Under the pieces are notes generated by a model that saw only the letters and a list, made by a program, of their open reading frames with translations, made no database searches and was not told the origin of the DNA. This document shows positions 1 through 52,753 of a stretch of 52,753 nt of DNA, piece by piece (positions within the stretch are counted from its first letter, which is position 1; every line of letters begins with the position of its first letter). This DNA is from Candidatus Omnitrophota bacterium. Its GTDB lineage: Bacteria > Omnitrophota > Gorgyraeia > Gorgyraeales > Gorgyraeaceae. The position numbers and the translations under genes were made by a program. The stretch lies in the NCBI GenBank assembly GCA_043821705.1, contig JBDRCN010000016.1, positions 1-52,753 of the forward strand, given 5' to 3'.

Positions 1-1
1 G

Positions 2-1219
2 ACCTCCAAGATAACTGTAATATCAAATGAAGCAAAGCCACTTTACTCTAGATGTCTCATATCTTATCTATTAGCTGGAACAATATCAAAAGAAAAGATA
101 TGGTACCGTAAAGACTCTTTCTTTAAAGAAAATAAGTGCGAGGCTATCTTGGGCGTAGAAGCTACTAAGATAGATCTCGATAAAAAAGAAGTACTCCTTA
201 GCAATAAATCCAAGGTAAAATTTGATAAACTTCTTATTGCTACGGGCTCTTCTCCAAAAATGGAAGATATCCCTGGGATAGATAAAAAAGGGGTCTTTCC
301 TTTAAGGACGCTGGAGCAAACCGAGAAGATAGAGGCTATGCTAAAAGATGTGAAAGATGTAGCTGTGTTAGGCGGAGGCTTGATAGGATTAAGAGCTGCA
401 TATGCTTTAAATGCCAGGGGTAAAAATGTAAGCGTTCACGTAAGAAGCCATCAGATACTTTCTCAGATAATTGATGCACCTAGCGCTAACCTCATGCAAA
501 AAAGGATCGAAGAAAAAGGCATAAAGATCATCACAGGTTCTTCAGCAAAAGAGCTCATTGGTAAAAAGAAAGTAGAAAGCATTTTATTAAATAATAAAAA
601 TGACCAAAAATGTGATCTAGTGATCGTAGGCAAAGGTGTCAATTCTAATATAGATCTAGCAAAAGATGTTGGCATAAAAACACATTGGGGGATAAACATA
701 AATAACTTTTTAGAGACCTCGAGTAAAGATATATATGCTGCAGGAGATGTGGCTGAGGTACATGATATTGCACTGGAAGAAAGTTCTATTAATGCTATAT
801 GGCCAGCTGCGTGCGAACAAGGTAGAATAGCTGGACTTAACATGCTCGGTGAAAAAACAGAATACGATGGAAGCCTGGCGATGAACTCCCTAGAATTCTT
901 TGGCTTGCCCGTTATTTCCATAGGGATAACAAAACCAAAAAAAGACATCTATCAAGAGATCTCTAGAATAGACGAAGAACATTCCACATATAAAAAGATA
1001 GTGCTTAAAGATAATATAATTGTAGGGAGTGTGTTTGTAAATACCATCGACACTATAGGCGTTATAGGAGCTTTAATAAAGAACAAGGTCGATATCTCTG
1101 ATGTTAAAGATATATTATTGGAAGATTATTTTGATTACGGCAAGATCGTAAAGATAATAAAGGATTCAAAGAAAGGTTTTAAAGAAACAGAGTTTAAAGA
1201 ATCAGTAATAACTCTATAG
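2..1219 (+). CDS. FAD/NAD(P)-dependent pyridine nucleotide-disulfide oxidoreductase (NADH oxidase/NirB-like), 5' truncated by the window
   Basis: Frame is open from base 2 (TSKITVISNEAKPLYSRCLISYLLAG...). Motifs LLIATGS, GGGLIG (NAD-binding) and IYAAGD are present. Confidence 0.9.
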   Translation, partial: TSKITVISNEAKPLYSRCLISYLLAGTISKEKIWYRKDSFFKENKCEAILGVEATKIDLDKKEVLLSNKSKVKFDKLLIATGSSPKMEDIPGIDKKGVFPLRTLEQTEKIEAMLKDVKDVAVLGGGLIGLRAAYALNARGKNVSVHVRSHQILSQIIDAPSANLMQKRIEEKGIKIITGSSAKELIGKKKVESILLNNKNDQKCDLVIVGKGVNSNIDLAKDVGIKTHWGININNFLETSSKDIYAAGDVAEVHDIALEESSINAIWPAACEQGRIAGLNMLGEKTEYDGSLAMNSLEFFGLPVISIGITKPKKDIYQEISRIDEEHSTYKKIVLKDNIIVGSVFVNTIDTIGVIGALIKNKVDISDVKDILLEDYFDYGKIVKIIKDSKKGFKETEFKESVITL

Positions 1220-1280
1220 AATAGGGTTTATGTTGCGGGCGCCTTGGCTTGTTTCATAGAAACCATTATGACGCTATAGG

Positions 1281-1377
1281 TAGCGGTAACGGGTGACCGC
1301 GATTGGGGTCCCCGCAAGCGCGCAGGCGTTTCGCGAGCACTTGCGGGGTAAATCGTGGACAGGACCCGTTACCACTA
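1281..1377 (+). repeat. GC-rich long imperfect hairpin, family C copy 1
   Basis: Stems TAGCGGTAACGGGT/ACCCGTTACCACTA, CCGCGATT/AATCGTGG and CCCCGCAAG/CTTGCGGGG. The core matches the reverse complement of 52048-52138. Confidence 0.9.
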
Positions 1378-1405
1378 AACTAATGCCATACAACGGAGGA
1401 TATAT

Positions 1406-3583
1406 ATGTCAAAGATCATTGCATCAGCTGCTATTCGAGGAGCTAGGGAGATCTATAAAATTGCAGAGACAAATATTAATAAAGCTATCAAAGAAAAAGG
1501 AGAAACTCATGAATTGAAATTCCCTGAAACAGCTTTTTATCTTCCCATGGCCTATGCTCTGTTAGGCAAGGAAGTAAAGACGCTAAAAGAGGGGAAAGAG
1601 ATCCTTGATTATTCAAAGCTGCTTCTTCATGATGAACCAGCTGATAAGATCTGGCTTCCATATCTAGGCCCTACTCTAGATTCTGGCATAGCAGCTCTAT
1701 TATGCGAAGAAGTCATAATGGCGCTAAGATACCTATATAATGAAGAGCCCCAGAAAGACTGTAATGGGTTTTTCTCAGATACTATACTTAGAACTCTTGG
1801 TATCCAGCTAGTAGATGGAAGGATGCCTGGGTTTGCTGCCATATTAGGCGCTGCGCCAGACAATAAGACTGCAGTGAGTATAGTAAGAGAATTGCAAAAA
1901 AGAAGCATAATGACATTTGTAGGAAGTTCTGTTAATGGTAGAAGCATTATTGACCAGCTAATAGAAGAAAAAGTAGAAATGGGTTGGGATACCTATATAG
2001 TACCTTACGGAAGAGACACGTTAAGTGCTATATATCCTTTACATTGGGCGATAAGAGGTGCTCTTACTTTTGGTGGACATAGAAAAGGTGAAGCACTCAA
2101 ATGCCTAAAATATTGCCAGAATAGAGTATTTGCTTTTGGTATGGTGTTAGGAGAACTTGATGATATAAAATATGCTACTGGAGCAGGTGCAATAAACATG
2201 GGCTTTCCGATCATAGCTGACACTAATATCCCTGAAATAAGGCCAACTGGTATATGTACATATGAACATGTCGTAAGAGAACTTGACCATAAAAAAATAG
2301 TGCCTAAAGCAGTTGAATTAAGAGGGATAAAATTAAAGGTCTCTGAGATACCAATACCTGTTTCTTATTCTCCTGCATTCGAGGGAGAAAGAGTAAGGCG
2401 TGAACAGATGTTCGCTCAGTTTGGTGGAAAATATTCAGATGCATTTGAATATGTAAAGATGGTGGATGCAAATACCATAGAAGATGGAAAGATAGAAGTA
2501 ATAGGGCCAGAACTTGATGAGATAAAAGAAGGCGGGGCTTCTCCTTTAGGAGTTTTAGTAGAAGTGGCTGGCAGAAAGATGCAAAAAGATTTCGAGCCTA
2601 TCCTGGAAAGGCAGATACATAGTTTCTTGAACGAGGCAATGGGTGTCTTCCATATGGGCCAAAGAGATATGTGCTGGGTCAGGATATCAAAAGATGCCAA
2701 GAATAAAGGTTTTAAACTTAAACATTTCGGCACAATAATTCATGCTAGATTCCATGATGTATTCTCAACGATCGCAGACAAGGTACAGATAACCATATAC
2801 ACAAAGCAAGTTGACGTGGAAAAACACATAGAAGAGGCTAAAGTTTCATACAATGAGAGGGACGAGAGAGTAGCGAACATGACTGACGAAAGCGTGGATA
2901 TTTTCTGGACATGTACACTGTGTCAAAGTTTTGCACCAAATCATCTATGCGTTATAAAACCTGAAAGGTTAGGCCTATGCGGTGCTTACAACTGGCTGGA
3001 TGCAAAAGCAAGCTATGAGCTTAATCCATCCGGCCCAAACCAGCCTATTAAAAAAGGAGAATGCCTCGACCCTGTAAAAGGTGAATGGAAAGGCGTAAAT
3101 GAAGCTATCTTTCAAAAATCAAACAGAACACTTGAAAGATTCTGTGGATACTCTATAATAGATTCTCCAGAGACCAGCTGTGGTTGCTTTGAATGCATCA
3201 TCGCGATACTTCCTGAAGCTAATGGTTTCATGGTGGTGAACAGAGAATACTCTGGGGCTACGCCTGCTGGTATGGGTTTTTCTACTCTTGCCGGAAGCAT
3301 AGGCGGAGGACAACAGACCCCTGGCTTTATGGGAGTGGGTAGACTTTATTTAACTAGCAAAAAGTTTATTTCAGCAGAAGGTGGATTAAAAAGACTAGTA
3401 TGGATGCCAAAAGAATTGAAAGTTGCACTGAAAGAAAAGCTAGAAAAAAGATGCAAAGAAATTGGAGACCCTGACTTAATAAATAAAATTGCGGACGAGA
3501 GCGTCGCTGCTAATATGGAAGAACTTTTGCCGTTCTTAGAAAAAGTAGGCCATCCAGCATTAATAATGCAGGCAATAATGTAA
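1406..3583 (+). CDS. acsB: Acetyl-CoA synthase (CODH/ACS alpha subunit, bacterial type)
   Basis: 725 aa. N-terminal FPETAFYLP domain and A-cluster ligands CTLCQSF, LCGA and SCGCFE. GGAGG RBS. Confidence 0.97.
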   Translation: MSKIIASAAIRGAREIYKIAETNINKAIKEKGETHELKFPETAFYLPMAYALLGKEVKTLKEGKEILDYSKLLLHDEPADKIWLPYLGPTLDSGIAALLCEEVIMALRYLYNEEPQKDCNGFFSDTILRTLGIQLVDGRMPGFAAILGAAPDNKTAVSIVRELQKRSIMTFVGSSVNGRSIIDQLIEEKVEMGWDTYIVPYGRDTLSAIYPLHWAIRGALTFGGHRKGEALKCLKYCQNRVFAFGMVLGELDDIKYATGAGAINMGFPIIADTNIPEIRPTGICTYEHVVRELDHKKIVPKAVELRGIKLKVSEIPIPVSYSPAFEGERVRREQMFAQFGGKYSDAFEYVKMVDANTIEDGKIEVIGPELDEIKEGGASPLGVLVEVAGRKMQKDFEPILERQIHSFLNEAMGVFHMGQRDMCWVRISKDAKNKGFKLKHFGTIIHARFHDVFSTIADKVQITIYTKQVDVEKHIEEAKVSYNERDERVANMTDESVDIFWTCTLCQSFAPNHLCVIKPERLGLCGAYNWLDAKASYELNPSGPNQPIKKGECLDPVKGEWKGVNEAIFQKSNRTLERFCGYSIIDSPETSCGCFECIIAILPEANGFMVVNREYSGATPAGMGFSTLAGSIGGGQQTPGFMGVGRLYLTSKKFISAEGGLKRLVWMPKELKVALKEKLEKRCKEIGDPDLINKIADESVAANMEELLPFLEKVGHPALIMQAIM

Positions 3584-3596
3584 CTTAAATTTAATT

Positions 3597-3696
3597 CTAA
3601 ATGACTAATGACAAAATCCAAATAAATTCCAAATTTCCAATTTGACATTGGGATTTAAATAATTGATTTGTCATTTGAGATTTGACATTTGTCATT
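3597..3696. repeat. Intergenic low-complexity hairpin (AATGACAAA/TTTGTCATT units)
   Basis: Left arm has AAATGAC/AATGACAAA/CCAAAT units; right arm has TTTGTCATT/TTTGAC units. Confidence 0.65.
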
Positions 3697-3730
3697 ATCT
3701 TTAAAGATTATTTGCAAAGGGGGTACTTAA

Positions 3731-5071
3731 ATGGCGTTATCGGGACTTGATATCTATAAATTATTACCAAAGACAAATTGTAAAAAATGTGGTTCACCTA
3801 CGTGTCTTGCGTTTGCAATGAAGCTAGCGATGAAAAAAGCATCCTTGGACCAATGTCCAGACATAACAGAAGATGCTAAAAAAGCTTTAGACCAGGCATC
3901 AAAGCCGCCTATCGCAACTATCTCTTTTGGCTACGGAGATGAAAAGGTCGAGACCGGAGGAGAGACAGTTCTCTTTAGGCATGAGAAGACATTTTATCAC
4001 CAGACAGCTATAGCCATAACTGTCAACGATGATCTTCCAGATGATGAGATCATAAAGAGGGCAAAAAAGATAAATGACCTATCTTTTGAAAGAGTAGGCC
4101 AGCACATTGTAATAGATGCTATAGCCTTGGTCAATAAATCAGGTTCTCCTGAAAAATTCGTAAAAGCACTCGAGAAGGTATTGGCAAATTCAAAGAAAGC
4201 CCTGATATTGGTAAGCGAGGATATAAAAGCCATGGAAGGAGCATTAAATATCTGCGCAAATAAAAAACCCTTAATATATGGCGCTAATCCAAGCAATGTA
4301 AAAGAAATGGCAAATCTCGCAAAATCAAATAAGCTAGCCTTGGCATTAAAGGCCAATTCTTTAGAAGCCCTAGAGATGCTTTCAAGCGAAGCTATATCTT
4401 CAGGTCTTGAAGATATAATGTTGGACCCTTCTTCAAAGACACTGAACCAGACAATAAACGACTTTACTCAGATCAGAAGAGCCAGCCTCAAAAAGAACGT
4501 AAGGTCTTTTGGTTTCCCTATCATATCTATGATCGAGGAAAAAGAAAAATATGATATTGTAAAAAAAGCATCCACAATGATAGCAAAGTATGGGGGCACC
4601 ATTATAATAGATACGCTTGATAGGGAGACAATACTTCCTATAATAACGCTTCGCCAAAATATATACACAGACCCACAAAAACCTGTAACAGTAGAGCCTA
4701 AACTTTATGCATTTGGAGCAGTTGATAAGAGCTCACCTGTGTTGGTCACAACTAATTTTTCTCTTACCTTTTACACAGTCGCACCTGAAATAGAGGCCAG
4801 TAAGATGCCTGCATACCTACTAGTAACAGATTCTGAAGGTATGAGCGTTTTAACAGCCTGGGCAGCTGAGAAATTTACTCCTGAGATAATAAACGAGACC
4901 ATGAAAAAATTTGGCGTGGAAGGGGCAGTGTCTCATAAGAAGCTCATCATACCAGGTTATGTTTCTGTGATAAGCGGTAAACTTGAAGACGAGTCTGGCT
5001 GGAAGGTCCTGGTCGGACCTAAAGAATCTTCCAATATACCAAAATATCTAAAAGAGGTGTGGAATAACTAG
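3731..5071 (+). CDS. acsC: Corrinoid iron-sulfur protein, large (gamma) subunit
   Basis: N-terminal LPKTNCKKCGSPTCLAFA...CP 4Fe-4S motif and C-terminal VTTNFSLT...LTAWAA CdhD domain. Confidence 0.96.
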   Translation: MALSGLDIYKLLPKTNCKKCGSPTCLAFAMKLAMKKASLDQCPDITEDAKKALDQASKPPIATISFGYGDEKVETGGETVLFRHEKTFYHQTAIAITVNDDLPDDEIIKRAKKINDLSFERVGQHIVIDAIALVNKSGSPEKFVKALEKVLANSKKALILVSEDIKAMEGALNICANKKPLIYGANPSNVKEMANLAKSNKLALALKANSLEALEMLSSEAISSGLEDIMLDPSSKTLNQTINDFTQIRRASLKKNVRSFGFPIISMIEEKEKYDIVKKASTMIAKYGGTIIIDTLDRETILPIITLRQNIYTDPQKPVTVEPKLYAFGAVDKSSPVLVTTNFSLTFYTVAPEIEASKMPAYLLVTDSEGMSVLTAWAAEKFTPEIINETMKKFGVEGAVSHKKLIIPGYVSVISGKLEDESGWKVLVGPKESSNIPKYLKEVWNN

Positions 5072-5073
5072 TT

Positions 5074-5640
5074 ATGAACCTTGCTAATAAGATAACAATT
5101 CTACGCATCCTCTTGACCCCGTTCTTCTTGGCCTGCATAATCTATTATGGAGATGGAAAAGAATATCTAAGGTTAGTTGCTTTTACGATATTCGCTATCG
5201 CTAGCTTAACAGATGCTATAGACGGTGGCATAGCCAGAAGCAGGGACCAGATAACAGAACTAGGAGTGATATTAGACCCTATAGCTGACAAGCTGCTAAT
5301 AGTGACTGCTTTTATAGCTCTTTCAGTTGTAAAAAAGATACCTATGGATCTAAAGATCCCTCCATGGAGCGTCTTGATAGTCCTAAGCCGTGATGTTATT
5401 ATCGTGCTGGGATCTCTCATCATATATTTTATAAAAGGGAATGTAGCGATAAAGCCCAGTATACTTGGAAAGATAACTACTTTTTTTCAGATGATCGCTA
5501 TTATGGCAGTCTTGATACCTTTTAGATACAACAAGGTTTTTCTTTATCCAGCTGTTCTCCTGACTATGATCTCATGTATAGATTATATCTGGAGGGGCTC
5601 AAAACAGCTCAATGAAAATCCTGTAACTTCAACGTCTTGA
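5074..5640 (+). CDS. pgsA: CDP-alcohol phosphatidyltransferase (PgsA-like)
   Basis: N-terminal NLANKITILRI and motif DAIDGGIARSRDQITELGVILDPIADK. Confidence 0.88.
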   Translation: MNLANKITILRILLTPFFLACIIYYGDGKEYLRLVAFTIFAIASLTDAIDGGIARSRDQITELGVILDPIADKLLIVTAFIALSVVKKIPMDLKIPPWSVLIVLSRDVIIVLGSLIIYFIKGNVAIKPSILGKITTFFQMIAIMAVLIPFRYNKVFLYPAVLLTMISCIDYIWRGSKQLNENPVTSTS

Positions 5641-5659
5641 TCTAAACTCATAAAAAAGG

Positions 5660-6298
5660 ATGGGTATGTCTTATTTTATATTATTTTTAGGAGGATTGTT
5701 AGCTTATCTGATAGGATCTATACCTACAGCCTATATAGCTGGGAAACTAGTCAAGAGCATAGATATAAGGCAATTTGGCAGTGGTAATATAGGCGCAACA
5801 AATACTTTTAGGGTCGTTGGAAAGATGCCTGGCGTAGCAGTGCTTCTTATCGACATGCTAAAAGGATATATGTGTGTAACATATTGTGCTGATCTATTTA
5901 TGCTCATAGCGCCTGTAGAAAGGCCTGAGCTATACAGGGTCTTAATGGGGTTATCTGCAATAATGGGCCATAACTGGACAGTGTTTTTAAATTTCAAAGG
6001 GGGCAAAGGTGTTGCAACAAGCGCAGGAGTTATTATTGCACTCATACCTAAGATATTTCTTTTAGGCCTTATTGTCTGGAGTATAATCTTCGGCCTGACA
6101 GGCTATGTATCCCTATCTTCCATAATAGCAGCTATCCTAATACCAATATTTACATTTTTGTTCAATAAGCCTGTAGAAACAATAGTAGCAATGTGTATCC
6201 TGTGTATGGTCGTGGTCTATAAACACAGATCGAATATAGCTCGTCTAAAAAAAGGTGAAGAGAGGAAGATAAAATTATTTAAAAAGGGTAAGAAGTAA
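5660..6298 (+). CDS. plsY: Glycerol-3-phosphate acyltransferase
   Basis: Motifs YLIGSIP, GSGNIGATN, GHNWTVFLNFKGGKGVAT and HRSNI. Confidence 0.95.
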   Translation: MGMSYFILFLGGLLAYLIGSIPTAYIAGKLVKSIDIRQFGSGNIGATNTFRVVGKMPGVAVLLIDMLKGYMCVTYCADLFMLIAPVERPELYRVLMGLSAIMGHNWTVFLNFKGGKGVATSAGVIIALIPKIFLLGLIVWSIIFGLTGYVSLSSIIAAILIPIFTFLFNKPVETIVAMCILCMVVVYKHRSNIARLKKGEERKIKLFKKGKK

Positions 6299-8259
6299 TG
6301 GGGGATTATTTAGCTAATGTCTTCTCTGCTTCAGGCCCCATTGCAACTTTGATGCCGAATTACGAGTCAAGGCCAGAACAGCTCGAGATGGCTAAAGCTG
6401 TAAGCAAAGCTATCGTTGACGCAAAAATATTGATAGTAGAAGCTGGCACTGGAGTTGGTAAAAGTTTTTCTTATCTGATACCTGTAGTGCGTCATGCTCT
6501 TGAAACAGAAACTCTCGCCATCATATCCACTAACACTATAAGCCTTCAAGAACAGCTAATACATAAAGACATACCTTTCTTAGAAAAGGTTCTAGATGAA
6601 GACCTCGGAGCAGTCTTAGTAAAGGGAAGAAAAAATTATGTCTGCTTAAGAAGATTAAAAAGGTCTAATCTTAAACAAAAGGATCTTTTTTCCGATGAGC
6701 GAGAGATGCAGCAGTTTTCTAAGATCATTGCCTGGTCCTACAGGACGAAAGATGGGTCTTTGTACGACCTGGACGACGAGATAGACATGAGGGTCTGGGA
6801 CATAGTCTCTTCTGATGCTGAGAACTGTCTTGGGAAATCGTGCCAGTCTTTTAAAGAATGTTTTTTTCAAAACGCCAGGGAAAAGATAAAAGAAGCCCGC
6901 GTTCTTATAGTCAATCACAGCCTGTTCTTTGCTAACCTTGCAAGACACGAAGAGAAAAAAAGTATATTCCCTGAATACGATGCAGTTATCTTTGATGAAG
7001 CCCATACCATAGAAAATGTAGCTACTGACCATCTCGGCGCTAATATAAGCAGCACTAATCTTAAGTTTTTAATGGACATTCTCTTTAACTCAAAAAAACA
7101 AAAAGGGCTTCTCTTGACCGTAGGAAGCCAAGATGCCATGGAATGGGTAGAGGTAGTGCGCAATAGGTCTGATAGTTTTTTCAAGGGTGTGAAAAAATAT
7201 TTTCTTGCTAGAGCAAGTAATGATTACTCAGATTCTCTTAGGGTTCGAGAAGCAAATTTTATAGAGAATACCCTTGAAGTGCCACTAGCAAAACTTATGG
7301 AGACCCTTCTTGAAGCGAAGAAAACAGCAGATAATAAAGAAGATGAGGCTGAGATCTCATCATTTATAAAAAGGATCAATGATATCAGGACATCTCTGGA
7401 TGTAATAATAAACCAGACCTTGAGCAACTATGTATACTGGGTAGAGTGCTCTAGGTCCCAAAGACTAGACAAGGTCTCGATAAATGCTGCGCCAATAAAT
7501 ATCGGGGAGATCTTAGAAAAATTACTCTATTCTGAAAACAAACCAATGATCTTTACAAGTGCTACATTGTCTATAGACAATAATTCTTTTGAATATTTTA
7601 AAGATAGGATGGGGATAAAAGGATCCGAAGAGTTACAGCTAGGGTCTCCTTATAACTATAAGGAACAAGTGAATATCTATATTTCAAAACACATGCCTAA
7701 CCCTAATAAGCTCAGCGAATATGCCCTAGCATCATCGAAAAAGATAAAAAAATATATAGCACTTACCAATGGCAATGCATTTATATTATTTACCAGCTAT
7801 TCCCTGATGAACCTGGTCTATAAAGAGCTTGAAGACTATCTTCTAGAAAAAGATTACAACCTTTTAAAACAAGGGGACGGTGTCTCCAGAAGCAAGATGC
7901 TTTCTAGATTTAAAGAGAAAAAAGGTTCGATCCTGTTCGGTGTTGATAGTTTTTGGCAGGGTATAGATGTCCAGGGAGAAGCTCTCTCGAACGTGATCAT
8001 AACAAAACTCCCTTTCCAAGTACCCGATCATCCTGTAATTGAAGCTAGGGTCGAGGATATCCAAAGTAAAGGCAAAGATGCTTTTATGGAATACAGCCTC
8101 CCTGAAGCAGTGTTAAGATTCAAGCAAGGTTTTGGCCGTTTGATACGCAGTAAACAGGATAAGGGAATAGTAGCTATTCTAGATAGCCGCATAATAACTA
8201 AATTTTACGGCCGCGCATTTCTGAATTCCATTCCCGAATGCACCCTCATCAAAGACTAA
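6298..8259 (+). CDS. dinG: DinG/YoaA-family SF2 helicase with Fe-S cluster
   Basis: EAGTGVGKS, DEAH, FTSATL and QGFGRLIR motifs; Fe-S cysteines in YVCL...CLGKSCQSFKEC. Confidence 0.9.
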   Translation: MGDYLANVFSASGPIATLMPNYESRPEQLEMAKAVSKAIVDAKILIVEAGTGVGKSFSYLIPVVRHALETETLAIISTNTISLQEQLIHKDIPFLEKVLDEDLGAVLVKGRKNYVCLRRLKRSNLKQKDLFSDEREMQQFSKIIAWSYRTKDGSLYDLDDEIDMRVWDIVSSDAENCLGKSCQSFKECFFQNAREKIKEARVLIVNHSLFFANLARHEEKKSIFPEYDAVIFDEAHTIENVATDHLGANISSTNLKFLMDILFNSKKQKGLLLTVGSQDAMEWVEVVRNRSDSFFKGVKKYFLARASNDYSDSLRVREANFIENTLEVPLAKLMETLLEAKKTADNKEDEAEISSFIKRINDIRTSLDVIINQTLSNYVYWVECSRSQRLDKVSINAAPINIGEILEKLLYSENKPMIFTSATLSIDNNSFEYFKDRMGIKGSEELQLGSPYNYKEQVNIYISKHMPNPNKLSEYALASSKKIKKYIALTNGNAFILFTSYSLMNLVYKELEDYLLEKDYNLLKQGDGVSRSKMLSRFKEKKGSILFGVDSFWQGIDVQGEALSNVIITKLPFQVPDHPVIEARVEDIQSKGKDAFMEYSLPEAVLRFKQGFGRLIRSKQDKGIVAILDSRIITKFYGRAFLNSIPECTLIKD

Positions 8260-8264
8260 AAAAC

Positions 8265-8316
8265 TAGAGACGAAAATTAGGGACCGTCTACCTCGCAAGG
8301 AGGAACCTGCCCCCCC
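8265..8316 (-). repeat. REP-like palindrome family A, left flank of the RAYT gene
   Basis: Minus strand reads GGGGCAGGTTCCTCCTTGCGAGGTAGACGGTCCCTAATTTTCGTCTCTA; inverted relative to 8887-8953. Confidence 0.8.
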
Positions 8317-8323
8317 TAACATC

Positions 8324-8809
8324 TCATAAAATTAATTCATCTAATATTTCTCGCTCCTTAGGTTTTTCTAAGATCCTTTCGCTATAGCTGCTATACGAAT
8401 ATTCAAAAACTGACTTTACTAATTCCGCCCTAACTGGATTACATTCAATATAAGCAATGCAATCTAACAAATACCTCTCATCAGAGACAATCTTACTCTT
8501 AAACCTCCCTTGCCACAAATATCCGACTTTTTTATATTTCTCATTAAAAAAGTTTGTGTAAGAAAGATTTAAATCATGCATAAAATCGGATATCTTTTTA
8601 GCATCTTTCAGTCTAGCAAGAATGTGAATATGATTTGGCATAAGACAATATCCATATATCGAGACATTATATTTTACCTTATACTTTTTTAATCTAGACA
8701 AATAATTCTCATAATCAGTGGATTCCCTAAATACATTTCTTTTCTGATTGCCCCTAGTTATAACATGGTAATAGGCATTATCCAATAATACTCTTGGCGC
8801 TTTTGGCAT
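8324..8809 (-). mobile_element. HUH/Y1 transposase of the IS200-like superfamily, RAYT (REP-associated tyrosine transposase) type
   Basis: YHVITRGNQKRNVF, YCLMPNHIHIL (HUH), LWQGRF and YIECNPVRAELV...YSYSSY. ATG at 8809 follows an AGGAGG RBS. Flanked by inverted palindromes. Confidence 0.88.
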
Positions 8810-8886
8810 ATAAACCACCTCCTCCTACTATATAGACACAGTGGGTACTCATTTTCTTTCAATTTTTTTTAAAAAAACTTTGGTAA

Positions 8887-8953
8887 GGGGCAGGTTCCCC
8901 CTTGCTAGGTACCCGGTACCGCCTTGTGAGGTAGACGGTACTAAAAGTCTCTA
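8887..8953 (+). repeat. REP-like palindrome family A, right flank of the RAYT gene, with a 22-nt insert
   Basis: GGGGCAGGTTCCCCCTTGC-[TAGGTACCCGGTACCGCCTTGT]-GAGGTAGACGGTACTAAAAGTCTCTA. Confidence 0.8.
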
Positions 8954-8961
8954 AGAAGGTA

Positions 8962-8990
8962 TTGACACATGCCCCTTTATAATATATAAT
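8962..8990 (+). promoter_or_regulatory. Consensus sigma70 promoter of trpBA
   Basis: TTGACA (8962-8967), 17-nt spacer, TATAAT (8985-8990). Confidence 0.85.
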
Positions 8991-9016
8991 TTATATTCAA
9001 TATTGGAGATATATAT

Positions 9017-10189
9017 ATGTATCCGGATAAAAGAGGTAAATTTAAGGAATTTGGGGGGAAATTTGTCCCTGAGACGCTAATGGTAGCGCTCGAAGAATTA
9101 GAAAAGGAATATAAGATCGCCCTAAAGGACTCTAGATTTAAAAAAGATCTAGATAACCTTCTAGCGGTCTACGCAGGAAGACCAACATCGCTTTACTTTG
9201 CAAAGAATCTATCTAAAAAAGCAGGTTGTAAGATCTACTTAAAAAGAGAAGACCTTCTCCATACAGGAGCGCATAAGATAAACAATACTTTAGGCCAAGC
9301 TCTGTTAGCAGTTAAGATGGGTAAAAAACGCCTTATTGCTGAGACAGGGGCAGGGCAGCACGGAGTCGCTACTGCTACAGCAGCAGCAGTGTTCAGCCTC
9401 CCATGTGAAGTCTACATGGGAATAGAAGACATTGAGCGGCAAGCGCTAAATGTATTTAAAATGAAACTCTTGGGCGCAAAAGTTATACCAGTATATTCAG
9501 GAAGCAGAACGCTTAAAGATGCTACTAACGAAGCTATAAGAGATTGGGTCACAAATGTCAGGAACACTCATTACATAATAGGCTCTGTCGTTGGGCCCCA
9601 TCCTTATCCAGCAATGGTAAGGGATTTTCAGGCTATTATCGGGAAAGAAACTAAAAAAGATATTCTAAAATATGAAAAAAGACTTCCTGATTACATAGTT
9701 GCATGCGTAGGAGGAGGGAGTAATGCTATTGGCATCTTCCATGCATTCTTCAATACCAAGGTTAAATTTATCGGAGTAGAAGCAGGTGGCCTGGGATTAG
9801 GTACTAAGAAACATGGCGCAGCACTCTGTAAAGGTGAGCCAGGGATCCTCCATGGATCAAAAAGTTATTTGCTTCAGGACAAAGGAGGCCAGATAACAGT
9901 TGCTCATTCAATATCAGCTGGTCTTGACTATCCAGGAGTAGGGCCTGAACATTCATATTATAAGACTATAAAAAGAGCGCAGTATGTTGCAGTAAGTGAT
10001 AAAGAAGCGCTTGTAGGCTTTAAGATGCTAAGCGAACTAGAAGGCATCATACCAGCACTAGAACCGTCTCATGCGATCTATTATGCAGTCAAAAGGCTGG
10101 CTCCAAAATTAAGTAAAAACAAAACTATCGTAGTCTGTCTATCAGGAAGAGGCGACAAGGACATAGATATTATAAAAAAATATATGTAG
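9017..10189 (+). CDS. trpB: Tryptophan synthase beta chain
   Basis: HTGAHKINN (PLP lysine), [14 protein letters not shown] and SGRGDKD. Confidence 0.98.
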
Positions 10190-10272
10190 TTATTAGTTTT
10201 TAGTTGTTGGTTGTTAGAAAAACATCTAAGACCTGCAATCTAAAAACTAAAATCTAACAACTAATAACTAAA
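10186..10272. repeat. Heptamer-built hairpin, (TAGTTRT)n / (AACAACT)n-like
   Basis: TAGTTATTAGTTTTTAGTTGTTGGTTGTTAG followed by CTAAAAACTAAAATCTAACAACTAATAACTA. Begins at the trpB TAG stop. Confidence 0.75.
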
Positions 10273-10275
10273 GCC

Positions 10276-11067
10276 ATGAATAGGATTGATAAAAAATTCG
10301 GAGAATTAAAACAAAAGAAAAAAAAGGCTTTCATCAGTTTTATAATGGCTGGGGACCCGAACCTAGCTACCACAAAAAAACTTGTGCTTGAGCTAGAGAA
10401 TAGCGGAGTTGACATTATTGAGCTCGGAGTACCTTTTTCTGACCCTCTAGCAGACGGTCCTACTATCCAAAGGTCATCCGAGAGAGCTCTTAAGAAAAAA
10501 GTAACATTAGATTCAGTCTTTAAGCTGGTTAGAGAGTTAAGATCAAAGACTAATATCCCAATAGCATTCCTGATGTATTACAACTTGATCCACTATTATG
10601 GATTAGAAAAATTTGTAAAAAAAGCTGTTTCTTCCGGGGTAGATGGCGTGATCATCCCTGACCTGCCGCCTGAAGAATCAAAAGAACTTTCTTTAAGTGC
10701 AAAAAAGCACAAACTCTCGATAATATACCTGGCTGCACCTACTAGCTCAAAAGAAAGGTTAGTAAAGATCTCTCAAGCCTCGACAAGTTTTATATATTAT
10801 GTCTCGCTCACTGGTACTACTGGGGTTAGAAAAAAACTCCCAAAAGAAATATTCAATAACCTAAGAGAGATAAAAAAGATCACACGCAAACCCATATGTG
10901 TAGGTTTTGGTATTTCTACATCGGAGCAGGTTAAAAAAATATCCAGATTAGCTGACGGGGCTATCGTAGGAAGTGCTATCATAAAAGTTATTGAAAAAAA
11001 TGCTAGGAAAAAAGATATAGTAAAAATAGTAGGAAGATTTGTAAAGAAACTTAGTTCAGCAGTTTAA
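10276..11067 (+). CDS. trpA: Tryptophan synthase alpha chain
   Basis: ELGVPFSDPLADGPTIQ, GTTG and DGAIVGSA. Confidence 0.98.
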   Translation: MNRIDKKFGELKQKKKKAFISFIMAGDPNLATTKKLVLELENSGVDIIELGVPFSDPLADGPTIQRSSERALKKKVTLDSVFKLVRELRSKTNIPIAFLMYYNLIHYYGLEKFVKKAVSSGVDGVIIPDLPPEESKELSLSAKKHKLSIIYLAAPTSSKERLVKISQASTSFIYYVSLTGTTGVRKKLPKEIFNNLREIKKITRKPICVGFGISTSEQVKKISRLADGAIVGSAIIKVIEKNARKKDIVKIVGRFVKKLSSAV

Positions 11068-11087
11068 CATCTTTTATGGAGGAATAA

Positions 11088-12143
11088 ATGTACGCAGTAA
11101 TAATGGCAGGAGGAAAAGGCGAAAGGTTATGGCCTAAGAGTGCGCGTGGAAAAGCAAAACATTGTCTTAGCTTCGGCACTAGGAATGTGATGATAAAAGA
11201 GACTATTAAAAGACTAAAAGACAGTATAAACCCCCAGAACTTATTTCTCATAACAACTAAAAGCCAGTACAAGTCTCTAAAGCCCTACGTCTCTGATATA
11301 GATAAAAAGAATATAATACTCGAACCAGAAGGAAGGGATACAGCTTGCGCCATATGCCTGGCAGCCCTTACTATACAAAAAAGATTCGGTGATCAAACCA
11401 TGATAGTGCTTCCTGCTGACCATATCATCAAGGCCTCAAAGGCATTTTCGCAGGACCTATTGTTCGCGGACAAGATCGCTAGCGCTTCACCATCCCTGGT
11501 CACTTTAGGTATAAGACCAAAATATGCTTCTGTTGGCTATGGTTATATTAAAACTGGAAAGAAGATGCCCGGATATTACGCTGTCAAAAGATTTATTGAA
11601 AAACCTAAAAAGAAAAATGCTGAAAAATTTTCCAAGAAAAAAGATTATCTTTGGAATAGCGGCATCTTTATCTGGAAGACAAGTTCTATACTAAACGCAT
11701 TAAAAAAACATACTCCGAAACTATATTACAGCCTAAAGGATACAATAAAATTCGATGGCAAGCGGGGATTTGCCCTAAAACTACAGAACTGCTACAGAGA
11801 TATAAAACCTGTCTCTATAGATTACGCTGTTATGGAACCTACGACCAAAAGCAAGGCCCAAAAGATACTATGCATCAAATCCAGTTTTGACTGGATAGAT
11901 ATAGGATCATGGTCTAGCGTAGAAGAGATATATGATAAAGATCCTTCTGGGAACATCGTACTGGCAAACACGAGCCTCTTGGATGTGAAAAACTCTATAG
12001 TCATCGGGGAGATGGATCATAAGGTAGGAGTGATAGGCCTAAAAGACATCATTATAGTGCAGACAAAGTCAGGAACGCTTATTTGTAATAAAAACAGGGC
12101 TCAGGACGTAAAGACTCTTGTCAAAAGTTTTAACCATGCCTAG
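11088..12143 (+). CDS. manC: Mannose-1-phosphate guanylyltransferase (short form, no PMI domain)
   Basis: VIMAGGKGERLWPKS, EPEGRDTA, PADH, WNSGIF and WIDIGSW. Confidence 0.92.
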   Translation: MYAVIMAGGKGERLWPKSARGKAKHCLSFGTRNVMIKETIKRLKDSINPQNLFLITTKSQYKSLKPYVSDIDKKNIILEPEGRDTACAICLAALTIQKRFGDQTMIVLPADHIIKASKAFSQDLLFADKIASASPSLVTLGIRPKYASVGYGYIKTGKKMPGYYAVKRFIEKPKKKNAEKFSKKKDYLWNSGIFIWKTSSILNALKKHTPKLYYSLKDTIKFDGKRGFALKLQNCYRDIKPVSIDYAVMEPTTKSKAQKILCIKSSFDWIDIGSWSSVEEIYDKDPSGNIVLANTSLLDVKNSIVIGEMDHKVGVIGLKDIIIVQTKSGTLICNKNRAQDVKTLVKSFNHA

Positions 12144-12549
12144 GATAATCGGCCTTGATGTCGGCGAAAAAAGAGTAGGAGTAGCTGTAAGCGATGCGCT
12201 CAATATCACAGCCCAAGGTATAGATACAATAGAAAGAAAGAACGATTCAGTTCTGCTGGAAAAGATCAGATCTTTAGTAAAAGAATATGAAGTTTCTAAA
12301 ATAATCGTCGGCATGCCTCTCAATATGAACGGCTCAAAAGGGAAAAGCGCGCTTGCCATTCGAGACTTTTCTGATAAATTAAAGCATGAACTTAAGATAG
12401 ACATTGAGTTAATAGATGAGCGGCTGACATCCGCGCAAGGCGAGAGACTTTTAATACAAGCTGATGTCTCAAGGAAAAAAAGAAAACTCGCGATCGACAA
12501 GATAGCAGCACAATTAATATTACAGACATATCTGGACTCTGATGTATAA
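12136..12549 (+). CDS. yqgF: RuvX/YqgF pre-16S rRNA nuclease
   Basis: GLDVGEKRVGVAVSD, DERLTS and IDKIAAQLILQTYL; ATG at 12136. Confidence 0.93.
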   Translation: MPRIIGLDVGEKRVGVAVSDALNITAQGIDTIERKNDSVLLEKIRSLVKEYEVSKIIVGMPLNMNGSKGKSALAIRDFSDKLKHELKIDIELIDERLTSAQGERLLIQADVSRKKRKLAIDKIAAQLILQTYLDSDV

Positions 12550-13810
12550 AAAAATAGACCTCAAAAACAATGTTAGATTAGTGCTTAATCATATGCCCAA
12601 GATGGAATCTGCATCTATCGGCATATGGGTAGCTACTGGTTCTAGGGACGAGGATAAAGAGCTCTCAGGTATATCGCATTTCCTTGAGCACATGATATTC
12701 AAAGGAACTCCTTCAAGAAGCACTCGTGACATAAAAGAAGAGATCGAAGGAAGAGGTGGTTCCTTGAACGGATTTACATCAGAAGAGCTTACGTGTTATT
12801 TAGCAAAGGTGTCCCACGAACATGTAGGTATTGCAATAGACGTATTATCAGACATGGCGCTCTACGCCAGCATTAATAGTAAAGAAGTAGAAAAAGAGCG
12901 CAATGTAATAATAGAAGAGATCAAGATGTACGAAGACCTCCCAAATCACTTGGTGCACGATGTTCTCCATGAGATGATGTGGCCTGAACATGCATTGGGC
13001 AGGAATATTGCTGGGGATATAAAAACAGTCTCACGCATCGGAAGAAAAGAGCTCGTCTCCTATAAAAGGTCTGCTTACATACCTAAGAACATGGCAGTAG
13101 TCATATGCGGGAACCTAAAAACAGGCAAAATAATAAAAAAAGTAAAGAAGATATTTGATTCAAGAGACTCTTTAAAGCCAAAAGATATAATAGAATTTAA
13201 GAACAACCAATCTGAGGCAAAAATACGGATATTTAATAAAGACACTGCTCAATCCAGGCTTTCTATGGGCATACATGCCTTTGGCAAACTACACAAAGAC
13301 AGGTACGCCTTAAGTCTATTACATATAATACTAGGAGCGAACATGTCGTCCAGGCTCTTCGATAACCTCAGAGAAAAAAGAGGCCTAGCGTATGAGATAG
13401 GCACAGAGATAAAAAAATACAAAGACACAGGGGCCTTTGTCGTAAATGCTGGCATGGAGCATGCGAAAGTAAAAGAAGGCGTCTCTCTAATATTAAAAGA
13501 ACTAAAAAAGATAAAAAACCATCCTGTGCCAAAAAATGAACTAAAAAGGGCAAAAGAGTTTTTTAAGGTCCAAGTACTCTTGGCTCTAGAAGATACCATG
13601 GACCATATGCTTTGGCTAGGCGAAAAGACCATGACCCAGGATAAGCTGCCGAATAAAAATAGGTTAATAAAAAAGATAACATCCCTTACATCTGGCGACC
13701 TGCAACGTGTTGCGAGAGATGTCTTTAAAAAAGAGAACCTAAATATTGCTATTGTCGGGCCTATGAAAGATAAAGAAAAAGATTCTATAGAAAGTAGTAT
13801 CGATCTATAA
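12542..13810 (+). CDS. M16 family zinc peptidase (pitrilysin/MPP-like)
   Basis: Inverted zincin motif HFLEH, GGSLNGFTSEE and SSRLFDNLREKRGLAY. Confidence 0.92.
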   Translation: MYKKIDLKNNVRLVLNHMPKMESASIGIWVATGSRDEDKELSGISHFLEHMIFKGTPSRSTRDIKEEIEGRGGSLNGFTSEELTCYLAKVSHEHVGIAIDVLSDMALYASINSKEVEKERNVIIEEIKMYEDLPNHLVHDVLHEMMWPEHALGRNIAGDIKTVSRIGRKELVSYKRSAYIPKNMAVVICGNLKTGKIIKKVKKIFDSRDSLKPKDIIEFKNNQSEAKIRIFNKDTAQSRLSMGIHAFGKLHKDRYALSLLHIILGANMSSRLFDNLREKRGLAYEIGTEIKKYKDTGAFVVNAGMEHAKVKEGVSLILKELKKIKNHPVPKNELKRAKEFFKVQVLLALEDTMDHMLWLGEKTMTQDKLPNKNRLIKKITSLTSGDLQRVARDVFKKENLNIAIVGPMKDKEKDSIESSIDL

Positions 13811-13825
13811 TACCGGAGACTTATT

Positions 13826-14539
13826 ATGAAAAAGATTATGATAGCCCCAAGTATACTCTCCTGCGATTTTTCAATATTAAAGGATGAGTTGAAAAAAATA
13901 GAAGATTCTGGAGCTGATATGGTGCACATAGATGTGATGGATGGCAATTTTGTGCCAAATATCACCATAGGACCTCTCATAGTAGAGGCAATAAAGAAAA
14001 ACACAAGGTTACCGCTAGATACTCATCTCATGATAGCGAATCCCCAGAAATTCGTCCCAGCTTTTATAGAAGCTGGCAGCGACATAGTGACTATACACGC
14101 GGAAGCATTTGCAAAAAAGACAAGCCCATCAAGTCTTACTAAAGGAATGTCATTCTCTGTCAATGAGATAGATGAATATAGGCTACAAGAGGCCTTGTCA
14201 TTAATAAAAGATAAAGGGAAAAAAGCTGGGGTATCCTTAAACCCAGATTCAAGTTTCTGCATAAAAGGCATTCTCAAGGACATAGATATGATACTTCTTA
14301 TGTCAGTGCATCCAGGGTTTGGCGGACAAAAATTTATTGAAAAGGTCATCCCTAAGATAAAAGAAGCAAGATCATTGTATGAGGGAGATATACAAGTAGA
14401 CGGCGGCATAAATGATAAAAATGTCTCATCAGCGGTTGAGGCTGGAGCAAATATCATAGTAGCAGGGTCTTATTTTTTTAGCGCGAAAGACCCGAAGGAA
14501 GCAGTAAATAAATTACGCATAAAAACAGAAAGTTCGTGA
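13826..14539 (+). CDS. rpe: Ribulose-phosphate 3-epimerase
   Basis: IAPSIL, HIDVMDGNFVPN, MSVHPGFGGQ and VDGG. Confidence 0.96.
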   Translation: MKKIMIAPSILSCDFSILKDELKKIEDSGADMVHIDVMDGNFVPNITIGPLIVEAIKKNTRLPLDTHLMIANPQKFVPAFIEAGSDIVTIHAEAFAKKTSPSSLTKGMSFSVNEIDEYRLQEALSLIKDKGKKAGVSLNPDSSFCIKGILKDIDMILLMSVHPGFGGQKFIEKVIPKIKEARSLYEGDIQVDGGINDKNVSSAVEAGANIIVAGSYFFSAKDPKEAVNKLRIKTESS

Positions 14540-14592
14540 ACCGTGATTCGTGAATCGTAAACGGATCACGGATTACGCATTACAGATTACGA
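14535..14592. repeat. Heptamer-built palindrome (CGTGAWY)4(RRATYAC)4, copy 1
   Basis: 53/58 identical by eye to 22886-22943; contains the rpe stop codon. Confidence 0.9.
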
Positions 14593-14608
14593 GAAGGGAG
14601 CTTTAAAA

Positions 14609-16006
14609 ATGTCGATAAAATTCGGCACCGATGGATGGAGAGCAGTAATCTCAGAGGATTTTACATTTGAAAACGTACGGATAGTCGCACAAGCTATCGC
14701 TGATCATTATAAAAAAGGCGCAAGGCTTGTTGTCGGATATGACTGGCGTTTTTTATCAGAAAAATATGCGGAACTAGTCGCTTGCGTGCTAGCTGCGAAC
14801 GGAATAAAGGTCTTTTTGTCTGACAAGGCGACGCCTACGCCTTTTGTAAGCCTAGTTATAAAAAATAAAAAATTATCCGGCGGTATCGCTATAACAGCTA
14901 GTCACAATCCTCCAACTTATAATGGTATAAAGATCAAGGCTTATTATTCCTCTACAGCTGACGAGACAATAACAAGATCTGTAGAATCATTCATAGGCAA
15001 AAATGAAATAAAGACCATTGCCTTCGAAGAAGCGCTGGCATCAAAGGCGATCGAGATAATAGATCTAAAAAAAGATTATCTAAAATTTGTCAGATCTTAC
15101 ATCGACTTGGATGTCTTAAAAAAATCTAAGGCAAATATCTTGGTGGACAGCATGCATGGTGTAGGTTCAGGATATATAAAAGAAGTGCTTTCTGACACCT
15201 CCATAAAGGTCACTGAGATGCGAGCAAATAGAGACCCATTATTTGGAGGCGTGAACCCAGAACCTATACCTAAAAATATAGAAGACACCGCTAAGAACAT
15301 GAAAAAAGGAAGGTACGACCTATGCATAATAAATGACGGCGATGCTGACAGGATCGCTGCTATGATGCCGGACGGCACGTTTTTAGGCGCAGGAAAGATC
15401 ATGGCGCTACTTTTGCTTCATTTTATTGAAGACAAAAAATGGACTGGATCTGTAGTAAAAACACTGACAAACACATCGTTCATAGACAGGATAGCAAAAA
15501 AATACAAACTAAAGCTACACGAGACCCCTGTCGGATTTAAGTATGTCTGCAAGATAATACTAGAAGAAGATGTCTTGATCGGCGGTGAAGAGTCGGGCGG
15601 GATAAGCGTAAAGAACTATATACCCGAAAGAGATGGTATACTTCTGGGCATACTTCTTATTGAGATGATGGCTCACAGAAAAAAAGGTATCTTGGAAATA
15701 ATGAAAGAAGCTGAAAAAGAATACGGTGTCTATTGTTATAGAAGGGATGACATAGAATATCCTAGCAGCAAAAAGAAAAAATTAATGGAATATCTGAAGA
15801 AAACCCCGCCAAAAGATATTTTAGGGAAATCTGTCAAGGAGCTAAAGTCATATGATGGCTTCAAGTTTATACTGGAAGATGGCAGCTGGCTTATCTTAAG
15901 GCTCTCTGGGACAGAACCTATACTTAGGATATATGCTGAAGCGTTCACTGATAAAGAAGTGCTTAAATATCTGGCGTTTGGAAAAGAACTAGCCTTGAAC
16001 CTGTAA
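14609..16006 (+). CDS. Phosphoglucomutase/phosphomannomutase family protein
   Basis: FGTDGWR, ITASHNP, DGDADR, GEESGG and RLSGTEP. Confidence 0.93.
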   Translation: MSIKFGTDGWRAVISEDFTFENVRIVAQAIADHYKKGARLVVGYDWRFLSEKYAELVACVLAANGIKVFLSDKATPTPFVSLVIKNKKLSGGIAITASHNPPTYNGIKIKAYYSSTADETITRSVESFIGKNEIKTIAFEEALASKAIEIIDLKKDYLKFVRSYIDLDVLKKSKANILVDSMHGVGSGYIKEVLSDTSIKVTEMRANRDPLFGGVNPEPIPKNIEDTAKNMKKGRYDLCIINDGDADRIAAMMPDGTFLGAGKIMALLLLHFIEDKKWTGSVVKTLTNTSFIDRIAKKYKLKLHETPVGFKYVCKIILEEDVLIGGEESGGISVKNYIPERDGILLGILLIEMMAHRKKGILEIMKEAEKEYGVYCYRRDDIEYPSSKKKKLMEYLKKTPPKDILGKSVKELKSYDGFKFILEDGSWLILRLSGTEPILRIYAEAFTDKEVLKYLAFGKELALNL

Positions 16007-16021
16007 TCTGAAAAAAGTAGG

Positions 16022-17821
16022 ATGAGAATGGATAGAAAGAAGATCAGGAATTTCTGCATAATCGCTCACATAGACCATGGCAAATCCACGTTAGCTGATA
16101 GATTGTTGCAGTTTACTCATACTATTGACGGCAGAAAATTCAGAGAACAACTCCTGGATGACATGGATCTGGAACGCGAACGCGGTATTACCATCAAAGC
16201 CAGTGCAGTAAGGATGTCCTATAAAGCAAAAGATGGTGAGATCTATGAATTGAACCTCATAGATACGCCAGGACACGTTGATTTCAGTTTTGAGGTCTCA
16301 AAATCTCTTTCAGCATGTGAAGGAGCTATACTTTTGGTCGACGCTGCTCAAGGAGTCGAGGCTCAGACTGTGGCCAACCTCCAACAAGCACTTGACAAAG
16401 GCCTTAAGATAATTCCTGTCGTAAATAAGATAGACCTACAAAACGCTGAGCCAGACAGAGTAAAAGAAGAGATCAAAAGCATATTAAAATTAGAAGAAGA
16501 GAATGTCATATTGGCTAGTGCCAAAGAAGGGGTAGGCACAGAAGAGATACTGGAAAGAATAATAAAAGAAGTCCCTCCTCCAGAAGGTGATTCAAAAGAA
16601 CCCTTGCAGGCCTTGATATTTGATTCTATGTATAACAGTTATAAAGGTGTGATTATATATCTCAGGGTGGTAAACGGTGTCATTTCCAAGGGTATGCACA
16701 TAAAGATGATGTCTTCTTCAAAGAAATATGAGATCCAGGAAATAGGTATATTGAATCCCTCTATGGAACCACTTGAAAGTCTATCTTGCGGAGAAGTCGG
16801 TTACATAACCTGTCAGATAAAAGAAGCAAAAGATGTGACCAACGGAGACACTGTCACTGAATGGGGAAAGCCTGCTAAAGAAGCTCTCCCTGGCTACAGG
16901 CAGATAAAGCCCATGGTATTCTGCGGCATCTATCCAGTAAACTCAAAAGATTTTAATTCATTAAAAAATGCTGTAGCTAAATTAAAACTGAGCGATGCTT
17001 CATTCTTATTCGAAGTAGAAAGCTCTCAATCTCTTGGGTTTGGTTATAGATGCGGTTTTCTAGGGCTTCTACATATGGAAATAGTCCAGGAAAGGCTTGA
17101 GAGAGAATACGACCTGGACCTAGTACTTACCACGCCCAGTGTGGTATATAAAGTCCTGGATAAAAAGGGCAAAAAAATAGATGTAGATAACCCTAACAAA
17201 CTCCCTGAACCTCAGAATATCGTAGAGATAGATGAACCATATGCTATATGCTATCTGATGATCCCCCAAGACACGCTTAGTATGATAATCGATTTCTGTA
17301 AGACAAAAAGAGGGGAATATAGATCGACTGAATATCTGTCCCTTGACAAGATAAAACTTGTGTTTGAGATGCCTCTCTCTGAAATAATAGTAGACTTCTA
17401 CGATAAGATAAAATCTATGACAAGAGGCTATGGATCACTGGATTATGAAGTGACAGGCTATAGGACAAGTGATCTTATAAAACTTGATATATTGATAAAC
17501 GGACAGATCTGCGAAGCACTATCTTCGATCGTACATAGAGAAAAATCTGATTTTAAGGGAAGGTCTTTAGCTGAAAAATTAAAAGAACTGATACCCAGGC
17601 AGATGTTCGAAGTAATAATCCAGGCTGCTATTGGCAGTAAGATCCTTGCCAGAAGCAGGGTAGGTCCTCTTTCAAAAAATGTGACCAGTAAATGTTATGG
17701 TGGGGATATCACGCGCAAAAGAAAGTTATGGGAAAAACAAAAAGAAGGTAAAAAACGGATGAAACAGTTCGGAAAAGTCCAGATACCTCAGGAAGCTTTT
17801 TTAGCAGCTTTAAAGATCTAA
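16022..17821 (+). CDS. lepA: Elongation factor 4
   Basis: HIDHGKSTLADR, DTPGHVDF and KCYGGDITRKRKL. Confidence 0.98.
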   Translation: MRMDRKKIRNFCIIAHIDHGKSTLADRLLQFTHTIDGRKFREQLLDDMDLERERGITIKASAVRMSYKAKDGEIYELNLIDTPGHVDFSFEVSKSLSACEGAILLVDAAQGVEAQTVANLQQALDKGLKIIPVVNKIDLQNAEPDRVKEEIKSILKLEEENVILASAKEGVGTEEILERIIKEVPPPEGDSKEPLQALIFDSMYNSYKGVIIYLRVVNGVISKGMHIKMMSSSKKYEIQEIGILNPSMEPLESLSCGEVGYITCQIKEAKDVTNGDTVTEWGKPAKEALPGYRQIKPMVFCGIYPVNSKDFNSLKNAVAKLKLSDASFLFEVESSQSLGFGYRCGFLGLLHMEIVQERLEREYDLDLVLTTPSVVYKVLDKKGKKIDVDNPNKLPEPQNIVEIDEPYAICYLMIPQDTLSMIIDFCKTKRGEYRSTEYLSLDKIKLVFEMPLSEIIVDFYDKIKSMTRGYGSLDYEVTGYRTSDLIKLDILINGQICEALSSIVHREKSDFKGRSLAEKLKELIPRQMFEVIIQAAIGSKILARSRVGPLSKNVTSKCYGGDITRKRKLWEKQKEGKKRMKQFGKVQIPQEAFLAALKI

Positions 17822-17832
17822 GAAAGGGCTAT

Positions 17833-18399
17833 ATGAAATTCTATTTGAAATATGTTAAAAACGAAAAAGTGCGTTATCTCCTAAAAGAATGGGTCGAGCC
17901 TATAATCATAGCTGTTATATTAGCCTTGATAATAAGGGCTTTTGTTGTCCAGGCATTCAAGATACCTACTGGCTCTATGAGGCCTACATTGATCGAAGGC
18001 GATAGAATACTAGTAAATAAATTTATATACAGATTTAAAGAGCCTGAGAGGGGAGATGTGATGGTATTTGTGGCTCCTGAGGATAAGAAAAAAGACTTTA
18101 TAAAGAGAGTCGTTGGTTTGCCAGGAGAAAATGTCAAGATATCGAATGGTACAATATTAATAAATGACAGGGCTGTTGAAAAAAACTCAGTCATAAGAGA
18201 AAGATACTATTACAATAGAGGCGACTTTGGTAAAGAAGGTGACAATCAAAGGCTTCCGGGAGATGCTTATTATATGCTCGGGGACAACAGTATCTCAAGC
18301 CGTGATTCAAGATATTGGGGGTTCTTGCCAAGAAAGTATGTGATCGGAAAAGCATTCTTAATATACTGGCCGCCCTCTAGGATCAGGCTCATCAAATAG
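17833..18399 (+). CDS. lepB: Signal peptidase I
   Basis: IPTGSMRPTL (Ser), FIKRVVGLPGE (Lys) and GDNSISSRDSRYWG. Confidence 0.96.
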   Translation: MKFYLKYVKNEKVRYLLKEWVEPIIIAVILALIIRAFVVQAFKIPTGSMRPTLIEGDRILVNKFIYRFKEPERGDVMVFVAPEDKKKDFIKRVVGLPGENVKISNGTILINDRAVEKNSVIRERYYYNRGDFGKEGDNQRLPGDAYYMLGDNSISSRDSRYWGFLPRKYVIGKAFLIYWPPSRIRLIK

Positions 18400-18401
18400 G
18401 C

Positions 18402-18429
18402 TTGTTTATGGATAAAAAAATGATATACT
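18402..18429 (+). promoter_or_regulatory. Putative sigma70 promoter (extended -10) for the lipoprotein gene
   Basis: TTGTTT, 16-nt spacer, TG-A-TATACT. Confidence 0.5.
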
Positions 18430-18464
18430 TATTAACGGAGAGATTTAAAAAGGAGGACTATCAA

Positions 18465-18767
18465 ATGAAAAAATATTCAATACTACTATTGGTATTGGCA
18501 CTGGCTTTTGTTGTAGGCTGTACAGGCACACAAAAAGGCGCTGGTATTGGTACGCTTATAGGCGCAGGAGCAGGCGCTATAGTTGGACACCAGTCAGGCC
18601 ATGCTGCAGAAGGAGCCCTTATAGGTGGCGCAGTAGGGGCAGGCGGAGGAGCCCTTATAGGCGATGCCATGGATACTAAATTTTGCCCTGATTGCGGAGC
18701 TGATTTTACTTCAGGGGTCCAATATTGTCCAAACTGCGGCACTGAACTAAAAGCAAAACAAAAGTAA
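18465..18767 (+). CDS. Small lipoprotein: glycine zipper plus C-terminal zinc ribbon
   Basis: AGGAGG RBS, signal peptide with lipobox VVGC, GxxxG repeats and CPDC...CPNC. Confidence 0.8.
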   Translation: MKKYSILLLVLALAFVVGCTGTQKGAGIGTLIGAGAGAIVGHQSGHAAEGALIGGAVGAGGGALIGDAMDTKFCPDCGADFTSGVQYCPNCGTELKAKQK

Positions 18768-18792
18768 ACATAAACTAACTGATCAGCAACAT

Positions 18793-18827
18793 AAAGACCT
18801 CGCTATAACTAGCGGGGTCTTTTTTTG
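18793..18827 (+). terminator. Rho-independent terminator
   Basis: Stem AAAGACCTCGCTA/TAGCGGGGTCTTT followed by a T-run. Confidence 0.85.
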
Positions 18828-18876
18828 CATTTACCATCAGCGGTCCGTCTTGTCTCACCCCTATCAGCACCGCTTG

Positions 18877-19112
18877 ATAGTTGAAGCTAAATGGATACTC
18901 TGTCTGCGAATTTGAAAATTTAAACTTTTATGAAGCAATTTTCGGTTTTTATGCCACATTTTATGAGGCGAAAAAACTCGAAGCTGTTCGACGGCACCGC
19001 ACCAGATTTTGCGGTGCCTAGTTTTTTAAGCCCCGAAAAATGCTGAATAAAAGGCGACCCAAAGGGAAAATTTTCATATGAGCGGACAGAGCTCCTTTTA
19101 GATTTAACTGAT
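18877..19112 (+). other. Structured dispersed element family D, copy 1 (ncRNA or non-autonomous mobile element)
   Basis: About 50-nt imperfect terminal inverted arms plus internal hairpins; colinear with 52181-52584. Confidence 0.8.
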
Positions 19113-19116
19113 AGGT

Positions 19117-19163
19117 GGGGGCAGGTTCCCGCTTGGGAGGGAAACGGTCCCAAGTTCGCTCTA
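19117..19163 (+). repeat. REP-like palindrome family A, dispersed copy
   Basis: GGGGGCAGGTTCCCGCTTGGGAGGGAAACGGTCCC, 30/35 identical to the RAYT left-flank copy. Confidence 0.75.
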
Positions 19164-19169
19164 TTTTCA

Positions 19170-19198
19170 TTGACCTTTTTTCCTTATAGTGTTAAAAT
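19170..19198 (+). promoter_or_regulatory. sigma70 promoter of the acsV operon
   Basis: TTGACC, 17-nt spacer, TG-T-TAAAAT. The ATG is only 10 nt downstream and there is no SD. Confidence 0.7.
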
Positions 19199-19208
19199 CT
19201 AAGCTACT

Positions 19209-21146
19209 ATGGAAAAATTTACTATTAAATTTCTGCCTGCCAATAAGACCGTAGAGGTACAAAAAGGTGTTGACCTCTTAACAGCTAGTATTAAAGCTGG
19301 TATACATATATATAATAGCTGTGGGGGAGAGGGTGTATGTGGAAGATGTAAGGTCATAATAAAAAAAGGCAGGGTCATAGCTGAGCAAAGCGGCAGGATA
19401 TCAGCCAAAGAACGGTCCAAGGGCTATGTTCTTGCATGCCGCGCTACTCCTGAATCCAATCTTGAAGTCTTTATCCCTGAAGAATCCAGGCTGGGCGACA
19501 TAGAAGTCCTTACTGAAGAGACAAGATCGAAGCGCCTTGCTGGGCTTTACACTCCTGCTGAAGAGATAGAAGAAGAAAAACATAAAAAAGATGCCCTAGT
19601 CTTCAAGCACGGGCCTCTTTCAACAAAATTATTTTTAAAATTAAGCCGTCCGAGTATTGACGATAATATGGGGGATGCGGAGCGGCTTTTTAGCGCCATA
19701 AAGCAAGGCAGAGACATTAATATTATGCAGATGGGGTTGGCAAATATAAAAAAATTACCCCGCCTCTTAAGAGAATCTGATTGGGAAGTCACGGTCACTC
19801 TCGGGAACAGGAACGGCACCACTGAAATAGTATTGATCGAACCTGGCAATAAATCAGGTAAGAATCTAGGCATTGCCCTAGACATAGGTACCACTACCAT
19901 AGTAGCATACCTGGTAGACCTTAAATCCCAGAAAGTGCTAGGCGCGAAAGCAAGCTATAACCCTCAGGTAGATTTTGGAGAAGACGTAATATCAAGGATC
20001 ATGTATGCAAAAGAACCAGCTGGTTTAGAAAAATTGCACCACGCTGTAGTAGACACTGTAAATAACCTGGTAAATAATCTCGCAAAAGAAAATAACCTCA
20101 CTTTAAATGATATCAATGCGTGCATGTCAGCTGGGAACACCACGATGACGCATTTACTTTTAAAGATAAACCCAGAATATATAAGAAAAGAGCCTTACAT
20201 ACCTGCTATTAATTTTATGCCCGTGATACGAGCTATAGAAGTTGGTATAAAGATAAACCCCAGAGGCCTTCTAGCGTGTCTTCCCAGCATAGGCAGTTAT
20301 GTTGGCGGAGATATAATCGGAGGGATACTAGCATCTGACATGGATAACTCCAAAGACTTGTCTCTCTTTATAGATATGGGGACTAATGGGGAAGTAGTTG
20401 TCGGGAATAAAGAATATCTTATCGCGTGCTCCACATCGGCTGGCCCATGCTTTGAAGGAGGAGGGATTGTTTCCGGAGTAAGAGCGATGAAAGGTGCTAT
20501 CCAAAAAGTCTATATAAAAAATAAGAAGTTAACTTTTGAGACCATAGGCAAGCTTCCGCCAAACGGTATCTGTGGATCTGGGATAATAGACCTCTTGAGC
20601 GTCTTACTCGAGAACAAGATAATCGATAGGTCTGGCAAGATAAAAGACAACAATATCTGTAAGGCAAGAGAAGATAGTGGCGTAAAAGAGATAGTACTCT
20701 GCGATAAAAAGAAATCTGCCACAGGAAAAGATATAGTGATCACTGAAAATGATATAAAGAACATCATCCACTCAAAAGGTGCAATATATATTGGGATAGA
20801 AACCCTCTTAAAAGAGATAGGATGTAAGAGATCCGACATAAAACATGTCTTTATAGCTGGGGGACTTGGCACAGCCTTAAGCATAAGGTCCAGCATAAAT
20901 ATCGGCCTATTGCCAGATCTCCCTGAAAAAATATTCGAGTTCCTTGGAAATACTTCTATTACTGGTGCAAAGCTTGCGCTTCTTTCAAGTGAAGCAATGG
21001 AAAATGCCTGCATTATCGCAAACAAGACCACTTATCTTGATCTAAGCACAAATTCAAACTTCATGAATAATTACAGTGCTAGTCTTTTTCTGCCGCATAC
21101 AGATATAGAACTATTCCCGAGTGTCAAAAAAATACTAAGCAAATGA
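19209..21146 (+). CDS. acsV: ASKHA/2Fe-2S reductive activator of corrinoid protein (RACo/AcsV)
   Basis: N-terminal 2Fe-2S SCGGEGVCGRC...LAC, then DIGTTT, YVGGDI, DMGTNGE, SAGPCFEG and GICGSG. Confidence 0.92.
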   Translation: MEKFTIKFLPANKTVEVQKGVDLLTASIKAGIHIYNSCGGEGVCGRCKVIIKKGRVIAEQSGRISAKERSKGYVLACRATPESNLEVFIPEESRLGDIEVLTEETRSKRLAGLYTPAEEIEEEKHKKDALVFKHGPLSTKLFLKLSRPSIDDNMGDAERLFSAIKQGRDINIMQMGLANIKKLPRLLRESDWEVTVTLGNRNGTTEIVLIEPGNKSGKNLGIALDIGTTTIVAYLVDLKSQKVLGAKASYNPQVDFGEDVISRIMYAKEPAGLEKLHHAVVDTVNNLVNNLAKENNLTLNDINACMSAGNTTMTHLLLKINPEYIRKEPYIPAINFMPVIRAIEVGIKINPRGLLACLPSIGSYVGGDIIGGILASDMDNSKDLSLFIDMGTNGEVVVGNKEYLIACSTSAGPCFEGGGIVSGVRAMKGAIQKVYIKNKKLTFETIGKLPPNGICGSGIIDLLSVLLENKIIDRSGKIKDNNICKAREDSGVKEIVLCDKKKSATGKDIVITENDIKNIIHSKGAIYIGIETLLKEIGCKRSDIKHVFIAGGLGTALSIRSSINIGLLPDLPEKIFEFLGNTSITGAKLALLSSEAMENACIIANKTTYLDLSTNSNFMNNYSASLFLPHTDIELFPSVKKILSK

Positions 21147-21149
21147 ACA

Positions 21150-21183
21150 TACTAAAAACTAACAACTAAAAACTAACAACTAT
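21150..21183. repeat. Tandem CTAAAAA/CTAACAA heptamers
   Basis: CTAAAAACTAACAACTAAAAACTAACAACTA; same unit as the right arm of 10186-10272. Confidence 0.7.
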
Positions 21184-21184
21184 T

Positions 21185-21928
21185 ATGTCATACACAATTG
21201 CAATAGCTGGTAAAGGAGGAGTAGGGAAGACCACTACATCCTCATTATTGATAAAACTCCTGGCTAAAATAGCTACACCTGTCTTAGCAGTAGACGCTGA
21301 CCCTAATTCGAACCTCAATACCCTGCTAGGCCTGGATTACACTGAAACCATAGCTGATATAAGAGAGGAAGCTAAAAACCTAAACTCACTTAACATGTCT
21401 AAAAGTGACTTCTTCAACATGAAAATAGAAGAAGCTATCTCCGAAGGAAAAGGTATTGACCTGTTAGTGATGGGAAGGCCTGAGGGAAGTGGGTGCTACT
21501 GCGCTGTGAACAACATCCTCAGGGAATATCTTTCTAAGATCAGCAAAAGTTATAGATTCGTTGTAATAGATAATGAAGCTGGGATGGAGCACTTGAGCAG
21601 AAGAACAGCTTCCAATATAGATCAGTTGGTCCTGGTAAGCGACCCTACGGCAGTCGGATTAAGATCAGCTGTAAACGCTTATAACACTGTTAAAAAAGCT
21701 GGCATAAAAGTAGAGGAGTTTTCTCTCATAATAAATAAAGCTAAAGAAAAGATAGACAGTAAAAAAGAAAAAATTATCGAGGAGGCTGGATTAGTGATAG
21801 ATGGGTATTTGCCTTATCAAGAACAGATAGTAGAAACCAGCGAAAAAGGCAATATCATGGAAGTTGATAACGATATAGGGGACCTGCCAAGATTAATAGA
21901 AAAAATAGTCAAGAAGGTGAGGGCATAA
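21185..21928 (+). CDS. cooC: CODH/ACS nickel-insertion ATPase (CooC/AcsF)
   Basis: GKGGVGKT, DADPN, GSGCYC and DNEAGMEHLSR. Confidence 0.93.
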   Translation: MSYTIAIAGKGGVGKTTTSSLLIKLLAKIATPVLAVDADPNSNLNTLLGLDYTETIADIREEAKNLNSLNMSKSDFFNMKIEEAISEGKGIDLLVMGRPEGSGCYCAVNNILREYLSKISKSYRFVVIDNEAGMEHLSRRTASNIDQLVLVSDPTAVGLRSAVNAYNTVKKAGIKVEEFSLIINKAKEKIDSKKEKIIEEAGLVIDGYLPYQEQIVETSEKGNIMEVDNDIGDLPRLIEKIVKKVRA

Positions 21929-21930
21929 CA

Positions 21931-22890
21931 ATGGAGAAGATAACAGAAAAATGGCAAGAAGCAATAACACAAGTAACTTTAGGAGCTGGCAAAGACCAGG
22001 GTGGTACCAGGAGTAAAAGTATCACAATAGGCGGTGAAACTGGTGTCTATTTTATCAAGGGTGAAGATAAATGCCCAAACCCTCCAATAGTAGCAATGGA
22101 AGTATGGGATATGGAACCAGAAACGTGGCCTGAAACCTTAAAAAAAGAATATGGAAGTGTACTATCTAACCCTATTGAATGGGCAAAGATGTGCGTTGAA
22201 AAGTTTTCAAGCGAGATATTATGTCTAAGGCTTTCCAGCATGCATCCTGATTCAAAAAACACATCTAAAGAAGAAACTGGAAAATTGCTAGAGGGGATCA
22301 TAAAAGTTGTCTCTGTGCCGCTAATTATAATAGGATGCTCTTCTCCTGAAAAAGACAATGAAGCAATGGTACACCTGACAGAAGTAGCAAAAGGTGAAAA
22401 CTGTTTGTTCGGCATAGCTACTCAAGAAAATTACAAGACCCTTACTGCAGCATGCTTGAGTGGAGGCCATTCTATGATTTCAGAAGCGCCTATAGATATC
22501 AATATTGCGAAACAGTTGAATATCCTGATATGCGATATGCAGTTACCTAACAATAGAATAGTGATACATCATGCAACTGGAGCGCTTGGATATGGGTTAG
22601 AATACACATATTCTATAATGGAAAGAACAAGGTTAGCAGGACTTTCAGGAGACAAGATGCTCTCAATGCCTATGATAAACTTTATTGGACAGGAAATATG
22701 GCGCACAAAAGAAGCTAAGACAGGTGATGAAGTATCTGGGGATTGGGGACCAGCAAAAGACAGGGGAGCGCTTTTAGAAATGGCTACCTCTATGTCCTAT
22801 CTGAATGCAGGAAGCGATATTTTAGTAATGAATCACCCGAAAGCAGTAGAGAAAACCAGAGAAGCTATAAAAGACCTATGTAAATCGTGA
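21931..22890 (+). CDS. acsD: Corrinoid iron-sulfur protein, small (delta) subunit
   Basis: TIGGET, PIDINIAKQLN, ALGYGLEY and ERTRLAGLSGDKMLSMP. Confidence 0.95.
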   Translation: MEKITEKWQEAITQVTLGAGKDQGGTRSKSITIGGETGVYFIKGEDKCPNPPIVAMEVWDMEPETWPETLKKEYGSVLSNPIEWAKMCVEKFSSEILCLRLSSMHPDSKNTSKEETGKLLEGIIKVVSVPLIIIGCSSPEKDNEAMVHLTEVAKGENCLFGIATQENYKTLTAACLSGGHSMISEAPIDINIAKQLNILICDMQLPNNRIVIHHATGALGYGLEYTYSIMERTRLAGLSGDKMLSMPMINFIGQEIWRTKEAKTGDEVSGDWGPAKDRGALLEMATSMSYLNAGSDILVMNHPKAVEKTREAIKDLCKS

Positions 22891-22943
22891 ACCGTGATTC
22901 GTGATTCGTGAACAGATCACGGATTACGCATTACGAATTACGA
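22886..22943. repeat. Heptamer-built palindrome, copy 2
   Basis: CGTGAACCGTGATTCGTGATTCGTGAACAGATCACGGATTACGCATTACGAATTACGA; contains the acsD stop codon. Confidence 0.9.
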
Positions 22944-22961
22944 AACAAAAGGAGTTTTAGA

Positions 22962-23756
22962 ATGTTTATTATCGGTGAGAGAATCAACGGGATGTTTAAA
23001 GATGTGGGAGAGGCTATAAATAAAAAAGATAAAACTATTATACAGTCTTTGGCAAAAAAACAACTTGAAGCTGGAGCTAAAGCCCTGGATGTGAATGTAG
23101 GCCCAGCCTCAGCTAACCCAAAAGAATCCATGGAATGGCTCGTAAAAACCATAACAGAGGTAACTGATGCACGCCTTGCCATAGACACTACTAAGATAGA
23201 TGTCATGGAAGCTGGCCTAAGCCTATGCAGATCAAAACCCATAATAAACTCTGTAAATGCCAATGAAGATAAGATGAAGGCATTATTCCCTCTAGCAAAG
23301 AAATTCAATGCTTCTATCATAGGTCTTACTATGGATAAGGGAGGTATACCAAAAGATGCTGAAGGAAGGCTAGAACTTGCGATCAAAATAGTTTCTAGCT
23401 GTATGGAGCATGGGGTAGATATCCAGGAATTATATATAGATGCGGTGATCTTGCCTGTAAATGTAGCTCAAGTCCACGCAAAAGAAGTCTTAAGGACTAT
23501 CAGGGAATCAAAGATGCTTTCTGATCCTCCGCCTAAAACAATGTTAGGGCTTTCAAATGTATCCCAAGGCTCTCTCCCAGAATGCAAAAATCTGATCAAC
23601 AGGACTTTTTTAGCAATGGCTATCGGAGCTGGATTAGATGGGGCTATAATGGATGCTGAGGACAAAGATCTCATGGATGCAGCTATCACTGCAGAACTTT
23701 TAATGGAAAAACAACTTTATTGCGACTCATTTCTAAACGCATACAGAAAGAAGTAA
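22962..23756 (+). CDS. acsE: Methyltetrahydrofolate:corrinoid protein methyltransferase
   Basis: MFIIGERING, LDVNVG, IDTT, INSVNA and GLSNVSQG. GGAG RBS before ATG 22962; the track's extra N-terminus is translated repeat. Confidence 0.94.
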   Translation: MFIIGERINGMFKDVGEAINKKDKTIIQSLAKKQLEAGAKALDVNVGPASANPKESMEWLVKTITEVTDARLAIDTTKIDVMEAGLSLCRSKPIINSVNANEDKMKALFPLAKKFNASIIGLTMDKGGIPKDAEGRLELAIKIVSSCMEHGVDIQELYIDAVILPVNVAQVHAKEVLRTIRESKMLSDPPPKTMLGLSNVSQGSLPECKNLINRTFLAMAIGAGLDGAIMDAEDKDLMDAAITAELLMEKQLYCDSFLNAYRKK

Positions 23757-23759
23757 AAC

Positions 23760-24176
23760 ATGGTAATAACAAAAAAGATAAAATTAGAAACAAAAGGACT
23801 GACCGATATCATTGATATCACCAGTGAAGTATCTAGTATGCTTTCAAGATCAAAATTAAAAATAGGCACGGTTACTGTTTTTTGCCCTGGCTCCACTGGA
23901 GGCCTTACGACTGTCGAGTATGAGCCTGGGTTAGTAGAAGACCTGAAAAACTTTTTTGAGAAGATAGCCCCTGTGTCAGGAGAATACGAACATAATAATC
24001 GCTGGCACGATGGAAATGGTTATGCTCATGTAAGAGCTAGCCTATTGGGGCCCAGCATAAATGTCCCTTTTTCAGAAGGCAAGATCATGCTAGGCACATG
24101 GCAGCAGATCATATTCATTGATTTTGACAACAGGGCAAGATCCCGGGAATTAATAGTACAAATGATCGGGGAATAG
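23760..24176 (+). CDS. yjbQ: YjbQ/UPF0047 family protein
   Basis: DIIDIT, EYEPGL, HVRASLLG and LGTWQQIIFIDFD. Confidence 0.92.
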   Translation: MVITKKIKLETKGLTDIIDITSEVSSMLSRSKLKIGTVTVFCPGSTGGLTTVEYEPGLVEDLKNFFEKIAPVSGEYEHNNRWHDGNGYAHVRASLLGPSINVPFSEGKIMLGTWQQIIFIDFDNRARSRELIVQMIGE

Positions 24177-24180
24177 TGTT

Positions 24181-25467
24181 ATGAAACCTATATTACAATT
24201 AGCATTGGATTTTGTTGATCTAAAAAGAGCTATTAAATGTGCGGAAGAATCTGTAAAAGGAGGCGTGGACTGGCTAGAAGCAGGCACGCCTCTAATAAAA
24301 AGCGAAGGACTTAATGTTATAAGAGAGCTAAGAAAAAGATTTCCTAAAAAAACAATAGTAGCTGACATGAAGATCATGGATGCAGGACGCGTAGAAGTAG
24401 AGATAGCAGCTAAAGCAGGAGCAAATATTGTATGTGTTCTCGGTGCAGCAAGCGATGCTACTATCAGAGAATGCGTAGAAGCCGCTCATAACTATGGCGC
24501 TAAGATCCAGGTAGATCTAATAGCTGTAAAATATACTAAAAAAAGAGCGAAACAAGCTGAGGAACTCGGAGCTGATTATATTGGGATACACTGTTCGATA
24601 GATGACCAGATGCGAGGTAAAAACCCGTTCTCTGAACTAAAAGATATCTCACGGTCAGTAAATATCCCTATTGCAGTAGCTGGAGGGATAAATTCTGAAA
24701 CAGCGCCCGAAGCCATAAAATCAGGTGCAAGTATAGTAATAGTAGGTGGCGCTATAAATAAAGCAAGCAACGCTACAAATGCTACAAAAAAGATAAAAGA
24801 ATCCATTGTTAAGTTAAAAAAAGTAAAAACTGACCTATATAAAAGAGTATCTGAAAAAGATATTGAAAATGTCCTAAAAAAAGTATCTTGTGCTAATCTC
24901 TCTGATGCTATGCATAGAGGAGGTGCGCTTGAGGGAATATCAGCTGTCACTCCTGGAGTAAGGATGTTTGGAAGAGCGCTGACTGTAAGGACATATCCGG
25001 GAGACTGGTCTAAGCCAGTAGAAGCTATTGATGAAGCTGGTCCTGGAATAGTCATAGTTATTGATGCGGGAGGCGTAGGCCCTGCTTTATGGGGAGAATT
25101 AGCCACGCACGCCGCTATTCAAAAAAAGGTAGCAGGAGTAGTTATAAATGGTGCTATCAGGGATGTAGAAGATATAAAAAAGTCTGGGTTCCCTGCGTTT
25201 AGCAAACTTATCATGCCGCAAGCAGGAGAACCAAAAGGTTTTGGCGAGATAGGCGTCCCAGTAATAATAAGCGGTAGGAGGATATTTTCAGGAGATTATA
25301 TAATTGGTGACGATGACGGAGTTGTTGTTATCCCTAAAGATAAGGCAGTTGAAATAGCGAACAGGGCCATGAGCGTCCTGGAAGCAGAAAACAGGATAAG
25401 AAGAGAGATAGATGAAGGAAGTACTCTCGCAAAAGTAATGGAGCTTTTAAAGTGGGAAAAAAAATAG
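24181..25467 (+). CDS. 3-hexulose-6-phosphate synthase fused to an RraA/HMG-aldolase domain
   Basis: N-terminal LQLALD, EAGTPLIK, ADMKIMDAG and AVAGGI (Hps); C-terminal SDAM, GDW.KP, WGEL, GAIRD and GDDDGVVVIP (RraA). Confidence 0.88.
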   Translation: MKPILQLALDFVDLKRAIKCAEESVKGGVDWLEAGTPLIKSEGLNVIRELRKRFPKKTIVADMKIMDAGRVEVEIAAKAGANIVCVLGAASDATIRECVEAAHNYGAKIQVDLIAVKYTKKRAKQAEELGADYIGIHCSIDDQMRGKNPFSELKDISRSVNIPIAVAGGINSETAPEAIKSGASIVIVGGAINKASNATNATKKIKESIVKLKKVKTDLYKRVSEKDIENVLKKVSCANLSDAMHRGGALEGISAVTPGVRMFGRALTVRTYPGDWSKPVEAIDEAGPGIVIVIDAGGVGPALWGELATHAAIQKKVAGVVINGAIRDVEDIKKSGFPAFSKLIMPQAGEPKGFGEIGVPVIISGRRIFSGDYIIGDDDGVVVIPKDKAVEIANRAMSVLEAENRIRREIDEGSTLAKVMELLKWEKK

Positions 25468-26555
25468 AGACAAAAAAGATATTTATCGCAGCTACAAAGC
25501 AAAATGACGGTAAGACCACTGTATCTATTGGCCTTATAAACGTTCTTAGGAAAAGATTCAATAAAGTAGGTTTTATAAAACCAGTAGGCCAAAGATATGT
25601 GGTCGAAGAAGGCCATAAAGTAGACGAGGATTCTGTATTAATAGAGAAGATATGCGGGACTAAATCCCCCTTAAAAGACATGAGCCCTATTGCTATAGAA
25701 AAAGGTTTTACTGAAAAATATATAGTAAAAGGGCGTAGTGAAAAACTAAGCGCTAATATAGTTTCTTCTTTTGAGCGCATCTCGAAAGGCAAAGAACTTG
25801 TCATAATCGAGGGGACTGGCCACGCTGGGGTAGGTTCTGTCTTTGACCTTTCAAATGCAAAGGTCGCTAAACTATTAGGAGCAAAGGTAGTACTAATAGC
25901 TGCTGGAGGAATAGGAAAACCTATTGATGAAATAGAACTGAACATGGCATTGTTTGAAAAAGAGGGAGTAGAGGTAATAGGCATAATAATAAATAAAGTA
26001 AAACTGGAAAAATATCAGAAAGTCAAACGCATCGTCAATATGGGCCTTAAAAGCAGAGGTCTTGACCTCCTGGGAGTCATCCCTTACAGAGCTTCACTTT
26101 CAATGCCGATCATACAGCATATTCTCGAAGAAACAGATATGGAGCTGATCTCAAAAAAGATAGGCATGCGGAATAGGATAAAAAAGATCCTGATCGGTGC
26201 TATGGAGCCTCACGATGCACTCAATTATATTGAAAAAGAATCTTTATTGATAACCCCTGGGGACAGGGAAGATATGCTCATGACCCTTTTGAGCGCTCAT
26301 CTATTAAAAAAAGACATCTCCATATCCGGCATTGTGCTTACAGGCGGGATCGTGCCTAATAAAAAAATAATGACCTTGATAGAAAACGCGGATATTCCTG
26401 TCATCCTCAGCAAGCACCACACATATCTGACTGCCTCTAAGATACACGACCTTGCTGTAAAGATCGGGCCGAAGGATAAAGAAAAAACAAAACTCGCAAC
26501 GAAATTAGTGGAAAAATATGTCAATATAAATAAACTACTGTCAAAATTGGGTTAG
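25452..26555 (+). CDS. BioD-like/DRTGG phosphotransacetylase N-terminal domain protein, without the catalytic PTA_PTB domain
   Basis: GKTTVS, FIKPVGQ, EGTGHAGVGSVFDLSNA, ITPGDRED and VLTGG; only 367 aa. Confidence 0.85.
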   Translation: MGKKIETKKIFIAATKQNDGKTTVSIGLINVLRKRFNKVGFIKPVGQRYVVEEGHKVDEDSVLIEKICGTKSPLKDMSPIAIEKGFTEKYIVKGRSEKLSANIVSSFERISKGKELVIIEGTGHAGVGSVFDLSNAKVAKLLGAKVVLIAAGGIGKPIDEIELNMALFEKEGVEVIGIIINKVKLEKYQKVKRIVNMGLKSRGLDLLGVIPYRASLSMPIIQHILEETDMELISKKIGMRNRIKKILIGAMEPHDALNYIEKESLLITPGDREDMLMTLLSAHLLKKDISISGIVLTGGIVPNKKIMTLIENADIPVILSKHHTYLTASKIHDLAVKIGPKDKEKTKLATKLVEKYVNINKLLSKLG

Positions 26556-26564
26556 GAGGTAAAA

Positions 26565-26720
26565 ATGTTCGGACTAGGCATGCAAGAATTGATCTTGATC
26601 ATCCTTATCTGTCTTCTTGTTTTCGGAGCAGCAAAGCTTCCAGAGATCGCCAGAAACCTGGCAAAAGGCATCAAGGAGTTCAAAAAAGGCCTTAAAGACG
26701 ATGAAAAAAACGGGGACTAG
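26565..26720 (+). CDS. tatA: Twin-arginine translocase TatA/TatE subunit (not in ORF track)
   Basis: MFGLGMQELILIILICLLVFGAAKLPEIARNLAKGIKEFKKGLKDDEKNGD; AGGAGG RBS. Confidence 0.93.
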   Translation: MFGLGMQELILIILICLLVFGAAKLPEIARNLAKGIKEFKKGLKDDEKNGD

Positions 26721-26784
26721 GAAACTCGAGTTGTGACCTGAGGCTTGTGACCTGCAACCTAACTATTTATTGCTTATATATTGC

Positions 26785-26813
26785 TTGACATATATCATAG
26801 ATTTGTATAAAAT
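26785..26813 (+). promoter_or_regulatory. sigma70 promoter of rpsU
   Basis: TTGACA, 17-nt spacer, TAAAAT. Confidence 0.75.
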
Positions 26814-26860
26814 GCCAAATATATAACATATATTACTAATAATGAAGGAGTGAGATAAAA

Positions 26861-27025
26861 ATGTCGAGAATTGAGATTTCTCCAGGTGAACCGCTAGAAA
26901 AAGCTCTAAGGCGCTTTAAGAAAAAGATAGAGCGTGAAGGCACACTCAAACAATTAAAGGCACGAAAACACTACGAAAAGCCAAGCGAAAAAAAACGAAA
27001 AAAGACAAGATCTGTTAATAAATAG
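26861..27025 (+). CDS. rpsU: 30S ribosomal protein S21 (not in ORF track)
   Basis: MSRIEISPGEPLEKALRRFKKKIEREGTLKQLKARKHYEKPSEKKRKK; AAGGAG RBS. Confidence 0.95.
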   Translation: MSRIEISPGEPLEKALRRFKKKIEREGTLKQLKARKHYEKPSEKKRKKTRSVNK

Positions 27026-27032
27026 CCCAGAA

Positions 27033-29627
27033 GTGTCCAGGATAACTAAAAACCTATCTATATGCATCTTGGCATTTTTTATTTTGGGTGGATTCACTTC
27101 TCCCAAAGCAACAAATGCTCAGGAAAGTGAGGTCCTTAAAAACGGCCTTACTGTCATAGTCAAAGAAAACCACAAAAACCCAATTGTGGTTTTTTCAGCT
27201 TTAGTGGATATAGGTTCAGCTAATGAAGGCAAATATCTGGGCAGCGGCATAAGCCATCTCACAGAGCACATGCTCTTTAAAAGCACAAAAAAATATTCTC
27301 CAGGAGAAATAGAAAGCATTCTCCATGAACATGGCGGGAACATACAGGCATTCACTTCTTTTGATTATACTGGCGTTCAGATATCCATCCTAAAAGAACA
27401 CACCCTAGTAGCATTAGATATCTTGGAGGATATGCTTCTTTATCCTACTTTTGATAAAAAAGAACTCGACAAGGAAAAAGAGGTCATAAAGAGAGAGATG
27501 GCCCTGGGCGAAGATGACTCTGGGAAAAAGATCTCTCGCTTGACATTCCAAAATGCCTTTTTCAAACATCCTTACCGCATCCCTATTATCGGTTATAAAG
27601 AAATGTTCTCAAGTCTGGAAAGAAAGGACCTGATAGGCTTCTTCAACACCTATTATCTTCCACAAAATATGGTAATATCAATAGTGGGTGATGTGGAAAA
27701 AGAGGCTATTTTCGCTGAGATAAGAAAAAGATTCGGGAAAAAGATCAGAGCTAATATCCAGTATGCTGTAGTCCCTTCAGAACCAGAACAGCTGAGGCCC
27801 AGACTGATCGAAGAAAAAAGCGCATTTGATGCTAGCTATCTGAACATTGCTTTTCACTCGACATCCATATTAAATAAAGACCTGTATGCCATGGATGTCC
27901 TCTCGTTCATATTAGGCCATGGTGAAAGCTCGAGATTGAACAGGTCATTAAGGTTGGACAAATCCCTGGTCCTATCTATAGCGTCTTATAATTACACTCC
28001 CAAATACCCTGGTCTTTTTGTTATTTCAAGCGTCCTTAAAGAAGAGACTGCAAGAGATGCTTTTTCGGAGATAAAAAAAGAAATAGCTCTGTTGAAAAAT
28101 AATGGGATCAGTGACGAGGAGCTGGAAAAAGCAAAAAATAACTTTTTAGCAGGTTATATGTATGAAAAAGAAAAGGTAAGCGCTCAGGCAAATGACCTTG
28201 CTGTTGGGAATATATTGACAGGCGACCATAACTTTTTTGAGACATATATAGAGAACATAAAAAAAGTAACAAAGGATGATGTCGCAAGGGTAGCTAAAAA
28301 ATATCTTATAGAAAGCAATATGACAACTGTAGCCCTTACTCCTTCCGGCAAGTCCCTGGACCTAAAAAAAGAGGCCACGAAAGAAAAAAAGACAAGATCT
28401 ATAAAAAAGATCACGCTGAAAAACGATCTTCCTGTGCTTCTTTCAGAGGACTCGAGCCTTCCAGTGGTCTCCATAGTAGTTTTGATGAAAGCTGGCATAA
28501 GGGTCGAGACTGATGAGAACAATGGTATATCAAGATTATTAAGCAGCATGCTTCTTGACGGCACAGAGACAATGTCACGCGAAGAAATAGCTGATCTTTA
28601 CGAAACAAAGGGCATGTCAGTAAATGTCTATTCAGCAAATAATAGTATTGGTATAAGAGTAGATGCTCTTAAGGAATATACTCTCGATGCCCTAGAACTA
28701 GTATCGAACATGCTTAAAGGATCGAACATCCCGGAAAAAGAGCTTGATAAAGAAAGAAAAGAGACTCTTTCCATGATCGAGATGCAGGATGATTCCATAT
28801 TTAACCACGGCCACAGGCTTTTAAAAGAAACTCTTTTTAAAAAACATAGCTACAGGTTACAGGCTATTGGAAAAAAGGAGAGCATTGAGAAGATCGCAAG
28901 AAAAGACCTTCTCGGGTTCTTAAAAAATATTACTTTATCAGAAAATATGGTACTTGGTATATGTGGCGATTTCAGTGCCAGCGAACCGGAACCCATTATT
29001 ATAAAGAATTTCTCTGATATCTCTTCTAAAAAACCCGACCTGATATCTCCTGAAAAAGAAAGCCCTCTTAAAAAAATAAGGGAACTAGCGATAGATGTTG
29101 ATAAAAAACAATCCCTAATACTTATCGGCTATCATGGTATTGATATCTACGATAAAGATAGATATGCATTCCAGGTCCTTGTGGATATGCTATCTCGGGA
29201 ATCTGGTGTAATATTTAAAAACATAAGAGAAAAAAGTGCTCTTTCCTACGCCCAAGGTGCATTTGAGGCCAGAGGCATAGATCCAGGTTATCTAGCGATA
29301 TATGTGCTTACTTCTAGAGAAAATATTAAAAAAGTAAAGGGCATGCTTTTTAAAGAAATAGATTCTTTTAAAAATAAGGGCATATCTCAGGAAGAGCTGG
29401 ATAGATCCAAGAATCACTTAAAATCCGCACGTGTCATGGAAATGGAAACTAATTCTCAGTTCATATTTCTGACATCTTTAGATGAATTATATGGACTTGG
29501 TTATAACGACTTTTTAGACTATAATAAGAAAATAGACAGTGTGACTAAAGAAGATATAGAGGCTGTGGCTTTGAGATTTCTTAATAATGATAAGGCTTCT
29601 ATAGTCATACTTAAAGGCAAGGACTGA
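27033..29627 (+). CDS. Fused two-module M16 zinc peptidase with N-terminal signal/anchor
   Basis: HLTEH in the first module. The second module (ITLKNDLPVLL...) lacks HxxEH. 864 aa. Confidence 0.88.
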   Translation: MSRITKNLSICILAFFILGGFTSPKATNAQESEVLKNGLTVIVKENHKNPIVVFSALVDIGSANEGKYLGSGISHLTEHMLFKSTKKYSPGEIESILHEHGGNIQAFTSFDYTGVQISILKEHTLVALDILEDMLLYPTFDKKELDKEKEVIKREMALGEDDSGKKISRLTFQNAFFKHPYRIPIIGYKEMFSSLERKDLIGFFNTYYLPQNMVISIVGDVEKEAIFAEIRKRFGKKIRANIQYAVVPSEPEQLRPRLIEEKSAFDASYLNIAFHSTSILNKDLYAMDVLSFILGHGESSRLNRSLRLDKSLVLSIASYNYTPKYPGLFVISSVLKEETARDAFSEIKKEIALLKNNGISDEELEKAKNNFLAGYMYEKEKVSAQANDLAVGNILTGDHNFFETYIENIKKVTKDDVARVAKKYLIESNMTTVALTPSGKSLDLKKEATKEKKTRSIKKITLKNDLPVLLSEDSSLPVVSIVVLMKAGIRVETDENNGISRLLSSMLLDGTETMSREEIADLYETKGMSVNVYSANNSIGIRVDALKEYTLDALELVSNMLKGSNIPEKELDKERKETLSMIEMQDDSIFNHGHRLLKETLFKKHSYRLQAIGKKESIEKIARKDLLGFLKNITLSENMVLGICGDFSASEPEPIIIKNFSDISSKKPDLISPEKESPLKKIRELAIDVDKKQSLILIGYHGIDIYDKDRYAFQVLVDMLSRESGVIFKNIREKSALSYAQGAFEARGIDPGYLAIYVLTSRENIKKVKGMLFKEIDSFKNKGISQEELDRSKNHLKSARVMEMETNSQFIFLTSLDELYGLGYNDFLDYNKKIDSVTKEDIEAVALRFLNNDKASIVILKGKD

Positions 29628-29630
29628 CCT

Positions 29631-30434
29631 ATGGTTAGAAAACCTGTTGTAAGTGGACAGTTTTACCCTCAGACAGAAACAGGCATCAATAAGATGTTAT
29701 CAAAATTTATTGACCAGTCTTCTGAAAAACAGGATGCAAAAGGCGTAATACTGCCTCATGCTGGTTATATATATTCTGGCCTTGTAGCTGGAAAGACCTT
29801 ATCAAAAGTAGACATAAAAAAAACAGCTATCATATTAGGCACTAACCATACTGGGGCTGGAAATAATTTCAGCATAATGACTAACGAAGCGTGGGAAACA
29901 CCTTTAGGGGACATAAAGATAGACATGGAGATCGCAGGGTCTTTATTAAAAGAAAGTACCTTGTTAAAAGAAGATGCATCTAGTCATCTATACGAACACT
30001 CTATAGAAGTCGAGCTCCCATTCTTACAGTTTATCAGAAAAGACATAAAGATAGTCCCTATAACAATAGCTTTGACCAGCCTGGATAAATTAAAGCTTCT
30101 TGGCAAAGAGATCGCGCGAGGTTTTAAAAAAATAGGCAGGAGCGCTCTTTTTATATCAAGCACTGATTTTACTCATTACGAGACAAAAGAGACTGCTGAA
30201 GAAAAAGACAGGCTTGCGATCGATTCTATATTAGCGCTGGATGAAGAAAGGTTATATAGGACTGTCAAAGAAAACAATATCTCTATGTGCGGCATTGCGC
30301 CTACATGCACACTTATAACTATTTGCAAAGAACTAGGTGCTCAAAAAGCAGGCCTCGTAAAATACCAGACAAGCGGCGATGTCTCTGGTGATTACAGCTC
30401 TGTGGTTGGGTACGCGGGGATGATATTATGGTAA
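29631..30434 (+). CDS. AmmeMemoRadiSam system protein B (MEMO1 family)
   Basis: RKPVVSGQFYP, PHAGYIYSG, EHSIEVELPFLQ, STDFTHY and SMCG. Confidence 0.92.
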   Translation: MVRKPVVSGQFYPQTETGINKMLSKFIDQSSEKQDAKGVILPHAGYIYSGLVAGKTLSKVDIKKTAIILGTNHTGAGNNFSIMTNEAWETPLGDIKIDMEIAGSLLKESTLLKEDASSHLYEHSIEVELPFLQFIRKDIKIVPITIALTSLDKLKLLGKEIARGFKKIGRSALFISSTDFTHYETKETAEEKDRLAIDSILALDEERLYRTVKENNISMCGIAPTCTLITICKELGAQKAGLVKYQTSGDVSGDYSSVVGYAGMILW

Positions 30435-31423
30435 ACACAGGAAAGCTGAAACTCTTGCTTAGATTCTCTATAAGCTTTGGCCTACTTACTGCATTGATAT
30501 GGATAATGCGTAATGATATACAGAATATCTTAGAGATATTAAAAGGCTCCAATAGATCTTATCTTATAGCAGCTCTTTCTATAAGCATACCTCTTTCTAT
30601 AGTTCTTGCTGTAAGACTGAAGTTTCTTATGGAAGGACAGAACATCAGGCTTCCTATGCATGACTTCATATACTTGACCTTTATAGGTTATTTCTTTAAT
30701 AATTTTTTTCCTACATCGATAGGAGGAGATATTGCAAAAGCATACTATGCTTATAAAAAGAGTGATAATAAAGCTGGCTCATATGCTGCTGTAGTAGCTG
30801 ACAGGATAATAGGGCTTCTCGCTGTGATCTCGATCGCTGCCATAGGGCTGATCTTTATGGGAAAGACCATAGAGAACAAGAACATCTTTATAGTAGTTTT
30901 AGTGATGCTCCTCTCAGCGATCTCTATAATATTGGCTCTCTTCAGTAAAAAGATAGTCCTCTTGGAAAAACTAAAAGGAAAAGTTAAGATCAATATTTTC
31001 AATAAACTTATAGATCTCATATTAAAACTATACGATGCCCTGCATTACTATAAAGGACAAAAAAAGTTATTGATAAAGGCATATCTCTTTTCTCTCGTGA
31101 TGCAAGGCTGCTCTGTCGCAAGTATATACTTTTTTATTCTTTGCCTGGGTGGCAACATGCATATCTTAAAACTTTTTTTGATCATACCTCTCATATGGAC
31201 TGTCAGTATGCTCCCGTCATTGAATGGGCTCGGCGTACGAGAAGGAGCATTCGTATATTTCCTAGCACCTGACATTGGCAAAGAAACAGCATTCTCAGTC
31301 TCGCTATTATGGCTTGGCCTTATAATCTTATTCAGTACCATAGGCGGGATATACCATCTATTGTATCCTGTCAAAAAAGAACTAAAAAAAGAACTCTCTG
31401 AGGGGGTGTCCAGTGATAGATAA
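30428..31423 (+). CDS. Lysylphosphatidylglycerol synthase TM / flippase-like membrane protein (UPF0104)
   Basis: FFNNFFPTSIGGD, DRIIGL and LPSLNGLGVREGAF; multiple TM segments. Confidence 0.85.
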   Translation: MVNTGKLKLLLRFSISFGLLTALIWIMRNDIQNILEILKGSNRSYLIAALSISIPLSIVLAVRLKFLMEGQNIRLPMHDFIYLTFIGYFFNNFFPTSIGGDIAKAYYAYKKSDNKAGSYAAVVADRIIGLLAVISIAAIGLIFMGKTIENKNIFIVVLVMLLSAISIILALFSKKIVLLEKLKGKVKINIFNKLIDLILKLYDALHYYKGQKKLLIKAYLFSLVMQGCSVASIYFFILCLGGNMHILKLFLIIPLIWTVSMLPSLNGLGVREGAFVYFLAPDIGKETAFSVSLLWLGLIILFSTIGGIYHLLYPVKKELKKELSEGVSSDR

Positions 31424-31571
31424 AAAATTACTCGAGGTCTTAGCTTGTCCTGCATGCAAAAACGACGTCTTGTTCAAAGACGATAAGATAGTCTGCATAA
31501 ACTGTAAAAGAAAATATCCAATAAAAGACGATATACCAATAATGCTAATAGAGGAATCAGAACAAGGCTAA
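31413..31571 (+). CDS. Trm112-family small protein (not in ORF track)
   Basis: GTG start; [52 protein letters not shown]. Confidence 0.9.
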
Positions 31572-31593
31572 ACTTGAAAAAGGAGTACTTATC

Positions 31594-32034
31594 ATGAAAA
31601 AGATATTAGTGATCCACGGCCCTAACTTAAATCTTCTCGGCCAAAGAGAACCGGATGTATACGGAGTAGTCACTATAGACGATATAAATAAAAAACTTTC
31701 TTCCATAGCAAAGACAAAAAATGTAAAGCTTGATATATTTCAATCAAATCATGAAGGTGAAATAGTAGATAAGATCGGTAAAGCCAAGAACAAGTACGAT
31801 GCCCTGGTGATAAACCCTGCTGCATACACTCATACAAGCGTTGCTATACGCGATGCTATCCTTGCTACTGCCATACCAACAGTAGAAGTGCACCTATCCA
31901 ATATCTATGCAAGAGAGGACTTCAGGCATATATCGCTCATCTCCTCTGTTGCAAAAGGCCAGATCTCAGGATTTGGTATCTTCAGTTATATATACGGATT
32001 GGAAGCTGCTATTAAATTAGCGACTGCCAAGTAG
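31594..32034 (+). CDS. aroQ: Type II 3-dehydroquinate dehydratase
   Basis: [32 protein letters not shown] and EVHLSN. Confidence 0.97.
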
Positions 32035-32055
32035 CAGGTTGCATGCCACAAGCCA

Positions 32056-32109
32056 CCCTCCTACGCCTTTGTGAATTACAACTTAAAAGGCTGGCTTCGG
32101 AGGGCAGGC
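32056..32109 (+). repeat. REP-like repeat family B
   Basis: CCCTCCTACGCCTTT-N-GGCTGGCTTCGGAGGGCAGGC, 48/54 identical to 34227-34280. Confidence 0.9.
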
Positions 32110-32150
32110 AAGTCACAAGTTATGGATTATATATAAAAAGACATAAAAGA

Positions 32151-33200
32151 TTGCTAGCTCTTCTAAAAGATTATTCTCTGGATGCATTATTAGTGAAAAA
32201 GAAACAAAATATACACTATCTCACTGGATCCAAAGGAGAAGATTCCATCCTCATTGTTTCCAGTAAGAAACCTATCTTAATAACTGACTCTAGGTATAAA
32301 GAAGAATATTCAAAAAACCCCTCTTTATACACTGTTAAAACCAGAGAGACCTCAAGTATATACAAGCTAGCCCAAAGCTCTTTTATAAAAAATAAATGGA
32401 AGGCTATAGCCTTTGAATCAGATTCTTTCAGTGTGTCTGAATTTCTGGCCTTAAAAAAAGGTGTTAAGAACATTAACTTTATACCAAAACAAGGCCTCGT
32501 GCAATCCTTGAGGATGATAAAAGACAAGGATGAAATAAAGATCATAAAAAAGGCTTGCAAAGATGGGGCTCATATCATGAGTCATGCCTTGAGATGCCCT
32601 AAGCCTGGCATGACAGAAGAGCGTATTAAAGCAATGATAGAATCTTATATGGCAAAGATGAAAATAAAAAAAGCAGGCTTCGACATTATTATAGCTTCTG
32701 GCAGGAATAGCTCAATGCCGCATGCCTCAGTTACCAAGAGGATCTTAAGAAAAAAAGACATGTTTTTGATAGACCTGGGCACCCTATATAAAGGCTATAA
32801 TTCCGACTTGACAAGAGCCAGATATTTAGGTAGAATTGACCGCAAGTATCTAAAGCTTTATAATATTGTTTTAGACGCCCAACTTAAGGCTATAGAAGCT
32901 ATAAAGCCGGGCATAAAAGCTAATATATTAGATAAGATATCTAGGAACTATATATCTTACAGAGGTCTTGGTAAATATTTTGTGCATAGCCTTGGTCATG
33001 GGATCGGGCTGGAGACACACGAGCTCCCCAGGATCTCGCATAACTCAAACGATATATTAGAAGAAGGTATGGTCATAACCATAGAACCTGGCATATATAT
33101 ACCAGGATGGGGCGGAATAAGAATAGAAGATGATATATTAGTCACTAACAAAGGTCGTGAAGTATTAACAAAAGGAGTGCAAAAGAAGCTATGCAAGTAG
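32151..33200 (+). CDS. Xaa-Pro aminopeptidase (M24B); start codon uncertain (32043 ATG, 32122 ATG with frameshift, or 32151 TTG)
   Basis: Metal-binding motifs DLG, YNSDLTR, HSLGHGIGLETHE, TIEPGIY and GIRIEDD. Confidence 0.88.
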   Translation: MLALLKDYSLDALLVKKKQNIHYLTGSKGEDSILIVSSKKPILITDSRYKEEYSKNPSLYTVKTRETSSIYKLAQSSFIKNKWKAIAFESDSFSVSEFLALKKGVKNINFIPKQGLVQSLRMIKDKDEIKIIKKACKDGAHIMSHALRCPKPGMTEERIKAMIESYMAKMKIKKAGFDIIIASGRNSSMPHASVTKRILRKKDMFLIDLGTLYKGYNSDLTRARYLGRIDRKYLKLYNIVLDAQLKAIEAIKPGIKANILDKISRNYISYRGLGKYFVHSLGHGIGLETHELPRISHNSNDILEEGMVITIEPGIYIPGWGGIRIEDDILVTNKGREVLTKGVQKKLCK

Positions 33201-33751
33201 GTCTTAACCAAACTAAAAAAGGTCACTGTATAATAATGGATGGTGATCTCTATTTTATAATAGAAAAAGATCATGTTAAACCAGGTAAGGGCGGGGCTTT
33301 TGTGCGCGTAAAACTCAAGCATGCTAAAAGCGGAAGGGTCATAGACAGGACATTAAAACCTGATGTAAAAGTAGAAACTGCTTTTATAGAGAAAAAGACC
33401 CTGCAGTATCTTTACTCTCACGGAGACATGTACGAATTCATGGATTCTGATACATATGATCAGTTGGCGTTACATAAGGATATTATATCTGATGTGATAG
33501 ATTTTTTAAAAGAGAACATGGAAGTAACTGCTCTTATGCGTGAGCGCCAGATCATAACTATAGAACCCCCGCTGACAGTAGAACTGAAGATCGCCTCTAC
33601 TGAACCAGGTATAAGAGGAGACACCTCAAAAGCTGGAACAAAACCTGCGATACTAGAAACAGGTATGACTGTTTTAGTCCCTCTTTTTGTAAATGAAGGG
33701 GAGATCATAAAAGTAGACACTAGGACCAGAGAATATACGGGTAGGGCTTAA
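33191..33751 (+). CDS. efp: Elongation factor P
   Basis: HVKPGKGGAFVR, TEPGIRGDTS and KVDTRTREYTGR. Confidence 0.97.
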   Translation: MQVGLNQTKKGHCIIMDGDLYFIIEKDHVKPGKGGAFVRVKLKHAKSGRVIDRTLKPDVKVETAFIEKKTLQYLYSHGDMYEFMDSDTYDQLALHKDIISDVIDFLKENMEVTALMRERQIITIEPPLTVELKIASTEPGIRGDTSKAGTKPAILETGMTVLVPLFVNEGEIIKVDTRTREYTGRA

Positions 33752-33768
33752 TCTAAAAGGAGTTCATT

Positions 33769-34224
33769 ATGAATTTGAAAGAGATCAAAGAAATAATAAA
33801 TCTCATGAATGAAAATAGCCTTGGAGAAATAGAGATCGAACGAGATGGGATGAAAATAAGGATAAAAAAATCCATATCTGGAAAATTTGAAGAAATAACA
33901 GAAGAAGGAAGCCAAGGAACGATCCAGCAAGTAACTTCCGACCAAAAAGAGACTCCTCAAAAAGAAACTAGCCAATCAAAGAATCTAGTAGCTATAAAAG
34001 CTCCTATGGTAGGGACCTTTTATAGAGCTGCTTCACCAGATTCAAAACCATACGTAGAGACCGGCAATAATATTGATGTCGGCCAGACTATCTGCGTCAT
34101 AGAAGCCATGAAACTTATGAACGAGATCAAATCAGAGGTAAAAGGCAAGGTTGTCGAAGTCTTGATAGAAAATTCTGGCCCTGTAGAATATGGGCAAGTG
34201 CTTTTTATGGTAGAGCCATCTTAA
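33769..34224 (+). CDS. accB: Biotin carboxyl carrier protein
   Basis: APMVGTFY and IEAMKLMNE. Confidence 0.96.
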   Translation: MNLKEIKEIINLMNENSLGEIEIERDGMKIRIKKSISGKFEEITEEGSQGTIQQVTSDQKETPQKETSQSKNLVAIKAPMVGTFYRAASPDSKPYVETGNNIDVGQTICVIEAMKLMNEIKSEVKGKVVEVLIENSGPVEYGQVLFMVEPS

Positions 34225-34226
34225 AA

Positions 34227-34280
34227 CCCTCCTACGCCTTTACGAATTGCAGCTTGATAGGCTGGCTTCGGAGGGCAGGC
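34227..34280 (+). repeat. REP-like repeat family B
   Basis: 48/54 identical to 32056-32109. Confidence 0.9.
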
Positions 34281-34302
34281 GGGTTGCGGGTAAAGGATAA
34301 AA

Positions 34303-35649
34303 ATGTTTTCAAAAATACTGATAGCAAATAGAGGAGAAGTAGCTGTAAGGATAATACGCGCCTGTAAAGAGATGGGCATTAAGACAGTAGCAGTATATTC
34401 TGAACCTGATGCCCTAAGCCTGCATGCTAAATTAGCTGATGAAGCTGTGTGCATAGGTTCTGCAGCTCCTTCTGAAAGTTACCTAAATATACCTGCTATA
34501 ATAAGTGCTGCTGAGATAACAGACGTAGATGCCATACATCCTGGATACGGGTTCTTAGCTGAAAACGCACACTTTGCAGAGATATGTGAATCCTGCGAGA
34601 TCGCTTTTATCGGCCCTACCCCTGAAAACATGAGGCTCCTTGGGGATAAAATGACAGCAAGACTTACCATGCAAAAGATAGGTGTCCCAGTCATCCCAGG
34701 AAGTCAGAATATAATCAAGACAAAGGAAGAGGCACTAAAGGTCGCAAAAAAATTAAAGTATCCAGTTATCATAAAAGCTTCTGCTGGCGGAGGCGGAAAA
34801 GGCATGAGGGTCTGTCATAATGATGTAAGGCTTGTCAGTTCTTTTATAACCGCGCAGCAGGAAGCCGAAGCTAGTTTTGGGAATAAAGATGTGTATCTTG
34901 AAAAATATATTGAAAGGCCTAGACATATAGAAGTACAAGTTCTGGCTGATAAATATGGCCATGCCATACACCTGGGAGAAAGGGATTGTACTATTCAGAG
35001 AAGACATCAAAAACTGATAGAAGAAGCTCCTTCTCCAGCAATAGACAACAAGCTTAGAAAAAAAGTAGGGGACATGGCGATCAAGGCAATAAAGTCCTGT
35101 AATTATGTAAATGCGGGAACAGTAGAATTTTTATTCGATAAATATAAAAATTTCTATTTTCTCGAGGTAAACACCAGGATACAGGTAGAACATCCTGTGA
35201 CAGAGGTCGTGACAGGCGTAGATATAGTAAAAGAACAGATAAAGATCGCTGCTGGCATGAAGCTCTCATACAAACAAGATGATATAAAGATCAAGACAGT
35301 TGCCATTGAATGCAGGATAAACGCTGAGAACAGTGAGAATAATTTTATGCCATGCCCTGGAAAAGTGGAACTATTTTTACCTCCAGGCGGACCTGGCGTA
35401 AGAGTAGATACGCATGTCTACTCTGGGTATACGATAGTACCTTACTATGATTCTATGATAGCAAAACTCATTACATACGGAAAAAATAGACAAGAAGCCA
35501 TAAAGACCATGAGAAGGGCCCTTGATGAATTTTTAGTAGTACCTATAAAAACAACTATACCTTTTCATAAGCACGTCATGAATGACATGCTTTTCTTGCG
35601 CGGAGATTTCGCAACTGATTATGTAGAAAATCTCACTTCAAGTGAGTAA
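34303..35649 (+). CDS. accC: Biotin carboxylase
   Basis: ANRGEVA, HPGYGFLAEN, GGGGKGMR and EVNTRIQVEHPVTE. Confidence 0.97.
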   Translation: MFSKILIANRGEVAVRIIRACKEMGIKTVAVYSEPDALSLHAKLADEAVCIGSAAPSESYLNIPAIISAAEITDVDAIHPGYGFLAENAHFAEICESCEIAFIGPTPENMRLLGDKMTARLTMQKIGVPVIPGSQNIIKTKEEALKVAKKLKYPVIIKASAGGGGKGMRVCHNDVRLVSSFITAQQEAEASFGNKDVYLEKYIERPRHIEVQVLADKYGHAIHLGERDCTIQRRHQKLIEEAPSPAIDNKLRKKVGDMAIKAIKSCNYVNAGTVEFLFDKYKNFYFLEVNTRIQVEHPVTEVVTGVDIVKEQIKIAAGMKLSYKQDDIKIKTVAIECRINAENSENNFMPCPGKVELFLPPGGPGVRVDTHVYSGYTIVPYYDSMIAKLITYGKNRQEAIKTMRRALDEFLVVPIKTTIPFHKHVMNDMLFLRGDFATDYVENLTSSE

Positions 35650-35676
35650 GTAAAAATAGTTCCTCGGAGGTCTGAT

Positions 35677-36249
35677 ATGAAAACATTTAACATGATACTT
35701 ATCTTCATCTACACTATGATCTTTTCAGTCATCGGCGCGCTTCTTATAGCTATCTCGTTCCATGCAGAATATTTTAACCTCTTCAAAAGCCTCACCGATC
35801 AGATATCACAACAGAACAACCTAAGACTTGGCCTTGCTGGCCTGGGTTTCCTGATGATGGTGGTGAATATCTCCATAGTACAGCTTTCGCTCAATAGGCT
35901 TAGAAAAGATAAGAACATTGCCTTTGATAATCCTTATGGCAGGGTAACTGTCTCGCTGACCGCTATAGAAGATTATATTAAAAAACTTACAAACGAGATG
36001 TCAGAAGTAAAAGAAATAAAGTCATCCATAAACTCTATCAAATCAGGCATAGAGGTGAATGCAAAAGTAATACTTTATTCTGGGTTCAACATACCTGAAG
36101 TCACTGAAAAGATACAAAGCGCTATAAAGATGCGTCTACAGGAAATGCTAGGCCTCGAAGAAACTGTAGTGATAAAAGTGCATGTCGTAAAAATAATAAG
36201 TACGGAGAAAAAACATCCAACAACAGATGTCCCGGAAAGCGGATATTAA
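35677..36249 (+). CDS. AmaP-like alkaline shock response membrane anchor protein
   Basis: Two N-terminal TM helices, then GRVTVSLTAIED and an Asp23-like C-terminus; syntenic with efp-accBC. Confidence 0.7.
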   Translation: MKTFNMILIFIYTMIFSVIGALLIAISFHAEYFNLFKSLTDQISQQNNLRLGLAGLGFLMMVVNISIVQLSLNRLRKDKNIAFDNPYGRVTVSLTAIEDYIKKLTNEMSEVKEIKSSINSIKSGIEVNAKVILYSGFNIPEVTEKIQSAIKMRLQEMLGLEETVVIKVHVVKIISTEKKHPTTDVPESGY

Positions 36250-36267
36250 AAACAAAGGAAGGAAAGA

Positions 36268-37305
36268 ATGGCTAATACTAAAAAAATAGGGGTGTTGACT
36301 GGTGGTGGAGATTGTCCAGGCCTTAATTCAGTGATAAGAGCTGTGGTAAGATACGCGATAAAAGAAAACTATGAAGTAGTAGGTATTAAAAATGGTTGGA
36401 AAGGCCTGGTTGAAAAAACTACCATACCTTTAGACCTATCCACGGTCTCAGGCATATTACCAAAAGGCGGAACTATATTAGGGACATCAAGGACTAATCC
36501 TTATAAAAACAAAGATGATGTAAAAAAGGTAAAAGCCAATTTCAAACTATTAGGCCTAGAGGCACTAATAGTTATTGGGGGAGAAGATACTCTAGGCGTA
36601 GCTTCTAAGCTCTATAAAGAGGGGCTAAATGTAGTCGGCGCACCAAAGACCATTGATAATGATCTTTCTTGCACTGATGTTACTTTTGGTTTTGACACAG
36701 CTATAAACATAGCTACTGAAGCCATAGACAGATTACATACAACCGCTGAGTCGCACAACAGGATCATGGTAGTCGAGGTAATGGGAAGACACGCTGGATG
36801 GATAGCTGTAGAATCCGGTATAGCTGGAGGAGCTGATGTTATATTAATACCAGAGATACCTATTGACGTAGATGAGGTCTGCAAGATCCTAAAAAAGCGC
36901 CATAAGAGAGGGAAAAGTTTCAGCATAGTAGTAGTAGCAGAAGGAGCTAAATTTAAAAAAGGAAGCCTCGTGAAGCAGGAAGAAAAACTAGATTCTTTTG
37001 GGCATGTAAGGCTGGGAGGCATAGGCCACGCGCTCGGAGAACTCATTGAAGAAAAAACAGGTTTTGAAACAAGGGTAACTGTATTAGGCCACATACAAAG
37101 AGGTGGCACTCCTACTGCATTTGACAGGATACTGGGAACCAGATTCGGCGTAAAGGCCATGGAGTTGGTAGTTAAAAAAGATTATGGAAAAATGGCTGCC
37201 TTGAACGGAGATAAAATCGTAGGCGTTCCTTTAGAAAAAGCTGTGTCTAAACTAAAGACTGTTGACATGGAACTATACAAGATCGCGCAGATATTTTTCG
37301 GATAA
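36268..37305 (+). CDS. pfkA: 6-phosphofructokinase, PfkA group III with PPi-type signature
   Basis: TGGGDCPGLN, GGEDT, PKTIDND and EVMGRHAGW. Confidence 0.92.
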   Translation: MANTKKIGVLTGGGDCPGLNSVIRAVVRYAIKENYEVVGIKNGWKGLVEKTTIPLDLSTVSGILPKGGTILGTSRTNPYKNKDDVKKVKANFKLLGLEALIVIGGEDTLGVASKLYKEGLNVVGAPKTIDNDLSCTDVTFGFDTAINIATEAIDRLHTTAESHNRIMVVEVMGRHAGWIAVESGIAGGADVILIPEIPIDVDEVCKILKKRHKRGKSFSIVVVAEGAKFKKGSLVKQEEKLDSFGHVRLGGIGHALGELIEEKTGFETRVTVLGHIQRGGTPTAFDRILGTRFGVKAMELVVKKDYGKMAALNGDKIVGVPLEKAVSKLKTVDMELYKIAQIFFG

Positions 37306-37316
37306 ATAGGTGTGTA

Positions 37317-37880
37317 ATGACTGACAAGATAAAAAAAATATTAAAAGAGAGCGTGGATGTGAAAAGAAAGCTCATTGAAAAAGACCTTTCTTCTATTGCT
37401 GATCTCGCACAAACCATAATAGGAGCGATCAAGTCAGGAAATAAAGTGCTCATATTCGGTAATGGAGGAAGCGCTTCTGACAGCATACACATGGCAGCAG
37501 AACTTGTCGGACGGTTTAAAAAAGAAAGAAAAGCAGTGCCTGTTATAGCCTTGCCTGCGAATATATCTATAATAACATCCATTGGAAATGATTATGGTTT
37601 TGAAAAGATATTCGAGAGGCAAATAGAGGCCTTGGGAAAAAAGGGAGATATTGCCCTGGGAATAACTACTAGCGGAAGATCAAAGAATGTGCTAAATGGT
37701 CTAGCGCAGGCAAAAAAACTTGGTTTAAAGACAGCTTCGCTAGTGGGTGATCACGTCAAGGATATTTCAGGGTTGAGTGATATTGTCATAAGCGTAGATT
37801 CCAGTAATACCCCGAGGATCCAGGAATCTCATGTAACGATCATACATATCATATGCGAGCTTATTGAAGATGCCTTATAA
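37317..37880 (+). CDS. gmhA: D-sedoheptulose 7-phosphate isomerase
   Basis: FGNGGSASDSIHMAAE, NDYGF, TTSGRS and PRIQESH. Confidence 0.93.
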   Translation: MTDKIKKILKESVDVKRKLIEKDLSSIADLAQTIIGAIKSGNKVLIFGNGGSASDSIHMAAELVGRFKKERKAVPVIALPANISIITSIGNDYGFEKIFERQIEALGKKGDIALGITTSGRSKNVLNGLAQAKKLGLKTASLVGDHVKDISGLSDIVISVDSSNTPRIQESHVTIIHIICELIEDAL

Positions 37881-38346
37881 TAAACTAAAGACATTAACGC
37901 AGCTAAAAAAGACCCTAAAAAGCCCTGCTCTAAAGCATAAAAAAACAGTGTTTACTAATGGCTGCTTTGACCTTATGCATGTAGGGCACGTAAGCTATCT
38001 AAATAAAGCAAGGTCATTAGGGGATCTCCTGATCATCGGACTGAACAGTGACAGTTCTGTAAAAAAGTTGAAAGGCTCTAAAAAGCCAATAACCTCCCAG
38101 AGAGATAGGGCTAAAGTGCTCGGGGCTCTGGAATGTGTGGATTTTGTGACCATATTCAAAGGATCCACGCCTTACGATCTGATAAAAAATATTAAGCCCT
38201 CTGTGTTGGTAAAAGGAGGGGATTGGAAAGTAAAAGATATTGTTGGCTCTGGTTTTGTCAGATCCTACGGAGGCATAGTTAAAAGCCTCCCTTATATAAA
38301 AGGGTACTCTACAAAAAACATCATTAAAAAGATAAAATCAGTCTAA
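37870..38346 (+). CDS. rfaE2: Heptose-1-phosphate adenylyltransferase (HldE domain II)
   Basis: FTNGCFDLMHVGH, GLNSDSSV, LVKGGDW and GYST. Confidence 0.92.
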   Translation: MPYNKLKTLTQLKKTLKSPALKHKKTVFTNGCFDLMHVGHVSYLNKARSLGDLLIIGLNSDSSVKKLKGSKKPITSQRDRAKVLGALECVDFVTIFKGSTPYDLIKNIKPSVLVKGGDWKVKDIVGSGFVRSYGGIVKSLPYIKGYSTKNIIKKIKSV

Positions 38347-38372
38347 AGAGCGGTCAGCCCTCCGATCTAGAA

Positions 38373-38810
38373 ATGTTTAATAAGTCTATGGATAAAAAAG
38401 TATTGCAGATCATTGATGCTAATCTAAACAGGACGCGCGAAGGGTTAAGGGTCTGTGAAGATATAGTAAGGTTCTCTGTTAGGGATAGGAACGTAAGCTC
38501 TTCGCTAAAACTTATAAGGCACGATGCTACAAAAGCGATCTTAGGGTCCGACATACTCGACCTTAAGAAACTTCTAGATGCAAGGGATGTAAAAAAAGAC
38601 CTCTCAAAATTTATTGACTATAAAAAAAATAATAGCACTTTGGCTGATCTATTTATGTCAAATATAGAGAGAGTGAAGGAATCTCTAAGGGTGTTGGAAG
38701 AATGTTTAAAATTAGTAGATGATGGATTAAGTTCGAAGTACAGAAAACTAAGATTTGATACTTACCACGCTGAAAAAAAGATCATTAAAAAGATCGGAAC
38801 CCATAAATGA
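38373..38810 (+). CDS. Stand-alone ThiD2 domain (N-terminal domain of long ThiE proteins)
   Basis: IIDANLNRTREGLRVCEDIVRF...NIERVKESLRVLEE...RFDTYHAEK; alternative start at 38388. Confidence 0.8.
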   Translation: MFNKSMDKKVLQIIDANLNRTREGLRVCEDIVRFSVRDRNVSSSLKLIRHDATKAILGSDILDLKKLLDARDVKKDLSKFIDYKKNNSTLADLFMSNIERVKESLRVLEECLKLVDDGLSSKYRKLRFDTYHAEKKIIKKIGTHK

Positions 38811-40084
38811 CCCAATTAAAACTTGCAAAGCTCAATAGAACCTCCCCTGAGATGCGTTATGTAGCTAGAAAAGAAGGCATCTCTCTGGAGAAGCTAAGGG
38901 ATCAAATAAAAAAAGGACGAATAGTCCTATTAAAAAATACAAAACGTAAGATCGCTCCATGCGGCGTAGGAGAAGGGTTAAGGACAAAGATAAATGCCAA
39001 TCTGGGGACCTCCTTGGACAAGATAGACATAAACTATGAATTAAAAAAACTAAAAACTGCTATACGCTACGGAGCAGATGCGGTAATGGACCTGTCTACT
39101 GGTGGGGACATAAACAAGATACGGAGGGCTATATTAAAACATTCTTCTGTGCCTCTTGGTACAGTGCCCATATATCAAGCTGCTGTAAAGGCTTGCTCTG
39201 AAAAAGGGCACATCTCGAAGATGAATAAAGATGATATCCTGGAAGCTTTCGAGGAACAAGCAGAAGACGGTGTAGATTTCTTTACAGTACATTCAGGCGT
39301 GACCTTGGACACCATCACCAGGCTTAAGAGAAAAAAGAGGTTGATATCACTTGTTTCTAGAGGAGGGTCCTTTCTTGTAGAATGGATGATACTGAATAAA
39401 AGAGAAAACCCCCTCTATGAATATTTTGATGACATAATAAAAATAGCAAAAAAATATGATATAGTATTAAGCCTCGGGGACGGGTTAAGGCCAGGAACTC
39501 TTGTGGATGCCACGGACAGGCCCCAGATACAAGAACTTATTATACTGGGAGAACTCGCCGATAAAGCTAGAAAAGAAAATGTACAAGTGATAATAGAAGG
39601 TCCTGGCCATATCCCGCTTAATGAAATAGAGACAAATGTCTTAATACAAAAAAGGATGTGCAACCATGCTCCTTTTTATGTCTTAGGCCCTCTGGTAACA
39701 GACATAGCACCTGGATATGACCATATAGTAGGTGCAATAGGAGGAGCGATCGCTGCATTTCATGGAGCAGACTTTCTGTGTTATGTAACGCCATCCGAAC
39801 ACCTGAGAATACCAGATAATGATGATGTAAAAAATGGTGTCATAGCTTCCAGGATAGCTGCACATGCAGCGGATATCGCAAAACAGGTCCCAGGAGCTAT
39901 AGATTGGGACAGGAAGATGTCAGTACACAGATCTCGCAGAGATTGGAAAGCTCAAGTGAAAGAATCCATAGACCCTGAGAAATCCATTAAATACAGAAAG
40001 ACTTCGACCCCGAAAAACAAAGATGTGTGTACGATGTGCAGTGATTTTTGCTCGATGAAGACAGTAGAGAGGTATTTTAAATGA
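38807..40084 (+). CDS. thiC: Phosphomethylpyrimidine synthase
   Basis: KINANLGTS, MDLSTGG, SRGGS, EGPGH and CTMCSDFC. Confidence 0.96.
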   Translation: MTQLKLAKLNRTSPEMRYVARKEGISLEKLRDQIKKGRIVLLKNTKRKIAPCGVGEGLRTKINANLGTSLDKIDINYELKKLKTAIRYGADAVMDLSTGGDINKIRRAILKHSSVPLGTVPIYQAAVKACSEKGHISKMNKDDILEAFEEQAEDGVDFFTVHSGVTLDTITRLKRKKRLISLVSRGGSFLVEWMILNKRENPLYEYFDDIIKIAKKYDIVLSLGDGLRPGTLVDATDRPQIQELIILGELADKARKENVQVIIEGPGHIPLNEIETNVLIQKRMCNHAPFYVLGPLVTDIAPGYDHIVGAIGGAIAAFHGADFLCYVTPSEHLRIPDNDDVKNGVIASRIAAHAADIAKQVPGAIDWDRKMSVHRSRRDWKAQVKESIDPEKSIKYRKTSTPKNKDVCTMCSDFCSMKTVERYFK

Positions 40085-40986
40085 GCGAACTTCTTGTCAT
40101 CGGCTCAGTTGCGCTGGATACTATCAGGACGAAAGAAGCTGTTAAAAAAGAGATATTGGGTGGCTCAGCTACTTTTTTCTCTATAAGTGCTAGTTTTTTT
40201 ACAAAAGTAAACCTGGTAGCTACTGTGGGGAAGGACTTTCCAAAAAAGAATATAGACCTGATAATATCCTTTAAGGTAGATACCAAGGGCCTTGATATAA
40301 AAGAAGGTAAGACCTTTCGTTGGGAAGGATCCTACGCTGAAGATATAAACTGCGCTAGGACCATAAATACACAGCTCAATGTATTTCAGGATTTTATGCC
40401 AGAGCTGCCTGGTCAATACACAAAAAATAGATTTATCTTCCTTGCTAACATAGACCCGGACCTGCAGCTTCACCTAATAAAAAACTCTAAGGATAAAAAA
40501 ATAATAGGCTGTGATTCCATGAATTACTGGATACAAAATAAATGTTCTTCGCTAAAAAAACTCATGAAACATGTAGATGTGATGTTCTTGAACGATCTTG
40601 AGGCAAAAGAGTTTTCAGGAGAATCAAATATATTGAAAGCTGGCAGGTATATACTATCTCTTGGGCCAAAGTTCGCAATAATAAAAAGAGGGGAGTATGG
40701 AGCGATACTATTTTCAAAAGATAGCTCTGTATTAGCGATCCCTGCGCTTCTTTTAGAGAAGGTCATTGATCCTACAGGTGCAGGGGACAGTTTTGCTGGC
40801 GGGTTCATGGGCTACCTGGCAAACAAAAACAAGTTCACTGTAGATATTGCGAAAAAAGCTCTTCTATATGGGACTGTAATGGCATCTTATGCAGTGGAAG
40901 ATTTTAGTGTAGATAGATTTTTAAAATTAAAGAAAAGGGATATTGAAAAAAGGCTTGGAGAATTTAAGGGATTAATTAATGTATAA
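40081..40986 (+). CDS. PfkB-family carbohydrate/nucleoside kinase
   Basis: GSVALD, LGGSA and DPTGAGDSFAGG. Confidence 0.9.
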   Translation: MSELLVIGSVALDTIRTKEAVKKEILGGSATFFSISASFFTKVNLVATVGKDFPKKNIDLIISFKVDTKGLDIKEGKTFRWEGSYAEDINCARTINTQLNVFQDFMPELPGQYTKNRFIFLANIDPDLQLHLIKNSKDKKIIGCDSMNYWIQNKCSSLKKLMKHVDVMFLNDLEAKEFSGESNILKAGRYILSLGPKFAIIKRGEYGAILFSKDSSVLAIPALLLEKVIDPTGAGDSFAGGFMGYLANKNKFTVDIAKKALLYGTVMASYAVEDFSVDRFLKLKKRDIEKRLGEFKGLINV

Positions 40987-41003
40987 CAGAGCTTTGGGTG
41001 GGC

Positions 41004-41420
41004 CTGCCCGCCGAAGCTAGACGTTATTTATCTGAATGTAGTGAAAAGCGTAGGCGGGTGTAATTCAATGGTAGAATACGAGCTTCCCAAGCTCGCTGCG
41101 TGGGTTCGATTCCCATCACCCGCTCCATCCTACGCCTTTCGTGAATGGTAGATTGAAAGTCTGGCTACGGATGGCAGGCCATAATGTAGGTATAGTATTA
41201 AGCGTTTGATTGGATTGTCCGCCGAAGCTAGACGTTATTTATTTGAATGTAGTGAAAAGCGTAGGCGGACGGATGGCCGACTCTGAGCGAATGCGAAGAG
41301 CGCCGATTCCCATCACCAGCTCCATTCTTCTACGCTCTTTGAGTATAAAAAACTCCGGTGGGGCTTCGAAGAATAGTTCCTACGAAGCCATACCATCAAT
41401 TGGTAAGTTGGATGGCGTAG
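41004..41420. repeat. Alternating array of family B repeats around tRNA-Gly, with a 50-bp direct duplication
   Basis: Orientations: rev 41004-41058, fwd 41128-41180, rev 41219-41268 (49/50 identical to 41008-41057), fwd 41330-41368, rev 41383-41420. Confidence 0.8.
41054..41127 (+). tRNA. tRNA-Gly (CCC)
   Basis: Acceptor stem GCGGGTG/CACCCGC, anticodon arm CGAGC-TTCCCAA-GCTCG, GGTTCGATTCC T-loop and encoded CCA. Confidence 0.96.
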
Positions 41421-41452
41421 TAGAGCAGATGTCAAAGAAGGATTAAACAATT

Positions 41453-43075
41453 ATGTCATACGAACGTACAAATATAATAAATCTATTAGAGCATAGGATA
41501 AATTCCTTTTCTGAAGGGTACAGACAGAATATCGCTATAATAGGAGAACACTCTATAGGCAAGACCACTCTTATAAAGACACTTTTGTCTTCAGAAAATA
41601 TAAAAAAAGATTCTATAATCCCCATCTATTTAGAAATAAAGATAGAACCTTTTGAGTTTTGCATCAAAAGGTTCATAAAATCAGCTCTTTTTCAGCTCTT
41701 AGAGTCAGACCCTACTTTAAAAAAACCTCATAGTACCCTACTTATAATAGAAGACCTTAAAAGAACACACCCTAAGACAGCCAACATATGCGCCAGGGTA
41801 CTGCAGGATATTGAAAAAAATAGGTTTGATGAGGCTTATTCATTTATGATGGACATCACTGCCAACATCTATGAAGAGACCAAGAAAAGGCCTTTAGTCA
41901 TCCTTGACGAGTTCCATAATCTAGAGAACTTCATGCTAAGACATCCTTTTTCAATGCTAGCAAGAAAGATAATGATCCAAAAAGACACTATGTATCTCCT
42001 CCTTAGCTCTAAAAATGCTGTAGGCCAAAGGATCATTGATGAAAAACTATCAATGTTGTTCGGTAATTTTGAAAAGATACTCCTGCCTCCTTTTGACATC
42101 TTTATGTCCAGGTCGTTTATCCAGGATAATCTAGCAGAGGTCATCAAGCTTCCCCAAGTCTATATTGATTACATAAGCTCTTTTTCCGGGAACAAACCTC
42201 TATACATGAAGATCTTGTGTGATGAGATAAAAAGAATAGTGCTTTCCAAAGAAGTGGATCCCAGTGACATAAAAGAAGTGATTAAGATATCATTTCTTAA
42301 TTGTATCTTTAAAAAAACAGGTATAATAAACCAGATGTTCTCTAATTTCTTCGTGAGGATATCAGATGGGAAACTTCAGTCCAGATCTGCAGCAGTCTTG
42401 ATCGCCCTGTCTTCGGAGAACAAAAAACAGGATGATATAACTAAGACCTGCAGGATGCAGAAAAAAGACGTCTCTAAAATACTAAATAGATTCATGGAGA
42501 TGGACATATTAAGCCGGAATGGTTCGATGTATAGGTTTAAAGACAGGCTTTTCTTTTTCTGGATAAGATCAGTCTACCTTAAAAGGATAATGTCTTTCAG
42601 CATAGATGAGATGCTGGAAGAAGAGTATTTTAAGAAAGAGATGTCCTCGCACCTTGATGAATTCATGGAAGAGTTTGAAAAAGAATTCTCATCCAGGATA
42701 ATGGGCTTGTTCAAATTGTTCAAGAATGACGTGATACAACTAAATGGGAGAAAGCACAAGTTCTTGTTGTTCGACGAGGTGGGGATGCTTAAGGAAAACT
42801 TCTCGAATTCTACTAATATACTAGCGGCTAACAGCAAAACACAATGGCTATGTACCATAAAAAAAGACTATGTAACAGAGAACGACCTTCTTGATATAAT
42901 GGACAATATAAAGAAAAAAAGACAAGAGACAAAGCTCAATAGGCTTATACTTATATCCCTTTCAGGTATACATGAAAATGCATACCTTCTGGCAAAAGAA
43001 GCTAAGTTTTGGATATGGAACCTGGAGAGCTTGAATATATTAATGGAGCTTTACAGTAAACCACATATAGGATAG
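41453..43075 (+). CDS. AAA+ ATPase (archaeal ATPase_2-like) with winged-helix and degenerate C-terminal nuclease-like domain
   Basis: Walker A GEHSIGKT, Walker B LVILDEFH, HTH-like QDDITKTCRMQKKDVSKILNRF and YRFKDRLFFFW. Confidence 0.75.
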   Translation: MSYERTNIINLLEHRINSFSEGYRQNIAIIGEHSIGKTTLIKTLLSSENIKKDSIIPIYLEIKIEPFEFCIKRFIKSALFQLLESDPTLKKPHSTLLIIEDLKRTHPKTANICARVLQDIEKNRFDEAYSFMMDITANIYEETKKRPLVILDEFHNLENFMLRHPFSMLARKIMIQKDTMYLLLSSKNAVGQRIIDEKLSMLFGNFEKILLPPFDIFMSRSFIQDNLAEVIKLPQVYIDYISSFSGNKPLYMKILCDEIKRIVLSKEVDPSDIKEVIKISFLNCIFKKTGIINQMFSNFFVRISDGKLQSRSAAVLIALSSENKKQDDITKTCRMQKKDVSKILNRFMEMDILSRNGSMYRFKDRLFFFWIRSVYLKRIMSFSIDEMLEEEYFKKEMSSHLDEFMEEFEKEFSSRIMGLFKLFKNDVIQLNGRKHKFLLFDEVGMLKENFSNSTNILAANSKTQWLCTIKKDYVTENDLLDIMDNIKKKRQETKLNRLILISLSGIHENAYLLAKEAKFWIWNLESLNILMELYSKPHIG

Positions 43076-43081
43076 CGTGCT

Positions 43082-43570
43082 ATGAAGATAGGCGTAGTAT
43101 CAGATACTCATATTTCAGGTAAAGACTGTATATTGCCGGACAAACTAGTGTCCGTGTTCAAGTCTTGCGATATGATAATCCATGCAGGAGATGTATTGGA
43201 CCTTTGCGTGATAGATTATCTAAAAAAGATAAGTAAGGTCGAGGCAGTACGAGGAAACATGGATACTGGCGCTACAAGAGAAGCCCTCCCTGAAAAAAGG
43301 ATCATTAAGGTCGAGGGAAAGACATTATGTATTATGCATGGATACGGCCATCCAAAGAACCTGATAGAAACTTTAAAAAATGAGTTTTCTGATGAAAAAC
43401 CTGATATAATAGTCTTTGGGCACTCACACAAACCTGCGAATGAATTGATCAAAGGCGTGCTCTTTTTTAATCCAGGAAGTGCCACTGACACGATCTTTAC
43501 TCCTTATTGTTCTTTTGGGACCATCGAAGTGACTAAAAAAGATATAAAAGGAGAGATACACAAGCTATAA
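43082..43570 (+). CDS. YfcE/MJ0936-family metallophosphoesterase
   Basis: SDTH, HAGD, RGNMD, HG, FGHSH and NPGS. Confidence 0.92.
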   Translation: MKIGVVSDTHISGKDCILPDKLVSVFKSCDMIIHAGDVLDLCVIDYLKKISKVEAVRGNMDTGATREALPEKRIIKVEGKTLCIMHGYGHPKNLIETLKNEFSDEKPDIIVFGHSHKPANELIKGVLFFNPGSATDTIFTPYCSFGTIEVTKKDIKGEIHKL

Positions 43571-43579
43571 AGGAAAGAT

Positions 43580-44041
43580 ATGGATATCTTATGGGCTCCA
43601 TGGAGAAGTAATTTTGTAAGGAAAAAAAGAAAATCAGGGTGCATATTCTGTATAGATAAGAAAAAAGATGGCCGCAATTTTATCATAAAAAGGACAAGGT
43701 TATCTTTCGCGATACTGAACATATACCCGTATAATAATGGGCATGTGATGGTCGCTCCTTATAGACACGTAAAAGATATAAAAGGACTAAACGATAGAGA
43801 ACTCCTTGACATGATGAAGCTTGTAAAAGAGATGCAGGTACTTTTAGAAAAAAGATTAAACACCCACGGATTCAATATCGGCGTGAACACAGGAGAAGTA
43901 GCTGGCGCTGGCTATAAAAACCATATTCACATGCATATAGTCCCTAGATGGAATGGGGATACTAATTTCATGCCAGTTATATCCGGGACAAGGGTTATAT
44001 CGCAATCCTTAGAAGAGCTCTATAAGATGTTGAAAGGCTAG
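43580..44041 (+). CDS. HIT-family Ap4A phosphorylase-like protein
   Basis: LWAPWR, CIFC, NIYPYNNGHVM and HIHMHIVPRWNGDTNF. Confidence 0.92.
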   Translation: MDILWAPWRSNFVRKKRKSGCIFCIDKKKDGRNFIIKRTRLSFAILNIYPYNNGHVMVAPYRHVKDIKGLNDRELLDMMKLVKEMQVLLEKRLNTHGFNIGVNTGEVAGAGYKNHIHMHIVPRWNGDTNFMPVISGTRVISQSLEELYKMLKG

Positions 44042-44042
44042 T

Positions 44043-45197
44043 ATGTTAAGACGTTTGGAAATAGAGAATAGAGAAGGTAAACTGCTCGCATCTTATGCAA
44101 TGCATTCTAAAAATAGCAGGGGCAGGAAGTATCCCGAAGAAAAAGCAGAACACAGGTCAAGTTACCAAAGGGACAGGGATAGAATAGTACACTCCACTGC
44201 CTTCCGCAGGCTAGAATACAAGACTCAGGTATTTGTAAACCATGAGGGAGACTATTATAGGACAAGGCTGACTCACACGATCGAAGTAAGCCAGATAGCC
44301 AGGTCCATAGCAAGAGAGATGAGACTGAACGAAGACCTTGTTGAAGCAATAGCACTCGCTCATGACATAGGCCATCCACCTTTTGGCCACGCAGGAGAAG
44401 AGATACTCAGTGTCTTGATGGAGGATAAAGGTGGTTTCGACCATAACCTGCAAGGACTAAGAGTTGTGGATGAACTTGAACAGAGATATCCTGATTTTCC
44501 AGGGTTGAACCTCTCATGGGAAGTAAGGGAAGGCATCAATAAGCACACCACTATGTTCGATAGATCCATCAGGCTGATAGAGCTAGATCCTGATAAATCC
44601 CCTACTCTCGAGACCCAGATAGTTGATGCAGCTGATGAAATAGCATATGATAATCATGACCTAGATGATGGGATCGCTTCGGGATTGATAGATGAAAGAT
44701 CCTTGTCCAAGTTAGAGTTATGGAAAGACGCTACTGGCCATGTCAAAAAAAACTATTCCAATCTTCCGGAAAAAATCAAAAGACACCAGATAATAAGATT
44801 TATCATTGATCGGAACATCAATGATCTGGTAAAATATTCTGAAAAAAATATTAAACAGAAGGCGATCAAAAAAGTTGAAGATGTAAGAAAACATCCTGAG
44901 AGGATAATCAATTTTTCCAACAGCATGCAGGAAAAGAGAATGGGACTAAGGACATGCTTATTGGAAAACCTGTACAAAAACTTCAGGGTCACTCGAATGT
45001 CCGATAAAGCAAAAAGGTTCATAAAAGAACTGTTTGACTTATATATTGAAAAACCAGAGCAGCTGCCTCCCTCTGACCAGAAGAAGATAAAGGAGTATGG
45101 GCTGCACAGGGCTACATGCGATTATATAGCTGGAATGACCGATAGATACGCCCTGGATGAATATAAAAAATTATTTAATCCTTATGAAAGAGTCTAA
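44043..45197 (+). CDS. dgt: dGTP triphosphohydrolase-like protein
   Basis: RDRDRIVHSTAFRRL..KTQVF, RTRLTHTIEV, HDIGHPPFGHAGE and DYIAGMTD. Confidence 0.93.
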   Translation: MLRRLEIENREGKLLASYAMHSKNSRGRKYPEEKAEHRSSYQRDRDRIVHSTAFRRLEYKTQVFVNHEGDYYRTRLTHTIEVSQIARSIAREMRLNEDLVEAIALAHDIGHPPFGHAGEEILSVLMEDKGGFDHNLQGLRVVDELEQRYPDFPGLNLSWEVREGINKHTTMFDRSIRLIELDPDKSPTLETQIVDAADEIAYDNHDLDDGIASGLIDERSLSKLELWKDATGHVKKNYSNLPEKIKRHQIIRFIIDRNINDLVKYSEKNIKQKAIKKVEDVRKHPERIINFSNSMQEKRMGLRTCLLENLYKNFRVTRMSDKAKRFIKELFDLYIEKPEQLPPSDQKKIKEYGLHRATCDYIAGMTDRYALDEYKKLFNPYERV

Positions 45198-46650
45198 TAA
45201 AAAAGAAAAGAGAGAGTTCTTGATAAATTTCTGCAATTCTAGTTCCATGCAGTCTTTTAAGGAGATGCTCTCTGATGTAATAAAGAAAAATAGGGGCTGT
45301 CAATATTTTGATCCTGAACTAAATCCATTAGGAAGAAAAAAAGATTACGGTAGAGGATTGCTGAAGATCGTAGAGGGCCTGAGATCAAACCCTCCTAAAG
45401 GAGTAAAACTCCTTAAAGACAAAAGAAATAGGCTTTACCTAGTTTCACCTGTAGCTCAAGGAGATACTGTCTATGGCTATGTAGCTATGTGTGACCTGAA
45501 GCGCAAGCTAGAGCCTAACGAGATATCTTTCATGAAGATATACATGGAACTTGCGTTAAAAGAATTCCAAAAAGAGCAGGAGCTAAAAAAAGTCTATAGT
45601 ACCATAAGGCCCAGGGCCATAGCGCTTTCCACTATTCATACTATACATAGATTGCTAAGTTCCACTTTGGACATGAACGAGCTCATAGAAAGGATCGCTA
45701 GGCTTACTTCCCAGGTCATGAGGGTAAAAGAGTGCTCTATAATGCTTCTGGAAGGTTCAAAAAAACGTCTAATATCGAAAGCAATGATAAATATTGAAAA
45801 CCATATCGGAGTGAATAAAAACAAACCGAAGAGGATCAAGTTGGGATCTGGGATCGAAGGAAAAGTCGCAAAAACCGGGAAGATACATATGTCACGCAGT
45901 TTACTGTGTATACCGCTCGTGGAAGAAGATATCATAGGCGTTATAACAGTCAAGCACAAGATAAATGAAAGGCCTCTTAACGAATTTGACCTAGAAATAC
46001 TTCTTACGCTTGGGGAGCAGGCAGTAATAGCTATAATAAACGCACAGCTTTACGAAGAACAGGAGAGAATGGCCTACGGAAGCATCAAATCCCTGTCAAT
46101 AATCTTGGATGCAAAATCTCCAAATACATTTACGCATTCTGAAAGATTCGTGAAGATAGTTATGGCTATAGCTGAAGAGATGCATCTAAGAAGGGAAGAT
46201 GTCAGGAACCTGCGCTACGCAGCACTCCTTCCAGACACTGGGAAATTCAGCATACCGGATGAGATATTGAAAAAACAAGGCGGTCTTTCCAGGAAAGAAT
46301 ACAATATAATAAAAAAACAGCACCTTGAAAGCTTAAAGATATTAGAGCCTCTTGAATTCTTAAAGCCGAGCATCCCTATCATCAGGTATCATCATGAAAG
46401 ATATGATGGCGCTGGATATCCGAGCGGGTTAAAAGGCAAAGAGATCCCTATAGGCGCGAGGATCATGGCTGTAGCTGAATCATTTGAGGCAATGCTCTCA
46501 TTAAGGCCCTATAAAAACTATAAGATAAGCATTACTCAAGCAATGAAAGAAATACGGCAAAATAGCGGAAAACAGTTTGACCCAGAAGTAGTAGAAGCAT
46601 TTTTATCATTGACCAACAAACCAGTGTTTAAGACCTTTTTTCTATTATGA
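45184..46650 (+). CDS. GAF plus HD-GYP domain protein with degenerate HD motif
   Basis: GAF region, then HSERF, LLPDTGK (canonical LLHDIGK), HHERYDGAGYP and QFDP. Confidence 0.85.
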   Translation: MKESNKKEKREFLINFCNSSSMQSFKEMLSDVIKKNRGCQYFDPELNPLGRKKDYGRGLLKIVEGLRSNPPKGVKLLKDKRNRLYLVSPVAQGDTVYGYVAMCDLKRKLEPNEISFMKIYMELALKEFQKEQELKKVYSTIRPRAIALSTIHTIHRLLSSTLDMNELIERIARLTSQVMRVKECSIMLLEGSKKRLISKAMINIENHIGVNKNKPKRIKLGSGIEGKVAKTGKIHMSRSLLCIPLVEEDIIGVITVKHKINERPLNEFDLEILLTLGEQAVIAIINAQLYEEQERMAYGSIKSLSIILDAKSPNTFTHSERFVKIVMAIAEEMHLRREDVRNLRYAALLPDTGKFSIPDEILKKQGGLSRKEYNIIKKQHLESLKILEPLEFLKPSIPIIRYHHERYDGAGYPSGLKGKEIPIGARIMAVAESFEAMLSLRPYKNYKISITQAMKEIRQNSGKQFDPEVVEAFLSLTNKPVFKTFFLL

Positions 46651-46922
46651 AAACTTTAAATAAACTACTAAAGAATAATATCATAAAACAAGTCTTGGTT
46701 TTCTTCGATGAAAACCCCCATTCTATAGACACTGCAAAAGGTATATCCGTGTGGATAGGGTTTTCTCCCGATGAAGTAGAAAAAGCACTTATAAGACTGG
46801 CAGAAGAAGGCATCTTGACAGATCATAAAACTGCATCTTTAAACGCATATTCGTATACGAATAATAAAAAAATAATCAAAAAGATAGAAAAACACCTTAA
46901 GAATTTGGAAAAACTTTCTTAA
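46647..46922 (+). CDS. Small hypothetical winged-helix-like protein
   Basis: 91 aa, overlaps the upstream stop. DTAKGISVWIGFSPDEVEKALIRLAEEGIL resembles a wHTH. Confidence 0.6.
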   Translation: MKTLNKLLKNNIIKQVLVFFDENPHSIDTAKGISVWIGFSPDEVEKALIRLAEEGILTDHKTASLNAYSYTNNKKIIKKIEKHLKNLEKLS

Positions 46923-46924
46923 CT

Positions 46925-47461
46925 ATGGCGACAAAATTATTTACTGACAAAAAAGAAAGAGACTTGTTTGACCATCAAGCAAATATAGCAGAAAAAAAGA
47001 TAAAAAAAAAGGTCAAATTTCTCTTACCACCTTTAAAAAACAGTATTGTTGTAACTTATGAGAACATCATATTTCTTATAATAGTTTTCATAATGAGTTC
47101 CATCATCTTTTTTTCTCTTGGCGTTGAAAAAGGCAGGCAAGAACTAAGCTCTATTAAAAAAGAAGTCAAGTCAGTATCCCTTAATGACCTCTCCCCAAAA
47201 AAAGAAGAGGTCGCGATCGCTAAAGATACTCCTGGAGACAGGGTAGAGGCGTACATCATCCGCTTAGCATCCTTCAGCGAAAAGGCCTCAGCTGTAAAAG
47301 AACAGGAAGCATTAAAAAAAGATGGTTACGAAGCTTCGATCAGAAGATCAGGTGACTATTATCAGCTCTATATAGGGGGCTTTACAAATAAGGGAAAAGC
47401 TGCTAAACTGCAACAGGCACTGACAAATAAATATAAAGATTGCTATATAACCAACAATTAG
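46925..47461 (+). CDS. Membrane-anchored SPOR domain protein
   Basis: One TM helix, then YIIRLASF...LKKDGY...YQLYIGGF...AAKL. Confidence 0.82.
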   Translation: MATKLFTDKKERDLFDHQANIAEKKIKKKVKFLLPPLKNSIVVTYENIIFLIIVFIMSSIIFFSLGVEKGRQELSSIKKEVKSVSLNDLSPKKEEVAIAKDTPGDRVEAYIIRLASFSEKASAVKEQEALKKDGYEASIRRSGDYYQLYIGGFTNKGKAAKLQQALTNKYKDCYITNN

Positions 47462-47474
47462 ACAAGGAGGAACC

Positions 47475-47744
47475 ATGTCACAACACCCGAGTTTAAAAAC
47501 TTCTAAGACTGGAAAAAAACACAGGACTGTACTAAAAAGGTACGAGAAGCTCTCTGTCCTAAAAGAAAAAGGTATTCTCAAAGAGGATGATTCTGTCTTC
47601 GGTATGCCTAAGTTAAAGATCATCAGGACTAAGATAAAGAAAGAAAAAGCTGAAGAAAAACCAAAAGAGGGTGAAGTCCAAGCTCCAGGCACTGAAGCTA
47701 CTCAGGCAAAAGAAGCTCCTAAAAAAGAAAAACCAGGAAAATAG
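47475..47744 (+). CDS. PVC-superphylum small basic signature protein
   Basis: MSQHPSLK...HRTVLKRYEKL..L...G....DSVFGMPKLK with a Lys/Glu-rich tail; AGGAGG RBS. Confidence 0.85.
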   Translation: MSQHPSLKTSKTGKKHRTVLKRYEKLSVLKEKGILKEDDSVFGMPKLKIIRTKIKKEKAEEKPKEGEVQAPGTEATQAKEAPKKEKPGK

Positions 47745-47753
47745 GCCTACTAT

Positions 47754-48236
47754 ATGCAGTATGCAAAGATCATACTTATTGCATCTTTATATTTTTTAGC
47801 GATCTCCAGCTATTCTCTAGGGCAAGAGGGCATGACCTATCCCAGAACTGCCTTTATTAAAAATGATGGTTCCAATGCCAGGGCAGGGTATAATACTAAT
47901 TTTCAAAGTATATATAGGTTTGAACAATCCGATCCTATAAAGATAATAGGCGAGTACTTTGACTGGTATAAAGTAATGCTGCCTAAAAAAGCTTCTGTGT
48001 ATATAAAAAAGGACTATGTAAACAAGTTATCTCGGAATATAGGCTTATTAAATGCCACAAAAGTAAATCTAAGATCAGGCCCTGACCTTAAGTATGCTGT
48101 CCTTGGACAGATATCCGAGCCTGAAAAAGTCTACATAACATCAGAAAAAGATGGCTGGTACGAGATACAGCCTCCAAAAGATACAGCAGGGTGGATACAT
48201 AAGAGCCAGATCGTATTCAGTCTAAGCGAGATTTGA
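47754..48236 (+). CDS. Exported protein with two bacterial SH3 domains
   Basis: Signal peptide; NARAGY...WYKV...YI and VNLRSGP...WYEI...GWI. Confidence 0.85.
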   Translation: MQYAKIILIASLYFLAISSYSLGQEGMTYPRTAFIKNDGSNARAGYNTNFQSIYRFEQSDPIKIIGEYFDWYKVMLPKKASVYIKKDYVNKLSRNIGLLNATKVNLRSGPDLKYAVLGQISEPEKVYITSEKDGWYEIQPPKDTAGWIHKSQIVFSLSEI

Positions 48237-48847
48237 TGTTCATAATTACACTAGTATTATTTTTTCTAGCCGTCATAGTACATGAATATGCGCATGGATG
48301 GGTAGCATGGAAGCTAGGTGATCCTACTGCAAAAAATGCAGGGAGGCTTACTTTGAACCCAATTGCCCATATCGATCCCATAGGCACTGTATTTCTACCA
48401 GTCCTGCTATTAATAACCGGTTCCCAGTTCATATTTGGCTGGGCAAAACCAGTCCCTGTAAATTTTTCAAGCCTCAATAACCCTAAAAAAGATATGGTGT
48501 GGGTAGGACTAGCTGGACCTTTGGCTAATATAATATTTGCTATACTCCTATCATTTTTGTTGAAACTTTTTGTACTGACTAGAATAGGATTTACACCTCA
48601 GCTCGTTGTAAGTTCTGCTATTTTAATAAACCTCGTATTAGCAGTGTTCAATATATTGCCAATACCGCCGCTTGATGGCTCAAGAGTTGCTATGGGGCTT
48701 TTGCCAAGGAACATAGCTATTAAATACGCGAGCCTTGAGCGTTATGGATTTATGATCATATTTGCTTTACTTTTTTTAGGTGTGATCAACAGCGTTATCT
48801 GGCCACTTGCGACATTTCTAGCAAGATTATTAGGAGTAAGCATATGA
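48233..48847 (+). CDS. Site-2 protease (M50 family)
   Basis: HEYAHG, GDPT, AGPLAN and FNILPIPPLDG. Confidence 0.93.
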   Translation: MMFIITLVLFFLAVIVHEYAHGWVAWKLGDPTAKNAGRLTLNPIAHIDPIGTVFLPVLLLITGSQFIFGWAKPVPVNFSSLNNPKKDMVWVGLAGPLANIIFAILLSFLLKLFVLTRIGFTPQLVVSSAILINLVLAVFNILPIPPLDGSRVAMGLLPRNIAIKYASLERYGFMIIFALLFLGVINSVIWPLATFLARLLGVSI

Positions 48848-49935
48848 ACAAGATAAAAGTAAGCTTGGGAAAAAGGAGTTATGATATCTTGGTCTCCTAC
48901 AATAAAGTTGATGAGATCGGGGCGATCATAAAGAGATTAAAAATAGGGACTGATGCGATCGTCATAACAAATCCTGCTATAAAAAAGCTATACTTGAAAA
49001 AAGTCAGATCATCTCTAGTAGTTTCTGGATTTAATGTAAGAGAAGAGATAGTACCTGACAGCGAAAAGGCAAAATCCGAACTTTATTGCATAAAACTCCT
49101 CAACAATATATCCAAAATTGACAACTCGAAGAAAAGAATATTTGTCATAGCTCTCGGCGGAGGAGTGATAGGGGACCTGTCTGGTTTTGTAGCAAGTATC
49201 TACAGAAGAGGCATACCTTATGTCCAAATACCCACGACATTGCTGGCGCAAGTAGATTCAGCAATAGGTGGCAAAGTAGCTATAGACCTGGCTGTAGGAA
49301 AGAATCTTGCAGGAAGCTTTTACCAGCCTAAACTGGTCATAAGCGATGCTTCTTTTCTAAAAAGTCTGCCTAAAAAAGACCTTATATCAGGCCTCTCCGA
49401 AGTAATAAAATATGGGGTGATAAGATCCCCTGGCCTCTTTAGATCCCTAGAAAAAGATATCAAAAAAATAATCAGGGGAAACAGGGTGTTGCTCGAGCGC
49501 ATTATCTTTAAATGCAGCTTAATAAAAGCAGCTGTAGTAGAAAAAGATGAGAGGGATAATAAAAACGTAAGAGTGATCCTGAATTTTGGACATACGATCG
49601 GCCATGCTATTGAATCTGCTTCGGGATACTCTAAGACATATTCTCACGGCCAGGCAATAGCGCTAGGCATGCTAGCTGCCTCATTCATCTCTAGAGAACT
49701 TGGCATATTAAAAGAAAAAGATCTTAAGAGGATAAAGAAGCTGATAAAAAAAGCAGGGCTTCCTATAAAATTAAAAAAGATCGCTGTAGATAAAATATTA
49801 AAACTACAAGAACATGATAAAAAATTTATTCATGGAAAAAATAGATTCGTCCTTCCTGCAAAGATAGGGAAAGTAGTCATAAAAGAGGGTGTACCAGTAG
49901 ATCTGGTCAGAAGATCCATACTTAGCCTGTTATGA
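48844..49935 (+). CDS. aroB: 3-dehydroquinate synthase
   Basis: GGGVIGD, PTTLLAQVDSAIGGK, EVIKY and LNFGHTIGHAIE. Confidence 0.96.
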   Translation: MNKIKVSLGKRSYDILVSYNKVDEIGAIIKRLKIGTDAIVITNPAIKKLYLKKVRSSLVVSGFNVREEIVPDSEKAKSELYCIKLLNNISKIDNSKKRIFVIALGGGVIGDLSGFVASIYRRGIPYVQIPTTLLAQVDSAIGGKVAIDLAVGKNLAGSFYQPKLVISDASFLKSLPKKDLISGLSEVIKYGVIRSPGLFRSLEKDIKKIIRGNRVLLERIIFKCSLIKAAVVEKDERDNKNVRVILNFGHTIGHAIESASGYSKTYSHGQAIALGMLAASFISRELGILKEKDLKRIKKLIKKAGLPIKLKKIAVDKILKLQEHDKKFIHGKNRFVLPAKIGKVVIKEGVPVDLVRRSILSLL

Positions 49936-50672
49936 ACCTAAAAAAAGACAAGGAACGCCTAAAACAATTAAAGATATTGGAAAAGATCATAGGCTACCGC
50001 TTTAAAAACAAAGCCCTGCTAAACCAAGCACTCACACATAAATCATACGCAAACGAAAAATATAAAAAGATACCTTATCACAATGAAAGATTGGAATTTT
50101 TGGGAGACTCTGTCTTAGGTATAGTAATAAGCAGGGTGTTGTATGATGAACATCCTGAAAAAGATGAGGGGAGTTTGACCCGTTATAAATCGCAGCTTGT
50201 TAGCGGGGCTACATTAGAAAAATTTGCAAAAAAACTTGGCCTGGGAGAGTTTCTGTTATTAGGCAAAGGTGAAGAATCATCTGGGGGCAGGAAGCAATCT
50301 TCAAATCTATTATGCGCTCTAGAAGCTATTATCGGAGCAATATATCTTGATAACGACATAAAATCTGCATCTAGATTTATCAGTTCAGTGTTTGAGTCAG
50401 AACTACAGCTCGTGAAAGAAGGAAGAGGGATAAAAGATCATAAATCCACGCTCCAGCAGATCGTCCTGAAAAGATTCAAGACAATACCTACTTACAAAAT
50501 AATCTCTGCTATAGGCCCTGACCATAAAAAACATTTCATAGTTGAGGTTTCAATACTTGGAACAAGGTATGGGGTGGGTTCTGGTCCAAATAAAAAGAGC
50601 GCAGAACAGGAATCAGCTAAAGAAGCCTTGGCTGAGTTAGATGCTGCACAAGATCCATCATCTCAGCTTTAA
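49932..50672 (+). CDS. rnc: Ribonuclease III
   Basis: ALTHKSY, NERLEFLGDSVL and C-terminal dsRBD DHKSTLQ...KKSAEQESAKEAL. Confidence 0.97.
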   Translation: MNLKKDKERLKQLKILEKIIGYRFKNKALLNQALTHKSYANEKYKKIPYHNERLEFLGDSVLGIVISRVLYDEHPEKDEGSLTRYKSQLVSGATLEKFAKKLGLGEFLLLGKGEESSGGRKQSSNLLCALEAIIGAIYLDNDIKSASRFISSVFESELQLVKEGRGIKDHKSTLQQIVLKRFKTIPTYKIISAIGPDHKKHFIVEVSILGTRYGVGSGPNKKSAEQESAKEALAELDAAQDPSSQL

Positions 50673-51179
50673 GACAACCTCTCGCATATTTTTCTTTCGT
50701 ATCTTAACAAGATCCTTCATTATCAGGGTCACCTTGCCTCCCAGGATAACATCTCCTTCCTGAAAGATATTGTTATTTATAATAGCCCATTTCTCGCCTG
50801 CAGCTTCATCAAAGACTATCCCCTCTAGATCCAGTACATTTTCTGGTTTTACTACTACACTCGAATCCTTGATAAGGTTAATATCTGAGATAGGGATAGC
50901 GGCACTCTCTAGAGTTGCAACTGGCACATAGACAGTATTTGCCTTAGAGGCTTGTCTATAAAGTATCACGGAGACCAAAAATAAAACAACAAAGACTAAC
51001 GAGATTATTACACCATATGACCATCTCTTATCTGGCTGGCCAATGGTCTTGGGCCTTGGTCTTATCATAGTCACGCCATCTCTGCTTCCACTCTCCCGGA
51101 TAACTGGCTCTGAAGACCTGACTGTAGTTACTTTATATTCTTTCCTGGATTTTTTAATTGCATCATTTATTATGCTCAT
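50658..51179 (-). CDS. GspB/ExeB-like membrane protein
   Basis: MSIINDAIKKS N-terminus, one TM helix and C-terminal LEGIVFD...AIINNNIFQEGD; downstream of exeA. Confidence 0.75.
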   Translation of the reverse strand: MSIINDAIKKSRKEYKVTTVRSSEPVIRESGSRDGVTMIRPRPKTIGQPDKRWSYGVIISLVFVVLFLVSVILYRQASKANTVYVPVATLESAAIPISDINLIKDSSVVVKPENVLDLEGIVFDEAAGEKWAIINNNIFQEGDVILGGKVTLIMKDLVKIRKKNMREVVLKLR

Positions 51180-51988
51180 GTGAATATACCCTCTAATTCT
51201 TTAGTACATTTTTTTATGATCCCTGAATTGATAGTCTTTTTATCTTTTACATAACCAGCTAAGAGCGCCTTATTGCAAAGGATATTTATTACGCGCGGCA
51301 CTCCTTTTGAATATCTATATATTTCATCTACAGCATCTTCCCTGAAAAGACCATTCCCATTGGAGCCAGCAACCTCTAGCCTATGAGATATATAACCGCT
51401 GACCTCGCGCCTATCAAGAGGGGAAAGGTGATATCTTACTGCTATCCTTTGCCTGAGCTGTGCGAGTTCTTTGGACAGGAGTTTTTCTTTTAATTCTGGC
51501 TGGCCCACAAGTATGATCTGAAGGAGTTTTTCTTTTTCTGTCTCCAGGTTCGAAAGAAGGCGTATCTGCTCAAGGATAGCTGGCTTTAGGTTCTGCGCCT
51601 CATCAACGATTAGCACAACATTATTATGTCCCTCTAATTGGTCCAATAAAAAATTATTCAATTCATTCAATAGATTTATCTTTGAGCGATTTTTTGTCTT
51701 AATGCCAAAGTCCTGGACGATCGCCTGCAGGATCTGGCTTTCTGGAAGATTGGAATTCAGCAAAAAAGCTGTCTTAGTGCGATCATCTAGGCTGTTTAAA
51801 AGCGCTTTGCAAAGAGTGGTCTTGCCAGTACCTATGTCTCCTGTGATCTCTAAAAATCCCATACGCTCCTCGATCCCGTATTGCATGTGAGCTATAGCTT
51901 CGCGGTGCTTTTCACTAAGATAGAGGAAATGTGGGTCAGCAGTCACGCTAAATGGATTTTCGTTCAGATTAAAGAATTTTAGATACAT
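51176..51988 (-). CDS. exeA: ExeA/GspA-family AAA ATPase (short form)
   Basis: MYLKFFNLNENPFSVTADP, GDIGTGKT, LIVDEAQ, LVGQPEL and GVPRVINILC. Confidence 0.9.
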   Translation of the reverse strand: MYLKFFNLNENPFSVTADPHFLYLSEKHREAIAHMQYGIEERMGFLEITGDIGTGKTTLCKALLNSLDDRTKTAFLLNSNLPESQILQAIVQDFGIKTKNRSKINLLNELNNFLLDQLEGHNNVVLIVDEAQNLKPAILEQIRLLSNLETEKEKLLQIILVGQPELKEKLLSKELAQLRQRIAVRYHLSPLDRREVSGYISHRLEVAGSNGNGLFREDAVDEIYRYSKGVPRVINILCNKALLAGYVKDKKTINSGIIKKCTKELEGIFT

Positions 51989-51997
51989 GGTAAGTTC

Positions 51998-52026
51998 ATT
52001 ATAGCACCTTTCAATCTCTCTATAAA
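51998..52026 (-). promoter_or_regulatory. Putative extended -10 promoter of exeA
   Basis: Minus strand TTTATA, 17-nt spacer, TG-C-TATAAT, 9 nt before the ATG. Confidence 0.55.
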
Positions 52027-52047
52027 GGAAAAAATAGCAATTAAACT

Positions 52048-52138
52048 ATTAGCGGCTGGTCCTGTCCACGAGTCACCCCACAAGTGCTCGCCAAACGCTG
52101 CGCGCTTGCGGGGACCCCAATCGCGGCCACCCGCTAAT
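52048..52138 (-). repeat. GC-rich long imperfect hairpin, family C copy 2
   Basis: The reverse complement matches 1290-1366 with about 5 substitutions and 1 indel. It has a different but self-complementary closing stem, ATTAGCGG/CCGCTAAT. Confidence 0.9.
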
Positions 52139-52180
52139 CTGTCATTTCTAACCAGGTTAGGTTTGGTTATGATAGTTTTA

Positions 52181-52584
52181 ATCGTTAAAGCTAAATGGAT
52201 GCTCTGTATGCGAATTTGAAAATTTAGACTTTTATGAAGTATTTTTCGGTTGCCTGCTCTATCTCTTTACTAACTTGTAAGAGTCATTGAACATATTAAA
52301 GTTATAGTAATTTGCAGAGCAGTAACGTGGGTCCGCAGGGAACCAGAATATTAGAAAGAACTCCCTGGTTTCTATGCCCCATTTCATGAGGCGAAAAGGC
52401 TCGAAGCTGTCCGAAGCCACCACACCAGATTTTGTGGTGGCAAGTTCTTCGAGCCCCGAAAAATGCTGAATAAAAGGCGACCCTAACTTATAGGGGACAG
52501 TTTCCAGCTTGTGAGGAAAACGTCTCCCGTATTTTAGGGGAAATTTTCATATGAGCGGGCAGGGCTCCTTTTAGATTTGACGAT
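52181..52584 (+). other. Structured dispersed element family D, copy 2, with two internal insertions
   Basis: Colinear with 18877-19112 except for inserts at 52252-52370 and 52484-52536. Confidence 0.8.
52493..52528 (+). repeat. Family A-like palindrome nested inside element D copy 2
   Basis: GGGGACAGTTTCCAGCTTGTGAGGAAAACGTCTCCC resembles GGGGCAGGTTCCCGCTTGGGAGGGAAACGGTCCC. Confidence 0.6.
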
Positions 52585-52655
52585 CAATGCTAGGGTTAGG
52601 TTAATGAAAAATGTAATCGGTGAGTTAACGGGGGTATGTCTATAGAATTTCGATA

Positions 52656-52751
52656 TTAGGGTAACAATAAGATCGGATCGACTTCGGGATTCTTTGAGAT
52701 CTGTTCTAGTGTCCACACAAACCATTCTTCCAGTGATTTATCCTTTAATCT
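52656..52751 (-). CDS. Possible C-terminus of a minus-strand gene that starts beyond the window
   Basis: Open frame from the window edge, RLKDKSLEEWFVWTLEQISKNPEVDPILLLP-stop; no family recognised. Confidence 0.3.
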   Translation of the reverse strand, partial: RLKDKSLEEWFVWTLEQISKNPEVDPILLLP

Positions 52752-52753
52752 CT

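Follow-up and report, generated by a model that had tools for sequence, protein, structure and literature searches.

The question raised by this locus is why a single transposase-like gene, bracketed by inverted repeats and oriented against the long genes around it, lies between dinG and trpB in a Candidatus Omnitrophota genome: it could be an insertion sequence, a RAYT-type gene accompanied by its own repeats, or a gene that happens to stand between two ordinary stem-loops. We conclude, with a probability of about 0.8, that positions 8265-8953 are a REPtron/TIRtron-type cassette, in which a RAYT-like Y1/HUH gene is placed between inverted, cognate, GC-rich imperfect hairpins. The window, by which we mean the whole stretch of DNA analysed (52,753 nt, or 52.7 kb), has a GC content of ~39% and a GC skew that is positive along its entire length, and its plus strand carries every long ORF before 50.6 kb except 8324..8818 (-). 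Any other minus-strand ORF of 110 aa or more in this region is nested in a longer plus-strand ORF, and the description of the gene in a first-pass annotation as the sole minus-strand gene of the first 50 kb is borne out at this size limit. The gene, which is present in one copy within the window, and its surroundings are as follows.

6298-8259: dinG, the left neighbour of the Y1/HUH gene
8265-8953: the whole cassette (689 bp), the Y1/HUH gene bracketed by inverted hairpin repeats
8324..8809 (-): tnpA(Y1), 161 aa, a RAYT/TIRYT-like HUH single-tyrosine transposase gene (NHIH, WQGRF, YIECNP, YSSY tail)
8810..8886 (-): family-conserved leader/promoter region holding GGAGGTGG (ribosome-binding site), CTATATAGAC and TTTTCTTTCAA
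8828-8837: CTATATAGAC, the reverse complement of GTCTATATAG, in the tnpA(Y1) leader
8852-8862: TTTTCTTTCAA, the reverse complement of TTGAAAGAAAA, in the tnpA(Y1) leader
8962-8990: perfect sigma-70-type trpB promoter, immediately outside the right repeat
9017-10189: trpB, the right neighbour of the Y1/HUH gene

The longest form of the ORF (8324..8818, -) starts from GTG and encodes 164 aa; alignment of the family and a ribosome-binding site, GGAGGTGG, point to the ATG at 8809 as the true start, which gives the 161-aa protein. A leader of the form TTGAAAGAAAA / TTGTTAGAAA ... GTCTATnnTA ... GGAGGTG was present upstream of all nine family genes examined (9/9), and a promoter scan of the tnpA(Y1) leader (8810..8886) detected no canonical sigma-70 match. 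An exact look-up of the window's Y1 protein in public assemblies returned no record. In a search of sequencing runs, the organism was detected at trace depth in two metagenomes, as two 151-nt contigs of 100% identity.

Classification of the Y1/HUH protein

Pfam Y1_Tnp was the sole domain found in the 161-aa protein (E 2e-18), which agrees with its initial description as a Y1/HUH protein. The HMM search that had been suggested was informative: the NCBIfam model REP_Tyr_transpos was passed marginally (80.9 bits vs a cutoff of 80), and the model transpos_IS200 was failed (22.1 bits vs a cutoff of 55). The only match in a sequence search of the PDB was 4ER8, the E. coli TnpA-REP, at ~19% identity. 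An AlphaFold (AF2) model built from a 32-sequence alignment (pLDDT 88.9) was likewise closest to 4ER8 (TM 0.76, rmsd 2.3 Å), with TM values of ~0.5-0.55 and rmsd values of 7-9 Å against the TnpA proteins of IS608, ISDra2 and IS200. The HUH, WQxRF and YIExNP motifs are invariant in the 32 homologues, as are the individual residues H60, H62, W99, Q100, R102, Y120, N124 and P125. In the window protein the HUH motif reads NHIH (family consensus NHxH, with WQ in both) and the tyrosine motif reads YIECNP (family consensus YIELNP), a Y---NP and not a Y---Q arrangement. Quentin et al. (2018, PMC6006769) separate class 2 TnpAY1 proteins, with Y---NP, from IS200 enzymes, with Y---Q. The assignment of the protein as a RAYT-class (class 2, Y---NP) Y1/HUH enzyme, and not an IS200 TnpA, is thus supported. 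The flanking genes are dinG and trpB, and the earlier remark that the lack of an adjacent tnpB speaks against an IS605 element holds; the IS200 HMM score is likewise far below its cutoff.

The family to which the protein belongs comprised 526 matches, each ~160 aa long, the best of them 63% identical to the window protein; all matches named by organism are labelled Candidatus Omnitrophota or plain 'bacterium', and in public records the Omnitrophota members go by 'transposase' or 'RayT'. An exhaustive profile-free search at E<=1e-3 recovered 35,498 cluster representatives, of which those closest to the window protein beyond its own family are 40-47% identical and mostly 190-340 aa long. Four of the ten that were scanned give a C-terminal Bac_DnaA_C match at E<0.01, one exceeding the Pfam cutoff and a second falling just under it. 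The window protein has no C-terminal HTH. Since the relatives outside the family are longer and some carry Bac_DnaA_C, we regard the window family as related to the TIRYT group but short and devoid of an HTH. In PMC6006769, TnpAY1 subclass 2.1 is equated with Di Nocera's TIRYT and with Bertels' Group 1; its signatures are NHVH / W[EQ] / YIELNP (Table 1 of that paper), its hallmark is a C-terminal HTH (Bac_DnaA_C, HTH_23 or HTH_28), and its median length is 238 aa. The closest described group is therefore TIRYT/TnpAY1 subclass 2.1, and not the canonical RAYTs of E. coli or Pseudomonas. E. coli TnpA-REP is described as contacting the GTAG tetranucleotide through E100, H101 and R104; the corresponding residues of the window protein are S, K and S.

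Inverted imperfect hairpins on both sides of the gene

The repeats that bracket the gene have the following parts.

8265..8316 (-): left (gene-distal) terminal inverted repeat, 52 nt, with outer TAGAGAC module, TTAG head and imperfect hairpin core; the core in its minus-strand reading is GGGGCAGGTTCC-TCCTTGCGA-GGTAGACGGTCCC
8887..8953 (+): right (gene-proximal) terminal inverted repeat, 67 nt, with one 5' arm (GGGGCAGGTTCC), two 3' arm modules and outer GTCTCTA
8906-8927: extra 3' arm module of the right repeat, containing GGTACCCGGTACC
8928-8943: second 3' arm module of the right repeat, GAGGTAGACGGTACTA

The 34-nt cores, 8280-8313 (-) and 8887-8920 (+), have the form GGGGCAGGTTCC..CTTG..AGG.A.ACGGTCCC and differ at only 2/33 positions once the 22-nt segment 8906-8927 is removed. 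The outer TAGAGAC / GTCTCTA modules stretch the inverted repeat to 8265 and 8953. The inverted pair reported by the first-pass annotation is thus real; its palindrome of ~50 nt corresponds to a hairpin core of ~34 nt, which reaches ~50 nt only when the outer TAGAGAC module is included. The same annotation took the 22-nt segment with GGTACCCGGTACC for an insert in the right copy. The segment is there, as described, but it repeats in tandem, and in diverged form, the 22 nt that come after it (16/22 by eye; a repeat-finder gave a period of 22), and, given that flanks with two 5' or two 3' arms are common in relatives, it is better seen as part of the normal architecture than as a mere insert.

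Folding of single copies as ssDNA was weak, with z-scores of -0.2 to -2; many of the hairpin pairs counted are G-T pairs, and RNAalifold gave only -0.7 kcal/mol on the unit alignment. The case for the hairpin is made instead by comparative pairing. In a 16-unit alignment, 79% of the proposed hairpin was paired, as against 43-65% when the partners were slid, and the covariation exceeded that of 500/500 shuffles. Rfam detected only tRNA-Gly in the whole window at the gathering threshold and nothing at the repeats, and its E-value mode, applied to 18760-19210 and 51950-52753, also found nothing at the repeats there.

The head at the hairpin foot is TTAG in both window flanks, and not the canonical GT[AG]G. 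At the inner end, the flanks read GGGGGCAG and GGGGCAGG, one position off GGGGWSAS, which is given as the TIRtron motif by Di Nocera et al. (2013, PMC3733652). The motif is exact in the dispersed copy at 52494 (GGGGACAG) and at the inner end of 6/11 cassettes. We also considered whether the hairpins are CGTC-tagged REPs and rejected this, as CGTC sits within the stem and is not an unpaired tag, judging solely by the text of PMC3733652.

The arrangement recurs in other Omnitrophota

Ten further cassettes, in L012, L013, L016, L019, L021 (which has two), L022, L024, L036 and L037, were collected from eight other genomes. Inverted hairpin repeats in the same arrangement were present in 11/11 cassettes, the window and these ten, and the architecture is shared by L036 and L037, two loci that never entered model building. 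In the relatives' cassettes, the GGGGACAG-type end of the repeat faces the gene. The repeat sequence varies together with the protein lineage. One type, GACAGKTTCC...GGWARACGTCTC, is found in L012, L013, L024 and the window; another, GGGGACACTT...GAGAACCGTCCC, in L022 and in one of the two L021 cassettes (L021a); and a third, GGCAGGTGCC...GCACCYGGTGC, in L019 and in the other (L021b). TAG or CAG precedes the outer foot in most copies, and the heads seen in relatives are GTAG (in L036 and in a doublet of L022), TTAG, CTAG and TCAG. The repeats are therefore nearer to the classic GTAG-headed REPs than was supposed when their consensus was called unlike that of GTAG-type REPs. That claim has to be withdrawn: the outer head is TTAG here and GTAG, CTAG or TCAG in relatives, and it is the inner end that resembles GGGGWSAS. 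The cassettes occupy different loci in different genomes, and ten of the 11 are placed antisense to both neighbours.

Dispersed copies within the window

A covariance model built from window copies would be circular when scored on the window, as was the case for our first model (R1), so the claim made here uses a second model (R2), which was built from 17 repeat units taken from relatives only and was run on the window with filters off. The top four R2 sites in the 52.7 kb were exactly the two flanking repeats and two solo copies, with E-values of 2e-5, 4e-4, 0.0095 and 0.39, the left repeat (8265..8316) scoring 18.5 bits (E 0.0095); no further convincing match was found in the window beyond these four. 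The solo copies, at 19116-19155 and 52492-52530, are listed below with somewhat wider bounds.

19116..19170 (+): solo repeat copy that includes the outer GCTCTA module, in a 440-nt spacer upstream of the RACo gene (R2 23.4 bits, E 4e-4)
52487..52535 (+): solo repeat copy that differs in subtype and is inserted (~49 nt) in copy B of a 235-nt repeat to which it is unrelated (R2 28.3 bits, E 2e-5); called the 52492 copy below

Both of the related copies that had been noticed by inspection, at 19117 and 52493, are thereby recovered. Positions 19117-19156 are 83% complementary to the left repeat (8275-8314) over 40 nt. Positions 52494-52527 are only 65% like the cassette copy, and both arms are identical to those of the L012/L024 repeats (ACAGTTTCC...GGAAAACGTCTC); the pattern ACAGTTTCC-N8-14-GGAAAACGTCTC matched once in the window and not at all in 100 shuffles. 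With its L012/L024 subtype, this copy may belong to a paralogue not seen here and not to tnpA(Y1). The two extra copies in 52.7 kb compare with 0 expected by chance. Both are singlets and neither is a doublet, and instead of a TAG head they have TTG or CGG. A possible partner to the left of the 19116 copy, degenerate and lying at ~18835-18866, was visible by eye only and was detected by neither covariance model; it is not claimed.

Outside the window, a scan of 185,579 species genomes with GGGGCAGGTTCCNNCTTGNNAGG gave 3 matches and a looser hairpin pattern gave 8 matches in JGI metagenomes. The 3' arm was absent from all of them (11/11), and we therefore regard all as chance matches.

In both solo copies, the better-folding, G-T-tolerant strand is the plus strand (n=2). 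From the GC skew and gene orientation, the plus strand would be the lagging-strand template, which, with two copies, is only a hint.

Indications of mobility and of long-term persistence

The comparison of dinG-trpB synteny that had been proposed could be made with one relative (L032), in which DinG is 67% identical and the order of 11 genes is conserved at 59-86% aa identity (cdhC-cdhD-pgsA-plsY-dinG-trpB-trpA-...-rpe). There dinG is followed directly by trpB; the spacer, 103 nt long, holds the trpB promoter known from the window along with a terminator hairpin, and contains no cassette and no match to the repeat model. This empty syntenic site could reflect loss rather than gain. An insertion polymorphism lies at 52487-52535, where the ~49-nt segment is present in copy B of the 235-nt repeat and absent from the paralogous copy A. 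The lack of the cassette in a syntenic relative and the insertion of the 52492 copy in an unrelated repeat are among the grounds on which we prefer the REPtron/TIRtron-type reading.

The relatives also have gene-less derivatives of cognate sequence, which sit a few kb from their cassettes.

L022 3089-3170: tight inverted gene-less doublet
L021 13470-13551: tight inverted gene-less doublet
L019 4898-5105: gene-less repeat pair with a ~130-nt spacer, 94-97% identical to the L019 cassette ends
L024 7926-7990: fused upstream-plus-downstream repeat, gene-less

The genes themselves show signs of long residence. L021a and L022 share a gidA-RAYT-apgM position, with RAYTs that are 65% identical and neighbours that are 42-79% identical (most 68-79%), and L016 and L037 share a position beside Tad-pilus genes, with RAYTs at 54% and neighbours at 42-58%; orthologous RAYTs at fixed loci thus diverge about as much as the genes next to them. 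The two L021 paralogues are 51% identical and each has its own repeat type. Wherever a given exact protein was displayed in more than one place, the genomic context was the same.

Alternative explanations

An autonomous insertion sequence of the IS200/IS605 family, i.e., a self-copying one-gene IS200-like element with the hairpins as its subterminal ends, would share with our locus the Y1_Tnp domain, the absence from a syntenic relative and the different positions in different genomes, and L019 has a second, gene-less repeat pair that is 94-97% identical to its cassette ends. According to PMC5581495, moreover, only the IS200-like Group 6 is more IS-like among the RAYT groups than Bertels' Group 1. 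We nevertheless judge this explanation unlikely in view of the IS200 HMM score (22 bits vs a cutoff of 55), the Y---NP tyrosine motif in place of Y---Q, and a fold nearest to TnpA-REP. IS200/IS605 ends are same-strand hairpins without TIRs, and the elements occur in many near-identical copies, often linked to tnpB. The ends here are inverted repeats; the window has one copy, exact homologues always lie in the same displayed context, two orthologous cassette pairs have been kept at the same locus despite the divergence of their RAYTs, and the two paralogues of L021 share only 51% identity. The opposite extreme, a fully domesticated canonical REP/REPIN-RAYT system of the Pseudomonas/E. coli type with hundreds of REPINs genome-wide, fits the apparent vertical inheritance of orthologues at fixed loci, the inverted flanking hairpins, the NCBIfam REP_Tyr_transpos score just above cutoff, and the REPIN-like GTAG-headed inverted doublet of L022 (3089-3170), together with the GTAG of L036. 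It is quite improbable, however, for a window with 2 dispersed copies per 52.7 kb and no doublet, in which the flanking head is TTAG in place of GT[AG]G and even TTAG is absent from the dispersed copies. The residues for GTAG contact are not those of TnpA-REP, canonical REPs are reported to be missing from the 2.1/TIRYT-like group that the nearest relatives resemble, and the exact-pattern scans of species genomes and JGI metagenomes matched only the 5' arm and loop. The proposal of the first-pass annotation that this is a RAYT-REP system therefore stands with respect to a RAYT-class enzyme with cognate inverted repeats, but its grouping with canonical RAYTs gives way to the closer TIRYT/2.1 group.

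Finally, the hairpins might be stem-loops of the common kind that terminate or regulate transcription at the edges of operons, associated with the gene by coincidence. Every copy is intergenic, T-rich tracts follow the 8276-8315 (minus strand) and 52492 copies, and the dinG-trpB spacer of the cassette-less relative has a terminator hairpin. A scan of 8200-9050, on the other hand, called no terminator-like site, one copy is inserted inside another repeat, and in 11/11 cassettes the gene has the repeat on both sides in inverted orientation, with a sequence that changes with the protein lineage; we consider this explanation highly improbable.

Proposed mechanism and significance

Under the REPtron/TIRtron-type reading, and if the protein works as do E. 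coli TnpA-REP and the TnpA of IS608, it would bind the hairpin that folds when the DNA is transiently single-stranded. It would then nick beside the foot through a 5'-phosphotyrosine linkage formed by Tyr120 of YIECNP, with the metal presumably held by His60 and His62, and the strand could be rejoined elsewhere, so that hairpin-bounded segments would be moved or copied. Catalysis, the active strand, the cleavage site and current activity are all inferred. The solo hairpins (19116 and 52492) and the gene-less inverted doublets of relatives may be non-autonomous products of the enzyme, and the gene itself would tend to remain at one locus for long periods.

A further, tentative idea, which we hold with considerable doubt, is that this short HTH-less Omnitrophota lineage links TIRtrons and REPtrons, with TIRs that are REP-like, xTAG-foot hairpins spawning REPIN-like doublets. 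If so, TIRYT (subclass 2.1 / Group 1) enzymes, which have been deemed REP-less, would use hairpin substrates as RAYTs do, and the near-invariant antisense placement (10/11) could record fork-coupled, strand-specific insertion.

The kind of system is already known from work on RAYT/REPtron systems, TIRYT/TIRtron elements and the TnpAY1 classes, and no new kind is described here; the first of these are reportedly due to Nunvar in 2010 and Ton-Hoang in 2012. What is new is modest: the phylum, the short HTH-less form, and REP-like, doublet-forming TIR hairpins in a 2.1-like lineage. Our literature search found no paper joining RAYT with Omnitrophota or Omnitrophica, and the present results would extend RAYT/TIRYT-type repeat systems to this uncultured phylum. 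To our knowledge there is no biochemistry on substrate recognition by TIRYT-class Y1 enzymes, and the compact set of covarying protein/hairpin pairs should be useful for testing it. With regard to annotation, the widespread 'transposase' calls in Omnitrophota would be better read as single-locus, long-persisting cassettes than as active IS copies.

Comparison with known systems

The TnpA proteins of IS200/IS605 elements (IS608, ISDra2 and IS200; subclass 1.1) share with the window protein the Y1/HUH core fold and, presumably, ssDNA hairpin substrates; their Y---Q motif, same-strand ends, near-identical copies and tnpB linkage were not seen in the window. The E. coli TnpA-REP (RayT/YafM, 4ER8; subclass 2.2) is the best PDB match in both sequence and fold. 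Both proteins are single-domain, ~160 aa long and end in a serine-containing C-terminal tail, and in both systems the gene lies between inverted imperfect hairpins with internal mismatches, with a short conserved head adjoining the hairpin foot. They differ in the HUH motif (NHIH here vs EHMH in the 4ER8 alignment; subclass 2.2 consensus DHLH), in the tyrosine motif (YIECNP vs YIYINP in the same alignment; subclass 2.2 consensus YIHYNP), and in that E100/H101/R104 are not conserved here and the head is TTAG, not GTAG; nor did the analysis give any sign of copies in the hundreds.

The likeness to TIRtrons is the most extensive. As in these elements, a RAYT-like Y1 gene lies between long terminal inverted repeats, with GGGGWSAS matched exactly or nearly at the inner end. 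The protein motifs take the form NHxH / WQ / YIE[LC]NP, copy number seems low and the paralogues of a single genome are diverged, TIR copies occur singly or as dimers in seemingly moderate numbers, and some of the nearest homologues outside the family carry a Bac_DnaA_C HTH. The window protein, at 161 aa and with no HTH, departs from the subclass median of 238 aa, and Omnitrophota is not among the host phyla named in the available portions of earlier surveys. Subclass 2.1 is reported to be without REP-like structures, whereas the TIRs of the Omnitrophota cassettes are REP-like, combining an xTAG foot with an imperfect hairpin that is conserved.

Orientation and leader of the Y1 cassettes

In 10 of the 11 cassettes compared, the Y1 gene runs antisense to the genes on either side of it, within a long co-directional gene array. 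This arrangement holds for the RAYT-like gene in the window (8324-8809, minus strand) and for the homologous cassettes of L012, L013, L016, L021 (both cassettes), L022, L024, L036 and L037; the exception is L019, where the Y1 gene is antisense to the neighbour on one side only. When orthologous pairs are counted once, eight independent antisense cases remain (p about 0.004 under random orientation). The antisense placement suggests one of two causes: insertion is strand-specific, or read-through is selected against.

The region upstream of the Y1 gene (8810-8886, minus strand) is a conserved leader that also occurs at the corresponding positions in the homologous loci compared, and it consists of TTGAAAGAAAA/TTGTTAGAAA, about 22 nt, GTCTATnnTA, and then GGAGGTG. 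The spacing of these blocks does not match that of a sigma-70 promoter; the trpB promoter of the same organism is a perfect sigma-70 consensus. One possible role for the leader is that of a regulatory site moving together with the gene.

Other repeated elements in the window

Repeats and structured elements in the window:
18874-19108 and 52178-52581: approximately 235-nt repeat, copies A and B, 87-91% identity
1275-1375 (plus strand) and 52040-52140 (minus strand): GC-rich structured element, approximately 95 nt
10187-10271 and 21142-21190: long AT-rich palindromes of 7-nt units, TAGTTAT-type
14534-14592 and 22885-22943: long AT-rich palindromes of 7-nt units, TCGTGAA/TTACGA-type
40990-41057 and 41201-41268: two-copy intergenic repeat bracketing tRNA-Gly(CCC) (41054-41127)
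32055-32127 and 34226-34298: two-copy intergenic repeat

Both copies of the 235-nt repeat are accompanied by a RAYT-type hairpin, a member of the imperfect GC-rich repeat family of the cassettes, at differing positions: directly 3' of copy A and inserted within copy B. Inside the 235-nt repeat is a terminator-like hairpin that carries compensatory changes (GGCACCGCA..TGCGGTGCC versus GCCACCACA..TGTGGTGGC). No Rfam match to the repeat was detected in the whole window at the gathering threshold, or in 18760-19210 and 51950-52753 in E-value mode. Possible identities of the repeat are a small RNA gene and cargo carried by a non-autonomous element. A 115-nt segment (52252-52366), flanked on both sides by GGTT, is found in copy B only, and reflects either a further small insertion in copy B or the loss of the segment from copy A by microhomology deletion.

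The 95-nt element has a consensus fold of -37.6 kcal/mol with two compensatory pairs in its outer stem. Its two copies, oriented alike, each sit immediately upstream of a gene, and the two genes are unrelated: one encodes CdhC/acetyl-CoA synthase beta (1406), the other an AAA_22 ATPase (ending at 51988). The element had no Rfam match in the whole window at the gathering threshold or in 51950-52753 in E-value mode. It may be a further repeat family, or else a candidate cis-regulatory RNA.

Wood-Ljungdahl genes in the window (1406-5071 and 19209-21146) encode CdhC/ACS beta, CdhD and the RACo corrinoid activator; a solo hairpin (19116) is located just upstream of the RACo gene.

The AT-rich palindromes, present at two places per type and directly at gene ends, may serve as bidirectional terminators or belong to additional repeat families. 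The repeats at 32055-32127 and 34226-34298 are just upstream of, or overlap, the predicted starts of ORFs at 32043 and 34303.

Loci of related genomes

Directly downstream of the L036 cassette is a stretch of approximately 2.2 kb (10484-12741) without a called gene. L016 carries at gene ends two copies (135-167 and 3091-3123) of a near-perfect 33-nt palindrome, TTAGGGTCAGTCCCCTTCGGGGACAGACCCTAA, which looks like a minimal "double-foot" form of the cassette family's doublet, the gene-less inverted pair of cognate hairpins found near cassettes of relatives.

Follow-up and report, generated by a model that had tools for sequence, protein, structure and literature searches.

What is the folded, 236-nt element that sits between a terminator and the acsV promoter of an Omnitrophota genome, and why does a 404-nt relative of it occur on the same stretch of DNA? 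The stretch analysed here, referred to as the window, is 52,753 nt long. The original prediction described two colinear, same-strand copies, and BLASTN agrees: copy 1 (18877-19112, + strand) and copy 2 (52181-52584, + strand) share segments that are 87-90% identical. While the copies were located correctly, their limits have to be moved outward, as the palindrome of copy 1 continues to pair to ~18849-19127; that of copy 2 reaches ~52174-52591. A third copy was found in the window neither by BLASTN nor by a calibrated covariance model; model R1 gives 194 bits at 18908-19081 of copy 1. The two copies are genuine members of an undescribed family of non-coding, strongly folded intergenic repeats in Omnitrophota, a family that has moved between genomic sites. 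What is new is that a REP-associated tyrosine transposase (RAYT) at 8324-8818 and REP units tied to both copies are found in the same window.

The search for homologues that had been proposed for these sequences brings the family to four copies in two genomes. Both additional copies, the L004 copy and the L002 copy, belong to the nearest relative, the Omnitrophota MAG JBDRJN01, and have unrelated gene contexts. A scan of 185,579 species genomes with an exact 22-mer shared unchanged by the four copies recovered two true copies in the whole JBDRJN01 assembly and none elsewhere; the other matches are chance occurrences inside Flavobacteriales genes. Likewise, a 20-mer lying within this 22-mer gave only chance matches in JGI metagenomes, two conserved blocks gave no match in IMG/VR, and BLASTN in distant mode with copy 1 found nothing among PLSDB plasmids and GenBank phages. 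Within the ~186 kb examined with nhmmer and the calibrated covariance model there are no extra or degenerate copies, and we found no literature on Omnitrophota ncRNAs or MITEs. Judged by these searches, the known range of the family appears to be a narrow Omnitrophota lineage. Each of the two genomes holds one A-like copy and one copy of subtype B; in the window, copy 1 is an A/B hybrid and copy 2 is of subtype B. The core of the element is conserved over ~170 nt, the total including the closing helix being ~240-280 nt, and between the genomes the copies are 82-93% identical, compared with ~70% for the DNA of syntenic genes.

The + strand of copy 1 folds as RNA at -89.8 kcal/mol (z = -10.1), a stability that none of 200 shuffled sequences reaches, and its z-score as DNA is -10.5; copy 2 folds at -151.4 kcal/mol (z = -8.0). 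The - strand also folds strongly, and in all four copies the + strand is the more stable by 6-20 kcal/mol. The mismatches are G.U, tandem GA/GA, A.A and U.U, while A.C is almost absent. Many of the non-Watson-Crick pairs had been read as G.T on the + strand; the count in copy 1 is four G.U pairs on the + strand versus one on the - strand.

All helices that had been proposed (the closing helix, CTTTTAT-GA-AGC/GCT-GA-ATAAAAG, TTTTCGG/CCGAAAA and the apical hairpin) are present in the fold. The closing helix P1/P1b, with its 5' strand at 18878-18921 of copy 1 (+) and its partner at 19068-19110, comprises 36 pairs, nine of them changed on both sides, and holds a tandem G.A motif, GA at 18908-18909 facing GA at 19080-19081. 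It is followed by P2 (CTTTTAT-GA-AGCA) and P3 (TTTTCGG), whose 5' strands occupy 18925-18945 (+; partner 19034-19054) and which contain the second tandem G.A. Sequence conservation is highest here: 17 of 18 pairs are invariant, and the 3' partner lies within a 27-nt block that is identical in all four copies. The side hairpin P3a, or helix 3 (18946-18977, +; TATGCC-A-CAT-TTT-ATG-A-GGCG), lies on the 5' side of a three-way junction. The apical hairpin P5 of copy 1 (18993-19018, +) reads GGCACCGCA-CCAGATTT-TGCGGTGCC; around its loop CCAGATTT, two pairs are changed on both sides (C-G to G-C and G-C to A-U) and none is broken, exactly the two compensatory changes that had been noticed. In subtype A, P5 is followed by the terminator-like TAGTTTTTTA. 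P5 of copy 2 (52416-52441, +) pairs GCCACCACA (52416-52424) with TGTGGTGGC (52433-52441) across the loop at 52425-52432, and is enclosed by P4 (52398-52455, +), formed by GGCTCGAAG (52398-52406) and CTTCGAGCC (52447-52455). Three pairs of P4 are changed on both sides, and the 9+5 nt between the GC-rich helices P4 and P5 make up the largest internal loop of the fold. The true central helix is GGCUCGAAG/CUUCGAGCC, which covaries with GGCUUAAAA/UUUUAAGCC in a copy from the other genome. Copy 1, as an A/B hybrid, pairs AAAAAACU/AGUUUUUU in its place, a GG-to-AA change having restored the pairing with its own A-type 3' strand.

Across the four-copy alignment, 14 pairs are changed on both sides, compared with 5.3 +/- 1.8 after shuffling and no more than 3 in slid controls, and 95.7% of the cells are paired; these counts come from four copies, a number at which a statistical covariation test has no power. 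The claim that the fold and not the sequence is under selection applies to P1, P4 and P5, which covary, and does not apply to P1b-P2-P3, which is invariant in sequence, including the 27-nt block, and does not covary.

Could the element be a novel family of structured ncRNA genes? Such genes would be ~170-240 nt long and read from the + strand, and each genome would hold the paralogues A and B. Their RNA might function in trans, binding proteins as a rod for instance, or be matured out of longer transcripts; REP units would be bystanders in tolerant loops. The preferred + strand fold, the covarying helices, the two tandem G.A motifs and the apical loop CCAGAUUU conserved across copies, the re-pairing in copy 1, the A-like and B copy in each genome and an identity near rRNA-like conservation all speak for this explanation, as does the position of both large insertions of copy 2 in a junction or a loop. 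The first insertion, of 119 nt (52252-52370, +), lies at the P3/P3a junction, which is the three-way junction, after TTTTCGGTT and with GGTT on each side; no similar sequence was found elsewhere in the DNA examined. The second, of ~50 nt, enlarges the side hairpin P6, which in copy 1 is merely CCC-AAA-GGG (19059-19067, +) and whose site measures 9, 16, 26 and 59 nt among the four copies. The original prediction took this insertion for a hairpin belonging to the element; a hairpin it is, but one formed by a REP unit belonging to the RAYT-flanking family (52483-52537, +; E = 2e-9). What is inserted in copy 2, at a junction and in a loop, stems from other repeats and does not elaborate an RNA.

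A long, imperfectly paired rod also brings to mind 6S RNA, or an Ms1-like RNA that binds RNA polymerase, a resemblance the original prediction had left standing. Besides the overall shape, the 9+5-nt loop between P4 and P5 and the proximity of some copies to genes of folate and C1 metabolism (purH-folC, the acs cluster) fit this idea, 6S RNA being linked to ygfA in some bacteria. 6S RNA is typically encoded at one or two fixed loci and, within ~180 nt, has a large central bubble between its closing and terminal stems. Here, no large central bubble exists, the closing helix is several-fold too long, copy 2 accommodates insertions of 119 and ~50 nt, and the copies are multiple, in variable sites and in either orientation. 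At gathering thresholds, Rfam 15, whose models include HEARO/omega-RNA and riboswitches, recognises only a tRNA-Gly in the whole window; at E <= 10 on short stretches around the four copies there are scattered matches far below gathering scores, none recurring at the same part of the element across copies and none to 6S RNA (RF00013 type) or Ms1. This agrees with the earlier judgement that the element is not tmRNA, RNase P, SRP, a group I/II intron or omegaRNA, and makes a 6S-like or Ms1-like RNA very improbable.

Even less credible is the idea of a decayed protein-coding gene, or of a gene for a small protein or toxin. Three copies keep a 38-codon ORF (ATGAAG...TGCTGA) open throughout; in copy 2, where the 119-nt insertion splits it, a stretch of 31 of its codons is open. 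Yet the codon differences are 57 nonsynonymous versus 16 synonymous, distributed 21/38/37 over the codon positions, the substitutions are the compensatory changes of the stems, insertions disrupt the frame, no Shine-Dalgarno sequence precedes the ORF, and a six-frame peptide query with three copies matched none of 5.8 billion proteins. The gene remnant that had been named as an alternative outcome is thus not what is seen.

What, then, connects the element to REP sequences? The RAYT, encoded on the - strand at 8324-8818, is a Y1 HUH enzyme (Pfam Y1_Tnp, E = 2e-18; NCBIfam NF047646, 80.9 bits at a cut-off of 80) and the candidate trans-acting mobiliser. An inverted REP unit flanks it on the left (8271-8324, -; E = 1.3e-11), and the REP profile finds one to two overlapping units on the right (8876-8942, +). 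Outside these flanks, complete units occur only in P6 of copy 2 and at the 3' end of copy 1, which is abutted by a unit of the same family (19111-19159, +; E = 5e-11); a full unit is accordingly present at two of the four copies. The repeat family is physically tied to the REP/RAYT transposase system of this genome, the REP link consisting of two units in one window. In JBDRJN01, a RAYT (P0136) has homologous REPs and shares its contig with one copy. Sequences that resemble parts of a REP accompany the copies further: inverted REP-foot-like sequences flank copy 1 and the L004 copy, copy 1 having its full REP on the right and, on the other side, the degenerate inverted foot CCCCTATCAG, and the L004 copy having inverted half-arms. 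In the L002 copy, the outer helix is replaced by REP-5'-arm-like arms, ATAG-GAGGCGGGG.../...CCCCGCCTTC-TAT, which enclose the core. The RAYT is the only transposase in the window; an AAA_22 gene beside copy 2 was considered as part of a mobile element and rejected, as it encodes an XrtA/PEP-CTERM-associated ATPase.

Short motifs mark the boundaries as well. The octamer TGATAGTT lies at the 5' boundary of copy 1 (18875-18882, +), where TGATAGGT recurs at the 3' boundary (19109-19116), and 4 nt upstream of copy 2 (52170-52177, +). It occurs seven times in 68.7 kb. Four of these occurrences lie no more than 25 nt from a 5' end of the element, one for each copy, in the orientation of the element in three of four cases and at varying distance from it. 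Copy 1 is bracketed by the 6-nt TGATAG and copy 2 by the 9-nt direct repeat GGTTAGGTT (52155-52163 and 52594-52602, +), whose two occurrences are the only ones in the window (0.32 expected by chance); the L004 and L002 copies are bracketed by neither. The ends of the element pair over at least 36 bp, extending into the flanks, so that terminal inverted repeats are present.

The four copies occupy four unrelated intergenic neighbourhoods, two in sense and two in antisense. As predicted, copy 1 lies between a strong terminator (18793-18822 plus a T run) and the acsV/RACo promoter (19170-19198; TTGACC-17-TAAAAT with TG), which is conserved in relatives. The expectation that a riboswitch is unlikely, based on copy 2 being antisense to its neighbours, extends to the whole family: at the sites of copy 1 and the L004 copy, the element precedes the downstream gene's promoter, and copy 2 and the L002 copy are antisense between genes of the opposite strand, with tight spacing in L002. 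A comparison of empty and filled sites, also suggested by the original prediction, shows that the orthologous site of copy 1 is empty in three relatives, JBDRJN01 and L018 among them; downstream synteny and the acsV promoter are conserved. From the glycine-zipper gene that follows lepB to RACo, the spacer measures 441 nt in the window, compared with 144 nt in JBDRJN01 and 308 nt in L018. The covariance model finds no element upstream of RACo in L015/L016 either, where different genes lie upstream. Since the intergenic DNA of JBDRJN01 cannot be aligned to the filled site, this comparison does not yield the exact limits of the element. An argument on the replicated strand from GC skew was dropped because the skew here follows gene orientation.

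These sites weigh against an ncRNA gene. No promoter or terminator is common to the four copies, whose upstream sequences are unrelated; copy 1 sits behind a strong terminator; sites are non-orthologous and empty in relatives; two copies are squeezed in antisense between opposite-strand genes; and the L002 copy does without the whole outer helix. Moreover, the apical hairpin and U run of subtype A would end a + strand transcript in the middle of the element, and Rfam holds no relative. Altogether, we regard an ncRNA gene family as unlikely, though worth keeping in mind.

The same sites could also suggest a cis-acting module of the host that terminates or insulates transcription, or a hairpin for mRNA stabilisation or RNase III processing, which would have been duplicated via recombination instead of transposition and kept for separating transcription units. 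Strictly intergenic copies that fold strongly on both strands would serve this purpose, the centre of subtype A (A-tract, GC hairpin, T-tract) resembles a terminator, the L004 copy comes immediately after a gene otherwise lacking a terminator, and the L002 copy occupies the entire purH-folC spacer. However, the gene before copy 1 has its own terminator, relatives manage without the element at that site, and termination needs far less than 240 nt equipped with side branches and G.A motifs that are conserved. Strand asymmetry, conservation across genomes and the REP and TGATAG boundaries would be left unexplained, and we consider such a module improbable.

Our preferred explanation, in which we place about even confidence, is a non-autonomous mobile hairpin of the REPIN/ERIC/MITE kind that is probably moved as single-stranded DNA. 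We favour it over an ncRNA gene because the orthologous site is empty, contexts and orientations vary, promoter and terminator are not shared, and the copies are linked to REP/RAYT; of the two readings first offered, a large ncRNA or an ssDNA hairpin, the latter is thus the better supported. The folded + strand would be excised and inserted by the Y1/HUH RAYT or a related enzyme, at or near TGATAG-type REP-foot motifs and into hairpin loops. Such a route would explain why palindromes are nested and why the G.T and G.A mismatches are specific to one strand. Transcription of a copy would yield a long RNA rod with a possible role in termination, insulation or RNase III cleavage, presumably as a by-product or exaptation and not as the reason for which copies exist.

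Several observations sit uneasily with mobility. Only four copies are known, two per genome, from the 52.7 kb of this genome and ~58 kb of JBDRJN01 that were read and from the 22-mer scan of the whole JBDRJN01 assembly, and typical REPIN, ERIC and MITE families are far larger. The association with REPs comes from two units in one window, and transposition intermediates, excision products and population polymorphism were not observed. A clean target-site duplication or a consistent terminus cannot be defined, and the core is most conserved while the outer arms vary, the opposite of REPINs. The two RAYTs, of the window and of JBDRJN01, are 53% identical and have different contexts. Finally, a cross-genome identity of 93% requires either recent transfer or constraint at nearly every position, and such strong constraint would suit a functional RNA as well.

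A more speculative possibility, which we hold to be rather unlikely, is that the core represents a new class of structured nucleic acid, either RNA or folded ssDNA, that travels with REP/RAYT. With its two tandem G.A motifs, three-way junction and invariant apical loop, it could be recognised by a domesticated Y1 transposase or a host protein; on this assumption, it would have been kept ~90% identical across species because it is useful to the host or the RAYT, and would not merely be selfish DNA.

RAYT/REPIN systems are the main known example of mobile DNA that persists for long within bacterial lineages. If the preferred explanation is true, a large, branched, strand-specific fold linked to REPs would show that RAYT systems can carry or build complex structured modules, here in a barely studied phylum. 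If, instead, the element is an RNA gene, it would constitute a new class of bacterial ncRNA. Nested palindromic repeats can mimic a covarying, multi-branched ncRNA, and screens for structured RNAs in MAGs therefore need checks of empty and filled sites and of repeat families.

Finally, we would like to compare the element with known systems. With 6S and other Rfam rods it shares the long, imperfectly paired rod, but no covariance-model match, a single locus or a central bubble, and it appears to be mobile. Like Correia/NEMIS and other MITEs, it has terminal inverted repeats, no coding capacity, intergenic sites and possible terminator or RNase III effects; unlike for these, a consistent target-site duplication was not found among the four copies, nor a partner IS with matching ends in the window, and the strand-asymmetric fold suggests a single-stranded mechanism, not a double-stranded DDE one. 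The Y1 HUH enzyme in the genome, the strand-specific structure and TGATAG[TT] at the 5' boundary, with a similar motif at the 3' end of copy 1, recall non-autonomous, PATE-like derivatives of IS200/IS605 with their left target and right-end cleavage sites, elements that Y1 transposases move as single strands and that insert 3' of a conserved target of 4-6 nt. The ends of IS200/IS605, however, are not mutual inverted repeats, whereas those of the element pair over tens of bases, and its distance to the motif varies; we know of no tnpA or tnpB relative of the element.

ERIC/IRU sequences are enterobacterial imperfect palindromes of 127 bp, regarded as MITEs, for which a TA duplication has been reported. 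They are intergenic in either orientation, conserved beyond their surroundings, located at different sites in different species and enlarged in some variants by insertions at discrete internal sites (in part PMC3116915). The element resembles them in being intergenic in both orientations, more conserved than its surroundings, at differing sites and with larger variants made by insertion. A relationship in sequence is not to be expected; the element differs in host phylum, in being ~2x longer and side-branched, and in its lack of a TA duplication.

A close parallel in kind and linkage may be sought in REPINs, inverted REP doublets that form hairpins, whose REP arms are conserved around a variable spacer and which number tens to hundreds of copies per genome. 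The element is ~2.5x longer and multi-branched, it conserves the inner core and not the REP arms, it has two known copies per genome, and its REPs abut the core, sit in a loop or enclose it, depending on the copy. REPINs are hairpin elements in which compensatory changes are common and which are mobilised by RAYTs, and it has been proposed, as speculation only, that they serve as building blocks of more complex repeats (PMC3116915). Like them, the element is a non-coding, extragenic imperfect palindrome that keeps its hairpin through compensatory changes, has REP units or REP-foot-like sequences at or within every copy, coexists with a REP-flanked RAYT in both genomes that bear it, and persists across related genomes.

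The two copies of the element in the window, copy 1 (18877-19112, + strand, 236 nt) and copy 2 (52181-52584, + strand, 404 nt), are colinear and lie on the same strand, as first described, with aligned segments that are 87-90% identical; BLASTN, nhmmer and a covariance model found no further copy in the window. Folded as RNA, the + strand of copy 1 reaches -89.8 kcal/mol (z = -10.1), which none of 200 dinucleotide shuffles equals, and copy 2 reaches -151.4 kcal/mol (z = -8.0); every helix named in the original prediction is present in the fold. Copy 2 carries two insertions. The first (119 nt, 52252-52370) lies at a junction after TTTTCGGTT, has GGTT at both edges and contains internal inverted repeats, CTGCTCT...AGAGCAG. 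Nothing similar was found in the window or in the relatives' DNA examined, and it may be yet another small mobile element. The second, the hairpin of about 50 nt already noticed within the side hairpin CCC-AAA-GGG (P6), whose loop it occupies, turned out to be a complete REP, a short palindromic unit, at 52483-52537 by the REP profile.

A 22-mer from the block invariant in all copies, scanned against 185,579 genomes that each represent a different species, recovered two true copies, both in the Candidatus Omnitrophota MAG JBDRJN01, at 6978-7247 of its contig L004 and 2340-2593 of its contig L002; the remaining matches fell within genes of Flavobacteriales and are due to chance. A 20-mer scan of JGI metagenomes gave chance matches alone and no copy, two scans of IMG/VR gave no copy, and no match came from BLASTN against plasmids and phages or from searching 5.8 billion predicted proteins with six-frame peptides. 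Of the relatives, JBDRJN01 stands nearest to the organism of the window: its RACo is 80% identical to that of the window, and all other matches are at most 78%. The family is narrow: four copies are known, two in the window and two in JBDRJN01. Identity across the genomes is 82-93% and does not sort by genome, copy 2 being nearest to the L004 copy and the 3' half of copy 1 resembling the L002 copy.

The four copies were aligned with both insertions of copy 2 taken out and the variable side hairpin trimmed, giving 237 columns with a mean identity of 89%. The consensus fold is a rod of 81 pairs, with standard pairs in 95.7% of cells: a closing helix of 36 pairs (P1 and P1b) is followed by P2 and P3, a three-way junction with the hairpin P3a on its 5' side, P4, a 9+5-nt internal loop and the apical hairpin P5, while P6 stands on the 3' side and is 9, 16, 26 or 59 nt long. 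Fourteen pairs are changed on both sides, compared with 5.3 +/- 1.8 in column shuffles (0 of 500 reach 14) and at most three when partners are slid by 1-3 columns; for an R-scape-type test, four related sequences carry no statistical power. In P4, GGCUCGAAG/CUUCGAGCC of copy 2 and the L004 copy becomes GGCUUAAAA/UUUUAAGCC in the L002 copy, which makes three two-sided changes. Copy 1 has here the 5' strand of one sequence type (B) and the 3' strand of the other (A), and its GG-to-AA changes create an alternative helix, AAAAAACU/AGUUUUUU. The two compensatory changes proposed for P5 hold, around a loop that is CCAGAUUU but UCAGAUUU in the L002 copy. P1b-P2-P3, on the other hand, is nearly invariant and contains a 27-nt block identical in all four copies. 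The element is thus conserved partly as sequence and partly as structure, and the view that fold rather than sequence is under selection is half borne out: P1, P4 and P5 covary, and P1b-P2-P3 does not.

The - strand of copy 1 reaches -77.2 kcal/mol (z = -7.9), DNA parameters give the same ranking (-56.0 for the + strand, -48.6 for the - strand), and the + strand folds better in all four copies, by 12.6, 20.5, 12.9 and 5.9 kcal/mol. Non-Watson-Crick oppositions within helices are G.U, A.A, U.U and one G.A, together with two tandem GA/GA loops that are symmetric and occur in every copy (three in the L002 copy); A.C is nearly absent. On the - strand the equivalents would be C.A and UC/UC. Together, these features point to selection on one single strand, be it RNA or single-stranded DNA. 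A coding origin is rejected: a 38-codon ORF, open in three copies, shows 57 nonsynonymous against 16 synonymous codon differences, spread 21/38/37 over the codon positions, and is interrupted in copy 2 by the 119-nt insertion, while the lengths of P6 break any frame through it on either strand. The copies are therefore not remnants of a protein-coding gene. A 6S-like reading failed its test, as did a riboswitch, which had been thought unlikely from the outset.

A link to a REP/RAYT system (RAYT, REP-associated tyrosine transposase) emerged only in this follow-up. A RAYT gene at 8324-8818 (- strand; Pfam Y1_Tnp 2e-18, NCBIfam NF047646 80.9 bits against a cut-off of 80) has REP hairpins with the consensus TAGGGGGCAGGTTCC-loop-GGnAAACGGTCCC on both sides. 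The hairpins stand in opposite orientations, forming a REPtron (8271-8942) between genes for a DinG-like helicase and a PALP-domain (TrpB-like) protein; RAYT homologues of 50-63% identity are widespread among Omnitrophota assemblies. The REP profile locates complete units at no more than four sites of the window, namely both flanks of the RAYT gene, 19111-19159, which adjoins the 3' end of copy 1, and P6 of copy 2. JBDRJN01 has a RAYT (P0136) 53% identical to that of the window, on the same contig as the L002 copy, and the REPs flanking it, ACAGTTTCC...GGAAAACGTCTC, are clearly homologous to those of the window. In the L002 copy the usual outer helix is missing, and ATAG-GAGGCGGGGATTAC/GTAACCCCGCCTTC-TAT closes the core instead, with a sequence like that of the 5' arm of a REP and the complement of that arm. 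With longer flanks, pairing in copy 1 reaches about 18849-19127, where the neighbouring REP contributes its foot, CTGATAGGTGGGG, as the pairing partner of CACCCCTATCAG, and the L004 copy extends similarly, to 6973-7250. The motif TGATAGTT occurs seven times in 68.7 kb (the window, L002 and L004). Each of the four copies has one of these occurrences no more than 25 nt from its 5' end, in three cases in the element's orientation; for four of seven to fall so close, we estimate a chance probability of about 1e-10. The motif resembles the (A/T/G)TAG foot 5' of REP hairpins, which corresponds to GTAG in E. coli. Copy 2 is also bracketed by a direct repeat of GGTTAGGTT, found only at 52155-52163 and 52594-52602 in the window, which might represent either a target-site duplication of 9 bp or what is left of REP arms.

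The window covers a part of an Omnitrophota chromosome given over to housekeeping functions, with acetyl-CoA synthase/CODH genes, lepA, lepB, RACo/acsV, acsE and others. Copy 1 lies where the original prediction placed it, on the strand of its neighbours: it follows the terminator (18793-18822) of a glycine-zipper/zinc-ribbon gene and precedes the acsV promoter (19170-19198). Copy 2 is, as claimed, antisense to its own neighbours, a reading frame that continues past the end of the window and the gene for an XrtA/PEP-CTERM-associated ATPase. The L004 copy has a GT4 glycosyltransferase gene on one side and a CvpA-like gene with its promoter on the other and shares their strand, and the L002 copy fills the 234-nt purH-folC spacer in antisense. 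The four loci have no neighbour genes in common, and no promoter-like or terminator-like site recurs at a matching place in all four copies; in subtype A the apical hairpin and a U run score as an intrinsic terminator mid-element. Filled and empty sites were compared, as had been suggested. The lepA-lepB-(glycine zipper)-RACo synteny recurs in JBDRJN01 and in a contig of a further relative (L018); L015/L016, likewise from relatives, retain lepA, lepB and RACo but have these separated by different genes. Upstream of RACo lie 441 nt in the window, 308 nt in L018 and 144 nt in JBDRJN01; the element is absent there from the latter two, the covariance model finds none in L015/L016, and the acsV/RACo promoter is conserved in relatives. 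Syntenic DNA of JBDRJN01 and the window is 70% identical over 20 kb, against the 82-93% of the element copies.

Other repeats were noticed as well. In L018 the region upstream of RACo (9690-9900) is occupied by another palindromic repeat rich in GC (GCGAGCCCCGAAGGGGCGAAGCAATC...), so the repeats that gather in this spacer vary with the lineage. JBDRJN01 has perfect palindromes with the pattern (G/A)TAGGGGnnC-TTAA-GnnCCCCTA(C/T) (9881-9920, 8705-8732 and 8486-8511 of contig L014; 5937-5970 of L002), a further family of short REP-like palindromes; at the copy-1 site, empty in that genome, one of them provides the hairpin that resembles a terminator. A hairpin of 77 nt, with 66-69% GC against 39% for the genome and with copies 92% identical, stands directly upstream of copy 2 (52058-52133, +) and upstream of the ACS/CODH beta-subunit gene (1290-1366, -); it has no Rfam match, and in 52040-52150 its - strand folds better (-49.8 kcal/mol, z = -4.0). 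A 73-nt repeat (81% identical), at or beside a gene start at the aroQ/M24-peptidase (32055-32127) and accB/accC (34226-34298) junctions, may belong to one more family of intergenic repeats or may act in cis as a regulatory element. Two intergenic junctions (14534-14592, 22885-22943) carry a repeat of 59 nt, 92% identical, made up of heptamer-like units of the CGTGAATCGTGAA type. At 40990-41335, the 68-nt leader of tRNA-Gly(CCC) (41054-41127) is duplicated about 211 nt downstream (88% identical). After the duplicate come the degenerate remains of a tRNA (41304-41328), which keep the T-arm and 3' end, and then a 540-aa AAA_22/ATPase_2 gene, an arrangement suggestive of a past integration or duplication at the tRNA.

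The element is real and undescribed, and it is read most economically as a mobile hairpin, non-autonomous and of the REPIN/ERIC/MITE kind, intertwined with the lineage's REP/RAYT system and probably moving as a folded single strand. Mechanisms acting on hairpins would account for the nesting (a REP in the element's loop, the core within arms like a REP 5' arm, the element between REP feet), for the strand asymmetry and for compensatory changes without any RNA function. A true ncRNA gene family is a less probable rival, kept alive by four observations that fit a mobile hairpin poorly: copy number is very low, there is no uniform terminus or target-site duplication, the inner core is more conserved than the arms, and the identity across genomes would call for recent transfer or strong constraint. 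A host role as terminator or insulator may go with either. On the four copies known, the element is best filed as a variant among palindromic intergenic repeats and REPINs, which are REP doublet hairpins, rather than as a new ncRNA class. REPINs are hairpins mobilised by RAYTs in which compensatory changes are common, and they have been suggested as possible building blocks of more complex repeats (Bertels and Rainey, PMC3116915).
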